64,000 bases of DNA from Clostridia bacterium. Lineage in GTDB: Bacteria; Bacillota; Clostridia; TANB77; CAG-465. The notes beneath the pieces were generated by a model. It ran no database searches, had not been told where the DNA came from, and worked only from the letters and a program-made list of their open reading frames with translations. A program made the position numbers and the translations under genes. The DNA lies in the NCBI GenBank assembly GCA_045611765.1, contig JAZKXT010000004.1, positions 68,883 to 132,882 on the forward strand, given 5' to 3'. Positions 1-64,000 of this stretch are shown here, piece by piece; positions within the stretch are counted from its first letter, which is position 1, and each line of letters opens with the position of its first letter.

Positions 1-259
1 TATCGTAGTATCTAATTCTATAGCGGATACAAATATAAATATTGAAAAATTGTTCAATAAAAACTATTCTACTAAGAAAAATCCTTCTGGTTTTGGATTA
101 TATGAAGTTAGGAAATTCTTAAACAAGAGACCTCAAAGCTACATAGTAACAACTATAAATAAAGAAGATAAATTGTTTACACAAACTATTACTATTGATT
201 CAATTGCAAGTAAAACCAATGACGAAAATATCAATAAAATGCAAAGTACAGTGGCATAA
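1..259 (+). CDS. sensor histidine kinase, C-terminal GHKL ATPase fragment (5' end outside window); possibly agr/vir-type receptor kinase
   Basis: Frame 2 is open from position 2 to the stop at 257-259. G-box-like GFGLYEVRKF motif near the C-terminus. Converges on the agrBD cassette. Confidence 0.55.
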   Translation, partial: IVVSNSIADTNINIEKLFNKNYSTKKNPSGFGLYEVRKFLNKRPQSYIVTTINKEDKLFTQTITIDSIASKTNDENINKMQSTVA

Positions 260-278
260 GTCACTGTACTTTCTTTTG
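244..278 (+). terminator. hairpin (AGTACAGTG / CACTGTACT) spanning the kinase stop codon, followed by a T-rich tract
   Basis: 9-bp stem seen directly, then TTCTTTTGG. Confidence 0.4.
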
Positions 279-349
279 GCTGGAAATTAATTTTAATATA
301 TTAATTTTTCCTTTAGCGTATATTTACGCAATATATTATTAATCTTTAA

Positions 350-460
350 TTATTTTATTAAGCTTGTTGGAGCTTTTGGCGCGTGAAAGAACCATAAAGC
401 TGAAGATGTTGTAGTAGATTTAGCGTATGCTTCTACTATTTTTGCTATTAATTTTTTCAT
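350..460 (-). CDS. agrD: AgrD-like autoinducing-peptide precursor (36 aa: MKKLIAKIVEAYAKSTTTSSALWFFHAPKAPTSLIK)
   Basis: ATG at 460 with GGAGG RBS 8 nt upstream. Sits immediately downstream of agrB. Resembles clostridial AgrD (TSACLWFTHQPEEPKSL type) but has Ala where the ring-forming Cys is expected. The ORF track merged it into a longer 69-aa reading frame. Confidence 0.55.
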   Translation of the reverse strand: MKKLIAKIVEAYAKSTTTSSALWFFHAPKAPTSLIK

Positions 461-521
461 ATATTTTTCCTCCTTGTTTAAAATATTTATTAAAAGTATC
501 TCCATGGCCGATACCGTTAAC

Positions 522-1139
522 CTAAAGCAATATGTCAGATATATATGTTTCATAACCATATTGTGTCCTAAACAAATTGTACAGTGTTCTTGTTGTCATG
601 ATTCCTGTTAAAAATACTGTATATATTATAAGATTCTGTAGTATACTATCGTTTATTAAGAATATGCTAATTATATAAATTATGTTTAACATTATAATCG
701 CTTTAACCTTTAACGTCTTCCTTATTTTCATATTAACTTTTGGAATCTCTGGAACATCAGCAGGAACATAAACAAAAATAGTATATAACGAAAATATATA
801 AACTATTAGATAAATTCCATATTTAGTAATACCACTAAATATTAGCAGCTTTGATGCATATGTAATCACTAAATAAAAAACCGCCGAACAGATAAAGCAT
901 CCCCAGTTTGTTTTGGCATGAACTCCACCAGTTATTGTTTTATATAACATTATAACTACTGTTATAATCAATATTTCTTTAACTATATCTAAAAGCAACG
1001 CTATTACTATAATTCCTAGAATTTTTGGTATATCCTCTACTATTCTAGTTATTCCAAATAATAAAATTTCTCGCTCTTCATCGCTTTGGTTATTACTAGA
1101 TATTAAATCTAAAAATTTACAACATATACTATTAATCAA
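522..1139 (-). CDS. agrB: accessory gene regulator B (AgrD-processing membrane peptidase)
   Basis: About 205 aa polytopic membrane protein with the TGGVHAKT motif typical of AgrB. Located directly upstream of the agrD-like ORF. Confidence 0.75.
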   Translation of the reverse strand: MINSICCKFLDLISSNNQSDEEREILLFGITRIVEDIPKILGIIVIALLLDIVKEILIITVVIMLYKTITGGVHAKTNWGCFICSAVFYLVITYASKLLIFSGITKYGIYLIVYIFSLYTIFVYVPADVPEIPKVNMKIRKTLKVKAIIMLNIIYIISIFLINDSILQNLIIYTVFLTGIMTTRTLYNLFRTQYGYETYISDILL

Positions 1140-1326
1140 TTATTCTGTACCTCTGTATATATTTTATATTAATTTTCACCATAAAATATTAAATTGCTAC
1201 AAAAGATTAAAATTATCCTATGAAAATATCCGAATAATTCTTGTGTAAATAAACATATATTTCACACAAGATTTAAACATTTCACTATGTGTTTTCTAAT
1301 TTTTCCCTAGATGCGATAATTGCATA

Positions 1327-1366
1327 AAATTAGACCACTAGTCTATATATACTAGTGGTCTAATTT
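1327..1366. terminator. perfect inverted repeat with 16-bp arms (AAATTAGACCACTAGT ... ACTAGTGGTCTAATTT), loop CTATATAT; probable bidirectional terminator or operator
   Basis: Seen directly. Lies 12 nt downstream of the carD-like stop on the minus strand, between the carD-like and agrB genes. Confidence 0.45.
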
Positions 1367-1377
1367 ATTATATAATT

Positions 1378-1893
1378 CTAAGCTAATTCAACTGTACCTA
1401 AATCATATGAGAATTTGATTTTCTCTTCTATTTCTTTATCTACCGCCATGTGGTCCATGCCTTGTGCAAGCATAAGTTCGCTTATTAATATTTCCTTTGC
1501 TGAAGAAAGCATTTTCTTTTCAGCTGTAGAAAGTCCTCTTTCCATGTGTCTATGTGATAGGTCTCTTACAACATCTGCTACTTCTAATATATCTCCTGTT
1601 TTTATTTTATCTACATTAGATTTATATCTTCTACTCCAGTTGTTTTCATAAATATATTCTGCCTTTGGCTTTTCTAAAACCGCAAATACACTTGGCGCTA
1701 CAGAAGCATTTGACACTTCTCTTACACCTATATCTGTTGCCGTTTCAGTTGGAACCATAAGTTTCATATCTCCAACTGGCATTTTTATTATATAATATTC
1801 TGCTGTATCCCCAAACATTTCTTTTTCTTCTATTGACTCTATTGTACCTGCTCCATGCATAGGATACACTACTTTATCTCCAATACTAAACAT
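1378..1893 (-). CDS. CarD/CdnL-family transcriptional regulator (RNA-polymerase-interacting domain)
   Basis: MFSIGDKVVYPMHGAGTIESIEEKE N-terminus is the typical CarD_CdnL_TRCF domain. Confidence 0.7.
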   Translation of the reverse strand: MFSIGDKVVYPMHGAGTIESIEEKEMFGDTAEYYIIKMPVGDMKLMVPTETATDIGVREVSNASVAPSVFAVLEKPKAEYIYENNWSRRYKSNVDKIKTGDILEVADVVRDLSHRHMERGLSTAEKKMLSSAKEILISELMLAQGMDHMAVDKEIEEKIKFSYDLGTVELA

Positions 1894-2039
1894 ACTTGTC
1901 CCTCACTTTCTGCTTCTTTCATCCGATACAGTTATATTATAACATTTTAAATAAAAAAAGTAAAGGATTTTGAGAAAATTTAAAGTTAAAAGAATAGGCG
2001 TGTTACTGTTCACACGCCTATTTACCCGATTTCAAGCCG

Positions 2040-3392
2040 CTATCCATTTGTTACCAAATCTTTGATATTATTCACTTTAACTAGTTTCACCTCTTGTGGT
2101 ATTTCAAGCTTTTCCAAGCCATATCTAGTTGTATATATAGTTTTATATCCTAATTTTATAGCCTCTTTAATCCTCTTTTCAATATTTACTACTCGCCTAA
2201 TCTCTCCTGTTAATGCAAGTTCGCCAATAAATACAGAATCATTATTTAAAGCCTTCCCTTTATAACTAGATATAATCGCCATTGCAACAGCTAAATCAGC
2301 TGCAGGTTCTGTTATTTTTATTCCGCCAACAACATTGATATATACATCTTGTGTACCCAAACTTATCCCACAAACTTTTTCAATTACCGCTAACAAAAGA
2401 TTAAGTCTGTTTACATCAATTCCCGTTGTAACTCTTCTTGGAATATTGTAATATGAATGAGTTGTTAATGCTTGTAGCTCGAGTAATAGTGTTGATGTTC
2501 CTTCCAATATAGCCGTTGTGACTGTTCCCGGTTGATTCTTTTCTCTTGTTAAAAACATATCCGACATATTTGTAACTTCAACCATTCCTTTTTCAGCCAT
2601 TTCAAATATTCCTATTTCGTTAGTAGAACCAAATCTATTCTTTACCCCTCTAACAATTCTATGAGATATAAAGCGTTCGCCCTCAATATATAGCACAACA
2701 TCTACCATATGTTCTAAAAGTCTTGGACCAGCTATAATACCATCTTTTGTTACATGTCCTATAACAATCGTAATTATTCCAAGCTTCTTAGAGATATTCA
2801 TAAGGCGCGCTGTAACTTCCCTTACCTGAGATACACTTCCTGGCACAGAAGAAATAGACTCGTCATACATTGTCTGAATAGAATCTATAATACAAACTCT
2901 AGGTTTGTTTTCCGTTATTTTAGCTTCAATCTCATCTATATCCGTTTCACCATAAAAATATATCTTATCATTATCTATTCCTAGTCTATCCGCTCTAAGC
3001 TTTACTTGAAGTTCTGACTCTTCTCCTGAAACATATAGCACATCTCCGTGCGCAGTTAGCTTATCCGAAATTTGTAAAACCAACGTAGATTTTCCTATAC
3101 CAGGTTCGCCACCTAAAAGTATCAAAGAACCATCAACAATTCCTCCGCCTAATACTCTGTCCAGTTCACTAAATCCACTCGTGAAACGTTCCTTCTTTAC
3201 TATTTGTATATCTTTCAGTTTTTTCATTTCACTCTTTGGAATATTAGATACTACTTTTTTTCCTTGTGCTTTTTCTTTAATCTTTTCTTCTACAAATGTG
3301 TTCCACTGATTACAGCCAGGACATTTACCTAACCACTTAGCTGACTCATATCCACATTCTTTACAAAAGAATACTACTTTTTCTTTTCCCAT
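2040..3392 (-). CDS. radA: DNA repair protein RadA/Sms
   Basis: N-terminal C4 zinc ribbon (CKECGY...CPGC), Walker A GEPGIGKST, Lon-like C-terminal domain; 450 aa. Confidence 0.9.
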   Translation of the reverse strand: MGKEKVVFFCKECGYESAKWLGKCPGCNQWNTFVEEKIKEKAQGKKVVSNIPKSEMKKLKDIQIVKKERFTSGFSELDRVLGGGIVDGSLILLGGEPGIGKSTLVLQISDKLTAHGDVLYVSGEESELQVKLRADRLGIDNDKIYFYGETDIDEIEAKITENKPRVCIIDSIQTMYDESISSVPGSVSQVREVTARLMNISKKLGIITIVIGHVTKDGIIAGPRLLEHMVDVVLYIEGERFISHRIVRGVKNRFGSTNEIGIFEMAEKGMVEVTNMSDMFLTREKNQPGTVTTAILEGTSTLLLELQALTTHSYYNIPRRVTTGIDVNRLNLLLAVIEKVCGISLGTQDVYINVVGGIKITEPAADLAVAMAIISSYKGKALNNDSVFIGELALTGEIRRVVNIEKRIKEAIKLGYKTIYTTRYGLEKLEIPQEVKLVKVNNIKDLVTNG

Positions 3393-3425
3393 ACATGTTC
3401 CTTTCTACTTCTATTTCTACGTTTA

Positions 3426-4373
3426 TTACAACATATCTTTTTTATTTAGCCACATGGCAACTATTATTGTTATAATTGCTGTTATTCCTAACACGCCATA
3501 AAAACCATACACTCCTGTGTTAAATGGGAACTCTACATTCATGCCCATTATTGAGGCGATTAATGTTGGTATAGATATTATAAGAGTAATAGATGTTAAT
3601 AGTTTCATCACGTTATTTAAATTATTTGATACAACTGTTCCAAATATGTCCGTCATTCCATTTAATATTTCAGAATAAGTTGCTGCCATTTCCATAGCTT
3701 GTCTATTCTCTATAACTGCATCTTCGAGAATGTCTTCATCCTCTTCATATAGTTTTATAAATTTACCACGTCTTAATCTTTCCATAACCGCCTGGTTTGT
3801 TTTAAGTGCTGTGTTAAAGAATATCATAGACTTTTGGTAGTTTATAAGTTTAAGTAATTCTTGATTACTCATAGTTTTGGTTATATTATCTTCAAACACT
3901 TCCACATCTCTGCTAATATATGTTAAGTATTTTAAAAATTCTACTGAAGTTATATATATCAACTGAAATGCTAGTCTAGATTTTTTATACGTAGCAATCT
4001 CGCCTACTATCGTTTTCTTTCTGCTTAACATATCTATTAAAGAAAACTTTTCTGAGGATATAGTTATTATATAATCATCTCTAACTACAAGAATACCTAA
4101 AGGCATCGTTGTATATACCTTACCTCTTTTATTCTTTTCTGTAATAGGCATGTTAATAGATATGAGTACTTGGTCCTCTTCTGTATCTATGTGTGATGTT
4201 TCCTCTTCGTCTAGAGCATACTTTAAAAGCGTCTCATCTACTCCAGTTTCTTTTATGACATAAGCCATTTCTTTTTCTGTTGGCTTTACCAGATCTATCC
4301 AACAACCTTTTTCAATTCCTTCTAACTCTTTTAAATTTTTATCTTGTTCTGTATTTTTTAATATTTTTATCAT
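3426..4373 (-). CDS. CorA-family Mg2+/Co2+ transporter
   Basis: C-terminal two TM helices with the GMN signature (IMGMNVEFP); 315 aa. Confidence 0.8.
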   Translation of the reverse strand: MIKILKNTEQDKNLKELEGIEKGCWIDLVKPTEKEMAYVIKETGVDETLLKYALDEEETSHIDTEEDQVLISINMPITEKNKRGKVYTTMPLGILVVRDDYIITISSEKFSLIDMLSRKKTIVGEIATYKKSRLAFQLIYITSVEFLKYLTYISRDVEVFEDNITKTMSNQELLKLINYQKSMIFFNTALKTNQAVMERLRRGKFIKLYEEDEDILEDAVIENRQAMEMAATYSEILNGMTDIFGTVVSNNLNNVMKLLTSITLIISIPTLIASIMGMNVEFPFNTGVYGFYGVLGITAIITIIVAMWLNKKDML

Positions 4374-4466
4374 ATGCTCACCCCTATACTTTCTTAAATT
4401 ATATTATTACAGCAACGCTTGTATGTCAAGAAACCAGAGGCAATTTACTATGCATTTGTTATATAA

Positions 4467-4495
4467 TTGCATTAACCCACACTTTATGTTATAAT
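4467..4495 (+). promoter_or_regulatory. sigma-A-type promoter TTGCAT-17-TATAAT
   Basis: Hexamers and 17-nt spacer seen directly, about 50 nt upstream of the 4548 ORF. Confidence 0.5.
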
Positions 4496-4547
4496 ACTTA
4501 TGTAATCTTAAGAAACTCTAAAATAATTATTTAAAGGAGTAAGTAAT

Positions 4548-4781
4548 ATGGTAGATTTGAAGTTTAGTTATACTCACTCATCCGGTGGTCCTGTTGTCGA
4601 AGAACACGATACAATCATGCACTTCACAGATGGTGTTGAAAGCGGCGTTTATCCTCCTAAAACTTTATGTTGTGGCCCTGTAAATGTTAGATTTTTTGAA
4701 AATCCTCTTCTTGATAAACAGTTTGCAACAGTTCAAGATTTATACAATCACTGCTCTGCCATTATGCGAGGACACAAATAG
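4548..4781 (+). CDS. hypothetical small protein (77 aa, Cys-containing)
   Basis: Strong RBS AAAGGAGT 8 nt upstream of ATG. Own promoter and terminator. Locally higher GC. Confidence 0.5.
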   Translation: MVDLKFSYTHSSGGPVVEEHDTIMHFTDGVESGVYPPKTLCCGPVNVRFFENPLLDKQFATVQDLYNHCSAIMRGHK

Positions 4782-4783
4782 AA

Positions 4784-4812
4784 AATAGCGAACTTAATTG
4801 TTCGCTATTTTA
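4784..4812. terminator. rho-independent terminator (ATAGCGAAC-ttaatt-GTTCGCTAT + TTT), shared by convergent genes
   Basis: 9-bp stem plus T-run seen directly, between convergent ORFs. Confidence 0.65.
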
Positions 4813-4817
4813 CTATA

Positions 4818-5474
4818 TTACTCTCTTTTAAAAAGATCTTTAGACACTCCACATACCGGACATTGTTCCGGTGGATTATCTCCATAATGAACATAACCGC
4901 ATATTGAACATATCCATTTTGTTTTACTTTGTTCTATATTTTCTTCAGTAGTATTCTCATTTTTAGCTTTAAATTCATCTGTATTAATTAAATTTTCAAT
5001 TTCACTCGCTACTTGTTCTGCTTTATCTAAATCAAGTTCGCCCATATCTTTTATTTCCATACCAGTTAATTCGCTAAACTTTTTAAGTAAAGCTCTTTCT
5101 TCCGGAAATAAAGTATCCATTCTCAACTGTCCATTAACAAAAAATTTATTAAATGTTTTTGATGAGGTGTTTCTGTATATTTCATCTGCTACTATTGGAA
5201 ATTCTTTTTCAGAAAACAATCCTTCGCCAACCAAAATTACATTTTTAGTTTTTAATTGTTCTTTTACTCTATTTAAATATAACTTAGTTAATTGTGCCGT
5301 ATAAGGTCCCCTAAAATTAAATACTAATATTATATTGTCTATATCATTTAAATTTTCAGCTTCAAATGGAGTATCTACATTAATACATTTGCAGTTCAAT
5401 TGGTTAGAAATTACTTGTGCAACTTTTTTAGCACTACCATGAAAAGTTTCATATGTTACTATAGTGTTATTCAT
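4818..5474 (-). CDS. flavodoxin-like domain protein with C-terminal rubredoxin-type zinc ribbon
   Basis: C-terminal CSICGY...CPVCG (CxxC-x13-CxxC rubredoxin-like knuckles). The N-terminal flavodoxin-fold call is weak. Confidence 0.45.
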   Translation of the reverse strand: MNNTIVTYETFHGSAKKVAQVISNQLNCKCINVDTPFEAENLNDIDNIILVFNFRGPYTAQLTKLYLNRVKEQLKTKNVILVGEGLFSEKEFPIVADEIYRNTSSKTFNKFFVNGQLRMDTLFPEERALLKKFSELTGMEIKDMGELDLDKAEQVASEIENLINTDEFKAKNENTTEENIEQSKTKWICSICGYVHYGDNPPEQCPVCGVSKDLFKRE

Positions 5475-5509
5475 ATATTATTTCTCCTTATTAAATATTA
5501 TTTTTACCT

Positions 5510-6364
5510 TTATTTTTGATCTTCAGGTGCGTTATCACAAGGAAGCTCTAATAGTTCTGGATTTAATATATATCTTCTAAATACAGATAACGCTTTGGCA
5601 TAATAGTAACCATCACAAATTCTTTCATCCATAACAAATCTAAATGTCATATACTTTTCAGTTTCACCAGTTTTGTAATTTTTAACTCTTTCTTTTCTTC
5701 CACCCATAGCAAGGAATCCGCTTGTTGTTCCAAAATTATATATGTGATGATAAATTGAATCAATACCTATTGAACCAAGATTTGTTAAGAATATACTCGT
5801 ATGGAAGGGCGAGGCTTCTATAACTGCTTTAGGTAATAAACCATGATTATCCAAAAATATCACCAAATTAATTATACATTTTATTAACCAGTTTGGGAAA
5901 CTCATTATAAACGCTGCAAGTTTGTCTGTTGCGTTTTCCTCTGTTGCCTCTTTGTTTTTTGCAACTTCTTCATGTACATTCTTAGCTATATCTATAATTG
6001 TATCTTCCGGTTTTATTTTAAATTTTACCGTAGTATCTACATAATCTTGTTCACTTAATTTTTTTACTACAGCAAGCGAAATACACACTTCATTTCTTGC
6101 AAATATTCTTCTATTCATTATAAAGCGATTAAGACGTGGTTTTTCAATAACAGTTCTTGCTATTGCTGCTAAGACTACATCCATGTGTGTGATTTTAATT
6201 CCTTGTTCTCTTTTCCTTTTTATATATTCTTCTAGCCTATCTACAGATATTTCATCTTCAAAATATACTTGAGCATCTACTCTTTGCTTCATTATATACG
6301 GTATTATTTTATAATAGGGTTTCAAACTTTTTATTCTTCTTCCATCAGCTCTTTTTCCAAACAT
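5510..6364 (-). CDS. CAT-fold acyltransferase (2-oxoacid dehydrogenase E2 catalytic-domain family), catalytic His apparently replaced
   Basis: DERICDG aligns with the DHRxxDG active-site motif of E2/CAT acyltransferases (His to Glu). Standalone, no lipoyl domain. Confidence 0.4.
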   Translation of the reverse strand: MFGKRADGRRIKSLKPYYKIIPYIMKQRVDAQVYFEDEISVDRLEEYIKRKREQGIKITHMDVVLAAIARTVIEKPRLNRFIMNRRIFARNEVCISLAVVKKLSEQDYVDTTVKFKIKPEDTIIDIAKNVHEEVAKNKEATEENATDKLAAFIMSFPNWLIKCIINLVIFLDNHGLLPKAVIEASPFHTSIFLTNLGSIGIDSIYHHIYNFGTTSGFLAMGGRKERVKNYKTGETEKYMTFRFVMDERICDGYYYAKALSVFRRYILNPELLELPCDNAPEDQK

Positions 6365-6493
6365 TATAATTCACCTCTCATAATTTATTACATATTATCA
6401 TATAATGTCGAATTTTGCAAATCTTTGTTATTTATAGCTCTACTAATATTACTATAAATTAGATGGCAAATTGTTTTCGTGATGAAACACAGC

Positions 6494-6541
6494 CATGAAA
6501 AAGTGGCACAGCAACACCATGAAGAAGTGGCACAGGAACAT
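6494..6541 (+). repeat. 2 x 24-nt tandem direct repeat (CATGAARAAGTGGCACAGSAACAY) abutting a -35 box
   Basis: Seen directly: copies at 6494-6517 and 6518-6541, 21/24 identical. Confidence 0.6.
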
Positions 6542-6546
6542 TTCCG

Positions 6547-6575
6547 TTGACATAATTTTAATGCTATGGTATAAT
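6547..6575 (+). promoter_or_regulatory. consensus sigma-A promoter TTGACA-17-TATAAT
   Basis: Perfect hexamers with a 17-nt spacer. Followed by an about 85-nt leader containing a 9-bp-arm palindrome CAGTTTGCA-T-TGCAAACTG (6624-6642). Confidence 0.6.
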
Positions 6576-6662
6576 ATTTGTAGGTAAGTTTAAACATAGA
6601 TAAAGATAAATCTTTGTCCACGCCAGTTTGCATTGCAAACTGAGAGAGAAAAAGGAGTTTTT

Positions 6663-7124
6663 ATGAAAACAAATACACCTAAACACAACATCATTGCAAA
6701 AGATGCCTTTTTGGCTGCCGAGCATAAACTAATTGCAGAATGCAATATCGAGCGCGGCGAAACTGCTACTTCTCAAATTGCTTCCGGCATCAAGTATAGC
6801 ATATTGCTTCGCTGCTTTGATAAGAAACAAGTCTCAAGCGTCTGTATCGGCTTGTACAATCTCAAAGACAAAATTGATTCAAACAATTTGCCCGAGATTG
6901 TAAAAATTCTTTGGTTGGACGGATTTGATGTTAAGTTTGAGTTGCGCAGCGTGAAAATCAGCGAGGGCCTCAAGATTTTTGGCATCAACTTTGTCAAACC
7001 CGATCAATTTGAGCAATGGAATATGATTGTAACACCTGTCTCCCAAACTCCACGTGATGACGCAGACTACGTTCCTATCCAAATACCCAACAATCTTGAA
7101 TACACACGTTATCACAACGACTAA
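6663..7124 (+). CDS. hypothetical protein (153 aa) in a locally GC-rich (about 42-45%) islet
   Basis: RBS AAAGGAG 7 nt upstream of ATG at 6663; the upstream in-frame ATG at 6633 lacks an RBS. Flanked by its own promoter and terminator. Compositionally foreign. Confidence 0.55.
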   Translation: MKTNTPKHNIIAKDAFLAAEHKLIAECNIERGETATSQIASGIKYSILLRCFDKKQVSSVCIGLYNLKDKIDSNNLPEIVKILWLDGFDVKFELRSVKISEGLKIFGINFVKPDQFEQWNMIVTPVSQTPRDDADYVPIQIPNNLEYTRYHND

Positions 7125-7142
7125 GAAAGTTTATAGCTTTCT

Positions 7143-7177
7143 CCCTCAACTTTTATTTGAGTTGGGGGTCTTTTTTA
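7143..7177 (+). terminator. rho-independent terminator (CCCTCAACT-ttattt-GAGTTGGGGG + TCTTTTTT)
   Basis: Seen directly. Confidence 0.7.
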
Positions 7178-7187
7178 TGCTAAAATA

Positions 7188-7222
7188 GATAGAAAAAGAA
7201 TCGAGACAAAAAGTTCGATTCT
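7188..7222 (-). terminator. terminator after tRNA-Thr (AGAATCGA-N9-TCGATTCT followed by U-run on the minus strand)
   Basis: Hairpin and A-run on the plus strand (T-run on minus) seen directly. Confidence 0.5.
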
Positions 7223-7231
7223 GACTAAAGT

Positions 7232-7307
7232 TGGAGCTAATAGGCGGAATCGAACCGCCGACCTACAGGTTACGAATCTGTTGCTCTACCTACTGAGCTA
7301 TATTAGC
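7232..7307 (-). tRNA. tRNA-Thr (anticodon CGT)
   Basis: Hand-folded cloverleaf: acceptor GCTAATA/TATTAGC, D-arm GCTC-AGTAGGTA-GAGC, anticodon loop TTCGTAA, T-loop TTCGATT, CCA encoded. One A-C mismatch in the anticodon stem. Confidence 0.7.
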
Positions 7308-7372
7308 GTATTGTGGTTGTTTCAAATGTAGCTATATTATATCATAAAGCTTGTAAATGTAAAGAAAATTGT

Positions 7373-7400
7373 TCAAAAAAATCACTTCTAATGAAGTGAC
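7373..7400 (-). terminator. terminator of the tRNA operon (GTCACTTC-atta-GAAGTGAT + U6)
   Basis: Seen directly, immediately 3' of tRNA-Gly on the minus strand. Confidence 0.55.
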
Positions 7401-7402
7401 GT

Positions 7403-7478
7403 TGGAGCGGGAAACGGGGCCCAAACCCGCGACCTTCGCGTTGGCAACGCGACGCTCTATCAACTGAGCTATTCCCGC
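7403..7478 (-). tRNA. tRNA-Gly (anticodon GCC) with non-canonical D-loop (AGTTGATA, A at position 19) and T-loop (TTTGGGC instead of TTCGAAT)
   Basis: Acceptor GCGGGAA/TTCCCGC, anticodon arm TCGCG-TTGCCAA-CGCGA, discriminator T, CCA encoded. The G19-C56 tertiary pair is replaced by the covarying A19-U56, and A58 is replaced by G. Confidence 0.6.
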
Positions 7479-7497
7479 AAATATCAATTTTTTTGCT

Positions 7498-7573
<76 letters not shown>

Positions 7574-7584
7574 AGATAAAAAAA

Positions 7585-7661
7585 TGGCGACCTGGATGGG
7601 ACTCGAACCCACGACCTCCGCCGTGACAGGGCGGCGTTCTAACCAACTGAACTACCAGGCC
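7585..7661 (-). tRNA. tRNA-Asp (anticodon GTC)
   Basis: GGCCTGGTAGTTCAGTTGGTTAGAAC...CTGTCAC...GGTTCGAGTCC...GCCA. Canonical. Confidence 0.85.
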
Positions 7662-7669
7662 AAAAAAAG

Positions 7670-7745
7670 TGGTGGGCACAATAGGGCTCGAACCTATGAC
7701 CCCCTGCTTGTAAGGCAGATGCTCTCCCAACTGAGCTATGCGCCC
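7670..7745 (-). tRNA. tRNA-Val (anticodon TAC)
   Basis: GGGCGCATAGCTCAGTTGGGAGAGC...CTTACAA...GGTTCGAGCC...CCA. Canonical. Confidence 0.85.
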
Positions 7746-7764
7746 ACTTCTGTTGACGAGTATT

Positions 7765-7793
7765 ATTATACAAAATTATTTTTGCTTTGTCAA
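7765..7793 (-). promoter_or_regulatory. consensus sigma-A promoter (TTGACA-17-TATAAT) driving the Val-Asp-Phe-Gly tRNA operon
   Basis: Reverse complement gives TTGACA, a 17-nt spacer and TATAAT, with the TSS about 12 nt before tRNA-Val. Confidence 0.6.
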
Positions 7794-7867
7794 CACATTT
7801 TTATATATTTTTTTAAAATTTTATCGACTTAGCATTTCAGCTTTCTATATTTAGCTTATAATCATGC

Positions 7868-8077
7868 TTAACGTATATATCCTTTAAATTTTGCGTACTC
7901 TTCATCTGTTCTCACAGAGCTTTTTAATTCATCTAGAAAGCCAAATTTATTTTTATACTCTAGCTCTTGTCTCAACTCATTATAGTTCGGTTCTATTTCA
8001 GGTTTCTTCTTTTCAAATAGCATTACTATCACCGCCACTATTCTATCACACCATAGTATTTTTGTAAATGCTTTCAT
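7868..8077 (-). CDS. hypothetical small protein (69 aa), overlapping the symporter 3' end by 32 nt
   Basis: ORF only; weak RBS. Confidence 0.25.
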   Translation of the reverse strand: MKAFTKILWCDRIVAVIVMLFEKKKPEIEPNYNELRQELEYKNKFGFLDELKSSVRTDEEYAKFKGYIR

Positions 8078-9356
8078 CCATTTTCATACACTTGTATATC
8101 ATATAAAGGTTTGGTAATGTCATTATCGCATTAGCTATTGACGCTAAATCAAAAACTACTTCTACAACCATTATACTACCAAAAAATATTCCTATTACAT
8201 ATAACATTCTAAAAAAATATATTCCAATATTGGATTTAAATAAATAGTTTACTGCCTCTTCTCCATAATATTCCCAACATGGTATTGTTGCAATAACAAA
8301 AAATACCATACACACATTTAATATCGCATTACCAAAAGGCACAGTCCCAAATACACTGTTTAGCATAATTCCCACATCTGTTATGTTATACATTCCTGTA
8401 CTTACTATTGTTATACCTGTAAGCATGCACAAAATTATTGTGTCAATAACTACACTTGTTGCTGCAATTTTAGATTGAGTGTCTATGTCTTGTTCTTCAA
8501 CCGTTGCTGTAAATATTGGCGCACTCCCCATTCCAGCCTCGTTAGAAAACATTCCAAGTGAAAATCCTTTTCCTATTATTTTATTTAAACCAATTCCAAC
8601 TATTCCGCCAACAACCTCTTTTACTCCAAAAGCTGCTAGAATAACGGCTTTTAATCCCGGCAATATATTTTGCCTATGAACTACTATGATACTAAAACAA
8701 AGTACAATATATAATACAGTACATATTGGTATTATTATGCTACTAATTTTAGCAATTCTTGTTTTGCCACCAAATACGATATACGCTGTAAGTATAGCAA
8801 GTAATATTCCGATCATCGCTTTATCCATTCCAATACTTACATTAAGTAATGAGCTCAGAGAATTAGACTGTGTCATGGTTCCAGTGCAAGCAGCAGATAA
8901 GGCTACTACAGAAGCAAATATGATTGCCAGGCCCCTTTTATCCAGAACTTCATCTAACACATACATTGCACCACCAAAATAGCCTTTTTTTCTATTTTTT
9001 TTCCTGTATCTTAGTACAACCAAATTTTCTGCATATGATATAACCATAGCAAATACGCCAGAGACAAAAAGCCAAAATAAACTTCCTACTCCACCTATTG
9101 TAAGCGCTACGGCCACCCCTGTTATATTGCCTGTTCCTAACGTTCCAGCAAGTACTGTCATAAGAGACTTAAATGATGTTATCTTATTCTTGTTTCCATC
9201 CTCTTTACTCTTAAACATATCCTTTATTGCAAGCAAAATTTTTAATTGAGGGAACTTAAATTTAATACTTAAATATATACTTGTTATTGTGAGTAGCAAA
9301 ACATATGGATAACCCCATATAAAGCTATTTATATTAGATATTATTTCTTGTACCAT
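8046..9356 (-). CDS. sodium:alanine symporter family (AGCS) amino-acid carrier
   Basis: 436-aa polytopic membrane protein with the AGCS-type motif LAGTLGTGNITGVAVA. Confidence 0.8.
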   Translation of the reverse strand: MVQEIISNINSFIWGYPYVLLLTITSIYLSIKFKFPQLKILLAIKDMFKSKEDGNKNKITSFKSLMTVLAGTLGTGNITGVAVALTIGGVGSLFWLFVSGVFAMVISYAENLVVLRYRKKNRKKGYFGGAMYVLDEVLDKRGLAIIFASVVALSAACTGTMTQSNSLSSLLNVSIGMDKAMIGILLAILTAYIVFGGKTRIAKISSIIIPICTVLYIVLCFSIIVVHRQNILPGLKAVILAAFGVKEVVGGIVGIGLNKIIGKGFSLGMFSNEAGMGSAPIFTATVEEQDIDTQSKIAATSVVIDTIILCMLTGITIVSTGMYNITDVGIMLNSVFGTVPFGNAILNVCMVFFVIATIPCWEYYGEEAVNYLFKSNIGIYFFRMLYVIGIFFGSIMVVEVVFDLASIANAIMTLPNLYMIYKCMKMDESIYKNTMV

Positions 9357-9520
9357 ATAACTAATATATTATTCTTGCTAAGTTTATATGCTGATTAATT
9401 TATTTCAAAGAACACCTAACTACTTACTAGAAACCACAGCAGTAAAAAATTTACAATTTTTTAATATTTGTTCATTTACTATTGCAAATACGCTATAAGC
9501 GTTATATAGTACGCACAAGT

Positions 9521-9741
9521 AGCATTCGGTTGTTGAGTGTCTGCCTCCGATCCCAAAGAAAGGAGATTTGGTAATAATGAATAAGAGAGTTTTCATTTTG
9601 AGAGTTCTCAGGTACATTGTTATCATTTTATTCTTTCTTACCTCCATGGTAATAGAGATTAAAAAATTACACTCATTTATCGTAAATGAGTGTAACTCTT
9701 AGTTTTTAGGGTAGACACTCAACGTACCAAACCGAATGTTC
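9521..9741. repeat. long-range imperfect inverted repeat (arms 9521-9545 and 9709-9741; cores AGACACTCAAC and CCGAATG) bracketing about 165 bp that contains a terminator-type hairpin
   Basis: Seen directly. Lies in the about 480-bp spoIIE-alsT intergenic region, i.e. within the 5' leader of the symporter gene. Confidence 0.5.
9661..9695 (-). terminator. terminator/attenuator hairpin (TTACACTCATTTA-cga-TAAATGAGTGTAA + U6) on the minus strand
   Basis: 13-bp perfect stem and U-run seen directly. About 140 nt downstream of the spoIIE stop and about 300 nt upstream of the symporter start. Confidence 0.55.
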
Positions 9742-9776
9742 CCTTTTTATTTTATGTATTTCTACTTTATATACAC

Positions 9777-9805
9777 ATATTAATACATATTGTTTATTTT
9801 GTCAA
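9777..9805 (-). promoter_or_regulatory. candidate sigma-A promoter (TTGACA-17-TAATAT) for the symporter leader
   Basis: Hexamers seen on the minus strand just downstream of the spoIIE stop. Confidence 0.4.
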
Positions 9806-9837
9806 ATACACAGTTAAGTTTTTTTAATTCTAATATA

Positions 9838-12228
9838 CTATGCTATTTTGCATACAACCACAGTAACGTCATCTAATACAATTTTGTTTTGGCTTCCAAC
9901 TATACGAGCCATAATTCTGTCCATTAGTTTTTTCTCTGTAATTTCAGCTTCATCTTTTAGATTGTCTAATATTTCTTGAAGTGAAGATTTATTCACATCT
10001 GTAACTGCTCCATCAGAAATTAATACTACGAAATCCCCTTTGTTCACAGGCTTTTCAATAGCTGTGTACTTAATATTAGATACAAGCCCCATCGGCATAT
10101 TATCTTGTTTTATTTCACTTACTTCGCCATCTTCTATCATATATGACGGAGCCGCTCCAAGTTTAATAAATTCTAAAACATTATCCCTTTCGTTAACAGC
10201 ACACATATCCAATGTTGCTGAAGTTTCGCCACTTTCTCTAAGCTTAACTAACTTATTTATTATATCTAATATCTCCCCTTTGTTAAATCCACTAGCCCCC
10301 ATTTTTTCTATCATAGAAATAACAGTTTCGCTAACTTCTTTAGACTTAGCACCAGACCCCATGCCATCGCTTATAGCAATTATTTTACTGTTGTCTTTAA
10401 GCTCAGTTACGATGTATGAGTCACCACTTACCATGCTGTCTGCTTTTCTAACTTGTTTTACAACAGCTTTAACTACATACTTACTACTTGGTATAAGTTT
10501 AATTCTAGACTTCTCTGTTTTACTACTATTTAATACAAGTTTAATGCTCATATTAGCGCCCATAACATCACTGACTATTTTCTGTATTTCACGTTTAGCT
10601 TTTTCTATATCTACTAATATGTCCGTAATAAACTCATAGTGCTTAGAGGTTTCTGTATTTTCATAGCTATCTTCATAAACTGCATAGCCCATATATTTTA
10701 ATTCTTCACGAATTCTTTTTTGTTCCGGAGTATCTACCTTAACAGGCTTATCCTCTCTTGCAATATTTCTAATCAAGCTTGATATCGTCTTATATTCTTC
10801 AGCTAGCTTTTTGCTTGCCTCATTTTCTTTTCGCTTAACAATTCTCATAAGTTTAATATTGCTGTATATGTCTATAATGTTGTCTATTAATTCAGACTTC
10901 AAATCGCACTCAACAGGAACCATTTCGTTTGTTATTGGTTTGTTTTCTTCTAAACTTTTAGCTATATGGTCTGCTACTATGTCTAGCTCATCATTTAGGC
11001 AATTAAATCTATTTTTACAACTTATACATTCATTCTTTTTATAATCTAGTAAATATTTCTTGATAACTGTTTTTGTCTCCTCTATTGTTTCTTCTGTTAC
11101 TGGAGTTGTAATGTGTGCTAGGTTATCGAAAACCTCAGACATAGCATTTAGTCTTTCTTTTATATCACTACCAGCCCCAAGTAAGTTTTCGTAGCCTCTA
11201 CCTAGTCCGTTAGAAGTCGTTCCAAATAAATCCTCTAGTTTTAATATAAGTCTTCTTGGAAGTACTAATAAAACACTTGATGCAACTAATAGTTCTGCAA
11301 ACTTACTCCATACAATAATATCTCTTGTATACACATAAGAAAGAACTAAATTACCTAATACAAATACTACAGCTACAACATACTTGCTATACCTATTAAG
11401 CACTCCTGCTATAAATCCCGAAAATGCAAATGTTGTAAGTATTAATGAAGATTGTCCTGTAGCGATTGTATAAATTAATCCTACAAGTACCCCCGTTGCA
11501 GTTCCGACCATCCAGTCATTTTTCCAAGAAATTATCATAATAATTGTCATTATTAATACATTGGCTATGTTAAATCCTAATACTATTAAGTTATAGAATG
11601 GTACTAACATAAGTGAGAGTACTATTCCTAAACTTATAATTTCCTCTTTAGAAAATATTATCTTCTTAGTAATATTAAGTAACATTGACATTCCATATGT
11701 AACTATAGAGTAAAATGATACTGTAAGTAACAAATGTGTCATAGCCTGGCTCACCGTAAAGCTTGTCTTACTATAAATTAAACATGTTACTATATTGGAT
11801 ACAATTGTTGCCGCTCCTAGCTTTAACATTGTTGTATATTTTTTACTATATCCTTCTATTTCAATAATAGACGTAAATAATGTGTACGCCACATACGTCA
11901 AACCATAATTTATAAATACACTTACATCTGCTTTAAATATTAAATAACAAAGTAACGTTATGATAAACGGTAACACTAGAGGTATATTAAATACTGTAGC
12001 TATACCTAGCATTATAACCGCAAATGGTTTTACTTCCATAAATGTAATCATACAAGTTAGTACTAGTACCAAAACATATGGTATTGTTTTATAATCGAAA
12101 AGACTTTTTGCAGTCTGTATAAATTGTTTAAATCTATTTGGTTTTAAATTTACCCTCTCATCAACAACCAAATCTTCTTCAAATATCATGTGAACACCTC
12201 TTACTTTTTTACACATATAATACCGCAA
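9838..12228 (-). CDS. spoIIE: stage II sporulation protein E (polytopic N-terminal domain + PP2C phosphatase)
   Basis: 796 aa, about 10 N-terminal TM helices, C-terminal PP2C motifs (IAISDGMGSG, VLISDGA). Confidence 0.85.
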   Translation of the reverse strand: MRYYMCKKVRGVHMIFEEDLVVDERVNLKPNRFKQFIQTAKSLFDYKTIPYVLVLVLTCMITFMEVKPFAVIMLGIATVFNIPLVLPFIITLLCYLIFKADVSVFINYGLTYVAYTLFTSIIEIEGYSKKYTTMLKLGAATIVSNIVTCLIYSKTSFTVSQAMTHLLLTVSFYSIVTYGMSMLLNITKKIIFSKEEIISLGIVLSLMLVPFYNLIVLGFNIANVLIMTIIMIISWKNDWMVGTATGVLVGLIYTIATGQSSLILTTFAFSGFIAGVLNRYSKYVVAVVFVLGNLVLSYVYTRDIIVWSKFAELLVASSVLLVLPRRLILKLEDLFGTTSNGLGRGYENLLGAGSDIKERLNAMSEVFDNLAHITTPVTEETIEETKTVIKKYLLDYKKNECISCKNRFNCLNDELDIVADHIAKSLEENKPITNEMVPVECDLKSELIDNIIDIYSNIKLMRIVKRKENEASKKLAEEYKTISSLIRNIAREDKPVKVDTPEQKRIREELKYMGYAVYEDSYENTETSKHYEFITDILVDIEKAKREIQKIVSDVMGANMSIKLVLNSSKTEKSRIKLIPSSKYVVKAVVKQVRKADSMVSGDSYIVTELKDNSKIIAISDGMGSGAKSKEVSETVISMIEKMGASGFNKGEILDIINKLVKLRESGETSATLDMCAVNERDNVLEFIKLGAAPSYMIEDGEVSEIKQDNMPMGLVSNIKYTAIEKPVNKGDFVVLISDGAVTDVNKSSLQEILDNLKDEAEITEKKLMDRIMARIVGSQNKIVLDDVTVVVCKIA

Positions 12229-12295
12229 CTATACTATCGTATTTTGTCACAATTTGATTTTGTTTCAACTTTTTATATATTTTATTACAGAGTAC

Positions 12296-12336
12296 GTAAA
12301 AAATCAAGTAAATAGGCACATTTCACCTATTTACTT
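12296..12336 (-). terminator. terminator (AAGTAAATAGG-N9-CCTATTTACTT) after the Met/His-rich gene
   Basis: 11-bp stem with a T-run on the minus strand. Confidence 0.5.
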
Positions 12337-12403
12337 TTTAATTTATATATTATGTTGTTTTTCACAATTTATTTGATACTCAATTTTTAACTTTAATTTT
12401 TGA

Positions 12404-13009
12404 TTAATAACAAGATGTACATCCACCTTTTAATAGTTCTGTTACAAATAGAATGCTTAATGTATCTTTTAAAAGTCCATTACAGAATGGGCAAAATGCT
12501 CTAGTTTCTGTTTTTCCCTCTTCAGTTTCCACTCTATCTAATACTATTATTTTCTTAATATCTTCCTCTTTCTTCATTACTTCACAAATCATATCATTTA
12601 ACTCTTCGTTAAATTTATCTTTAGATATTGCTTTAGGCATTACACCCATGTTTTCCATCATCATTTTATGCATTGTTTTGTGCACATGCACAATAAGTAC
12701 GTTATATGTTTTGCCACACATATTCTCTAATGGTTCCATATGTTGATGCATATGGTACATTGGATACATTTCACCACGTATCATATGACTTCCTGGCATT
12801 GTATAATTTGGATTTAAGTATTTATCACACATATTGTGTGGTCCTTCCCATTTATCCGTATACTTTCCATACATATATAGTGGCATTTTGTGTTCCATGC
12901 CTTTATTGTCCCATTTTAAACACTCTGCTTGACACGGCTCTATACAATTGTTCATCGGCATAGGCATAACCATATGATTATATCCCATATAATTTCTATC
13001 GAATTCCAT
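12404..13009 (-). CDS. Met/His-rich protein (201 aa; about 15% Met, many MxM/HxH/MxH motifs) with C-terminal CxxC pair; possible metal (Cu) binding or spore-coat-type protein
   Basis: Composition seen directly (MVMPMPM, MYPMYHMHQHM, HVHKTMHKMMMENM). C-terminal CPFCNG...GGCTSC. Confidence 0.5.
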   Translation of the reverse strand: MEFDRNYMGYNHMVMPMPMNNCIEPCQAECLKWDNKGMEHKMPLYMYGKYTDKWEGPHNMCDKYLNPNYTMPGSHMIRGEMYPMYHMHQHMEPLENMCGKTYNVLIVHVHKTMHKMMMENMGVMPKAISKDKFNEELNDMICEVMKKEEDIKKIIVLDRVETEEGKTETRAFCPFCNGLLKDTLSILFVTELLKGGCTSCY

Positions 13010-13082
13010 TTTACATTCCTCCTACAGTATATTATATGGCTACTATAGATTTATGTGCAAAAAAATAGAATGTGCTTACATT

Positions 13083-13358
13083 CTATTTAAAATCAAAATT
13101 CATTGAAACATCTGACCTTGACTTCATGTTGTAACTTTGCCAGATTTCGGTTGCCATTTCTCTTGTTATCTCTTTGTTGTAATATGGATTTACTGTATTA
13201 GATAAATAAAACTTACCATTGTCCTTTACTATTTCTTGTTCTCCAAATGTATATAATACTTCTGTAAAACCTTCACCCATATCATATGCTTTTAGAAACA
13301 CTAATGGGTCCTCAGGTATATATTCCTCTACTATTTTATCCATTCTTTTGTTTTTCAT
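13083..13358 (-). CDS. hypothetical protein (91 aa)
   Basis: RBS GAGGGAG 6 nt upstream of ATG. Confidence 0.45.
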   Translation of the reverse strand: MKNKRMDKIVEEYIPEDPLVFLKAYDMGEGFTEVLYTFGEQEIVKDNGKFYLSNTVNPYYNKEITREMATEIWQSYNMKSRSDVSMNFDFK

Positions 13359-13361
13359 AGG

Positions 13362-13748
13362 CTACACTCCCTCAATAATTTCTATACTTTTAGCTATTAT
13401 ATGCTCTAGTCTAGTCTCTTCATTAGATAAATACAAATATCCAATTAACGCTTCAAATCCCGTCGCTATTTTATATGTTATTACATCTGTATTTTTAGGT
13501 ACCGTGTTTGCTTCAGCATTTCTACCTCTGCGAATTATATCTTTTTCATAATCTGTAAGTTCAGCCGTCAAACTTTCTACTACTTTAGCTTGAGCTTTTG
13601 CACTTACATATTTTACTGTTTTCTTATGTAGTTTATTTACTTGTTCACGCGAATTAGAGATTACATGTTTACGTATATATAATTCATAAACAACATCTCC
13701 AATATATGCTAATGTTTTTACATTCACTTCTCTTACATCCACGTCCAT
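13362..13748 (-). CDS. mrnC: Mini-ribonuclease 3 (Mini-III, 23S rRNA maturation)
   Basis: 128 aa with RNase III signature LAYIGDVVYELYIR and no dsRBD. Confidence 0.75.
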   Translation of the reverse strand: MDVDVREVNVKTLAYIGDVVYELYIRKHVISNSREQVNKLHKKTVKYVSAKAQAKVVESLTAELTDYEKDIIRRGRNAEANTVPKNTDVITYKIATGFEALIGYLYLSNEETRLEHIIAKSIEIIEGV

Positions 13749-13785
13749 TACCTCAAAAAAATTATATATTATATATTTGCATTTT

Positions 13786-13801
13786 ACAACAAATTTGTTG
13801 T
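13786..13801. promoter_or_regulatory. perfect 16-bp palindrome ACAACAAATTTGTTGT in the divergent mrnC / thioredoxin-like promoter region
   Basis: Seen directly. Overlaps a candidate TGTATAAT extended -10 element for the plus-strand gene. Confidence 0.35.
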
Positions 13802-13849
13802 ATTTTATAAATAATTTGTGTATAATTTATTTATCTTAGGAGGCATAAA

Positions 13850-14467
13850 ATGCAAAAAAAATATATTTTAATTTTAATCTTAACTTTCATATTTGGTCTT
13901 GTAATAGGTGCTTTTGGCAGTTACATGTCTACAAGACAAAATATAAACGCTCCTATTGTTAATAATGGTGGAAATGAAAATACCGGCAATCCATCTAACG
14001 AAGAAAATAACACTCCATTGGATTTGCCAACAGAAGGAAACGATACTATTCTTACAACTAAATCTGACACTACTTTAAGAGTGGTAAATGAATACGACAA
14101 AAACTTTATTACGGCTAAGAAAAACTTGTTAATAATGTTCGCGTCATGGTGTCCAAACTGCCAAGCAGAAATTAGCGAAATAGAGAAAATATTACAACAT
14201 TACAAAAACAGCAAAGACGTAAACGTAGTACTTATTGCTCATGAATATACAGATACTGTATCCGATTTAATAGACCTTGTTGAAAATGATGTAGATTTCG
14301 GCAACGTTGAAATTAAATTAGATTTAGGAAGAGTTATTAGAAGAACAATAGACCCAGAAGCATCTACAATTCCAATTTCTTATGTTGTAGATAGAAATGG
14401 GAAAGTACTAGAAGTATACAATGCAAGTTTAACATTAGAAAAAGCAATAGATATGGTTGGGAAGTAG
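13850..14467 (+). CDS. membrane-anchored TlpA/ResA-like thiol-disulfide oxidoreductase (thioredoxin fold, WCPNC)
   Basis: N-terminal TM anchor, CxxC motif ASWCPNCQ; 205 aa. Confidence 0.7.
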   Translation: MQKKYILILILTFIFGLVIGAFGSYMSTRQNINAPIVNNGGNENTGNPSNEENNTPLDLPTEGNDTILTTKSDTTLRVVNEYDKNFITAKKNLLIMFASWCPNCQAEISEIEKILQHYKNSKDVNVVLIAHEYTDTVSDLIDLVENDVDFGNVEIKLDLGRVIRRTIDPEASTIPISYVVDRNGKVLEVYNASLTLEKAIDMVGK

Positions 14468-14491
14468 CCAAAGGCTACTTCCTTATCATAT

Positions 14492-15796
14492 CTATTTGTC
14501 CTCTTTACAAGTATCGCCACTTTCTTTTTTCCTATACATATCACACGACCACGTTCTTCCTACTTTAGTGTTATCTTGTCTTCTATCTCTAAGCTCTGGT
14601 ATAGGATTGGGCGCAACTTCAAATCTATAATCACATCCATGTTTTGCAATGTATTTTTCTATAACATTATGACTAGGTATCGAGTCTACAAATTCATTTA
14701 CTTGTGACTGATATTTGAAAAAGTCAGCGTTTGGTTGTAAACTTTGTACAGGCACATAGTCTTCTCTTAAAGCTGTATAATCTACTGTACATTTTAGTAC
14801 TTCTCTTACATATTCTATATTTGGCCCAAGTTTTAAAAGTTTAGGGAATGTTCCATCTGGTATTAGACAAGCCGCATCTTTTCCATCATATTCTCTTAAA
14901 AGATATGCGGCCAGATGTAATCCTGCCACCGAACGTTCATATCCTGCTTTCCAAACCTTTTTAACACACTCGTTTGTTTCATCGCATATACATGAATAAT
15001 ATAGATAGCACATAGTATACATATGCATTAATAAGTTTTCGTACCAACCGACATTAGTATCCATTAAGCTTCCATATTGTGTTACGTGTTGTTCTTCTAC
15101 CATACCAATTTCTTGATATAGTCTTCTACCCAAATCTGTTGGATAAAGGTTACAAATATTCATATAGAAGTTCATTGTTTGTTGTTCTGCCGCAGTTATA
15201 ATGTTTATATGCAGTTTAGTAAGCATACTTGCTCTATCATTATCCACGTGGTATCTAACACTATCTAATGGGCATCTATGATGGGCAATTGTTGGTCTTG
15301 CAGGCATAATTTCTGTATATCTTCCAACCAACTTTTCAGCCGGAATACCGTAATCCATTTCAAGAAGATTTGAATATCTATACAAATGGTCAAAATCTTC
15401 TAATAGTGCAAAGTCCAGCGCTTTTTTAACATATGGGTCAGGCTCATTTTGTGCAAGTCTTGCTGTTAAATCTACTGCAAGCATCTCATAAGAAATAGTT
15501 TCTTCTAGTGCACTTTCATTTACCGGTTTTAGACATTGTATTAACTTTTGCATTTGTTGTGAGGCTCTTCTTATTGTAGCTAAATGTCTTCTGACTTCGT
15601 TGTTATTACAGTTTCGACTAAATTGATGCATAAAAAATACTTGCTCAGTTTCAGCGCCATTCATTAGTATTATTCTTGTTTTTGTGTATGGGTCTACACA
15701 ATTTTTATCATAAGACTTTGGATAAATTTCTTTCCAATTCATATACGATTTATTCAAATCTATCGGCATTTGTTCAAACGGATTCAAAACAATCAC
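14492..15796 (-). CDS. hypothetical protein, possible ferritin-like/diiron-carboxylate fold (two ExxH motifs)
   Basis: LEDFDH and VEEQH motifs. GC somewhat above local background. No confident family assignment. Confidence 0.4.
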   Translation of the reverse strand: MIVLNPFEQMPIDLNKSYMNWKEIYPKSYDKNCVDPYTKTRIILMNGAETEQVFFMHQFSRNCNNNEVRRHLATIRRASQQMQKLIQCLKPVNESALEETISYEMLAVDLTARLAQNEPDPYVKKALDFALLEDFDHLYRYSNLLEMDYGIPAEKLVGRYTEIMPARPTIAHHRCPLDSVRYHVDNDRASMLTKLHINIITAAEQQTMNFYMNICNLYPTDLGRRLYQEIGMVEEQHVTQYGSLMDTNVGWYENLLMHMYTMCYLYYSCICDETNECVKKVWKAGYERSVAGLHLAAYLLREYDGKDAACLIPDGTFPKLLKLGPNIEYVREVLKCTVDYTALREDYVPVQSLQPNADFFKYQSQVNEFVDSIPSHNVIEKYIAKHGCDYRFEVAPNPIPELRDRRQDNTKVGRTWSCDMYRKKESGDTCKEDK

Positions 15797-15942
15797 ACTC
15801 CTTCATTACATTTATATGTAGCAATGTAGCCTATTTATGAATAAATAATAAATCTCCATCGGATTTACACTACATCCAAAATTTGTGATAATATGTTTAA
15901 TATTTTAGGTGCAGTTTATATCTGGTTGGCTTATACAATTAA

Positions 15943-15961
15943 GGCCGTATTAAATACGGCC
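15943..15961 (-). terminator. hairpin GGCCGTAT-ttaa-ATACGGCC just 3' of the aspartokinase gene
   Basis: Seen directly, 6 nt after the stop. Confidence 0.45.
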
Positions 15962-15966
15962 ATCTT

Positions 15967-16950
15967 CTACTTATTCAATATTAATTTTTCGTGTAAAATA
16001 TTTGCGAATTCTTTTGCGACCTTATCTTGAATAATGATACTTACCATTGTTTCACTTAAATTTAGTATATGTATAACTATATTTTTTTCTTTTGCTATCT
16101 CATATATTCTAGTCAAATATTCTGAATTGGATATAAAATTCCCTCCTATTATACTTATTTTAGCTAAATCTTTCTCTATAGCTAGCATTTTAGGTGTTGT
16201 ATCCTCACTTACATCCTCATTTCTTTTATATACTAAAGTCCCTCGTTTATCTCCCAATGTGTTTTTTACCATTATCTTCATTTTATATTTTTTACCTATA
16301 CCTACAGACCTATTATGCAATACTTTTGCCCCAGCCGTAGCAGCTTCTAACATTTCGTCATATGATATTGTCTCTAATAATTTCGTATTATCTATAACAT
16401 TTGGGTCTGCTGAAAATACCCCGTCAACATCTGTGTAAATCTCGCATCTTTTAGCTTTAAGACTTGCAGCAATTGCCACAGCTGACAAATCACTTCCACC
16501 GCGGCCAAGAGTAGTTATATTTCCAAATTTATCTATGCCTTGAAATCCCGCCACAACAACTATTTTGCCGCTTTCTAAGTATTTAGCTATATTTTCCTTC
16601 ATTATCATTTTTATTCTAGCCGTAGAAAAGTTGGAATCTGTTATTACTCCCGCTTGCCCACCAGTCAATCCCACTGCATCATAGCCTTCATTCTTAAGCA
16701 TCATAGTAAGCAAAGCAACTGTTTGTATCTCTCCCGTTGAAAGAAGTAAGTCCATTTCCTTATTATATGTTTTCTCACAATATTCACTAGCTTTATTTAT
16801 TAATCCGTCTGTTGTCTTTCCTTGAGCCGAAACTACAACAACCACTCTATTATCTTGTTTTATTGTAGATATTATTTTTTTCGTAACTAGCCCTAATTTT
16901 TCTTTATCCGCAACCGAACTGCCCCCGTATTTTTGTACAACAATATCCAT
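15967..16950 (-). CDS. aspartate kinase (amino-acid kinase domain + ACT domain)
   Basis: MDIVVQKYGGSSV... and VVVVSAQGKTTD motifs. Start placed at the second ATG (GGAGG RBS 8 nt upstream). Confidence 0.7.
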   Translation of the reverse strand: MDIVVQKYGGSSVADKEKLGLVTKKIISTIKQDNRVVVVVSAQGKTTDGLINKASEYCEKTYNKEMDLLLSTGEIQTVALLTMMLKNEGYDAVGLTGGQAGVITDSNFSTARIKMIMKENIAKYLESGKIVVVAGFQGIDKFGNITTLGRGGSDLSAVAIAASLKAKRCEIYTDVDGVFSADPNVIDNTKLLETISYDEMLEAATAGAKVLHNRSVGIGKKYKMKIMVKNTLGDKRGTLVYKRNEDVSEDTTPKMLAIEKDLAKISIIGGNFISNSEYLTRIYEIAKEKNIVIHILNLSETMVSIIIQDKVAKEFANILHEKLILNK

Positions 16951-17004
16951 AAAAAATACCTCCATATACGATATTTTACGTATACAGAGATATATTTGTT
17001 ACAA

Positions 17005-18588
17005 TTATTTATTTTCCTCTAAATATTCGTCATAAGAACATTTTCTATCCTTAAAGCCACTTGGTGTTAAATCTATTATTCTATTAGCAACTGTTTGAAC
17101 TAATTGATGGTCGTATGACCTAAATAATAATACTCCTTTAAAGTTTTGCATTCCTTCATTTAGTGCTGTAATACTTTCCATATCTAAATGGTTTGTAGGT
17201 TCATCTAAAAGTAATGCGTTTGCGCCTGAAAGCATCATTTTTGTAAGCATACATCTTACTCTTTCTCCTCCAGAAATTACATTTGTCTTTTTCATACTTT
17301 CTTCACCAGAGAATAGCATTCTTCCAAGATATCCTCTAACATATGCATCTTCTTTTTCTCTAGAGAATTGTCTTAACCAATCTGTAAGCGTAATGTCTCC
17401 TTTAAAAAATTCAATATTTTCTCTTGGAAAATATGCATTTGTTACTGTTTGTCCCCACTTAAATTCGCCACTATCCGCTTCCATATTGCCAGATAAAATT
17501 TCCATTAATGTAGAAATACCAATACTGTTTTCACCAACAAAAGCTATTTTATCTTCTTTCGTCATTGTAAATGATACATTATCTAAAACTTTCTTTCCAT
17601 CTACAGTTTTAGATAGATTCTTCACAACTAAAACATCGTTTCCAATATCTCTATCTGGTTTGAAATCTATAAATGGATATCTTCTACTTGATGGTTTTAT
17701 ATCATCTAGAACAATTTTTTCAAGCATTTTCTTTCTTGAAGTGGCCTGCTTAGATTTTGATGCGTTAGCGCTAAATCTTGCTATGAAGTCTTGTAGTTCT
17801 TTTATTCTGTCTTCTTTTTTCTTGTTTGACTCTTTCATTTGTCTTTGAATAAGTTTACTAGATTCATACCAGAAATCATAGTTACCCACAAACAATTGAA
17901 TCTTACCATAGTCTATGTCTGCAATATGTGTACATACTTTATTTAAGAAATATCTATCGTGTGATACAACTATTACTGTGTTTTCAAAGTTAATTAAGAA
18001 TTCTTCTAACCATTCTACAGCTGGCAAGTCTAAACCATTTGTAGGTTCATCTAGTAGAAGAACGTCAGGATTACCAAACAAAGCCTGCGCAAGAAGTACT
18101 TTTACCTTTTCTTCTTCTTTTAAATCTTTTACTAACTTTTCATGAAGTTCTGTAGCTACTCCTAAACCATTAAGTAAAATTGCCGCATCCGTTTCAGCAT
18201 TCCAACCATCCATTTCAGCAAATTTCGCTTCTAGTTTTCCGGCAAGTATTCCATCTTCGTCCGTAAAATCTTCTTTAAGATAAATCGCTTCTCTGTCCTT
18301 CATAAGTTTATATAAAACTTCATTGCCCATTATAACAGCATTTAGTACTTGCTCGTTATCATAAAGGGTATGGTCTTGCTTTAATACAGACATTCTCTCT
18401 TCTTTAGGAATTACAACTTCACCATTTGTTGGTTCTATTTCCCCAGATAAAATCTTTAAAAATGTAGATTTACCTGCACCATTTGCACCAATTAATCCAT
18501 AGCAGTTTCCTGCTGTGAATTTAATATTAACATCTTCAAATAACACTCTTTTTCCGAATCTAAGTGTTACTCCATTTGTCATTATCAT
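17005..18588 (-). CDS. ABC-F family ATPase (two ABC domains, no TMD; translation factor or antibiotic-resistance type not distinguishable)
   Basis: Two Walker A boxes (GANGAGKST, GENSIGIST-like), two LSGGE signatures, inter-domain linker; 527 aa. Confidence 0.75.
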   Translation of the reverse strand: MIMTNGVTLRFGKRVLFEDVNIKFTAGNCYGLIGANGAGKSTFLKILSGEIEPTNGEVVIPKEERMSVLKQDHTLYDNEQVLNAVIMGNEVLYKLMKDREAIYLKEDFTDEDGILAGKLEAKFAEMDGWNAETDAAILLNGLGVATELHEKLVKDLKEEEKVKVLLAQALFGNPDVLLLDEPTNGLDLPAVEWLEEFLINFENTVIVVSHDRYFLNKVCTHIADIDYGKIQLFVGNYDFWYESSKLIQRQMKESNKKKEDRIKELQDFIARFSANASKSKQATSRKKMLEKIVLDDIKPSSRRYPFIDFKPDRDIGNDVLVVKNLSKTVDGKKVLDNVSFTMTKEDKIAFVGENSIGISTLMEILSGNMEADSGEFKWGQTVTNAYFPRENIEFFKGDITLTDWLRQFSREKEDAYVRGYLGRMLFSGEESMKKTNVISGGERVRCMLTKMMLSGANALLLDEPTNHLDMESITALNEGMQNFKGVLLFRSYDHQLVQTVANRIIDLTPSGFKDRKCSYDEYLEENK

Positions 18589-18682
18589 AAAAACGCCTCA
18601 CTTTACCTATAGTATTTTACACTATTTAGCCACATTTGTAAAGGAAATACGTAGAAAAAGCAGGTACTCAAAATGAATAAAT

Positions 18683-19348
18683 TCACTTTAAGTACCTACT
18701 TTTTACAATTTTGCAAACTACACTTTTAAATATGTTGTTATACCTGTTAACTAAAAGACATCTTACCCCCAACTGATTTGCTGAACACAAATCATCAAAA
18801 AGATTGTCTCCCACAATTACAACTTTAGATTTATCTACGCCTATACTTTTTATCAGCTTATTGTAAGTTGCTACTTTAAAAGTTCCATCGGTATACATTA
18901 TCCGACCTTGTGGTATCCCACATTCTTCCAAATTATAGTTTTGCTTGTTAATAGTAGCAAAATATACTTGACTCTCAACATTTAATTGCTTGAGCAAATC
19001 GTATACTCCGTCAAACAAACAAACCTCCCGTGTGTAATTTTCAAAGTAGGTTTCATAAAAGTTTACTACTTTTACTCCACAAATTATTGCATAAATTTTT
19101 ACAAGCAAATTTTGATTAGAATGATTTGTAGGAATAATGCCCGTCTTTACAATATACATGGCCGCTTTGTTCAGAGCCGAAACCACATTCTTCCTGGCCT
19201 TAGATACCTTAAAATGCTTTAATGTTGCTTTCACAGCATTAGTATGCTCAGCACATAAATCTTTGAGCGTTCCGTCAATATCCAAAATAACCACTTCTAC
19301 TCTCTGTTTTTTAACAAATGTAATTATACTATTATTCAATATTCTCAC
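18683..19348 (-). CDS. HAD-superfamily hydrolase
   Basis: Motif I VILDIDGTL, motif IV GDNLFDD. Confidence 0.65.
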   Translation of the reverse strand: MRILNNSIITFVKKQRVEVVILDIDGTLKDLCAEHTNAVKATLKHFKVSKARKNVVSALNKAAMYIVKTGIIPTNHSNQNLLVKIYAIICGVKVVNFYETYFENYTREVCLFDGVYDLLKQLNVESQVYFATINKQNYNLEECGIPQGRIMYTDGTFKVATYNKLIKSIGVDKSKVVIVGDNLFDDLCSANQLGVRCLLVNRYNNIFKSVVCKIVKSRYLK

Positions 19349-19487
19349 CCCTCTAAAATAGTTATTTAAAGTTTTTGAATCGCTGCTAAATAATTATATC
19401 ACACATTGAACGAATATTCAATTTTTTTGCTACTCATTAGTCTCACGTTGCTCACCAAACTAATATACTATTATATGGAGTGGTAAT

Positions 19488-19745
19488 ATGGATTATAATT
19501 TTTGGTGCTCTTCTGGTAAAGAACTTTCGATACTTGCTAATACACTGGCAATATACATTAGTAAAAATTATTGCGCTGACGATTTACTATCTATTGCATA
19601 TTTTGTTGAAACACTAGGGAACAATTTATCTTTGCTAGGCAATCAAAAATTCCGTTGCGAAAATTCTTTAAAACCCCAAAACACAGTTAATTCATGTAAT
19701 ACCATCTCTCCTACAGCTACTCAAAACCCAAATAAATTAGACTAA
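19488..19745 (+). CDS. hypothetical small protein (85 aa)
   Basis: RBS GGAGTGG upstream; own terminator downstream. Confidence 0.4.
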   Translation: MDYNFWCSSGKELSILANTLAIYISKNYCADDLLSIAYFVETLGNNLSLLGNQKFRCENSLKPQNTVNSCNTISPTATQNPNKLD

Positions 19746-19787
19746 ATCTGTTGACTTATTAACAAAAAAATGTTATTATATAAGCGT

Positions 19788-19818
19788 GCTAAAAATTAGC
19801 ATATATTTTTAGCTTTTT
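19788..19818 (+). terminator. terminator (GCTAAAAAT-N8-ATTTTTAGC + T5)
   Basis: Seen directly. Confidence 0.55.
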
Positions 19819-19834
19819 AATATAATATATTAAT

Positions 19835-19908
19835 GGCGCCATAGCCAAGTGGTAAGGCACGAGTCTGCAAAACTCTGATCCCCGGTTCAAATCCGGGTGG
19901 CGCCTCCA
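19835..19908 (+). tRNA. tRNA-Cys (anticodon GCA)
   Basis: GGCGCCATAGCCAAGTGGTAAGGC...CTGCAAA...GGTTCAAATCC...GGCGCCTCCA. TATAAT at 19821-19826 upstream. Confidence 0.85.
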
Positions 19909-19912
19909 AAAT

Positions 19913-19952
19913 AATGACATCACGAAATTATCGTGATGTCATTTTGTTTTTC
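19913..19952. terminator. bidirectional terminator (AATGACATCACGA-aatta-TCGTGATGTCATT + TTGTTTTTC)
   Basis: 13-bp perfect stem seen directly. Confidence 0.7.
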
Positions 19953-19971
19953 ATTGGCTAAATAATAGAAC

Positions 19972-20238
19972 TTACCAAGCTTGATCAGTAATAAAGTTAT
20001 GTATCATAACCTGAGAATATGTTCTCCTACCGAACAGCTTCTTATTGGTGAAGCGCCCATTCTCATAACGCCAACCTTCTGGATAAGTAAGAGTTTCCGG
20101 ACGTACCGTGGTAACAATTTTTCTGACTCTACCAGTTACAGGTGACAACCTTACGGAAACCCTGCCCGGATTGAGCATTTGAAATACTGCCGCAGCTATC
20201 TCCAATTTCATCTCACACATCTTAACCTGTTTTGCCAT
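19972..20238 (-). CDS. hypothetical protein (88 aa) in a GC-rich (about 45%) patch immediately 3' of tRNA-Cys
   Basis: Start moved to the second ATG (GGAGG 9 nt upstream). Composition foreign to the host. Confidence 0.4.
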   Translation of the reverse strand: MAKQVKMCEMKLEIAAAVFQMLNPGRVSVRLSPVTGRVRKIVTTVRPETLTYPEGWRYENGRFTNKKLFGRRTYSQVMIHNFITDQAW

Positions 20239-20473
20239 AATACCCATCCTCCAATAAATTTTTGTCTATATAGCACGCAATCAAACCAACCTTAATATTA
20301 ACTAAAGGTTCACACTTAAATTGCCAATTTAATTATATCATTATTTACATAAAAAGTCAATTTTACTATTATTATACGCTTTTTACATTTAGTTTTAAAA
20401 TATGCTAATTGCTTTACAAGAAGCAATTAGCATATTTATTATTTTACATGTTTACAATATAATTTAAATATAT

Positions 20474-20710
20474 TTAGAAGTCTCTTTCTCTACTCATTTC
20501 TTCTAGTGTACAAATGTTACCATCCTTATCTTTTATGAGCAATTCATAACCACAGACTTCACAGATTTTAGTTATAGTATCAAAAGTAGGTTGACTATTA
20601 GAACGTTCATAGCTAGAAATAGTATTGTCGGCAAGCGCAACTTTCTTTCCAAGCTCCTTTTGGTAAAGCCCAGCTGTTAATCTCATATTTTTAATTATCA
20701 TACCTAACAT
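20474..20710 (-). CDS. XRE-family helix-turn-helix transcriptional regulator
   Basis: 78 aa, HTH_XRE signature (LTAGLYQKELGKKVALADNTISSYERS). Confidence 0.7.
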   Translation of the reverse strand: MLGMIIKNMRLTAGLYQKELGKKVALADNTISSYERSNSQPTFDTITKICEVCGYELLIKDKDGNICTLEEMSRERDF

Positions 20711-20890
20711 AATTTACCACCTACTAATATTATGACAAATTTCGCAAGTTTCGTCATAAAACTGCAAGTTTCTTGCAACCTTTTTCCTGTTAGTGGTAAA
20801 ATGTGAAACCTTATTACAGAGCCCAACAAACTATAACAAAAGTGGGCTAACTCCCTAAAAGTCTACCCACATCTACTACAAACATAACGC

Positions 20891-20920
20891 TTATATTATA
20901 TTATATTATATTATATTATA
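20891..20920. repeat. pentanucleotide microsatellite (TTATA)x6
   Basis: Seen directly, between the GT2 stop and the XRE gene's upstream region. Confidence 0.8.
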
Positions 20921-20938
20921 TCATATCTTATTATCTTT

Positions 20939-22174
20939 TTATTCTTTTACAATCTCTTTAATTCCAATACTTCGTGTATGTACAATTGGTTCCCAGTTTT
21001 TCTCTTTAGAAAATATGCTTATAATATTTATAGGTAGCCACGTAATCATAAAAAATGAGTATAACAGTATACCATACATTACTTCACATATTTTTCTTTT
21101 GTTGTATTTAACTAGAAAAACATTTATTAAAATGCTAATTAAATAACTAATAATAAATATATGAATTCCTATTATTTGTACAATACCTAAAACAGTTAAT
21201 TTTTCAAGTTCTAATCTAACTAATATTTTTAATAGTACAATGCTTGTCATTACGCTACCGCCTACGACCTGCATAAGTGGCGACATGAAATTAAGTAGCA
21301 TGTCTAAACTAGACATGTTTCTATTTTTTATAAACGACTTAAATAATCTTACTCCATATAGTCTTAAACATTTATGGGCTCCGGTTGACCAACGTTTTCT
21401 CTGCTTCCAAGATGCTTTCCAAGACACTGGTTGTTCGTCATAAGTTATAGCATCTTCTACAAATGCAATTTGTATATTATTTATGGCGCACTGAGCTGTA
21501 AATTCAATATCTTCTGTTAATGTAAAAGTATTAAAATGGTAAGTATCAATTATTTCTTTCTTTACCATAAATCCTGTTCCGTTAATACTTGCTGAAGCCT
21601 TAACATTCATACGTGCTCTATTAAAGAAAAAATTTTGCATCCAATAATATATTGAATAACAACCACTAATCCAATTATCTTTGGGATTTTTACTATCTCT
21701 ATATCCTTGAGCCACTTTATATCCAATTTGCAGTGTATCATTCATTCTTTTCAAAAAGTTTGGGTGAACAACATTATCTGCATCAAATATTATATAGGCA
21801 TCAAAATCTTCGTTTTGGGTTTCAGAAAATGCATATCTTAAAGCATCCGCTTTGCATACACAACTACCACAGTCAATTATTCTACTCCCCAAATCTAGCG
21901 CGACCTGTCTTGTGCTATCTGTGCAATTATTAGGTATTACACAAAGTTCATATAACTCGTCGGGATAATTTTGATTGTTAATGCTTTCAATTAAGCTTGC
22001 TATAACATTTTCTTCATTCCTACAAGCCACAAGTATTTTAAATTTATACTTGGGCTCATAAGATTTTATTTGTCTCTTTTTTACATTTACAAAAGCCGTT
22101 ATAGAAGTAAGCACAAAATATGCGCCATAAATAATAAGCATAAGCGTAATTGCATTTAATATGTACACTACCAC
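20939..22174 (-). CDS. family-2 processive glycosyltransferase (PgaC/IcaA/cellulose-synthase-like, membrane-embedded)
   Basis: DxD-type motifs (IFDADN), QRKRW (QxxRW) motif, C-terminal TM helices. GTG start with GGAG RBS. Confidence 0.7.
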   Translation of the reverse strand: MVVYILNAITLMLIIYGAYFVLTSITAFVNVKKRQIKSYEPKYKFKILVACRNEENVIASLIESINNQNYPDELYELCVIPNNCTDSTRQVALDLGSRIIDCGSCVCKADALRYAFSETQNEDFDAYIIFDADNVVHPNFLKRMNDTLQIGYKVAQGYRDSKNPKDNWISGCYSIYYWMQNFFFNRARMNVKASASINGTGFMVKKEIIDTYHFNTFTLTEDIEFTAQCAINNIQIAFVEDAITYDEQPVSWKASWKQRKRWSTGAHKCLRLYGVRLFKSFIKNRNMSSLDMLLNFMSPLMQVVGGSVMTSIVLLKILVRLELEKLTVLGIVQIIGIHIFIISYLISILINVFLVKYNKRKICEVMYGILLYSFFMITWLPINIISIFSKEKNWEPIVHTRSIGIKEIVKE

Positions 22175-22315
22175 TTTTTCTCCTTTTCTTTTTTGTTTTT
22201 CCTATTCATATTCTATGTAATATATATTTATATATTAGTTTTATATGAAATTATTTATTTTAGTTTAACAAACATTCTTATATAAATCATATTTTCTAAC
22301 AAATCAATTAAAATT

Positions 22316-22331
22316 TATATATATATATATA
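22316..22331. repeat. (TA)x8 dinucleotide repeat in the GT2 upstream region
   Basis: Seen directly, about 145 bp upstream of the GT2 start. Confidence 0.8.
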
Positions 22332-22333
22332 AT

Positions 22334-22370
22334 AACAGAGCGTAACTTTTAAATTCAGTTACGCTCTGTT
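22334..22370. terminator. terminator (AACAGAGCGTAACT-N9-AGTTACGCTCTGTT) after pgeF
   Basis: 14-bp perfect stem seen directly. Confidence 0.6.
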
Positions 22371-22376
22371 GTATAT

Positions 22377-23237
22377 TTAAATTATTTTAACAATAGTTGC
22401 CATACACCCATAGTCTTGTTCGCCTTTTTGAGTTTTCGACCTATATGAGTAAAAATGTTCGTTGTTACAGCAAGTACAGATATTTGCAAAATGTATATTT
22501 TCCTCTTTAACCCCAATATTTATTAAGTCTTTTGTTATAACATAAGGTAAATCTATATGAAATCTCTTTGGATTTCCTTTTTCATATGCTATATATTCTT
22601 CTTCATAAGGCCAAATGTCTGTAAATATCTTTTTAAAATTCTCATCTTCACTTGAAAAACAGCATTTAAGAACTGATGGTGAAACACATATTATTAAATC
22701 TGCTGGATTTGTTCCAAATAACTCTTGCATGTTCTCTATAGCTTTTATATAAATTCTTTTCGCGGTCCCTTTCCAACCGCTATGTACATTTGCCACCTTA
22801 TTATTCTTAATATCATAAATTATTATAGCATTACAGTCTGCCGTTGTAACAAGTGTTGTTATTCCGGGTTCCATTATATAACCATCAATGGGCTCACTAT
22901 TAATATTTTGGAATCTATATTCATCTTTATTTTTTTCTGTTAGATACAAGATATTATCTGTATGATCTTGTCTTGCTTTATATACTTCATCTGCATTTAA
23001 ATTTAATTTATCACAAATTATATTTAAATTTTGAATCACATTTCCTTTTTTATCTGTTCCTGCTAATCTAAAATTAAGGCTTCCCATTACACCTTCACTT
23101 ACTCCCCCGCGCCTTAATGTAACTACTGCTATTATCTTATCACTGTGCTCGCTCAAAGCTTTAAATGTTAAATACTCCACTTCGCCGTTTTTAACATGTG
23201 TCACTTGTTCATTTGAAAATTCTTCACACTTTTCCAC
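22377..23237 (-). CDS. pgeF: YfiH/PgeF-family (DUF152) purine-nucleoside-phosphorylase / peptidoglycan editing factor
   Basis: VHSGWKGT motif and conserved C-terminal CTCC...YSYR region. Confidence 0.65.
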   Translation of the reverse strand: MEKCEEFSNEQVTHVKNGEVEYLTFKALSEHSDKIIAVVTLRRGGVSEGVMGSLNFRLAGTDKKGNVIQNLNIICDKLNLNADEVYKARQDHTDNILYLTEKNKDEYRFQNINSEPIDGYIMEPGITTLVTTADCNAIIIYDIKNNKVANVHSGWKGTAKRIYIKAIENMQELFGTNPADLIICVSPSVLKCCFSSEDENFKKIFTDIWPYEEEYIAYEKGNPKRFHIDLPYVITKDLINIGVKEENIHFANICTCCNNEHFYSYRSKTQKGEQDYGCMATIVKII

Positions 23238-23332
23238 TTAATCCACCTCAAAATATTTGTCACGCAAATATTTTACTAAACTTTTTTAATATTTACAACT
23301 AAAACTACTAATAATATTTTTGGTGATTTATT

Positions 23333-23794
23333 ATGGAATATACAAAAATGGGAATGAACAACAAAGAATATACAGAGTATGTAGAAAACAAAGCTGAAAA
23401 AAGTAATATACTAAAAGAGTGTATTGTAGCTTTTATAATTGGTGGTATTATTTGCATTATTGGTCAAATTATAAAAGACGTGGCTTTGAATATGGGAGCA
23501 GATGAAAAAACAGCCGGCGCAATTTGCTCTATTTCATTAATATTTTTAGGTGCTCTCCTTACCGCATTAAAATTATACCAGCGTATAGGTAAAGTGGCCG
23601 GTGCTGGTTCTATCGTTCCAATAACAGGATTTTCTAACTCAATTGTATCCCCCGCTATCGAATATAAATCTGAAGGATTAGTATTAGGAATTGGAGCAAA
23701 TATGTTTAAGGTCGCAGGTCCTGTACTTGTTTATGGTATAGGTTCGTCTGTAATACTTGGACTTATATATTACCTTATTAATCTATTTATGTAA
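23333..23794 (+). CDS. spoVAC: stage V sporulation protein AC
   Basis: 153-aa membrane protein with the characteristic SpoVAC sequence. Heads a spoVAC-AD-AEb run. Confidence 0.8.
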   Translation: MEYTKMGMNNKEYTEYVENKAEKSNILKECIVAFIIGGIICIIGQIIKDVALNMGADEKTAGAICSISLIFLGALLTALKLYQRIGKVAGAGSIVPITGFSNSIVSPAIEYKSEGLVLGIGANMFKVAGPVLVYGIGSSVILGLIYYLINLFM

Positions 23795-23808
23795 GTAGGA
23801 GGAATATT

Positions 23809-24846
23809 ATGAAAATTGGGAAACAAACCATTATATTTGAAAACAAACCAGCTATACTTTCTGTTGGTTCCGCTGTTGGCCCTAAAGAAAAAGAAGGACC
23901 TTTAGGCGAGTTGTTTGATACATCAGTAGAAGATGTATACTTTGGTGAAATCACATTTGAAAAAGCTGAGTCAAAATTTATGGCTGAAGCTATGGGAATT
24001 GCTATAAAAAAAGCCGAACTTAAAATTTCAGATATAGATTTTGCCTTTGCGGGTGATCTTTTAAACCAATGTATCTCTTCTGGATATTCTGCAAGGAATT
24101 TGGAAATTCCATTCTTTGGCCTTTATGGTGCTTGTTCTACATTTGCCGAAGCAAATATTTTAGCTGCATCATTTGTAAATTCAGGATACTCATATAACGC
24201 TATAGCATCAGCATCTTCACACTTTTGCGCATCCGAAAGGCAGTTTAGAATGCCGCTTGAACAAGGGACACAAATGACTCCAACAAGTCAATGGACGGTA
24301 ACTGGAAGCGGTGCTACATTAATAGTGCCAAATAACGAACGAATACAATATGAATTACCTCATATAGTTGGTGCAACGCCTGGTAAAGTAATTGACCAAG
24401 GAATAACAGACATTGCAAATATGGGTGCTGCTATGGCACCTGCTGCTTTTGATACGTTAGTTACGCACTTTGAAGATACTGGAAGAGCCCCAGATTACTA
24501 CGATTTAATTATAACTGGAGACCTAGGAGATTTAGGTTCTAAAATACTTATAGAACAGCTACAAAACTATGGCTATGATATTTCCAAACAACATATAGAT
24601 TGTGGTACAACAATTTTTGATTGTAAAGAACAAGAAACTCATATGGGTGGTAGTGGTTGTGGATGTAGTGCTGCTGTATTTTGTGCATACATTTACCCAA
24701 GGCTTAGGAATAAAAGTCTAAATAAAGTTCTTCTTGTTGCAACTGGAGCTTTAATGAGTCCCGTATCTTTAGGGCAAGGTGAATCAATTCCCGCTATTGC
24801 TCACGCTGTAATTATTGAAACCCTAGATAAAATGGAGGAAGGATAA
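23809..24846 (+). CDS. spoVAD: stage V sporulation protein AD (thiolase-like fold)
   Basis: 345 aa. Order and tight spacing with the flanking spoVA genes. Confidence 0.8.
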   Translation: MKIGKQTIIFENKPAILSVGSAVGPKEKEGPLGELFDTSVEDVYFGEITFEKAESKFMAEAMGIAIKKAELKISDIDFAFAGDLLNQCISSGYSARNLEIPFFGLYGACSTFAEANILAASFVNSGYSYNAIASASSHFCASERQFRMPLEQGTQMTPTSQWTVTGSGATLIVPNNERIQYELPHIVGATPGKVIDQGITDIANMGAAMAPAAFDTLVTHFEDTGRAPDYYDLIITGDLGDLGSKILIEQLQNYGYDISKQHIDCGTTIFDCKEQETHMGGSGCGCSAAVFCAYIYPRLRNKSLNKVLLVATGALMSPVSLGQGESIPAIAHAVIIETLDKMEEG

Positions 24847-24847
24847 T

Positions 24848-25216
24848 ATGGATATGTTTTTAGACTATTTAAAAGTTTTTATAACTGGTGGTGCTATCTG
24901 TTCGATAGGGCAAATCCTTATAGACAAAACCAAACTTACTCCAGCAAGAATACTTGTACTATTTGTAACATTGGGTGTAATTCTTACTGGTCTTGGAGTA
25001 TATGAGTATATCGTAGACTTTGGTGGTGCTGGTGCAACTGTTCCTATTAGTGGTTTTGGTTATACCTTAGCAAATGGTGTTATGGAAGCAGTAGACGAAC
25101 ACGGGTTATTGGGTATATTTGTTGGTGGCGTTACCGCGGCTGCAAGTGGTATATCTGCTGCAATTATATTTGGATATTTGTTTGCTTTAATTAGTAAGCC
25201 GGATATTAAAAAGTAA
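24848..25216 (+). CDS. spoVAEb: stage V sporulation protein AEb
   Basis: 122-aa membrane protein, 1-nt gap to spoVAD. Confidence 0.75.
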   Translation: MDMFLDYLKVFITGGAICSIGQILIDKTKLTPARILVLFVTLGVILTGLGVYEYIVDFGGAGATVPISGFGYTLANGVMEAVDEHGLLGIFVGGVTAAASGISAAIIFGYLFALISKPDIKK

Positions 25217-25230
25217 TTATAAATTACATA

Positions 25231-25266
25231 AAGGAGTGAAACTTATATGTGTTCCACTCCTTATAT
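25231..25266. terminator. terminator (AAGGAGTG-N16-CACTCCTT + TATATT)
   Basis: Seen directly. Confidence 0.5.
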
Positions 25267-25268
25267 TA

Positions 25269-25577
25269 TCACTCAATATATGCCCATATTAATATATTAC
25301 CAAAAAGTCTAAATTCTGCTCCACACGCACCAACTCCTTCCGCCACAGCATCAGATCCTGGTGTATGTGTTATTTGTTTGTTTTGTATATAACTTATTGT
25401 ATATCCTAAACCTGTGTAAGTCACTTTTTCTAAATTCGCTTCTTGTTTTAGATTAATTAATGGATATGTATAATATTTAGCATGTCTTAGTCTTAAACAA
25501 TCTATAGTTACAAATATAATCCATATAAATATTAGTATTATAATAGAAAAGATTGCTATTTTTAATACTCTATTCAT
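25269..25577 (-). CDS. hypothetical membrane-anchored protein (102 aa)
   Basis: RBS AAGGGGGAA; N-terminal TM helix. Confidence 0.45.
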   Translation of the reverse strand: MNRVLKIAIFSIIILIFIWIIFVTIDCLRLRHAKYYTYPLINLKQEANLEKVTYTGLGYTISYIQNKQITHTPGSDAVAEGVGACGAEFRLFGNILIWAYIE

Positions 25578-25714
25578 ATTTATTCCCCCTTAATTTATAT
25601 AAACATTTTAACATTTAACAAAAATATATTCAATACCATTTTACTTTTTATTTCTTTTTGATATAATAACAAAAAATGTATAAAAATCTTATCTTATTAG
25701 AAAGGATGGTTATT

Positions 25715-26590
25715 GTGGAAAATGGTTATATAGACTTACATGTACATAGTCTTTATTCTGACGGCAAACGTTCATTAAAATATATTGCAGATAAATCTAT
25801 TGAAAATAACGTTGGCGTTATTGCCTTCACCGAGCACTATAACATGTCATCATTTGTTCCATTTAGAAAACTTGTTGGTAAACAAATAGAAGTGCTTCCC
25901 GCAATTGAAATGGGCTCATCGCTAACTTTGTTTGGACTCAGTAAAAATCACGTATGTCACATTATTGCATATTTCCCTACAACACAAATTTGCTCTATAT
26001 TAGATTATTACGAACTAAGTAGAGACAAGTGCGTTAAAAGAACTTTGGAAAGGCTTCGTGACGAAGGTATAAATCTTTCTTACCGTACTGTAGTAAAACA
26101 TGCTCGAGATAAGGCTAGCGTTGGACGTTACGATATCGCCATTGCCTTATCCAAGCTTGGCCACGCCTCCACTCCCGCTAAAGCATACAGTAAATTTCTA
26201 GACTTAAATTCCCCTATATACGTAGATAGAGAGAAAATGCAAGTAGATACTTTGATTAAAAGTATTTTAATGTGCAAAGGGTTGCCTGTTTTAGCGCATC
26301 CCAGAACATTAAGATTAAACAATTCAGATATGCGCGAATTCATATTAAAGCTTCGAAGTTTTGGATTAGTTGGAATTGAAGTATATAATCCGCATCACAA
26401 ACCAGAACACATTCAGTTTTTTGGAGATTTATGTGATGAATTCGGCCTTCTAAAAACAGTCGGTTCGGATTACCACGGACGTTCGAAAGATGAAATTGAG
26501 ATTGGTCTTGGGATTGATGAAAATCTAAAAATTGATGATTATTCAATTATTACAGCATTAAAGCAAAAGGAAAAACAATTATTTTACTAG
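25715..26590 (+). CDS. PHP-domain metal-dependent phosphoesterase
   Basis: IDLHVHSLYSDG motif. Start placed at GTG 25715 (RBS AAAGGATGG); the ORF-track ATG at 25676 lacks an RBS. Confidence 0.65.
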   Translation: MENGYIDLHVHSLYSDGKRSLKYIADKSIENNVGVIAFTEHYNMSSFVPFRKLVGKQIEVLPAIEMGSSLTLFGLSKNHVCHIIAYFPTTQICSILDYYELSRDKCVKRTLERLRDEGINLSYRTVVKHARDKASVGRYDIAIALSKLGHASTPAKAYSKFLDLNSPIYVDREKMQVDTLIKSILMCKGLPVLAHPRTLRLNNSDMREFILKLRSFGLVGIEVYNPHHKPEHIQFFGDLCDEFGLLKTVGSDYHGRSKDEIEIGLGIDENLKIDDYSIITALKQKEKQLFY

Positions 26591-26620
26591 GGCAACATAT
26601 TGTCCTAGTATTTTTATTTT
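26587..26620 (+). terminator. terminator (CTAGGGCAA-catat-TTGTCCTAG + T-run)
   Basis: Seen directly. Confidence 0.5.
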
Positions 26621-26710
26621 TAAAATTGAAAATTTAATTTTTATTTACATATAAATTAAAATTTTACACATAATATCTTTGTATTTATATACATTTAAGG
26701 AGGAAAAAAT

Positions 26711-26893
26711 ATGGATACATTAAACCAAATGGAGCTTCAAGATATAAGGCATGCATGTGGTGCTAGTTCAAGCCTTTGCAAAAAACTTGAGTACTACAAA
26801 ACAGTTGTTACAGACCAAAATGCATTAGACATTTTTAACAAAATTTGTAATTCTTGCGATGATTTAAAGCAAGATTTAACAAGTCATTTATAG
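26711..26893 (+). CDS. hypothetical small Cys-containing protein (60 aa), probably spore-associated
   Basis: Strong RBS AAGGAGG. Coupled to a downstream CotF-like gene. Confidence 0.45.
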   Translation: MDTLNQMELQDIRHACGASSSLCKKLEYYKTVVTDQNALDIFNKICNSCDDLKQDLTSHL

Positions 26894-26902
26894 GAGGTTA
26901 TT

Positions 26903-27151
26903 ATGGACGAAAAACAAGCAGTAGCTGATACTTTAGCTGGGATTAATGCCCTTATTAATATGCTAACATATAATGTTATGCAAAGTAACAATAAAGCTTT
27001 AAGAGATACCTTTGTTACTTACAGAAATCAATTTGAAGACTTGCAATGGCAAATATATGTAATTGCTAGAGACAAAGGCTATTACATTCCAGCCGCACCA
27101 GCCGGAATGGCCGATATTGATGCTGTTAAAACAGCTGTGTCTGGAAGTTAA
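26903..27151 (+). CDS. CotF-like (Coat_F domain) spore coat protein
   Basis: 82 aa. RBS GGAGG. Sequence pattern resembles Coat F domain proteins. Confidence 0.45.
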   Translation: MDEKQAVADTLAGINALINMLTYNVMQSNNKALRDTFVTYRNQFEDLQWQIYVIARDKGYYIPAAPAGMADIDAVKTAVSGS

Positions 27152-27165
27152 TAATTCTTCCTTAT

Positions 27166-27191
27166 AGGGTACGTTTGTACCCTGTTTTTTA
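27166..27191 (+). terminator. terminator (AGGGTAC-gttt-GTACCCT + T6)
   Basis: Seen directly. Confidence 0.7.
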
Positions 27192-27205
27192 TTTATTTTA
27201 ATTTA

Positions 27206-27847
27206 TTATTCATTCACTACATATACTTTATATGCATTAATTCTTGCTGGATAAGATTCCATAATAGTTCCATCATAAAATATTTTTACTTTTTTCCCTA
27301 CCCCATATGAATAATCTATATAGTCATGTTTAAAACTAACTACTATTCTATCTGATGATTTTGCTTCACTTTCATTAGCATCTGGGCACACTATAATATA
27401 TGTTGTACTCTCTTCTATTACAGTTCCAATAAAGCTTTTAGTGTTAGTATCGTATTTTTTCTGAGTAATATATCTTATTTCCCATGCATCCAAATCTTTT
27501 AAAGTTATTCTACCTCTTGCTAAAGCTAATATAATATTTTCTTGTTCACCATTTACATATTTAACAATTATATCTTGGCTTTTAATACAATTGAAATAGT
27601 ATTCGTTATTATCATCTTCATATATTTTTTCTAATGCCTGCGCACAAGTATAATTATCCTCTTTAGTTCTATCTTCAACTTCCAGTATCTGATAACCATT
27701 TTCAGGTGGAGCATAGTCATAACCCCAAGTACTAAATATTACTTTTTTGTTATTCTTCATCATGTACGTATCTATAGCATACATTGCGTATACCATTATT
27801 ACAATGGCTATTAATATTCCTACTACTATGTTTACTTTCTTTTTCAT
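27206..27847 (-). CDS. hypothetical membrane-anchored protein
   Basis: Start at ATG 27847 (GGAGGGG RBS 9 nt upstream). Confidence 0.45.
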   Translation of the reverse strand: MKKKVNIVVGILIAIVIMVYAMYAIDTYMMKNNKKVIFSTWGYDYAPPENGYQILEVEDRTKEDNYTCAQALEKIYEDDNNEYYFNCIKSQDIIVKYVNGEQENIILALARGRITLKDLDAWEIRYITQKKYDTNTKSFIGTVIEESTTYIIVCPDANESEAKSSDRIVVSFKHDYIDYSYGVGKKVKIFYDGTIMESYPARINAYKVYVVNE

Positions 27848-27989
27848 TTGCACTCACCCCTCCTTAATACATTTACAATATATCACAAAGGAATGCAGCT
27901 TTCAATATTTTTTAGGCCATAAAATCACCTGGACAGTGGCCAAAAATAGCGCTTATCTATTTTATACAGATAAGCACTCTTGCTATTTA

Positions 27990-29717
27990 TTATTTTTTTA
28001 ACTCTTCGTGTCTTTTAATCTTCATTGTTGTTGTTTTAACAAAATCTTCTTTTTTAATCTCTAAATCCTTAATCCATTTAAAGCTTGAAAGCTTTTTATT
28101 TACTTCTTTTATTTCTGACCAAATTAAAGCATGCATTTCTTCATCTGAAGGTAAATCATTACCATACTTTTCTTTAAGATATGCTTCATCTAATGTAACT
28201 TTTACGGCTATAATTTGCTCCTTTTCGTCTCTTGGATCTTGAGTTGCATATACCATTGATTCATTTACATATGGTATTTTATTTACTAGTGTTTCTATTT
28301 CTTCAGGATAAACGTTCTTTCCATTACCAGTTATTATTAAGTTTTTGCATCTTCCAGTAAGATACAGATGACCATCTTTATCCATATATCCCAAATCACC
28401 TGAGTGGAACCATCCGTCTGTTATAGATTTGGCTGTTTCTTCTTCGTTTTCATAATATCCACCAGTTACATTTGTTCCTTTAATCCAAACTTCACCAATA
28501 CCTTCTTCATTTGGTTCGTGGATTTTAACTGTACAACATTTACCTGGTTTACCTACAGAACCAAATCTTCTATCTGTATCTGGAACTATTGTAGCAAGTG
28601 GTGATGTTTCTGTAAGACCATAACCTTGTAAGAAGATTATTCCAAAGCCTTCTATTTTATTACCAATTTCAGGGTCTATTGGAGCTGCTGCTGAAACTAT
28701 AAGTCTAATTTTTCCACCCAATCCATCTAATACAGATTTAAATACTTTTCGTTTTAATTTGAATCCAGGTTTACCTAATGCATTTGTTATTTTTATCATA
28801 GAGTTTACTAGTTTAGTTTTTCCTTGCTTCTCTATAGTGCCTAAAACCTTCTTCATTAGGTTTTCTATTAGTGCAGGCACTCCTAACATAACTGTAGGCT
28901 GAACGGCCTTTAAATCGCTTGCTATACTCTTTAAACCACCAGCATATCCTATAGATATTCCACAATATATTGGAATCATCATACCAACAGTTGATTCATA
29001 TGAATGATGCAGTGGTAGTACTGAGAAAAATCTGTCATCATTGTAAAGTGATACTTCGCTAATTGCCGCTTCTATATTTTCAATTATATTTTTATTTGTA
29101 AGCATGACACCTTTTGACTCAGCTGTTGTACCAGATGTAAATAGAAGTATCTTAAATTCTTCCGGGTCTATTGGAACTTCCATAAGAATTTTTTCATCGT
29201 ACTCACTTCCTATTTTCAACACTTCATCAAACGTATAGTCGTTTTTACCTTTGAATGTGTTTTCTAATTGGTTCTCCTCTGAATAAAGCTCTATATAATA
29301 CTTTAAGTCAGGCACTTCATTTCTTATGCTATTTATTAAATCTCTTTTTCTATTTGAGAAAAATATTGCTTTAGCTTTTGAACGTCTAACAAGGTTAGCT
29401 ATCTCACTTGCTGGCAACTCTTTATCTAGAGGTACAACAACTCCTGTTCCACAAACAACAGAATAGTATGAAACAGCCCATTCATAACTGTTTTCACCAA
29501 TTATGGCGATTCTTTCGCCTTTAAGTCCAAACTTCTCTATCAAAGCCGCACCCACATTTGTTACATCACGCCTAAACTCTTTATATGTTATCTCTCTAAA
29601 TTCTTTTTTGCCAGGTCTTTTTTCTAAAAAACCAACTTTATTTGGCACCTCTTTTGTTGTTATATCAAAAGAATCTCTTATTAATTTTAAATTTTTAAGA
29701 ATTACTCTTTCTCCCAT
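27990..29717 (-). CDS. AMP-dependent synthetase/ligase (long-chain acyl-CoA synthetase-like)
   Basis: AMP-binding motifs TSGTTAESKGV, YGLTE, GWFHSGD. Confidence 0.8.
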   Translation of the reverse strand: MGERVILKNLKLIRDSFDITTKEVPNKVGFLEKRPGKKEFREITYKEFRRDVTNVGAALIEKFGLKGERIAIIGENSYEWAVSYYSVVCGTGVVVPLDKELPASEIANLVRRSKAKAIFFSNRKRDLINSIRNEVPDLKYYIELYSEENQLENTFKGKNDYTFDEVLKIGSEYDEKILMEVPIDPEEFKILLFTSGTTAESKGVMLTNKNIIENIEAAISEVSLYNDDRFFSVLPLHHSYESTVGMMIPIYCGISIGYAGGLKSIASDLKAVQPTVMLGVPALIENLMKKVLGTIEKQGKTKLVNSMIKITNALGKPGFKLKRKVFKSVLDGLGGKIRLIVSAAAPIDPEIGNKIEGFGIIFLQGYGLTETSPLATIVPDTDRRFGSVGKPGKCCTVKIHEPNEEGIGEVWIKGTNVTGGYYENEEETAKSITDGWFHSGDLGYMDKDGHLYLTGRCKNLIITGNGKNVYPEEIETLVNKIPYVNESMVYATQDPRDEKEQIIAVKVTLDEAYLKEKYGNDLPSDEEMHALIWSEIKEVNKKLSSFKWIKDLEIKKEDFVKTTTMKIKRHEELKK

Positions 29718-29722
29718 TATAA

Positions 29723-31426
29723 TTACTCTCCCTTTTTATTGCTGTCTAGGAATCTTTTTATCTTCATAGTGGTAGTCTTTGCAAAGTCTGTAGTTCTAAT
29801 TTTTAGATTCTTAACAGCTTTATATGATACCATTTTTTTATTTAATCCTTTTATTTTCTCCCATATGATTTCTTTAAGTTTAGCAATATCCGGAACGTTT
29901 TTGCCGTATTGTTCTTTCAAATACTCTTCATCTAAAGTTACAACAGCCGAAAGCACTGTGTCGTCTTTTGTCTCTTCTCCAAACACAAGACATTCTTTTA
30001 TTTCAGGGAATTTGTTTATTTCATCTTCAATTTCCTCTGGGAATATATTTTTACCATTTGGAGTAACTATAACAGACTTGCATCTTCCTGTTATAATTAG
30101 GTTGCCTTTTTCATCTAAACGGCCTAAGTCTCCTGTATGGAACCAACCATCAACTAAAACTTCACTAGTTGCAACTTCATCCTCGAAGTAACCAAGCATT
30201 ACATTATTACCACGAACTAGTATTTCTCCTATACCTTTTTCGTCTGTGTTGTCCAGTTTTATTTCACAGTTTGAAGCAAATCCAACTGTACCTGCAACTC
30301 TATTTTTTTCAGGCGTTCCTGCAACAACTGGTGCTGTCTCGCTTAATCCATAACCTTGCAATACATTAATTCCAAAAGCCTCAAAATTTGTTACAAGCTC
30401 TTTTGGAACTGGCGCTGCAGATACAAGCACTGTTCTAAGTCTTCCACCCAAAGCTGAATGTATTTGCTTAAATACTACTTTCTTTAATTTGTATCCGACT
30501 GCTCCCAAACCGTCTGTAAGTTTAGTCATTTTATTAACTAATTCTTCTTTTCCTTGTGCTCGTATAGTTTTACTAATTTTATTATACATATGCTCTAAAA
30601 GAAGAGGTACTCCAACTATTATACTTGGCTTTGTTTCTTGTAATTCTTGAGAAACATACTTAAGCCCTGTACATATTGCAACAGACGCTCCATTAACTAA
30701 TGGATACATGCTTCCTACAATACTTTCATATATATGATGCATTGGAAGCACAGAGAAAAATCTATCTTTAGGATATACTTTTAGTAGTCCTGGTGCCCCC
30801 TCAAGAACGGATATGACATTCTTGTGAGATAGCATAACACCTTTAGACTGCGCTGTTGTTCCTGATGTAAAAAGTAGTATTTTGAAATCATTTTCAGAAT
30901 ACTCATAATCCATATATGAAGTATCTCCTTCAGCTATATACTTTCTGCCTTCCTCTATTACCTGATTAAATGATAAAGACTGTTCATCGCTTTGTTCTTT
31001 GTCCATATTAATAAATATAATGTCTTTGCTTACTTTTTTCTTAATTTCAAATATAACATCTTCTTTTTTAGAAGAATAAATTATACAACCTGCTTTTGAC
31101 CTATTAAGTAAGTTTTCAATTTCGTTTGCTGGAAGTTCTTTATCTAGTGGCACAACAATACCCACACCAGTTGTTGATGCTAAATATGACACATACCACT
31201 TATAGCTGTTTTCACCTATAACAGCCACTCTTTTCCCCTGCAACTTATACTTTTTAACTAATGTTGTTGCAAGTGCCATTGTATCTTCTTTAAGCTTTTC
31301 ATAAGTTATTTCTTCAAACTTTTTAGTTACTTTATTTTTTTCTAAAAAAGCTATATTTGAAGAATACTGTTCACATTTTTTGACAATAATGTCTTTTAAT
31401 GTTTTAAGTTCTCCTACTTTTAGCAT
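29723..31426 (-). CDS. AMP-dependent synthetase/ligase, tandem paralog
   Basis: TSGTTAQSKGV, YGLSE, GWFHTGD. Start at the second ATG (GGAGG RBS). Confidence 0.8.
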   Translation of the reverse strand: MLKVGELKTLKDIIVKKCEQYSSNIAFLEKNKVTKKFEEITYEKLKEDTMALATTLVKKYKLQGKRVAVIGENSYKWYVSYLASTTGVGIVVPLDKELPANEIENLLNRSKAGCIIYSSKKEDVIFEIKKKVSKDIIFINMDKEQSDEQSLSFNQVIEEGRKYIAEGDTSYMDYEYSENDFKILLFTSGTTAQSKGVMLSHKNVISVLEGAPGLLKVYPKDRFFSVLPMHHIYESIVGSMYPLVNGASVAICTGLKYVSQELQETKPSIIVGVPLLLEHMYNKISKTIRAQGKEELVNKMTKLTDGLGAVGYKLKKVVFKQIHSALGGRLRTVLVSAAPVPKELVTNFEAFGINVLQGYGLSETAPVVAGTPEKNRVAGTVGFASNCEIKLDNTDEKGIGEILVRGNNVMLGYFEDEVATSEVLVDGWFHTGDLGRLDEKGNLIITGRCKSVIVTPNGKNIFPEEIEDEINKFPEIKECLVFGEETKDDTVLSAVVTLDEEYLKEQYGKNVPDIAKLKEIIWEKIKGLNKKMVSYKAVKNLKIRTTDFAKTTTMKIKRFLDSNKKGE

Positions 31427-31585
31427 ATTAACCTCCATATAATTGTTACCTGGTAATAATTATATTATAATATTGAGTATTTGTCAAATAAATTATAATT
31501 ATTTATAATTTATATTATTTGTAGTAAATATATAAAATAGACAAAAGAACACGATGTTTCTTTTGTCTACCTAATACTTAATATT

Positions 31586-32695
31586 TTATTCCTCCGATAC
31601 TTTTTTCACATTTTTCTTCTTATCTTTTCTATATACAAAAAGACTTTTAAAGTATCCCGCTTGAAACATTGTTTCAAATACGTTTTTAAATATTACCATT
31701 ACTACCGGACCTACGATTAATCCAAATAATCCAAATATTTTTAATCCTATATACATCGCAACCAATGTTATAAATGGATGTACTCCAATATTTTGACTTA
31801 CTACTCTTGGTTCAAGAAGTTGTCTTACTACTGTTATTACTAAATATACCACAAGTATAGATATTCCAAATCCAATGTTTCCTGTTATTGCAGAATATAC
31901 TGCCCAAGGAAGAAGGATTGTTCCTGTTCCGAGGATTGGTAGTGCATCAACTACCGCTACTATTAGCGCTAAAGTCAATGGGTATGGTTGTTTTAATATT
32001 ATAAACGCAATTAGTAATTCTACGAATGTTATACATATCATAATACACATTGCCTTTAAGTAACTACCAAGCGATTTTAAACTTTTAACAACTACGTTAG
32101 ATATTTTATTTACAAGTTCATTTGGAAACAAGTCTGTTAAATATCTTGTTATTGTCCTTCTATCTGTTACTAAGAATAACGTTGCTAAGAATGTTATTAT
32201 TACATATATAATAATATTAGGAACAAGCATTATAAAATCTATTACACTATTTACTAATGTTGTTGCAAGATCCGTAACTTTACTAAGCAGTTTTAATCCT
32301 AAGTCATATATTGATTTAGACATTGTCTCTGGAACGTTGTTCATAAAATCTTCTATGCTTCTATATATTGCATTATATTCAATTTTAGATTCTTCATATA
32401 ATGTGGGTATTCTACCACTTATTTCTACAGCCTCACTAACAAGTGCTGTAATAACTAGTGCAAAAACACATCCAATTAACAAATAAACTAAAATAACTAA
32501 TATGGTTCCTACTAATTTTCTAGGCCATTTGAACTTAACTATAAAAAAATTAACTAATCTTTCTACCGCCGAAGCAATCAGTATTCCTATTAAGAACGGC
32601 CAAAAATATATTCCTAGTCCTATAGCAAGTAGCACTGTAGCACATACTGCTAAGAACCCTAAAAGCTTTAATCCTGTCTTTTTATAATCTATCAT
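31586..32695 (-). CDS. AI-2E family transporter (YtvI-like sporulation integral membrane protein)
   Basis: 369 aa, 8 TM helices, typical AI-2E/PerM architecture. Confidence 0.65.
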   Translation of the reverse strand: MIDYKKTGLKLLGFLAVCATVLLAIGLGIYFWPFLIGILIASAVERLVNFFIVKFKWPRKLVGTILVILVYLLIGCVFALVITALVSEAVEISGRIPTLYEESKIEYNAIYRSIEDFMNNVPETMSKSIYDLGLKLLSKVTDLATTLVNSVIDFIMLVPNIIIYVIITFLATLFLVTDRRTITRYLTDLFPNELVNKISNVVVKSLKSLGSYLKAMCIMICITFVELLIAFIILKQPYPLTLALIVAVVDALPILGTGTILLPWAVYSAITGNIGFGISILVVYLVITVVRQLLEPRVVSQNIGVHPFITLVAMYIGLKIFGLFGLIVGPVVMVIFKNVFETMFQAGYFKSLFVYRKDKKKNVKKVSEE

Positions 32696-32879
32696 ATGTT
32701 CACCTCTAAATTATTATATATTTAATAACATGAATTGTCAAATGTATCTCCTTTTTTTGACAATTTATGTTATAAGAAACATTACTTCTATTCACTCCTA
32801 TCGTCAAAATTTACTATTAATTTTTTATACCATGATATTTTACCCACTATATTTATGTGATAAGTATATTCTACAAACT

Positions 32880-32909
32880 AATAGAGGTAACCTTATTGTT
32901 ACCTCTATT
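32880..32909. terminator. terminator (AATAGAGGTAAC-cttatt-GTTACCTCTATT) at the 3' end of the large operon
   Basis: 12-bp perfect stem seen directly, 14 nt after the giant gene's stop. Confidence 0.5.
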
Positions 32910-32922
32910 CTTAACATATTTA

Positions 32923-35900
32923 TTAGTCAAAATCTGTTGCAGCTCTTGAGTCTAAGTCATATAACATTACTGTTCCTTTTACTTCATTGTATACTGTATC
33001 TGATGTTATATTCCATACGCCGCCTTCAAGTCTTAATGAAACATCGTTATTCGATGTTACAGCTTTTCCATAATTCGAATAACCCATAAATCCTTCATAA
33101 TCCCATTGACTTGTGTTTGCCTTTCCAGCTTGAGTATCTTTAGAATAAGATAAGTCTATTCCATTTGAGCTAGCTATTATATCAAAGACCACTCCTATGT
33201 AACCATTTGTTAATGGTTTATTTATATCATAGTTGCCATTCTTATCTACTTTTACCGCAATTGTTGAGTTAGGTAGTTTATATTCTCCATAATATGTTAT
33301 TACAGAATCGTTTGCATTTGGAGTCGCCATTTTATACGTTAACTCTATCGTTCTTAAGTGACCTATATTTATAGATGATTTAGAAAAATGATCTGTTACT
33401 TCATCTTGTATATATCTATATCCATCATTTGGTGTAAAGTTTATATTATAACCTCCACCATCATTGTCTATTCTTACATACTTGCCATTGCTTGCTTTAT
33501 AGAATAAATATATTCCTTCACTCTTATTAGAACTATCATATTCTTTCAAATATGTTTTTCCGTCTTTTGAAATATAGTAAAATCTTGTGTTTATCGTTAC
33601 TTGCTTTTCATTATTTGCTGAATCACCTTTATAATATGATCCAGTAACGTTCATATCAAAACTAAATCTATATCCCATCTTAGGAGCATTTATGTATGTA
33701 TTATCCGTATTTTTATATGGTCCTATAGGAAGTGTTCTAAGAGGATTTCTTCCGATTTCAGTAAGTGTCCTTGGTACTATTTCATTAGTTTGAGTTGATT
33801 CCTTCTTCCATTTTGTAATACCAGAATAATATACTGTCCCATTATGAACGTTTACTTTACTAGACGTATTAGTTCTAAATACACTCTTCCAGTTTACATC
33901 TTTTACATCTGTCACTTTAAATCCATATATCCTATTTAATATTAATATTTTATTTTGGTTTTGTTCTGCAAAATAACTTGGATGTTCACAGATGTTCTCT
34001 ACATCTTCTTTCATCTCATTGGCAAGTTCTTCTATCGCTTTATATCGTGTTGATTCACTTAACATTAATGATGTTGAATTATATGCCGTTGCTCTTACAT
34101 GATATTGAACCTCTCCTTCAGAAAGCGGAGATACATCTAGCTCATCCACTGCCCCGTATGCCTGCGCTGTAACTTTACCTATGCCACTTGCATTTCGCTT
34201 CACTCTTATCCACGTTCCAGCTATTACTTTTCCACCACCATTATATACTCTATCATTTATAAATACCTTGTGTACATCAAAATCAAATTTGATATAATAT
34301 GGAGAACTATAAGATGATGTTGCTCCATAGTCAGTTGTATCATTTAATCCATAAACATTATTCTTTGTCACATCACCAAATGTTAGTGTTTTTGACATGT
34401 TGTTAATTGTTATTGTAAATGGAACATTTGATTGAACTAGCCCGTTTCCTTCATTTTTTGTAGATTGGTCAACTATATTATTTGAAGTAGTTTCGAATGC
34501 AGAATTTACCGTTATTGGTGTATATATATTTATAGGATCAACATATTCATATCTAGGATTATCCACAGTAGGCTCATTATTTATTTGATATTTCTGTATT
34601 AAATTAGTGTGAGTCCTATAAAAACTTGAATCCTTATACTCATCAGATATAGATGGATAATATACTGTATCTTTAATTCCCGTAATATCCGAATAACCAA
34701 TTCCCATTAAATCTTTTAAAGTATATTTTACTTCTCCTGCTAAAACTCTAACTCCATTTAATATATTATAGTGAATATGTCCTCTGGCCTCTACATAGTC
34801 TTGCTCACCTATTCCCGTCTCATAATATTCTTTAGGTATTTTAATAGGGGTTGTTTTTACTTCTATTTTTCCTTCAGGATTATCTATATCTGTTAATAAT
34901 TCTGCTATTTTATATGTTTTCTCAACTTTATTGTTAGGCTGAGCACTATTTAAAAGTATATCATCGACTTGAACATCCATGTTTTGTACTCTCAATTTAA
35001 ATGTTATATCATAGGTCGAAGCCACATCGGCATTGTTATCTGTTTCTGATTGACCATACATAAACATATACTCATCATAACGTACCTTGCCTGTTGGATA
35101 ATTCTCAATCATCCACTCCCATTCTTCATTCCACTCCGAATATTGTGTAAGCGCCTCCCCTACTTCTTCGTTAAGAACAATATACTTAGCAATATTCACA
35201 AGGAAAGAAAGTTCTTTATCTATCTCTTTTTCTATATTTCCCAATGCAGTATCTATGTTTTTCATTTGGGAATATATAGCTGTAATCTGGGCATTTCTCT
35301 TCGAAACATAGTCATCAGTAGTTCCTGCACAGTAGCCTTGCCATGCGTAAATTAAATTGTCGTCATCCCAACATTTAGCTCCTTCGTGGCTATTAGCTGC
35401 ATTAACTTCGTTTGTTAACTTAGTTTTATAATTTAATATTGAACCTTCTTTACTCCAACTGTATATAACTCTACTATAACCATTAAGCGCCACTGCAACA
35501 GACTCCAATGAAAATTCTATACTCTTTGTTACACCATCAGGTTTAATAACTAGTTTGCTACCAGTAGAGTTATAATACGTTTTTATTGGATTATCGTATC
35601 CACCTAATTTATCGGCGCCTTTCATAAATGAAATATAACTATTTGTCTTATTAACAAGATATTGAGCTGTATCACGCGCTTCCTTCCACGTTGTATATGA
35701 TGTTCCTATATTCAAACTGTCATAACACTGACCAACATAAATATTCAGTCCACCAGCAAACCATTTCTTCTCACATTTCAAATTTTTAAATGAGTCTGTA
35801 ATATTATCATTTAACAATTTTCTAGTGTCACTAACTGCATTTTTTAATTCTGTTAATTTTTCTTTTATCTCAGCTTCATTGGCTAGTGCTTCTTCCCAAG

Positions 35901-38900
35901 AAATTTTAGTACTAATTTCTATCTCATCTTTTAGGTCTTCAAGTTCTTGTTTTTTTGCATCCCATAAATCCTTTGCCTTTTTACGTTCTAATCTAACGTA
36001 TTCTACATCATCTTTATTTATTACGCCATTACTATTAGCGTCTAACTTTTTAGCATCATATTCATAATTAATTGTATGGAATGATGAGTCTGCCCAATTA
36101 TATGACGAGATTTTAACAGAATAGCTATTATCTGCCTTATCCGGATCCGGATTTGCTCCATTCCAACTCCCCTCATTAACATATTTAGCGCTATATGTTC
36201 TGTCTGTATAATTGCTTTCAATATCTATAGTATTTTTAGTGATTTCTCTTCCTTCCAATCCTGTCATTAACAATGTAGGGGTCTTGAAAACCGTCAATGT
36301 TTTTTTATTTTTTTCCCAGTTATATAAACTACTACCAACTGTAACTGCATCTATTGCTCCAGCATCATATAACGTTGCTTTATTAATGCTATATGCAGAT
36401 ATTTCTGTTACTTTATCATAACCAATTACTGTTGGATGATTAAAAGAAAATTGTATATCTTCAGACACAGGCTCGCCGCCAGCAATTGGACGTGTTCCTG
36501 ATACTAATATATCGTATACTATAGGGGTTTCATTTGTTGTGTATTGTGTTGTAACCGCTCCTAAGATAGCACGTGGTAACTTACTAGTTCCCGATTTTAC
36601 TATTGATACTGTACTATCATGACCAGACGGCATCGAGTATGTAGAATAAGATGATTCTCCTTTATACGTATCATCATAACAAGTCGTATTCGGAGTAGTA
36701 GAATCTGATACATCTACTGTCACCTTACCACCAATTACAGGAGTAGGTTCTGTTTTAATCGTCTCATCCTTATAATAATAGAACCAAACTTCTCTAACAG
36801 ATGCGTAATCCTCATTCAACTTAACCTCTACACCATTAGTAGAATCTTTTTCGTTATTCGCAATTCTTGTAATGTCTGACCTTGATGTATATGCATCACT
36901 CCACCTTCCATCTGTCCCCTCAGACAAATCATAGCCTTTATATACTATTCCATTTTTTATTTCTACAGGCTTAACAACCAAGTGTTCATTTGTCTTCATA
37001 CTTATTGGATATACTTCTTTTGTAAATTGATCGTTATTCATTCTCTCTATATCAACTCTATACGTTGGAGTAATAATGTCCCACCAAGCAGATGGTCTTA
37101 TTTCTATTTGAGCTTTAGAATTAGGAACTATGCCTGTTTTATCCGATTCAGGTACTAAAGTAAAGTCTGTTACATCATCATCACCGTTATCCTTAATATA
37201 ACGGTGATATACTGTTACCTCACCAGCATAATCTGAATAATACAAGTCTATCATGTATACTTTATTCTCAGACATTAACATTTCCGAATCGTCTTCATAT
37301 TCGGCATCCCATAAACTTAATTCGGTTACTTCATCTGGGCCCCAATCTTCTGGTGACCATTTTTCATATTTTCCTTTACGTATTCTAAATTCAAGTTGCT
37401 TTAATGCAGTATCATAATCTAACGCTGCTACAATATTAAATCCTATTAAATTTGTTTCAGGATATTTAACATCTTTAATGCTTAATGGGAAATCATAATA
37501 TTTTACACCAGAATATATTTCTGTAAAAGTTCTTCCATTTTCTGTAACTGTACCTGTAGTGTCATTATCTGGTACTGAGTTTAATACATTTCTATCATAA
37601 TCTAAAATTTCACCTAATTTATCTTGCAATGTACCCGTTACTGTGTCACTACATCTATCTGTACAACCTTGCGTTTTGGCTTCATCTAACGCACCTAAAA
37701 TACCACCTACACACGTATTAATGCAACTATTTCTATCCCAACTCCAATCATTGTTGATAGCCATTACGCTATCATTATTAACTAACTCTGTAGATATAAC
37801 ATTGTTAGTTCCAAGGTCAATATGTCTTACATATATTTTAGCATCAGATAGTTGTGGGAATAACAATTCGTTATCATATAAGTTAGCAACAGAGCCTAAC
37901 GCTAGAGAATATTCTTGTGGTTCAGTTCCATACAAGCTAACACTCCAGAATTTATTAGTAGCTGTTACTTTATTTTTGTCATCAAAAAACTCTCTTACTG
38001 TTCTAGATGCTATATATTTATTATCATAATTTTTAGATATTAACACCTGCGATATCATACAACCGTCTTCTTGTTCAGCAACAACCGCTGCATCAACAAA
38101 ATCCCCAACTATATTAGATGGTAGCACGTGATCGTCTACTATTACATTTCCTATTGTTGTTCCGTTATAATTATCATCTAGGTGTATCATGGCGCTTCTA
38201 AATATTGTTTGTTGAGATTCTTTTTTGTTTACTTTAAATGTTCTTTTTTCTTCATTATCTATATATCCACCAATTCTAGATACTGTATAAAATACATTAT
38301 CTGGTTTATCTTGAAAGCGTGCAAAATCATATTTGCTTGTATAAGATGGATATGAATGGAATAAGTTAACTGTTAACGACCCCAGCTCATCTTCAGGATC
38401 ATAATCTGCCCAATCATATACCTCGTCGTTATTTACGTCATATTGCTTCAATGACGAACTTTCACCAACATCGGTATAGTTAAGAGTATTAAATCCAATA
38501 GCCCCAACCCCAACCTTGTCAGCTGAATCTTCAATTTTTGCATATTCACTTAAATAATAATCTTTATGAAATATATATTGTGCTGTTACAAAAGTATTTA
38601 CAGCGGGCAATGGTACTGATGTACTTTCAACAACCCACTTAGAATCATACATTTTTCCGCCATACTCATATTGATAATAGTCACCATTTTTATCTAATTC
38701 ACGAACTAGCATATATCCTGACTTCTTATGATATTTTTTTACCGTTCCTGAATATGGAGTTGTAAATGTTCTAAATATCAATTCGTATGCGTCATCACCA
38801 TCGATATCTGTTTTCCATAAGTGATTAATTAAACCAACTCCAAGCACTTGATTAATATTAAAGAAGATTACACATAAAAACATTATGCTACATATAGTTA

Positions 38901-38916
38901 TTATTTTAGTTTTCAT
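32923..38916 (-). CDS. giant secreted/surface protein (1997 aa), last gene of the Tad-like operon
   Basis: N-terminal signal/anchor (MKTKIITICSIMFLCVIFFNINQVLG). Central coiled-coil about residues 1010-1090. One dockerin/EF-hand-like Ca loop (DANSNGVINKDD). Thr/Tyr/Asn/Gly-rich beta-type composition. No LPXTG. Confidence 0.6.
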   Translation of the reverse strand: MKTKIITICSIMFLCVIFFNINQVLGVGLINHLWKTDIDGDDAYELIFRTFTTPYSGTVKKYHKKSGYMLVRELDKNGDYYQYEYGGKMYDSKWVVESTSVPLPAVNTFVTAQYIFHKDYYLSEYAKIEDSADKVGVGAIGFNTLNYTDVGESSSLKQYDVNNDEVYDWADYDPEDELGSLTVNLFHSYPSYTSKYDFARFQDKPDNVFYTVSRIGGYIDNEEKRTFKVNKKESQQTIFRSAMIHLDDNYNGTTIGNVIVDDHVLPSNIVGDFVDAAVVAEQEDGCMISQVLISKNYDNKYIASRTVREFFDDKNKVTATNKFWSVSLYGTEPQEYSLALGSVANLYDNELLFPQLSDAKIYVRHIDLGTNNVISTELVNNDSVMAINNDWSWDRNSCINTCVGGILGALDEAKTQGCTDRCSDTVTGTLQDKLGEILDYDRNVLNSVPDNDTTGTVTENGRTFTEIYSGVKYYDFPLSIKDVKYPETNLIGFNIVAALDYDTALKQLEFRIRKGKYEKWSPEDWGPDEVTELSLWDAEYEDDSEMLMSENKVYMIDLYYSDYAGEVTVYHRYIKDNGDDDVTDFTLVPESDKTGIVPNSKAQIEIRPSAWWDIITPTYRVDIERMNNDQFTKEVYPISMKTNEHLVVKPVEIKNGIVYKGYDLSEGTDGRWSDAYTSRSDITRIANNEKDSTNGVEVKLNEDYASVREVWFYYYKDETIKTEPTPVIGGKVTVDVSDSTTPNTTCYDDTYKGESSYSTYSMPSGHDSTVSIVKSGTSKLPRAILGAVTTQYTTNETPIVYDILVSGTRPIAGGEPVSEDIQFSFNHPTVIGYDKVTEISAYSINKATLYDAGAIDAVTVGSSLYNWEKNKKTLTVFKTPTLLMTGLEGREITKNTIDIESNYTDRTYSAKYVNEGSWNGANPDPDKADNSYSVKISSYNWADSSFHTINYEYDAKKLDANSNGVINKDDVEYVRLERKKAKDLWDAKKQELEDLKDEIEISTKISWEEALANEAEIKEKLTELKNAVSDTRKLLNDNITDSFKNLKCEKKWFAGGLNIYVGQCYDSLNIGTSYTTWKEARDTAQYLVNKTNSYISFMKGADKLGGYDNPIKTYYNSTGSKLVIKPDGVTKSIEFSLESVAVALNGYSRVIYSWSKEGSILNYKTKLTNEVNAANSHEGAKCWDDDNLIYAWQGYCAGTTDDYVSKRNAQITAIYSQMKNIDTALGNIEKEIDKELSFLVNIAKYIVLNEEVGEALTQYSEWNEEWEWMIENYPTGKVRYDEYMFMYGQSETDNNADVASTYDITFKLRVQNMDVQVDDILLNSAQPNNKVEKTYKIAELLTDIDNPEGKIEVKTTPIKIPKEYYETGIGEQDYVEARGHIHYNILNGVRVLAGEVKYTLKDLMGIGYSDITGIKDTVYYPSISDEYKDSSFYRTHTNLIQKYQINNEPTVDNPRYEYVDPINIYTPITVNSAFETTSNNIVDQSTKNEGNGLVQSNVPFTITINNMSKTLTFGDVTKNNVYGLNDTTDYGATSSYSSPYYIKFDFDVHKVFINDRVYNGGGKVIAGTWIRVKRNASGIGKVTAQAYGAVDELDVSPLSEGEVQYHVRATAYNSTSLMLSESTRYKAIEELANEMKEDVENICEHPSYFAEQNQNKILILNRIYGFKVTDVKDVNWKSVFRTNTSSKVNVHNGTVYYSGITKWKKESTQTNEIVPRTLTEIGRNPLRTLPIGPYKNTDNTYINAPKMGYRFSFDMNVTGSYYKGDSANNEKQVTINTRFYYISKDGKTYLKEYDSSNKSEGIYLFYKASNGKYVRIDNDGGGYNINFTPNDGYRYIQDEVTDHFSKSSINIGHLRTIELTYKMATPNANDSVITYYGEYKLPNSTIAVKVDKNGNYDINKPLTNGYIGVVFDIIASSNGIDLSYSKDTQAGKANTSQWDYEGFMGYSNYGKAVTSNNDVSLRLEGGVWNITSDTVYNEVKGTVMLYDLDSRAATDFD

Positions 38917-38925
38917 GATTTCCTC

Positions 38926-40278
38926 CTATTCTATAACCACTTGTTCAGTTGGTTTTACTATATGCCTAGCTAGGCAAGCTTTAGATATTAATAATGAATT
39001 TGAATTAAATGTCATACCTGTTGGTAAGTCTACATACATCGTAATTTCATTTCCATTATATTTTACTTTTCTTGATTCATCACCGAACAACAAATTATAT
39101 TCAGTATCTGAATTAATAACTTTAAATGTTATTTTTGTTCTAATAATATATTGTTCACCATTACTATACATTATTGGAAGTAACGGCGTTGCCTCACCTT
39201 GTAATGTTATTTTATTATCTTTTACATATTGTACATATTTTTTTACATCATTTGTGTTCATTTTATATGTCATAAGACTTCCTATGCTATATAAAAACTT
39301 TTCATTTGTAATTGTTTTATAATCTACATTTAATATACTTCTAAAATAGTTTACTACCATATCATCAATTTGGCCATATAAATAACCCATTAGTTTATAT
39401 GTATGCTTTGGGGTTTTAAATGAAGGTTCCCATTTCACTTCGTAATCTAACTCATAAATTTCTTTAGGTATGCTCGAAATTATATATGGGTATTCTTTAT
39501 AGTTTTCTGGCATTTGTTTTTTATCTGTAACAATTTCTACTTTTTCGTCGCTATTACCTTTGTTTTTATAATACATCAACGCATTTTCTTCTATTATTTC
39601 AATTAATAGTTTGTTTAATTCACCTTTAACTATTTTAGAATTAGATAATGCTGAATTTTTATTTTGTATAATTCCTAATGTTACTGCTTTTGCTATCGCT
39701 ATTTGCTCAGCTTCTGTATATTGTTTTAACCTTTTCTCACTCATCTTTAATTCTGATGGTTTTACTTCACCCAAAACACCTTCTAAAACATTTGTTGTAA
39801 TCACAACTGCATCTATATATGTTGCTCTCACATCTAGCTCTTTTTCTGTTATACTGTCATTTATACCCGCATATAATGAATAATTGTACCAATTTTGGCT
39901 ATCTGGTTTGCTTTTGTCCGTTAGGTAATATATATTTGAAATATCCTTTATATTGTTTATAGTTCCAACCGTAACTTTGATTAGCTCCGCATTAGAAACT
40001 TTTTGGATGGATGTGGCTTTTTCATTGTTATATAACTTTGCAAAACCATATGTTTCCATTTTATCTGTATATTCCCAATATTTAACGGTTATTATTAATG
40101 CTTTAATTCCAAAATATATTCCAATAGATACTACTATCATTATACCAATTAATACTTTTGTAAATACAGACAGTCTATTAGGCTTTTTATCAGCAGTGTT
40201 TTTAGACTCACTTGTTGCGACCTTCTTAGATGATGTTTTTTTCTTATTCTTTTTCAATTCATTGTTGCTTTTTTCCAT
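38926..40278 (-). CDS. membrane-anchored extracellular protein (450 aa), Lys-rich cytoplasmic N-terminus + single TM
   Basis: KKNKKKTSSKK... followed by a TM helix (VLIGIMIVVSIGIYFGIKALII). Confidence 0.5.
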   Translation of the reverse strand: MEKSNNELKKNKKKTSSKKVATSESKNTADKKPNRLSVFTKVLIGIMIVVSIGIYFGIKALIITVKYWEYTDKMETYGFAKLYNNEKATSIQKVSNAELIKVTVGTINNIKDISNIYYLTDKSKPDSQNWYNYSLYAGINDSITEKELDVRATYIDAVVITTNVLEGVLGEVKPSELKMSEKRLKQYTEAEQIAIAKAVTLGIIQNKNSALSNSKIVKGELNKLLIEIIEENALMYYKNKGNSDEKVEIVTDKKQMPENYKEYPYIISSIPKEIYELDYEVKWEPSFKTPKHTYKLMGYLYGQIDDMVVNYFRSILNVDYKTITNEKFLYSIGSLMTYKMNTNDVKKYVQYVKDNKITLQGEATPLLPIMYSNGEQYIIRTKITFKVINSDTEYNLLFGDESRKVKYNGNEITMYVDLPTGMTFNSNSLLISKACLARHIVKPTEQVVIE

Positions 40279-40292
40279 CTCTTATTCTCCTC

Positions 40293-41357
40293 CTATGGTT
40301 TGCATATTGGACATGGATAATACCCTTGCGTTGCCGCTTCAGCTCTATTTATATAAAATGCTGGCACTAATTTTTCTTCTGTATGGTTTTTCCATGATAA
40401 ATAAGCTTTACACTCATTCGACATATGATATAGGTTTCTTGCTAAATAAGATATATCTGTTCCAGATTCAGAAACCACGCCTTTACTTAAATAATATTTG
40501 TTTGCCGATACCAAATCCGATGCACTATATGCTTTATAATTTAAATATCTATTTCCTAAAGATATTCCTTGGATTATTGCTATCATTCCTATTCCGTCCA
40601 TTGTCTCATACCATTCTTCATCAGATGCTACCGAAAACTGAAACGAATACTTTATCCCAGTAAGCCTTGCAAAATCATTATGTTTATTTACAGCATAAGA
40701 TATTTCTTGCATTGCAATTCTTGCTATAGTTGCTGTTCTAATAGATTCTAATTCTTTTATCTTAGCATTATTACCTAATACACCATTCATTTTTGAATCA
40801 GTTAAATAAAAAGATCTCGTATCATATATTTCTCCATTAGATCTATACCTAGTAAGATATATATAATCATCCATTGTAAACGTTACTTCATATGTAAGGC
40901 TACCACTAGTATATGTGTGCATATACTTTACCTTGGGTTTAGTTACAAATATTGTGTTACCAGTAGTTATATCTTTTTCAGCTGAATGTATATATATACC
41001 ATCATAATCTAATACAGCTACAACAGGTATGTACATTTTAAGATGCTCTAACGACATAGTATTATTATTAATATTAAAGCTACTAGAAAGAGAATTAAAG
41101 AATGTATTTACAGCCATATTTGCATTTATACTAACTTTATTATCTACTATTCCCGAATAACCATAATCTATGTTTTCATCTTCATTTTCTACCTGTTTCA
41201 TGGAAGAAACAGCATCCTGAACTGCTGAATTCATCAGATTCTTATAATACATCTCCTGCTTCTCGGATTTTACTAAAAATGATATATTAACATACACTAT
41301 TATAACCACAGGTAAAAATATTGCTACAAATATTAGTGCAAAATCTGTTAATCTCAT
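40293..41357 (-). CDS. N-terminally anchored (pseudopilin-like) extracellular protein (354 aa) ending in Cys-rich YYPCPICKP
   Basis: N-terminal MRLTDFALIFVAIFLPVVIIVYV hydrophobic segment. Confidence 0.5.
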   Translation of the reverse strand: MRLTDFALIFVAIFLPVVIIVYVNISFLVKSEKQEMYYKNLMNSAVQDAVSSMKQVENEDENIDYGYSGIVDNKVSINANMAVNTFFNSLSSSFNINNNTMSLEHLKMYIPVVAVLDYDGIYIHSAEKDITTGNTIFVTKPKVKYMHTYTSGSLTYEVTFTMDDYIYLTRYRSNGEIYDTRSFYLTDSKMNGVLGNNAKIKELESIRTATIARIAMQEISYAVNKHNDFARLTGIKYSFQFSVASDEEWYETMDGIGMIAIIQGISLGNRYLNYKAYSASDLVSANKYYLSKGVVSESGTDISYLARNLYHMSNECKAYLSWKNHTEEKLVPAFYINRAEAATQGYYPCPICKP

Positions 41358-41431
41358 GCTGTTTCTCCTTTCTTATTTAATCATGTTTTTAAATTTTCTT
41401 TATTATATATTTAATTTATAGTAACCAATAA

Positions 41432-44400
41432 TTAATTGACTACAAATGTTCTACTTACTTCTTCTACATTGCCAGCTATATCATATGTTCTTATAGTAGC
41501 TGTCATTGTTCCTTTTTCGGTAATTGTTTTTGTTATACTGCCACCTGCATTACTTATACTTCCAGATATCACATGTGTGCCATCAGATTTAACAAGTTCA
41601 TATGTACATCTATCGAATCCACTTAAATTATCTGAACCTGCTATAAACTCCATTTTCACTTGTCCCGAGTATACATGCGTATACCAATCCATTGTATAAA
41701 TATCATTAAACTTCATGTTCGTACCAGTCGGAGCAGTTTTGTCTAGTTTAATTGTTTTTTCTTCCAATACTGAATTGCCATTTGAATCCTTAGTCGTTAT
41801 TGTGACTTTTGTTCCGCTAGTATTAGAAGTTATTTCATTACGAGACAAAGTAACCATAACCTCTCCACTATTGTCACTTCCACCTGTATACGATAAAGCA
41901 ACATTTTGATTATACCATTTACCCTCCTCGTAAGACTGGCCGTTTACAAGTAATGTTGCAGGCATTGGTGGTAGTTTGTCTATCACTGTCGTACCTATAT
42001 TTCCTGCTTTATCCTCAAGGGCAATTGTTAACTCATATTTGCCATCACTAGGTAACGTTACATCGCTAGACGTTCCACTGCTTATCCCACTACTAGTTTC
42101 TAATTGCCATCTTCTAGCTTTAAAACCAGAACCATACTCTGTATAATCTAAATATCTTTTCTGACCAGCAACTGATGTGACTAAAGCTGGTGGTGTAGTA
42201 TCTACTTTTATAGACCTTGTCTCAGATGTGCTTGACTTTCCAGCTTGTGTATACGTAGTTGCGTATAACGTATATTGTCCATCGGCTAAGTCTTTTTCTT
42301 TAACGAATGTAGTAAACTTTTCACCAACTCCATTTACATATAAATATCCATATGAATACCCTGATGCTGCGCTTCCTGTATCAACAGTTATTTTCACTTT
42401 TGGTTTAGTAATATACCAACCTTCATTGCCTAATCCACCTTCTATTATCTCTAGAGTGGCTGGTTTCGGATTGGATTTATCAAATTTTAGTTCTCTCGTA
42501 CTTTCGCTATAGTTTCCAGCCTTATCATATGTTCTGGCTATAATTTTATACTCTCCGGGCTCCGTTAAAGTTACGGATGTCGGATTAAAGCTATTATAGT
42601 TAACACCTTCATTTTGAACTGGTCCTTCTATTTCATATGTAGTTTTCCAAAATCCACTTGTTGTATCTGAACCATTGGAAATTTTTATAGTAATACTAGG
42701 AGCTATAGCAGTATCATATGCTAAATACCAGCCTGTACTTCCATAATAATAGCCAGATACATTTACAGCAATAGTTGGTGAAGTTGGCGCGTTCTTGTCT
42801 ATTTTTACCTCAAGTGCAACTTTGTCACTTTCATTTCCAACATAATCTTCTGCATAACCTCGCACCGTTCTTGTACCATTCCATGATACAGGATATGTGG
42901 TTACATCATATAAAGAATCGTATAAAGTTAAAGCGTTTTGGATTTGTAAAACGTTACGCCATACACCACTTCCACCTTTATCCGCTGTAGAAGGCGCTAG
43001 ACTTATCGTTACATCAGACCTGTACCACGTTACATCGTCTACTGTGTTGCTAACCCCTTCGGCAACCAAACTAGGTGGAAAAGGCTTTTTATCATCTTCA
43101 AGTACTTTGTACCCATTGCTTTTAGCTCCAGCCAATGCAAGTAATACAGTATCTGAATGTGGATTATTATCTATAATTGTTCCTTCTTCTTCTATGTAGA
43201 TATCATTTAATAATTCGCGTTCTATTTCTTTTTGCGCCCAACCTTCCTCTAATTGAAAGTAATTATTATTGCTAGTTCCAGTGTGTGCGAATTTTACCAA
43301 AACGCGTTCCGCATATTGTGACAGAATATCTACTCTATACTCACCCATATATAACTCTTCATCTGTCCAACTCTCAACAGTCAAATTATTTACATTCTTT
43401 AATGTATCAGAATTCTTTATAGCCTTTTCTATTTTCTCTTTAATAGCTTCTTGATTAGTTGTACCTAGTCTTGGAAAAGATATTATAAAACAAATTTCTT
43501 GGTCTTCAGTCGCTTTTATATAATTATCCACCCAACTGTCATTAACATAAGCTGTATTGTCTACCATTCTAGACTCGGCTAAATTATTAGTTTTTACTAG
43601 CTTCTTCCAATTATATGGCCCTAAAATAGTAGTATGATTTCCCGAATTCTCATCAAATAATTCTATTGCAACCGTTTCTGCCGCAAGAGATGCTATGCCG
43701 TTTTTGTCCTCTCCCAATCCTGGTAATACTGTAACAGTTGCATCTGCAGCTATATAGTCTAAAACTGACATATGCACATTAGTAAGTTTTATTTCTAATT
43801 GATAGTAATCTTCCACGGATATAAAATTCAAAGCAATATTAGCATACATTCCATTTAATTTTATGTAATTACTTATTATATGATTTGCTATATCACTACT
43901 CCATACTAAATCTTTTATAGGAGTATAAACATTTCCTGTATCTATCTTATCAAAATTTCTTAATTCAGCTAGAATTGTTATTTCTGTATTATTTGAATCT
44001 GACAAGTCATATTGATATACATATTGTCTTTCTTCAACTTTTTCACACAATTCTGCAAGTTCCGAATCTATATCTACATCATCACAATTTAACTCGTCAA
44101 CAAAGCTCGATTCTGTTATCACAGATTCTTTTTGTATGTTAGTTTCTCCTTTTTTGTTAACAGGAACTGTTAATATAACTTCCGGAACTATGTCTTGAGA
44201 TGCTTGTATTTTATTATATAATTCCCAGTTTACATTATTAATGGCCCCACCATAGCTTATATTTACTATTTTACTGTTTGACGATTCTGAAAAAGAATCA
44301 CGTAAAATACTCGCTATGGTTTTGTTTGTGTTATATACTTTAACATATATCTCGTCGTTTTTCTTTAATAAATATACTCCGTCTTTTATATTTGTTTCAT

Positions 44401-44776
44401 TTGCACTAATCTTATTAGTTTGCTTATCTTCCCATACATCAAATATGTCTTGAGTATTATATAATATTTTTTGTTCACCGTATGTTTTAACATTGCCATC
44501 GGAATCTCTTTCCTCTGGAACAAGAATACTTCTATATGCCTCTATAGACACATTATATATATTGCCTGTGGACGCTATAGCATTCATATAGTCTGTATAT
44601 GATTGTTCATCTATAAATCCATTGGTCCTAACCTTATCCACAAAATTAGTAGTGGCAGTTAAAACAATGTTATATGCCATGTTATCTTGTCTATCTGCCA
44701 AACTGTATAATGGAAATATAACTACAAAAAATGTTCCTATAATAGTTGCAATTATAATGCTTATAGTATCTTTCAT
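41432..44776 (-). CDS. large pseudopilin-like protein (1114 aa): pilin-type N-terminal helix + six C-terminal about 90-aa beta-sandwich repeats each ending in a D-x-A-G-N motif
   Basis: N-terminus MKDTISIIIATIIGTFFVVIFPLY... is homologous to that of the 405-aa protein. Repeats: EDYVGNESD, YDKAGNYSE, YTQAGKSST, EDKAGNIGT, DSNGNSVLE, YDIAGNVEE. Confidence 0.55.
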   Translation of the reverse strand: MKDTISIIIATIIGTFFVVIFPLYSLADRQDNMAYNIVLTATTNFVDKVRTNGFIDEQSYTDYMNAIASTGNIYNVSIEAYRSILVPEERDSDGNVKTYGEQKILYNTQDIFDVWEDKQTNKISANETNIKDGVYLLKKNDEIYVKVYNTNKTIASILRDSFSESSNSKIVNISYGGAINNVNWELYNKIQASQDIVPEVILTVPVNKKGETNIQKESVITESSFVDELNCDDVDIDSELAELCEKVEERQYVYQYDLSDSNNTEITILAELRNFDKIDTGNVYTPIKDLVWSSDIANHIISNYIKLNGMYANIALNFISVEDYYQLEIKLTNVHMSVLDYIAADATVTVLPGLGEDKNGIASLAAETVAIELFDENSGNHTTILGPYNWKKLVKTNNLAESRMVDNTAYVNDSWVDNYIKATEDQEICFIISFPRLGTTNQEAIKEKIEKAIKNSDTLKNVNNLTVESWTDEELYMGEYRVDILSQYAERVLVKFAHTGTSNNNYFQLEEGWAQKEIERELLNDIYIEEEGTIIDNNPHSDTVLLALAGAKSNGYKVLEDDKKPFPPSLVAEGVSNTVDDVTWYRSDVTISLAPSTADKGGSGVWRNVLQIQNALTLYDSLYDVTTYPVSWNGTRTVRGYAEDYVGNESDKVALEVKIDKNAPTSPTIAVNVSGYYYGSTGWYLAYDTAIAPSITIKISNGSDTTSGFWKTTYEIEGPVQNEGVNYNSFNPTSVTLTEPGEYKIIARTYDKAGNYSESTRELKFDKSNPKPATLEIIEGGLGNEGWYITKPKVKITVDTGSAASGYSYGYLYVNGVGEKFTTFVKEKDLADGQYTLYATTYTQAGKSSTSETRSIKVDTTPPALVTSVAGQKRYLDYTEYGSGFKARRWQLETSSGISSGTSSDVTLPSDGKYELTIALEDKAGNIGTTVIDKLPPMPATLLVNGQSYEEGKWYNQNVALSYTGGSDNSGEVMVTLSRNEITSNTSGTKVTITTKDSNGNSVLEEKTIKLDKTAPTGTNMKFNDIYTMDWYTHVYSGQVKMEFIAGSDNLSGFDRCTYELVKSDGTHVISGSISNAGGSITKTITEKGTMTATIRTYDIAGNVEEVSRTFVVN

Positions 44777-44882
44777 TAATATCTTCTACCTTTCTTATGG
44801 CTCTATATATTCTATAAATATGAATTTCCCGTTATTATACTGCATTTCATATTTCTTACTATTATTTAAGCTCGTCCAGGTG

Positions 44883-45146
44883 TCATGAAGTATTGCACCG
44901 TTGTAAAAAAATATTATCTCCCGACTTGCTTCCATAATGTCTTATCTCTGGCCCTGTATATAATCGTTCATGGTCTTCGCCAATACTTTCTGCAAGTGTA
45001 CCATTCATCCCAACAATATACGGTTCATTCATAATTTCAACCATGTCTAGAATACTGGTCATAAGAGTAACACCTGCACTTAAAGCTATAGCAAATATAA
45101 ATACATAAATTCCTATCATTATTGCTTCACTTGCTGATTGCTCCAT
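44883..45146 (-). CDS. small pilin-like protein (87 aa)
   Basis: MEQSASEAIMIGIYVFIFAIALSAGVTLM: short polar leader then a hydrophobic helix. RBS GAGGGGGAAAG. Confidence 0.45.
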   Translation of the reverse strand: MEQSASEAIMIGIYVFIFAIALSAGVTLMTSILDMVEIMNEPYIVGMNGTLAESIGEDHERLYTGPEIRHYGSKSGDNIFLQRCNTS

Positions 45147-45147
45147 A

Positions 45148-45597
45148 TTATTTTCTTTCCCCCTCTAGCTCATAACGAATTATTATATCGCCGTTATATT
45201 CATATACTTTTACGTCATATTTATTTTCATAACTGAATAATTCTCCTTGAAATTTTTTATTTCCTTCCATTAATTCTTGGAGTTTTTGTGATGGTCTCTG
45301 TCCGTTTGCCTCTGCCACTGATTCAATATTATCTCTTTTAAAATATTCTACCACTATATTTTGATCAGTATATTCGTATTTTTTTACAACATTAAGTAGA
45401 CCGACACCTGTATCTTTTCTCCCATCATACATTGCGTAAATATTATCAAACTGACTATATATATCCGTATCTGTTTCATCAACAAAACCAAATATTTCTT
45501 TCATTTGACTAAACATAGCAAAAAGCGCTGTTGCAATCGACACTGTAATAAACAAACTAACAGCTATAATTACCACTTTAGTTGACAACGCATCCAC
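45148..45597 (-). CDS. pseudopilin-like protein (149 aa), GTG start
   Basis: MDALSTKVVIIAVSLFITVSIATALFAMF N-terminal helix. RBS AGGTGGTG. Confidence 0.45.
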   Translation of the reverse strand: MDALSTKVVIIAVSLFITVSIATALFAMFSQMKEIFGFVDETDTDIYSQFDNIYAMYDGRKDTGVGLLNVVKKYEYTDQNIVVEYFKRDNIESVAEANGQRPSQKLQELMEGNKKFQGELFSYENKYDVKVYEYNGDIIIRYELEGERK

Positions 45598-45621
45598 TTA
45601 ATTCACCACCTATCCTATTAA

Positions 45622-46839
45622 TTAGTATGACCACACTCCAACTATTTGCCTTCTTCCATCAAATTTTTTACTAGCCTCATCCATCTCATCATACTTTCCA
45701 GCGTTATATGTCTGTGTAGTCAAATACCCAAACTTAGGAACACTTTCTAATTTTATACTTTCTTCCACTTTTTTATCATTAATATATAAATTAACTATAC
45801 ATTCTTTATCCTGTACTTTATCTACTGCAATTTCTATTTTAGTATCTGCCATTATATCTGTTGGATAAGATAAAATTGTAGTATTTTCAACAAGAATTGA
45901 AACTCCATTCAAGCCAACACTTACAAGCATGTCACCGGTATTGACAAAGTTGTACATTAATTGTATATCTCCTGTATTTAATACCCCTTTTGCTCTTAAT
46001 TCTGTTACCGTTTTTGGCGTAACTTTCAAAGCAACTTTATAATCATCGGTCGGATTTATAATATTCAAGTTTGAAGTGCTATGTTTCATTGCTTTTAATC
46101 CCACAACACTACTTGTAATGCTACCATAATCTACTTCGCCTATCCATTTACTAGCTAAAATTCTTCCGCCATAATTTACATATAGTCTAGTATTTGTATC
46201 TATAGCGTTTGCTGTTATAGAGTTATATAAAATTGTTGCCAATGTAGTATTAGTATTACGTATAGTTACATTAAAGTTGTCTCCTTCATTTAACAAATAT
46301 GCATAATGTTCTGTTCCATTAGATAGATTTAATTTTTTTTCATTTTCTAAAATATTTACAATATGCTCTGTTGTATATACTTGCTTAGATACCCTATATG
46401 TATCTTCAGACATAAAATCTGTTGGAATTTTCCCAAGTTTACCTGCTAAAAATTTATCCTGTTCATCCTTTTCTAACCCCATTTTATCTTCTGCAGATAA
46501 CCACTCTTCTTTTTGTTCTTGTGTTGTTGTTGCGACTAGTTCATACTTTCCATCCTTTTTTATATAATAATTGGTTATAGGATCATACCTTGTATATTCA
46601 TGTGTAAGTTCTATATCATACGAATTGCCTGTAAGGCGAAGTCTTCTTTCGTAATCACTATACATGTCCCTTGTTATATATCCCTTATTTCTTACTTCAT
46701 CTACAAAATCTTGTGTGTACCTCATAGCAAGTATATATGATATATCGTCTTTCTTTTCATATGCCATATATACAGGGAATATGAAAAGAAGAACTATGGA
46801 TATTATAACAATAACAATTGTTTGTAAACTGTCTTCCAC
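45622..46839 (-). CDS. pseudopilin-like protein (405 aa) sharing an N-terminal module with the 1114-aa protein
   Basis: MEDSLQTIVIVIISIVLLFIFPVYMAYEKKDDISYILAMRYTQDFVDEVRNKGYI matches MKDTISIIIATIIGTFFVVIFPLYSLADRQDNMAYNIVLTATTNFVDKVRTNGFI. Confidence 0.5.
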   Translation of the reverse strand: MEDSLQTIVIVIISIVLLFIFPVYMAYEKKDDISYILAMRYTQDFVDEVRNKGYITRDMYSDYERRLRLTGNSYDIELTHEYTRYDPITNYYIKKDGKYELVATTTQEQKEEWLSAEDKMGLEKDEQDKFLAGKLGKIPTDFMSEDTYRVSKQVYTTEHIVNILENEKKLNLSNGTEHYAYLLNEGDNFNVTIRNTNTTLATILYNSITANAIDTNTRLYVNYGGRILASKWIGEVDYGSITSSVVGLKAMKHSTSNLNIINPTDDYKVALKVTPKTVTELRAKGVLNTGDIQLMYNFVNTGDMLVSVGLNGVSILVENTTILSYPTDIMADTKIEIAVDKVQDKECIVNLYINDKKVEESIKLESVPKFGYLTTQTYNAGKYDEMDEASKKFDGRRQIVGVWSY

Positions 46840-46851
46840 TTGTTATCCCCC

Positions 46852-47259
46852 TTAATAATCAATTATCTTATCTGGAGAAGAAATATACAATATCTCTCCT
46901 TCTTTTGTCACTGTATAGTTCCAAATTGGATTTATTTTATCTAGCATTTCTTCCTTAATATTGCCTGTACTATATCGCCAACTCCCACCTAATGTAGTGC
47001 CATTAAACCTTATTGATACGCTATCATCTGTTATATATTTAGTTATTAACGAACGCACATCTACCCCTGTTAAAGTCGTCGCATCTAAATCTTCCTTTTT
47101 CATTATTTCATCATATTCTGAAGCTATATCTGTCCTATGCCCCACTTGTTCAGCAACATCTATTGCTTTACCATAATATATTGTCATGGCGGATATAACC
47201 CCCATTATTATAAAAACTGAAACACTTATAAAAATAATCCTTACTGACCACTCTTCCAT
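46852..47259 (-). CDS. pseudopilin-like protein (about 135 aa)
   Basis: Start at the second ATG (AAGGGGA RBS). MEEWSVRIIFISVSVFIIMGVISAM N-terminal helix. Confidence 0.45.
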   Translation of the reverse strand: MEEWSVRIIFISVSVFIIMGVISAMTIYYGKAIDVAEQVGHRTDIASEYDEIMKKEDLDATTLTGVDVRSLITKYITDDSVSIRFNGTTLGGSWRYSTGNIKEEMLDKINPIWNYTVTKEGEILYISSPDKIIDY

Positions 47260-47360
47260 AATGTTCCCCTTTCTAATTAACAAATATAAAAAGAATTGAT
47301 TATACCGTGTTTAATTTCTTCTTATATTTATTAATTTCAATATAAATTAACATATCTTAA

Positions 47361-47391
47361 AATAGCCTTAAAAAGGCATACAACATAATTA
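47361..47391 (-). terminator. attenuator-type hairpin (AAAAGGCATA-N11-TATGCCTTTT) immediately 3' of the candidate major subunit gene
   Basis: 10-bp perfect stem seen directly, in the 133-bp gap inside the operon. Confidence 0.45.
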
Positions 47392-47416
47392 TATGCCTTT
47401 TAAGGTTAAAATTTAA

Positions 47417-47863
47417 TTATATAGCTTTTTTGAAATATAAGCCTATAACATTTCCATTCGTATCAAGAATAACAGCAGAAGTATACCTTTCACTCTTAAT
47501 AGCAGCTAGAGCATCGGTTAAATTAGGTGTGGCTGCATTCTTAGTAGAAGAAACAAGACCACCTGCTTTTGGACTACCTGTTACTGTTAGTGCATATTTA
47601 CCATAGTTGGTACTATCTATAAGAATTCCCATGCTTTTTATGTATTTTCTAACAGCTGTTCCTACAGAAGTTGCGCTTAATGTTTTTCCGTCATATACAT
47701 TGTATAATTCGTTTTTTAAATCTCCTGTTATGCCAGAAATTTGTCCACCAGCTTCATCCATCATTCCAGTACCTAAGTTTACTATTAATAGTACTGCAGA
47801 TATGATTATGATTGTAATGAAAAGTCCAACACCAATCATAATCGCTTTTTCTGTATTATCCAT
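47417..47863 (-). CDS. candidate major filament subunit (148 aa) with archaeal/Tad-type class-III-like N-terminus
   Basis: MDNTEKAIMIGVGLFITIIIISAVLLIV. Strongest RBS in the operon (AAAGGAGGT). Preceded by a 110-bp gap and followed by a hairpin, the usual arrangement for a highly expressed major pilin. Confidence 0.45.
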   Translation of the reverse strand: MDNTEKAIMIGVGLFITIIIISAVLLIVNLGTGMMDEAGGQISGITGDLKNELYNVYDGKTLSATSVGTAVRKYIKSMGILIDSTNYGKYALTVTGSPKAGGLVSSTKNAATPNLTDALAAIKSERYTSAVILDTNGNVIGLYFKKAI

Positions 47864-47972
47864 ATTTATTTACCTCCTTTATAGATAATATATTATAATA
47901 TATTGTTACTCACTTTTTAAGTGATATAACCTTTATATATGTTAAACGCCTATTTGGCGATATAACCAATTT

Positions 47973-50069
47973 TTACATGTTCAATACTGACATTTGTGAT
48001 ACGAGTTGCATTATGCTCACAAGTAGTAATGGACCAACAAAGTATGCCGCTACCAATATTATTAAAGGAGTAAATCCAATTGCATTTCCCATAGTAGATT
48101 TTTTGTTTATTATTCTTTCGTTTGTTTCTTTCCTTTTTTCATATTGGAAACTTCTCTCTGTTTCTAGTTCATCAAAGGCTTCTCTTATTGGTATTCTTTC
48201 TACCGCCGAAATTAACGCTTCTACTATACGCTGGAAGTCTTTTTGTGGAACTGAATCCTTTAAGTCCTCTAAAGCTTCAATTGCACCTGCTTCATAGTTG
48301 TTTAAAGCTGTAGAAATCGGCTCTTTATATGCGTATGAATATCTTTCAAGCCATTCTAATACCGTTTGTACATCAACTCTTTCAATATACATAAGCATTA
48401 GTATTATTGACCTAAACTGCATTATTTCGTCTTCTCTTTCCAAAGCCCTTATTTTATTTTTAATAATTAAAACAATATTTGGTATGAAATATACTCCCCA
48501 TGCAACGAGCAGCGCTATTATCATTTCCCAAAATTTCATGAAATTATCTTTGACGCCTTCTATTTTCCCAAGAACTCTTTCAACATCACTATCCAAAACC
48601 TTTTGTTCCTCTTCAGCTCCCGATGCGCCCATTTGTTTTTCTAGTTCATATCTTACATCTTCTTCTGTAACATTTTTTTCGTTCTTTAGCTTGTCTACAA
48701 TTTCCTTGTCGCTTTTATTTAACGCTTCTGCCGCTTGTCTGTCTTCGTCAGATAGGGCTCCAAGGCTTAAGAATTCTTCGCTAATTTCATTATATATACT
48801 ATTTAAATCTATCGCATGTATATTTATTAACAAAACAAACATGGCTACAAAAGCTATAATCGCATACGTAAACTTATTAATGTAGAACCACTGCAGAGTT
48901 AAATATGAGTTTGTCGACTTAATTCTTTCAGTAAGTCTTTTATGTTTCCTCGTATGCTCGCTTGGCATGAAACCTCTTATTACAAATTTAACAAGTGGAA
49001 ATTTGTAAAGCTTATCTTGCCATTTTTCAGTTACAATTCTATCGAATTTTATTTCGTTAGAATCTTCTCTTATTAGTTTTAAGGCAAAGTATGCTACAAA
49101 TATTGATACCATTATTAGTGTACGGATTACAAATCCAATACTGCTTGAATAGAAATTTATAAGTGCTGGGAAGTTTGTTGATGCCCAGTTTTCTACAATT
49201 TGTAGGAAGAATATTGGTGCTATAGCTATTGCTGTCAAACTTCTAAATTTATAATTTATTTTGTCTTTTTTTAGTAGCTCCAAATATACATCGTTTAGTA
49301 TATTGTTTAAGTTTTTTAAGTATACTGACACTCCCTCTACTTTTCTATCTCCAAGTTCCATTGTAAGATAGGATACACCAGCAAAAAGTTTTAAAAATTT
49401 ATTTGGTGCCGTATCATAATATTTCTCAAGCATTACGTCAGGATTATCTGATGTTATAGCATCTCTAATTCTTCTTATTTGAGGCATTATTTCTTTGTCC
49501 TCAAGCTCTTCTATAGCATCATTAAATGCTTCTTCTATCATACCATGCTCATGGAATGAGTGTCTTATTTCTGTAAAAACTTCCGGTAATTGTGTCATTA
49601 TCTTATCTGCTACTTTATTAACCCTAGAGTTAACCATAACATCATTTATTATGAACACCATAAGTATTACAACAATTGCCGTATATAAATCCGAAACTAC
49701 ATTTAAGAAGACAAACAGCGCTGCAAATATAAATAATAAAGATAGTAACATTATCGAGCCTGTTTTTCTTCTTATTTCATACTCGGTATAATCATTTACC
49801 ATTTCTAGTTTAAGTCTTGTCTTTCTAGTATAGTATTTTATAACTGGTAGTTTTACCAATATTAAATATGCTACTTGAAATACTCTATCCAAAATATCCT
49901 TAATACTTGTTTTATTCTTTACAACTATTTGATCTTTTTGAAATAGCTTTGAATTACTTGCATATTTTTTCTTTGTTACATTATAGTATATTATAACAGC
50001 AAGTAAGCCTAAAAAGGCAATTCCAACCATGCCAATTATAATATACAGAGTTCCATTACCCGCTGCCAT
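47973..50069 (-). CDS. GspF/TadB/TadC-family inner-membrane platform protein, apparently two fused T2SSF-like modules (698 aa)
   Basis: Two repeats of a TM helix, cytoplasmic helical domain, then TM helices. Adjacent to the secretion ATPase. Confidence 0.5.
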   Translation of the reverse strand: MAAGNGTLYIIIGMVGIAFLGLLAVIIYYNVTKKKYASNSKLFQKDQIVVKNKTSIKDILDRVFQVAYLILVKLPVIKYYTRKTRLKLEMVNDYTEYEIRRKTGSIMLLSLLFIFAALFVFLNVVSDLYTAIVVILMVFIINDVMVNSRVNKVADKIMTQLPEVFTEIRHSFHEHGMIEEAFNDAIEELEDKEIMPQIRRIRDAITSDNPDVMLEKYYDTAPNKFLKLFAGVSYLTMELGDRKVEGVSVYLKNLNNILNDVYLELLKKDKINYKFRSLTAIAIAPIFFLQIVENWASTNFPALINFYSSSIGFVIRTLIMVSIFVAYFALKLIREDSNEIKFDRIVTEKWQDKLYKFPLVKFVIRGFMPSEHTRKHKRLTERIKSTNSYLTLQWFYINKFTYAIIAFVAMFVLLINIHAIDLNSIYNEISEEFLSLGALSDEDRQAAEALNKSDKEIVDKLKNEKNVTEEDVRYELEKQMGASGAEEEQKVLDSDVERVLGKIEGVKDNFMKFWEMIIALLVAWGVYFIPNIVLIIKNKIRALEREDEIMQFRSIILMLMYIERVDVQTVLEWLERYSYAYKEPISTALNNYEAGAIEALEDLKDSVPQKDFQRIVEALISAVERIPIREAFDELETERSFQYEKRKETNERIINKKSTMGNAIGFTPLIILVAAYFVGPLLLVSIMQLVSQMSVLNM

Positions 50070-50078
50070 ACTCTATAC

Positions 50079-51971
50079 TCACCCCCATGCTGTGTCTAAG
50101 AATTTATCAAATGCTTTGATATCTTCATCAGACATGTTTTCACGCATAGCTTGTACATTTGCTTCTGACAGTTGATGTACAAATATATATTCGCCATCTT
50201 TAAATTCTACTATGTTGTGATAATCATAGTTCGAAGTTTGAGTCATATGCCTAAAGTATTCAGTAGCGTTATCCATGAATGCTTCCCATTTGCCTTCCAT
50301 ATTTTTAGCTCTTTTGTATCCATCGTGATAGTTAAACTCTTTCTCTTTTGGAACACACTCTGTTATTCTCTCTATATATCTTGTTCCGTCAACACCTCTT
50401 TTTAGGTGAACGTCAAAGTTTATAACGTTAACAACCTGTACTTCTGCAACATCTTCATTGTTAAACATACCTATTTTTAAAAGTGAGTTTCTTAGTGCAG
50501 TTATAAGGTTAGGGAATGTTTTAGCGTGGTGCGTAAATAATGTGAATTTAGAAGCAACCTGCGCCATTTGTATCATCCATGCAGCAACCGGGTCAGTTGC
50601 AACCTCTCCTAGGATATTAACACCACCATCTGTTTTCTTTTGAACATCTAGACCCATTTGTCCAGTGATTGTGTCTGTCTCTCTTAAAGACAAGATATTG
50701 TTTCTAGGATATATTTTTCTTAAGTGAAGTTCGAATGCTGTTTCCTGAACACGCATCGTTATTGTTGGGTAAAGGTATTTCATTATAGCCATAAGAAGTG
50801 TTGTTTTACCACAACCTTGTTCACCCGTTATTGCTGTAACACGAGCACCTCTAATTAAGTATTTAAGTAACTCTATTACTGGTTCTTTGTTTTTATGTAC
50901 TAATAATTGTTCTGTGTCTATCAAAGTTGGTGGAGCAAACTTTCTTACGAAGAACGCCCACGACTCTGCAAAGTTAGGTCTTAATACAACTATTCTGGAA
51001 CCATCTTTCATTTCGTTGATTTTGAAACCAACTGATTCAGATAATTGTCCTGGATTATTGTATTTGTATATGTTTTGACATACACGTCTAAGCTCTGCTT
51101 CGCTGCCGAATGATAAGAAAGATAAATACATTGATTTACCTTTATAGAAAATCCATACTGAGTCGTATGACATTGGTATATTGAATTTTCCTGTTTGATC
51201 TAGGTAATCCTCCATGTCACCAACTTGGTCTAAGAAGCTAGGTGGTATACCTGAAACTCCTCCTGAAACACCGTCTATATTTTGGTCACGTATATCATCT
51301 ATTACGCTAAATCCTTTATATCCTTGATAAATTCTTTGAACAACTATTTCTAATTTGTCTTCAAAATCTATTGGTGTTCCTTCAACTTCTTCTTCATAAA
51401 TATGATTTATTTCTTCAGCAGTTATTACATATGATGGAACTTTTGCGTCATATTCGAATTTTGGTTCGTCTAGTCTGTATTTGCTTATCATATGGTTTAA
51501 TGCATTAGATTTATATTTTTTCTTATACAAATGAAGTAATATGTCGAATTGGTCTTGCGCTGTCATTTTTTCTTTGCTATCGAAAGGTATTGCGAAATTT
51601 AGGTTTCTATCTGTTACCTTATATTGGTTTTTTAGTAAGTCAAACATTAATGATTTAACATACTTCTTGTCGTTAGCAGATGCATAACCCGCACCTTTTA
51701 AAGCTTTTTTCAAATCGTACTTTGTATTCTTTCTTCTTTCGAATTCATCTTCAGAAAGAGCAAGATCGTATAAGTTCATTCTAGTTATTTCGTCGAATTC
51801 GTGTTTTATAAAATCAGACATTCCTTTTATGCTGTATTTTTGTCTTTCACGTTCAACTTCATCCTCAATTCTTGTGTCTTTTTTAGAGGTTGCTGCATAA
51901 TATATACCTGCAACAACTAGAGCGAACATAACTATTATTAATATTGTGTTAAATATAAATGAAAGTGACAA
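50079..51971 (-). CDS. VirB11/CpaF(TadA)-family secretion ATPase with an N-terminal TM helix and about 250-aa N-terminal extension (630 aa)
   Basis: Walker A GEQGCGKTT in the expected position for the CpaF/VirB11 P-loop; N-terminal MSLSFIFNTILIIVMFALVVAGIYYA. Confidence 0.6.
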   Translation of the reverse strand: MSLSFIFNTILIIVMFALVVAGIYYAATSKKDTRIEDEVERERQKYSIKGMSDFIKHEFDEITRMNLYDLALSEDEFERRKNTKYDLKKALKGAGYASANDKKYVKSLMFDLLKNQYKVTDRNLNFAIPFDSKEKMTAQDQFDILLHLYKKKYKSNALNHMISKYRLDEPKFEYDAKVPSYVITAEEINHIYEEEVEGTPIDFEDKLEIVVQRIYQGYKGFSVIDDIRDQNIDGVSGGVSGIPPSFLDQVGDMEDYLDQTGKFNIPMSYDSVWIFYKGKSMYLSFLSFGSEAELRRVCQNIYKYNNPGQLSESVGFKINEMKDGSRIVVLRPNFAESWAFFVRKFAPPTLIDTEQLLVHKNKEPVIELLKYLIRGARVTAITGEQGCGKTTLLMAIMKYLYPTITMRVQETAFELHLRKIYPRNNILSLRETDTITGQMGLDVQKKTDGGVNILGEVATDPVAAWMIQMAQVASKFTLFTHHAKTFPNLITALRNSLLKIGMFNNEDVAEVQVVNVINFDVHLKRGVDGTRYIERITECVPKEKEFNYHDGYKRAKNMEGKWEAFMDNATEYFRHMTQTSNYDYHNIVEFKDGEYIFVHQLSEANVQAMRENMSDEDIKAFDKFLDTAWG

Positions 51972-52004
51972 AACTCTTTCCTCCTTTTCTTTATATTTTG
52001 TTCT

Positions 52005-52811
52005 CTATATTCTTACGCGGTCTAAAACCGCTTTTGTTATATTTCTTATTTCATGAATAAAATATCCATTATAGTCATTTTTTTCAGCATTTAAGTTTTT
52101 ATAAAAGAAATCAATTACATTTCCATCATTACATGCATCTGTAAACACGTAGTTATGTGGTATGCAATGTATTGGCTCTTTTATTCCATACTTTCTGCGA
52201 ATATTTGGGATATTATATTTAGATTTTTCCTCATAATTACACATTAAAAGCATTTTAGGTTTATTCTTTATAATCTCATTTGAAAGATATTTATCCATTG
52301 CTTCCTCTAAAAAGACTTCTTCTTGATTCATAGTACAAATTACATAGTCTGCCTTTTCCAACTCATCTGTTATATATGATTTTTCAGTACCCTTAGGTAA
52401 ATCTAACCAAACCAAATCATATGTTTCATTTGCTTTATTTACAACCATTCCTAAACTGTTGGTAAGTTGGCTAAATTGTTCTCTACTTGCAACATTTGTA
52501 CCATACATTACATCAAGTCTTTGTTTTAAAACTGGTTTTGCATAGTTTCTTATACTTTCAGGAGTAAGTTTATTACTCTCAACAAGTCTTGCTAAAGCTG
52601 TAATACCAATACTTGAACTATTGAACACATTCTGTGCTTTTAAAGAACTGTAATCTGTAAATGAGCTTTCAATTTTTTTAGCTTGCCAATGTGCGTGTAG
52701 AAGTATATTAGAATAATCTTCTTCAATCGCCATCAAAGTACTAACAGCTACACTTGCATGCGTTTGTCCTATAGAAGTAGCTACCGGGCTCCAAAATACT
52801 ATCTTTGGCAT
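52005..52811 (-). CDS. MinD/ParA-fold protein with degenerate P-loop (TadZ/CpaE-like pseudo-ATPase?)
   Basis: KIVFWSPVATSIGQTHASVAVSTLMA aligns to the deviant Walker A xKGGxGKT[T/S], but with GQT replacing GKT. Confidence 0.4.
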   Translation of the reverse strand: MPKIVFWSPVATSIGQTHASVAVSTLMAIEEDYSNILLHAHWQAKKIESSFTDYSSLKAQNVFNSSSIGITALARLVESNKLTPESIRNYAKPVLKQRLDVMYGTNVASREQFSQLTNSLGMVVNKANETYDLVWLDLPKGTEKSYITDELEKADYVICTMNQEEVFLEEAMDKYLSNEIIKNKPKMLLMCNYEEKSKYNIPNIRRKYGIKEPIHCIPHNYVFTDACNDGNVIDFFYKNLNAEKNDYNGYFIHEIRNITKAVLDRVRI

Positions 52812-53536
52812 TACAATTTCCCCCTTGTATACATTTTTATCATTTTTCTAATTTCCCCCGCTTGTACATCACCTAATATTTCTGACGCCATGTCTGTTAT
52901 AAGCGAAATATATTGTTTTGTGTGTCTGTTCATGTCTATATAACCACTTTGCTCAAATTCTATATCAGCAATTTTATCTTGATCTGTATATGCAAATTCA
53001 TATTCTGTCTCATTCCAATCAACAGGAAGACTTAGTATTTTACTTTCAAAATATTTTTCACTAGCTCTTGTTACATATTGTCTAAATAATACACGCGTAA
53101 GAACCGGCTTCCTTTCTACCGCTTCATATTTTAACATAGTGTTTAATAGTTCTTCATTCTTAGCTATAGATATGTTTAGATATTCTATAAAGAAGAATGT
53201 TTTTGCAAAATTCTCTTGTATAAAGTCCTCATATGATTGTACATTGTCTATGTCTATTAATATAATATCATATGTGTCTGCGTTTGATGTTTTTGTACAT
53301 ATGTATTCTTTTATTGCTTCTATACTTCTAAATCCTAGAGCATAATCCACAGAATCAAAATGTACTAAATATTCTTCTTCCGAATTATTGAAGGCTGGTA
53401 TAGAATATCTTAGACGTTCTTCCGATGTTGCATCAATAACTAAAACAGATTTCCCAGTTATAGTTAATACTTTAGCCAAATTAATTATATATTCGGTTTT
53501 ATTTACATATCCTACCAAACCTATTATCTTTTGCAT
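52811..53536 (-). CDS. MinD/ParA-fold (TadZ/CpaE-like) protein with deviant Walker A VGYVNKTEY
   Basis: IIGLVGYVNKTEYIINLAKVLTITGKSVLVID resembles the MinD N-terminus. Overlaps the downstream paralog by 1 nt. Confidence 0.4.
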   Translation of the reverse strand: MQKIIGLVGYVNKTEYIINLAKVLTITGKSVLVIDATSEERLRYSIPAFNNSEEEYLVHFDSVDYALGFRSIEAIKEYICTKTSNADTYDIILIDIDNVQSYEDFIQENFAKTFFFIEYLNISIAKNEELLNTMLKYEAVERKPVLTRVLFRQYVTRASEKYFESKILSLPVDWNETEYEFAYTDQDKIADIEFEQSGYIDMNRHTKQYISLITDMASEILGDVQAGEIRKMIKMYTRGKL

Positions 53537-53550
53537 TTGTTCCTCCTATT

Positions 53551-54660
53551 TTAATAATCTAAAGCCTCTCCTCTTAAAGCTTGTTGATTGCTAATTGAAT
53601 CTGTAATTCCAGAAACAACGTTATCATAAGCCTCTTCATTGCTTTGTTCAAATGAAGCTATGCTGCTTTCAATATTACGTCTTGCTTCTGCATTAAGTTT
53701 ACCTTTCGCTTGCTCTACTATATATTGATTTTGTCTCATAAATGCCATTACTTGAGAGTTTGGTTGGTAATTAGCTTTCGTTTTGTTATATGATTCAACA
53801 AAGTATCTATATTCAATAGCATATTGTGTTACTATGTCTAATAAACTTTGTCTAGCAGTAGATACTCCCACAGTTTCTTTTTGGCCATTTGCATCAACAT
53901 TTCCAGTTTCTCTGTTTTCTACCATATAAATGTCATCCATGTCATCAAATTTTGCAAGTTCTTTACCAATTTCATCTCTTAAATATAATTGTGCTTGTCT
54001 CACCGCTTCATCTGTAGTATTTAATTTTATTTGCGTTGTAGGGTCAGTATATTTTACCGCATACAATTTTGTTCCCTCTGTTAAATACGAATCTACTATA
54101 GCACTGTTTAACATTAATGTATCTTCTTCTGACATGTCCATCCAAATTGATGTTCCAGATATTTTCGATACTTGTTTTTGTGTAAGTACAATATAGTCAG
54201 CTCCATTTGGATACATTATTCTTATATCTATAAAATCATTTACAACAAGATCTGTAGGTAATAGCACCGCGTTAATTTCTTGTATTCTCATATCTTGAGA
54301 TACTATCTTATCTCCAACCATACTAGAAACAGCAACCGAATTCCTCACTATGTTATATTTTGCCACTTGACCTACAACAGCTCCCGTTGATAAATACGCA
54401 TTATTTGGAACTGTGTTTTTGTGTATAGTTGTTGTAGTAAGCATATCTGCTGTTATAGTTTCTCCTTGAACAACATCTCTAGTAAAGGTTACTACGTCAG
54501 CTGTATATTTTTCCAAGAAGCTTTTACTTGTTCCTTCTTTATATCCTTTTACAATGTTATTAGATATTAGTATTGTAACAAGAACAAATACCAATCCTAT
54601 TCCAAGTCCTATTAAAATTCCATTAATCAATCTCTTCTTTATTTGATTCATTCCTATCAT
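53551..54660 (-). CDS. CpaB/RcpC-like pilus assembly protein (membrane anchor + SAF-type beta domain), first gene of the operon
   Basis: Start at ATG 54660 (GGAGG RBS 9 nt upstream). TM LINGILIGLGIGLVFVLVTILI, then a periplasmic-type domain. Confidence 0.45.
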   Translation of the reverse strand: MIGMNQIKKRLINGILIGLGIGLVFVLVTILISNNIVKGYKEGTSKSFLEKYTADVVTFTRDVVQGETITADMLTTTTIHKNTVPNNAYLSTGAVVGQVAKYNIVRNSVAVSSMVGDKIVSQDMRIQEINAVLLPTDLVVNDFIDIRIMYPNGADYIVLTQKQVSKISGTSIWMDMSEEDTLMLNSAIVDSYLTEGTKLYAVKYTDPTTQIKLNTTDEAVRQAQLYLRDEIGKELAKFDDMDDIYMVENRETGNVDANGQKETVGVSTARQSLLDIVTQYAIEYRYFVESYNKTKANYQPNSQVMAFMRQNQYIVEQAKGKLNAEARRNIESSIASFEQSNEEAYDNVVSGITDSISNQQALRGEALDY

Positions 54661-54688
54661 ATGTATAAACCTCCATAATACTGTCAAA

Positions 54689-54717
54689 ATAATATAACAA
54701 AATGCCTACATAGTCAA
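54689..54717 (-). promoter_or_regulatory. sigma-A-type promoter TTGACT-17-TATTAT for the Tad-like operon, with upstream palindromes TGAGGCCTCA (54732-54741) and TTTACAAAAATGTAAA (54744-54759)
   Basis: Seen directly on the minus strand; about 22-nt leader to the RBS. Confidence 0.45.
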
Positions 54718-54811
54718 CAAGTTTTAGGTATTTGAGGCCTCATTTACAAAAATGTAAAGAACACGTAACATTATTGTAATATTACATGCTCTTTACCGCT
54801 ATAATACGTCA

Positions 54812-56095
54812 TTATATGGTATTTTGTTGTAAAGTTTTTAACCCCTTCACCGTATATGTGTCTACCATGTATATTATATAATCCCATAGATTAGATTTGT
54901 TTGCTTCACTATTTACAATAAGTTTAGCTTCATACATTACTTCTCCATTTGCATTTATATATTCTACTTTTCCTATGCATTCGCCTTTTGTAATCGGCGC
55001 CTGAATGTTTTCGTTATATTTTATTTGTTTTGTATATTCTACATTTTCACCTTTTTTAGTTATTAAATATTCATCTTTTTCTAACGTCACTTGAACTTTA
55101 GAAGCTATATGCTTGTTTATTTGGATTTCATCTATTACTTCTCCCTTTGTTCCTATCTTCTTACTAGCGTATGTAGAAAAACCGTAATTTAACAACGTTG
55201 CGACCTCTTCGTTTCGAATAGCGCTAGTTGGCGCTTTCATAACAACTGCTATTAAAGATAATCCATCACGTTCAGCCGTTGCAGAAAGATTAAATAGTGC
55301 TTGAGATGTAGAACCTGTTTTAAGTCCAGTTATTCCTTGATAACTCTTTAATAACTTATTGGTATTAGACAATTCAAATGTTCCATTTCTTATACTATCC
55401 ATCCAAATAGTAGTATATTTAGTTATATCTGGATGCTTAGTAATTAATTCTTTAGACATTATTGCTATATCTTTAGCAGTTGTGTAGTGTCCATCTTCAT
55501 CTATACCATGTGCATTTAAGAAATGAGTATTTTCCATTCCTAACTCTTTTGCTTTAGCGTTCATCATAGCGACAAAATTCTCATGACTTCCGCCAACTAG
55601 TTCCGCCATAGCAACACTTACATCATTAGCAGAAACTACACAAATACATTTTAGAGCCTCATCTACAGTTAAAGTTTCCCCTTCCTTAAACCAAATTTGC
55701 GAGCCACCCATGCCAGACGCGTTAGCACTACAGGTTACCGTATCCGTATACCTTAAATTTCCGCTGTCTATTTGTTCCATAACAAGCAACAATGTCATAA
55801 TCTTGGTAACAGATGCTGGTAATAATCTTTCATTTTCATTGTTAGCATATATTATCTCTCCAGTAGTCGCTTCCATAAGTATCTGAGAACCAGATTGAAA
55901 TGTAAAAGTTGGATTTGCCGTCGTTTGTATTGATGACTCAGCAGTTTTATACATTTTATTTTGTGTCTCTACCAATTCACTATTACTCTCAACTACAGCA
56001 AAATCCGGCAAAGCATATATGCCGATTGGTGCAATTATGTTAGATAGTGTTATAACTATAACAAACATTGTTAATATCTTTCTGAAATTTTTCAT
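54812..56095 (-). CDS. D-alanyl-D-alanine carboxypeptidase (PBP5/DacB-like serine peptidase S11)
   Basis: SVTKIMT (SxxK), SANDVS (SxN) and KTGST (KTG) motifs. Start at MKNFRK (AAGGAGG RBS), signal peptide. Confidence 0.75.
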   Translation of the reverse strand: MKNFRKILTMFVIVITLSNIIAPIGIYALPDFAVVESNSELVETQNKMYKTAESSIQTTANPTFTFQSGSQILMEATTGEIIYANNENERLLPASVTKIMTLLLVMEQIDSGNLRYTDTVTCSANASGMGGSQIWFKEGETLTVDEALKCICVVSANDVSVAMAELVGGSHENFVAMMNAKAKELGMENTHFLNAHGIDEDGHYTTAKDIAIMSKELITKHPDITKYTTIWMDSIRNGTFELSNTNKLLKSYQGITGLKTGSTSQALFNLSATAERDGLSLIAVVMKAPTSAIRNEEVATLLNYGFSTYASKKIGTKGEVIDEIQINKHIASKVQVTLEKDEYLITKKGENVEYTKQIKYNENIQAPITKGECIGKVEYINANGEVMYEAKLIVNSEANKSNLWDYIIYMVDTYTVKGLKTLQQNTI

Positions 56096-56271
56096 AGTTT
56101 TCCTCCTTAACCTTGTTACAATATATGGGCTAAATGCATGTTTTATGATTATTTTGATGCTACTAAATAAACCCAACGAGGAGCCTTAATATCCCCGCCC
56201 GCCACTCACGGTATACGCATCATTAACTTCCTTATGATATTCGTGTAAAAGGCTTTTTAAGCATAGAAAAT

Positions 56272-56295
56272 GGGTGTCAACTTTCGTTGACACCC
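56272..56295 (-). promoter_or_regulatory. GC-rich hairpin GGGTGTCAAC-gaaa-GTTGACACCC in the dacB 5' leader, within a GC-rich (about 45%) 430-bp islet
   Basis: 10-bp perfect GC-rich stem seen directly, followed on the minus strand by AUUUUCUAUGCUU. Confidence 0.5.
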
Positions 56296-56455
56296 GATGT
56301 TTGAAAATGTATTAACATTTTCACGCGCGTAAATATGCCCGCTGGAAAAGTGTTTCTGTATTCTTTTAAGCCACCATTATACACTCCCGTAACATTTGTA
56401 TATAATAAACAAACATGTAAACTACAAGTATATGTTGGGGCTTATTAGAAAACCT

Positions 56456-56554
56456 TCAGCACTTAATCCAAGAGGTTAAGTTTCCGCGCCAAGTGGCCTG
56501 CTTCTTCTCAGACTTCATCTGAGAGATGACCCGCTTCAAAAAAGCATTCTTCAT
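56456..56554 (-). CDS. tiny ORF (32 aa, MKNAFLKRVISQMKSEKKQATWRGNLTSWIKC) with perfect Shine-Dalgarno
   Basis: AGGAGG 8 nt upstream of ATG. Not in the supplied ORF track (<60 aa). High GC relative to the host. Confidence 0.35.
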   Translation of the reverse strand: MKNAFLKRVISQMKSEKKQATWRGNLTSWIKC

Positions 56555-56613
56555 AACAAAAACCTCCTTTTTAATTATAAAACGGACGATCAACAACGAT
56601 CTTAAATAGGATA

Positions 56614-64000: not shown

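Follow-up and report, generated by a model that had tools for sequence, protein, structure and literature searches.

Within the 64,000-nt stretch of Clostridia bacterium DNA analysed here (the window), two adjacent genes, orfA and orfB, lie on the minus strand in the gene order CpaB-like, orfA, orfB, membrane-anchored CpaF-like ATPase, fused TadC-TadB platform and pilin-like genes. The features of this block, in the direction of transcription, are as follows:

53551..54687, minus strand: 378-aa CpaB/RcpC-like protein that combines a TM helix at the N-terminus with a SAF domain; the machinery block starts with its gene
52811..53536, minus strand: orfA (ORF calling), the upstream gene of the pair, encoding a MinD/ParA-fold protein of 241 aa with a single domain
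53495..53521, minus strand: orfA codons 6-14 (GLVGYVNKT), the Walker A equivalent
52809..52826, minus strand: coupling junction between orfA and orfB, with the Shine-Dalgarno (SD) sequence AAGGGGGA and a TAATG stop/start overlap
52005..52811, minus strand: orfB, the downstream gene of the pair, encoding a MinD/ParA-fold protein of 268 aa, likewise with a single domain
52758..52790, minus strand: orfB codons 8-18 (SPVATSIGQTH), the Walker A equivalent
50079..51971, minus strand: 630-aa motor ATPase of the TadA/CpaF-like type; its N-terminus carries a TM helix, and its Walker A (GEQGCGKTT) is intact
47973..50069, minus strand: 698-aa polytopic membrane protein that corresponds in position and size to protein 931 of PMC11680825; a putative platform of fused TadC and TadB
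41432..47863, minus strand: run of pilin-like/pseudopilin-like proteins of 148, 143, 405, 149, 87 and 1114 aa with N-terminal hydrophobic helices

Conservation was scored across a near set made up of the window and 81 fetched loci of its clade (82 in all); the relatives are MAGs of gut 'Clostridia bacterium', with CAG:465, CAG:921 and CAG:1219 among them. The CpaB-like gene was found upstream of the pair in 82/82 loci, and its product matched Pfam SAF above the cut-off (1.5e-7, 32.3 bits) and TIGR03177 (pilus_cpaB) below it (2.9e-7). On the other side, 33 nt beyond the end of orfB, the CpaF-like gene was retained in 78/82 loci with an invariant G383-T391 segment, and the profile of this ATPase family aligned to CpaF in the PDB (8rkd, E = 3.2e-9, residues 276-549). 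The gene of the 698-aa platform protein, which had no match in Pfam, was conserved in 77/82 loci, and pilin-like genes were kept downstream in 47-71 of them; Ig-like domains of the types Big_13 and Big_3_2 occur in the 1114-aa member of the run. With two Peptidase_A24 queries, phmmer found no prepilin peptidase in the window, a weak negative. The preliminary description of this locus had proposed a Tad/Cpa-like system with two genes in place of the single TadZ/CpaE, and the gene order bears this out: orfA and orfB occupy the TadZ/CpaE slot of a Tad-like pilus operon.

Both are genuine minus-strand genes. orfA is preceded by an SD sequence (AGGAGGA), while that of orfB sits within the final codons of orfA. 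The 1-nt overlap between the two genes was present in 53 of the 82 near loci and a gap of no more than 4 nt in 74, with an AGGAGG/AGGGGG SD conserved at the junction. Such tandem order with stop/start overlap is consistent with a stoichiometric complex. An orfA homolog stood directly upstream of orfB in all 165 informative loci (82/82 distinct loci of the window's clade and 83/83 informative loci of distant relatives), and no fusion of the two genes was seen. In some relatives an extra ParA-like gene was located nearby (loci L087, with the motif KGGIGKT, and L086); because of these additional genes, the orfA-orfB pair may not be the whole TadZ equivalent.

When PDB sequences were searched with single sequences and with profiles, neither protein had a significant match (the orfA profile came closest, with MinD 4v02 at E = 0.027), and a comparison of folds was therefore required. 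AlphaFold2 models of orfA and orfB (pLDDT 90.0 and 88.7, respectively) matched only MinD/ParA-family structures, each consisting of one ParA domain from residue 3 with no extra domain. For orfA, Foldseek returned FleN as the best match, followed by FlhG, ParA, NifH, Soj and MinD (E from 1e-7 to 1e-5). The assignment of both proteins to P-loop NTPase folds thus held. In HMM comparisons, orfA aligned to Aquifex MinD (GyvnKt to GGVGKT, vLviDgt to VLLIDAA); its Pfam scores stayed below the gathering cut-offs (AAA_31, 2.8e-4, 21.3 bits against 27; CbiA, 3.5e-3, 17.8 bits against 25.4), and orfB had no match among curated Pfam and NCBIfam models. In this respect the pair differs from canonical ParA/MinD proteins, with CbiA, AAA_31 and ParA scores below cut-offs. 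A distant member of the orfB family (P0264) exceeded the CbiA cut-off (27.5 bits), which provides a transitive sequence link from orfB to the ParA/MinD clan.

The two genes had also been called tandem, overlapping paralogs. Tandem arrangement, TAATG overlap and shared fold all stood, but paralogy could not be demonstrated, as the orfA and orfB families showed no significant relationship to each other in BLASTP or hhalign, including with a widened 87-sequence orfB profile. In hhalign, each family aligned only weakly to the canonical ParA domain from L087 (probability 35% and 3%). Mean distances within the two families differed (0.95 vs 0.78), and mirror-tree partial correlation was 0.32 between orfA and orfB, and 0.39 and 0.45 between each of the proteins and the platform.

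The degenerate P-loop of orfA reads G9-Y-V-N-K13-T, and was compared across the window and 81 recovered homologs. G9 and K13 were present in 82/82 loci, K13 additionally in 66/66 distant relatives. Position 12, occupied in the canonical motif by the Gly preceding the Walker Lys, was Asp in 52 loci, Asn in 22 and Glu in eight, never Gly; the same three residues were found in all but four of 64 scorable distant relatives (exceptions: Lys in three, Gly in one). Tyr replaced the second Gly of KGG in 72/82 loci, and position 14, expected to provide the Ser/Thr ligand of Mg, was Tyr in 45, Thr in 18 and Ser in nine, so that Ser/Thr was present in only 27/82 and absent in 55/82. The position of the signature lysine is taken by a hydrophobic residue. 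Only the first Asp of the switch-I Asp pair is present, and T37 aligns by HMM to the catalytic Asp position (Asp40 of MinD). The Walker B-type Asp follows a hydrophobic strand (YDIILIDID, aligned to YDYILVDSPAG of MinD; D95 in 82/82). G9, K13, D35, T37 and D95 are all invariant, a pattern that resembles a ligand site under constraint. A Gly-like backbone conformation is tolerated best by Asp and Asn; given this tolerance and the invariance of the site, orfA may still bind nucleotide.

In orfB, the corresponding A-T-S-I-G-Q-T (G15-Q16-T17) contains neither the signature nor the Walker lysine. The absence of the latter, noted originally for this single GQT sequence, proved clade-wide: position 16 was Asn in 28 loci, Gln in 21, Cys in 17, Ser in eight, Thr in five, Ala in one and Asp in one, with Lys in 0/81 near relatives, and T17 was kept in 78/82. 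Positions 11 and 12 are variable, leaving no conserved lysine to supply in trans, and the switch-I Asp pair is missing. K46 was considered as a relocated compensating lysine and rejected, being invariant in 48 close homologs and absent from the consensus of the wider 87-sequence family. Other elements of the fold are retained, namely the spacing of MinD beta1, P-loop and alpha1 (the model shows strand 3-7 and loop 8-15, with a helix from residue 16), a Walker B-type Asp after a hydrophobic strand (YDLVWLDLPKG, compare DSPAG of MinD; D137 in 82/82) and a C-terminal motif IPxNxxFxDAxNxG resembling IPxDxxVxxAxxxG of MinD. Among 75 pairs of a distant orfB subfamily, the Walker position was Lys in 28 and Gln in 43, and the full GKxxxGKT was present in 28; ATP use is on this account ancestral and may persist in some form. 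One distant relative, L088, has a canonical orfA (GASGVGKT) beside a lysine-less orfB, and other relatives show the opposite, such as L089 with a GKT orfB beside a degenerate orfA, so one-good/one-bad combinations do exist. From the distribution of these motifs, the decay of the P-loop appears more ancient in orfA than in orfB.

Of the core parts of Tad pili, TadZ/CpaE is the one about which least is understood. It belongs to the ParA/MinD family and serves Tad/Flp type IVc pilus machines, examples being E. rectale TadZ (PDB 3fkq) and C. crescentus CpaE. The pair resembles it in being encoded in a tad/cpa-type locus beside the TadA/CpaF ATPase gene. The Walker A is atypical in orfA and in orfB, with a different form in each. 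The N-terminal receiver-like (ARD/REC) domain of TadZ is absent in both, which at 241 and 268 aa compare with 354 residues for 3fkq (207 aligned). The idea that orfA could be a split-off receiver domain of TadZ was rejected, as orfA aligns over ~255 columns to full ParA-like chains. With MinD, FlhG (FleN), BcsQ and Soj the two proteins share the overall fold and the Walker B-type Asp after a hydrophobic strand, but throughout the clade they lack the deviant Walker A KGGxxGK[ST] with its signature lysine. PMC6668835 ascribes to TadZ an atypical Walker A, ATP binding and low ATPase activity, and PMC6668835 and PMC13170226 connect ATP binding by this motif with support of dimerisation. In situ, CpaE dimers ring CpaF; in a recent in-situ model the Caulobacter TadZ ring comprises six homodimers, linked around the motor by their receiver (ARD) domains, and canonical ParA/MinD proteins, TadZ included, are homodimers (PMC13170226).

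A conserved pilus gene cluster of TANB77, with HRGM_Genome_2725 as representative, has been reported in PMC11680825 (Nat Commun 2024). Its proteins 928 and 929 are labelled TadZ-like and CpaE-like from Foldseek matches (Table 1 in that paper), and protein 931 (693 aa, 8 TMH) is TadC/TadB by structure. Gene order is the same as here and sizes are similar (358/231/280/640/693 aa vs 378/241/268/630/698 aa in the window); a 1-TMH ATPase and a TadC-TadB fusion are encoded at both loci, which come from uncultured gut Clostridia, and the pilin-like run corresponds to pilin-like proteins 932-938. Judged by gene order and protein size, orfA and orfB are most probably orthologs of 928 and 929. The two accounts differ in range, the cluster being reported as exclusive to TANB77 at a similarity of at least 50%, whereas the orfB family formed 1098 clusters at 50% identity and extended to a Clostridiaceae isolate in culture. 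PMC11680825 contains no Walker motifs (zero occurrences of 'Walker'), pseudo-ATPase status, pairing statistics or heterodimer, and our literature search found nothing relevant on two TadZ proteins or heterodimeric pseudo-ATPase ParA-like proteins. The pair was thus already annotated in 2024, while its strict pairing and the likely loss of ATPase chemistry are new.

Taken together, we somewhat favour a reading in which two unlike MinD/ParA-fold proteins jointly fill the TadZ/CpaE role as a coupled scaffold, most likely an A:B heterodimer, with no ATP hydrolysis. Translational coupling would yield the two in fixed proportion, and the pair would act in the cytoplasm as a scaffold or adaptor beside the fused TadC-TadB platform and the CpaF-like motor, which is anchored in the membrane. 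A heterodimer, which is plausible, would be the likeliest form and would replace the TadZ homodimer. To judge from the motifs, neither protein is expected to hydrolyse ATP in this lineage: orfB no longer has a Walker lysine, a conserved signature lysine or switch-I aspartates, and in orfA the invariant lysine sits in a loop reshaped by exchange of one Gly for Asp/Asn and another for Tyr, with Thr in place of the water-activating Asp. If neither hydrolyses ATP, assembly would be constitutive or partner-controlled rather than driven by an ATP cycle. A stronger version is possible but tentative, namely that an obligate pseudo-ATPase heterodimer forms a nucleotide-independent ring or adaptor around the CpaF-like motor and defines a large unrecognised class of Clostridial Tad-like type IV filament machines, in which A:B pairs took over from the TadZ homodimer ring held together by ARD domains. 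The Walker lysine of orfB would then have been lost repeatedly, as the Lys/Gln polymorphism across lineages would suggest.

The rather doubtful alternative of two independent ParA-like proteins, monomeric or homodimeric, would give them separate jobs (for instance, one docking on the CpaB-like/platform side and the other on the motor, or one being a regulator) and reduce their adjacency to operon membership. It would accommodate the lack of detectable sequence relationship, the unequal rates, residual covariation with the platform that at least matches the mutual value, and the homodimeric state of canonical family members. However, immediate adjacency without exception across very divergent lineages and a stop/start overlap typical for subunits of one complex argue against it, as does the absence from both proteins of the lysines that drive nucleotide-sandwich homodimerisation. 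We consider unlikely the asymmetric heterodimer that the preliminary description implied, with orfA (VGYVNKT, Lys-Thr kept) as a working ATPase and orfB (GQT) as its non-hydrolysing partner, which would combine an active composite site with a dead one, on the pattern of heterodimeric ABC/SIMIBI pairs. Heterodimeric or pseudo-dimeric SIMIBI NTPases (Nbp35-Cfd1, SRP54-FtsY, the A1/A2 halves of ArsA) keep functional nucleotide sites. The invariance of K13 together with D35 and D95, and the mixed combinations in L088 and L089, speak for such asymmetry. Against it, orfA is itself degenerate, with two glycines of the loop replaced (the second only in most loci), the Mg ligand missing in most loci, Thr at the catalytic Asp position and no signature lysine, and orfB has no lysine to offer in trans. 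Finally, a DNA-partition or FleN-like transcription-antiactivator module, unrelated to the pilus and placed in the operon by chance, is most improbable. FleN is the best structural match of orfA, and some homologs carry the JGI name 'MinD-like ATPase involved in chromosome partitioning or flagellar assembly'; however, the pair is always flanked by the CpaB-like gene on one side and the CpaF-like gene on the other, its neighbourhood contains no ParB-like or centromere partner, and the deviant Walker A for ParA-type ATP-dependent DNA binding is missing.

Should two receiver-less, catalytically decayed ParA-like proteins suffice in this widespread lineage, TadZ would be able to do without an ATP cycle, an ARD domain and the symmetry of a homodimer. 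The natural Lys-to-Gln series of orfB offers a test of whether nucleotide binding matters, and if the nucleotide-independent obligate heterodimer were correct, orfB would show a ParA-type switch evolving into a static scaffold. Applied interest stems from a pilin of the TANB77 cluster reported to enhance checkpoint immunotherapy; knowledge of the machinery is needed for the expression of such pili or for work on them in carriers that grow in culture, e.g. Clostridiaceae bacterium M8S5, where the locus lies at about 945-952 kb of CP118523.1.

The hydrophobic moment of orfA peaks in its last helix (0.83), which has a net charge of +3. The candidacy of this helix as a C-terminal amphipathic membrane-targeting element was undermined by its Arg codons doubling as the orfB Shine-Dalgarno sequence, and in many relatives the tail is poorly hydrophobic.

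The two MinD/ParA-fold genes of the pilus-like operon, orfA (the upstream member) and orfB, corresponded exactly in coordinates to two minus-strand open reading frames, and the motifs quoted in the preliminary description were found in both (IIGLVGYVNKTEY in orfA, FWSPVATSIGQTHA in orfB). On the minus strand they followed a PBP5-type and a CpaB-like gene and preceded genes for an ATPase, a platform (a putative fused TadC-TadB membrane protein) and a string of proteins whose N-termini carry hydrophobic helices.

Features of the window in and around the pilus-like operon, all on the minus strand
62445-63323, minus: tyrosine recombinase, upstream of the cluster region
59429-60505, minus: radical SAM/SPASM enzyme, upstream of the cluster region
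54812-56176, minus: PBP5-type D-Ala-D-Ala carboxypeptidase (Peptidase_S11, 1.4e-68, plus PBP5_C)
53551-54687, minus: SAF-domain CpaB-like protein, between the PBP5-type gene and orfA
52811..53536, minus: orfA, ORF of 241 aa
52005..52811, minus: orfB, ORF of 268 aa
50079-51971, minus: CpaF-like ATPase, 630 aa, N-terminal TM helix, intact GEQGCGKTT
47973-50069, minus: platform, polytopic membrane protein of 698 aa, after the ATPase
41432-47863, minus: run of pilin-like proteins with N-terminal hydrophobic helices, the last of 1114 aa with Ig-like domains
40293-41357, 38926-40278 and 32923-38916, minus: ORFs of 354, 450 and 1997 aa that follow the pilin block, without a Pfam match at E<=1e-3

An AGGAGGA sequence lies 7 nt ahead of the orfA ATG, and the genes meet at a TAATG junction in which the orfA stop and the orfB start have an A in common, with the orfB Shine-Dalgarno sequence (AAGGGGGA) placed within the last codons of orfA. 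Homolog searches returned 81 orfA and 201 orfB homologs, nearly all from uncultured 'Clostridia bacterium' genomes, with mean column identities of 57% and 66% in the respective alignments; judged by these, both are real genes under selection. The basic residues at the orfA C terminus (Arg-Gly or Arg-Arg; 52811-52826, minus strand) were also conserved, and their codons (AGGGGG/AGGAGG) are the orfB Shine-Dalgarno sequence itself, so that protein-level conservation of this tail is confounded by constraint on the same nucleotides.

Near relatives were sampled as 80 genomes, each representing a species and containing an orfB homolog, together with loci from exact-protein look-ups, giving 82 distinct loci after removal of duplicates, the window included. 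An orfA-profile match lay immediately upstream of the orfB match in all 82; the genes overlapped by 1 nt in 53 and were separated by no more than 4 nt in 74, and the Shine-Dalgarno sequence inside orfA was conserved. The CpaB-like gene was present in 82/82 loci, the ATPase in 78 and the platform in 77 (shortfalls partly reflecting contig ends), while a PBP5-like gene was found upstream in 59 of ~79 related loci whose sequence reached far enough, its start lying at a median of 3.3 kb before orfB. At 50% identity, an exhaustive profile search recovered 1098 orfB-family clusters with E<=1e-3, of which 658 reached E<=1e-10; almost all are ~265-295 aa long, and by this measure the family is much larger than the window's clade. 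In its distant members (L084-L090 and 80 further metagenome loci) the block consisted of a CpaB-like protein, an orfA-like protein of ~220-242 aa, an orfB-like protein, an ATPase of ~615-625 aa and a platform of ~665-670 aa, and an orfA-like ORF stood directly upstream of orfB in all 83 loci with enough upstream DNA.

The 'paralogs' of the preliminary description were not detectable as such. BLASTP of orfA against orfB gave an E value of 0.099, hhalign of the family profiles a probability of 1.9% (2.8% with a widened orfB profile), and searches of the window with either family HMM did not reach the partner protein at E<=1. The two agree in fold and have Walker B regions that are colinear (YDIILIDID vs YDLVWLDLP); on these comparisons any duplication is too old to see.

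Sequence searches placed the fold weakly: orfA had sub-threshold Pfam matches (AAA_31, 2.8e-4; CbiA, 3.5e-3), orfB had none, and the best PDB sequence match was MinD (E 0.027). AlphaFold2 models were confident for both (orfA pLDDT 90.0, pTM 0.90; orfB pLDDT 88.7, pTM 0.89). Foldseek ranked MinD (1ion) first for orfB against the PDB (E 3e-10, TM 0.65-0.71), followed by Borrelia ParA, Chlorobium ParA (3ea0), Soj, FlhG, BcsQ and FleN; for orfA, FleN was first (E 9.6e-8), with FlhG, 3ea0, NifH, Soj, BcsQ and MinD also matched. The predicted structures thus settle the question in favour of P-loop folds, as proposed, and set aside the possibility that these are not P-loop NTPase folds at all. A transitive sequence link to CbiA also exists through P0264, a distant orfB-family protein with GKT retained, which passed the Pfam cut-off (27.5 bits vs 25.4). 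Membership of the pair in the ParA/MinD superfamily follows from the fold and not from the deviant Walker A motif that defines the family.

The nucleotide sites were read using MinD numbering as a guide (K11 signature lysine, G15-K16-T17, D38/D40 and the Walker B Asp). In orfA, G9, D35 and D95 were invariant and K13 was present in 82/82; the signature position was hydrophobic, Tyr replaced the second Gly of KGG in 72/82, and the residue before the Lys was Asp (52), Asn (22) or Glu (8), never Gly. A Ser/Thr Mg ligand remained in only 27/82 (Tyr in 45), and the equivalent of the water-activating Asp40 was Thr in 81/82. The pattern was the same in distant orfA relatives (58/64 scorable had Asp ahead of the Lys), with the distant locus L088 the single case of Gly (GASGVGKT). 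The orfB loop has the length of MinD's (in the model, strand 3-7 and helix from residue 16), yet among the 82 loci position 16 was Asn (28), Gln (21), Cys (17), Ser (8), Thr (5), Ala (1) or Asp (1) and never Lys. T17 was kept in 78/82 and D137-x-P-K was invariant, while signature positions varied and the switch-I Asp positions held His, Gln or Asn. In the distant orfB subfamily (n=75) position 16 was Gln in 43, Lys in 28 and another residue in 4, many members having GKExTGKT, a recognisable deviant Walker A with signature-type lysine.

From these patterns we infer that orfA degenerated long ago, and that orfB descended from a competent ParA-type protein whose Walker lysine was lost repeatedly, and wholly so in the window's clade. 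Because of this history both window proteins are probably non-hydrolysing; the predicted pseudo-ATPase character of the GQT protein, orfB, therefore stands, and its restriction to that protein does not, the orfA P-loop being degenerate too. A Gly-like backbone conformation is best tolerated by Asn and Asp, and since the orfA 'active-site' residues are invariant, non-canonical ligand binding by orfA is possible.

The tandem ParA-like pair had been noticed and labelled before, in a TANB77 cluster table listing 927 (CpaB-like, 358 aa), 928 (COG1192 'TadZ', 231 aa), 929 (COG1192 'CpaE', 280 aa), 930 (TadA/CpaF, 1 TMH, 640 aa), 931 (TadC+TadB fusion, 693 aa) and the pilin-like proteins 932-938 (PMC11680825). 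TadZ and CpaE are two names for one canonical component (PMC11407121), and Walker motifs are unmentioned in the cluster paper ('Walker', 0 occurrences; PMC11680825). The probable equivalence of orfA/orfB to 928/929 was judged from architecture and habitat. That the pair occurs in TANB77 is already known (PMC11680825); new are the degeneracy of both P-loops with distinct clade-wide patterns, the absolute pairing and translational coupling across 165 loci, the lack of a receiver domain in the pair, the Lys/Gln polymorphism within the wider orfB family, and the reach of the module far outside TANB77, one carrier being a cultured strain.

For Caulobacter, a published model arranges six CpaE dimers in a ring that encircles the CpaF hexamer, with REC domains linking neighbouring dimers and a C-terminal amphipathic helix at the membrane (PMC13170226), and TadZ binds ATP via an atypical Walker A with low ATPase activity (PMC6668835). 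The orfA/orfB pair resembles TadZ/CpaE in position and probable role, but neither model has a REC/ARD domain (the N-terminal receiver-like domain of TadZ/CpaE), the pair fails strict membership on that domain and on the Walker motif, and the motor is itself membrane-anchored. This anchored TadA is unusual and may lessen the need for a membrane-tethering TadZ. The most economical reading is that orfA and orfB would be subunits of a single scaffold, translated together and most likely joined as an A:B heterodimer through the face at which ParA proteins usually dimerise. This scaffold would surround or dock the motor and platform and assemble independently of an ATP hydrolysis cycle.

Mirror-tree partial correlations (orfA-orfB 0.32; each protein with the platform 0.39 and 0.45; with the ATPase ~0) are compatible with this heterodimeric scaffold and do not discriminate, two independently acting proteins being the alternative. 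The other alternative pairs a live site with a dead one, as originally proposed; it suits the window less well than some distant lineages (L088, L089).

Several observations concern the rest of the locus. Only residues 276-549 of the motor ATPase align to CpaF (family profile vs CpaF structures, E 3.2e-9), and its conserved N-terminal region of ~270 aa had no Pfam match. The pilin-like proteins have short polar leaders followed at once by the hydrophobic helix (e.g. MDNTEKAIMIGVGLF, MEQSASEAIMIGIYVF), without the Gly(-1)/Glu(+5) signature typical of prepilins, and phmmer with two Peptidase_A24 sequences as queries found no homolog of that family in the 64-kb window. Homologs of the 354-aa protein occurred in 28 related loci and in strain M8S5; none of the 1997-aa and 450-aa ORFs were found in related loci (flanks <=10 kb). 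The tyrosine recombinase (Phage_integrase 1e-45) has XerC/D-like architecture, and no evidence linked it or the radical SAM/SPASM enzyme to the pilus cluster. The PBP5-type gene, directly upstream of the CpaB-like gene, lies outside the published 12-gene cluster; a role in peptidoglycan remodelling for a monoderm pilus is one possibility, simple synteny the other. In TANB77 the first half of the platform equivalent is reported as TadC and the second as TadB (PMC11680825); in one relative (L001) the platform gene was split (235 + 417 aa). Archaeal platforms carry both domains in one protein in the same order (PMC6668835), and by this analogy the Clostridial fusion may retain or re-create an archaeal-like state.

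Among distant carriers, the L087 contig encodes an extra 421-aa ParA-like protein (6551-7816, plus strand) just upstream of the CpaB-like/orfA/orfB block, with a canonical YGAKGGIGKT and a TadZ-like N-terminal extension of ~170 aa; its three DNA methyltransferase genes and Peptidase_A24 fragment suggest a mobile element. Just upstream of the very distant module copy in L088, a single 2255-aa protein (379-7146, plus strand) with Rpb2 (beta) and Rpb1 (beta-prime) RNA polymerase domains may represent a fused rpoBC. The carriers include a cultured isolate whose genome is complete, Clostridiaceae bacterium M8S5 (L086; CP118523.1, 936841-957656), in which the whole module lies immediately downstream of a canonical Tad locus (Flp [Flp1_like], TadE, T2SSF and two Peptidase_A24 genes), and a further 214-aa protein has a ParA-like degenerate loop (IGIVGVSKNVGVTHT). 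M8S5 could serve as an experimental system.
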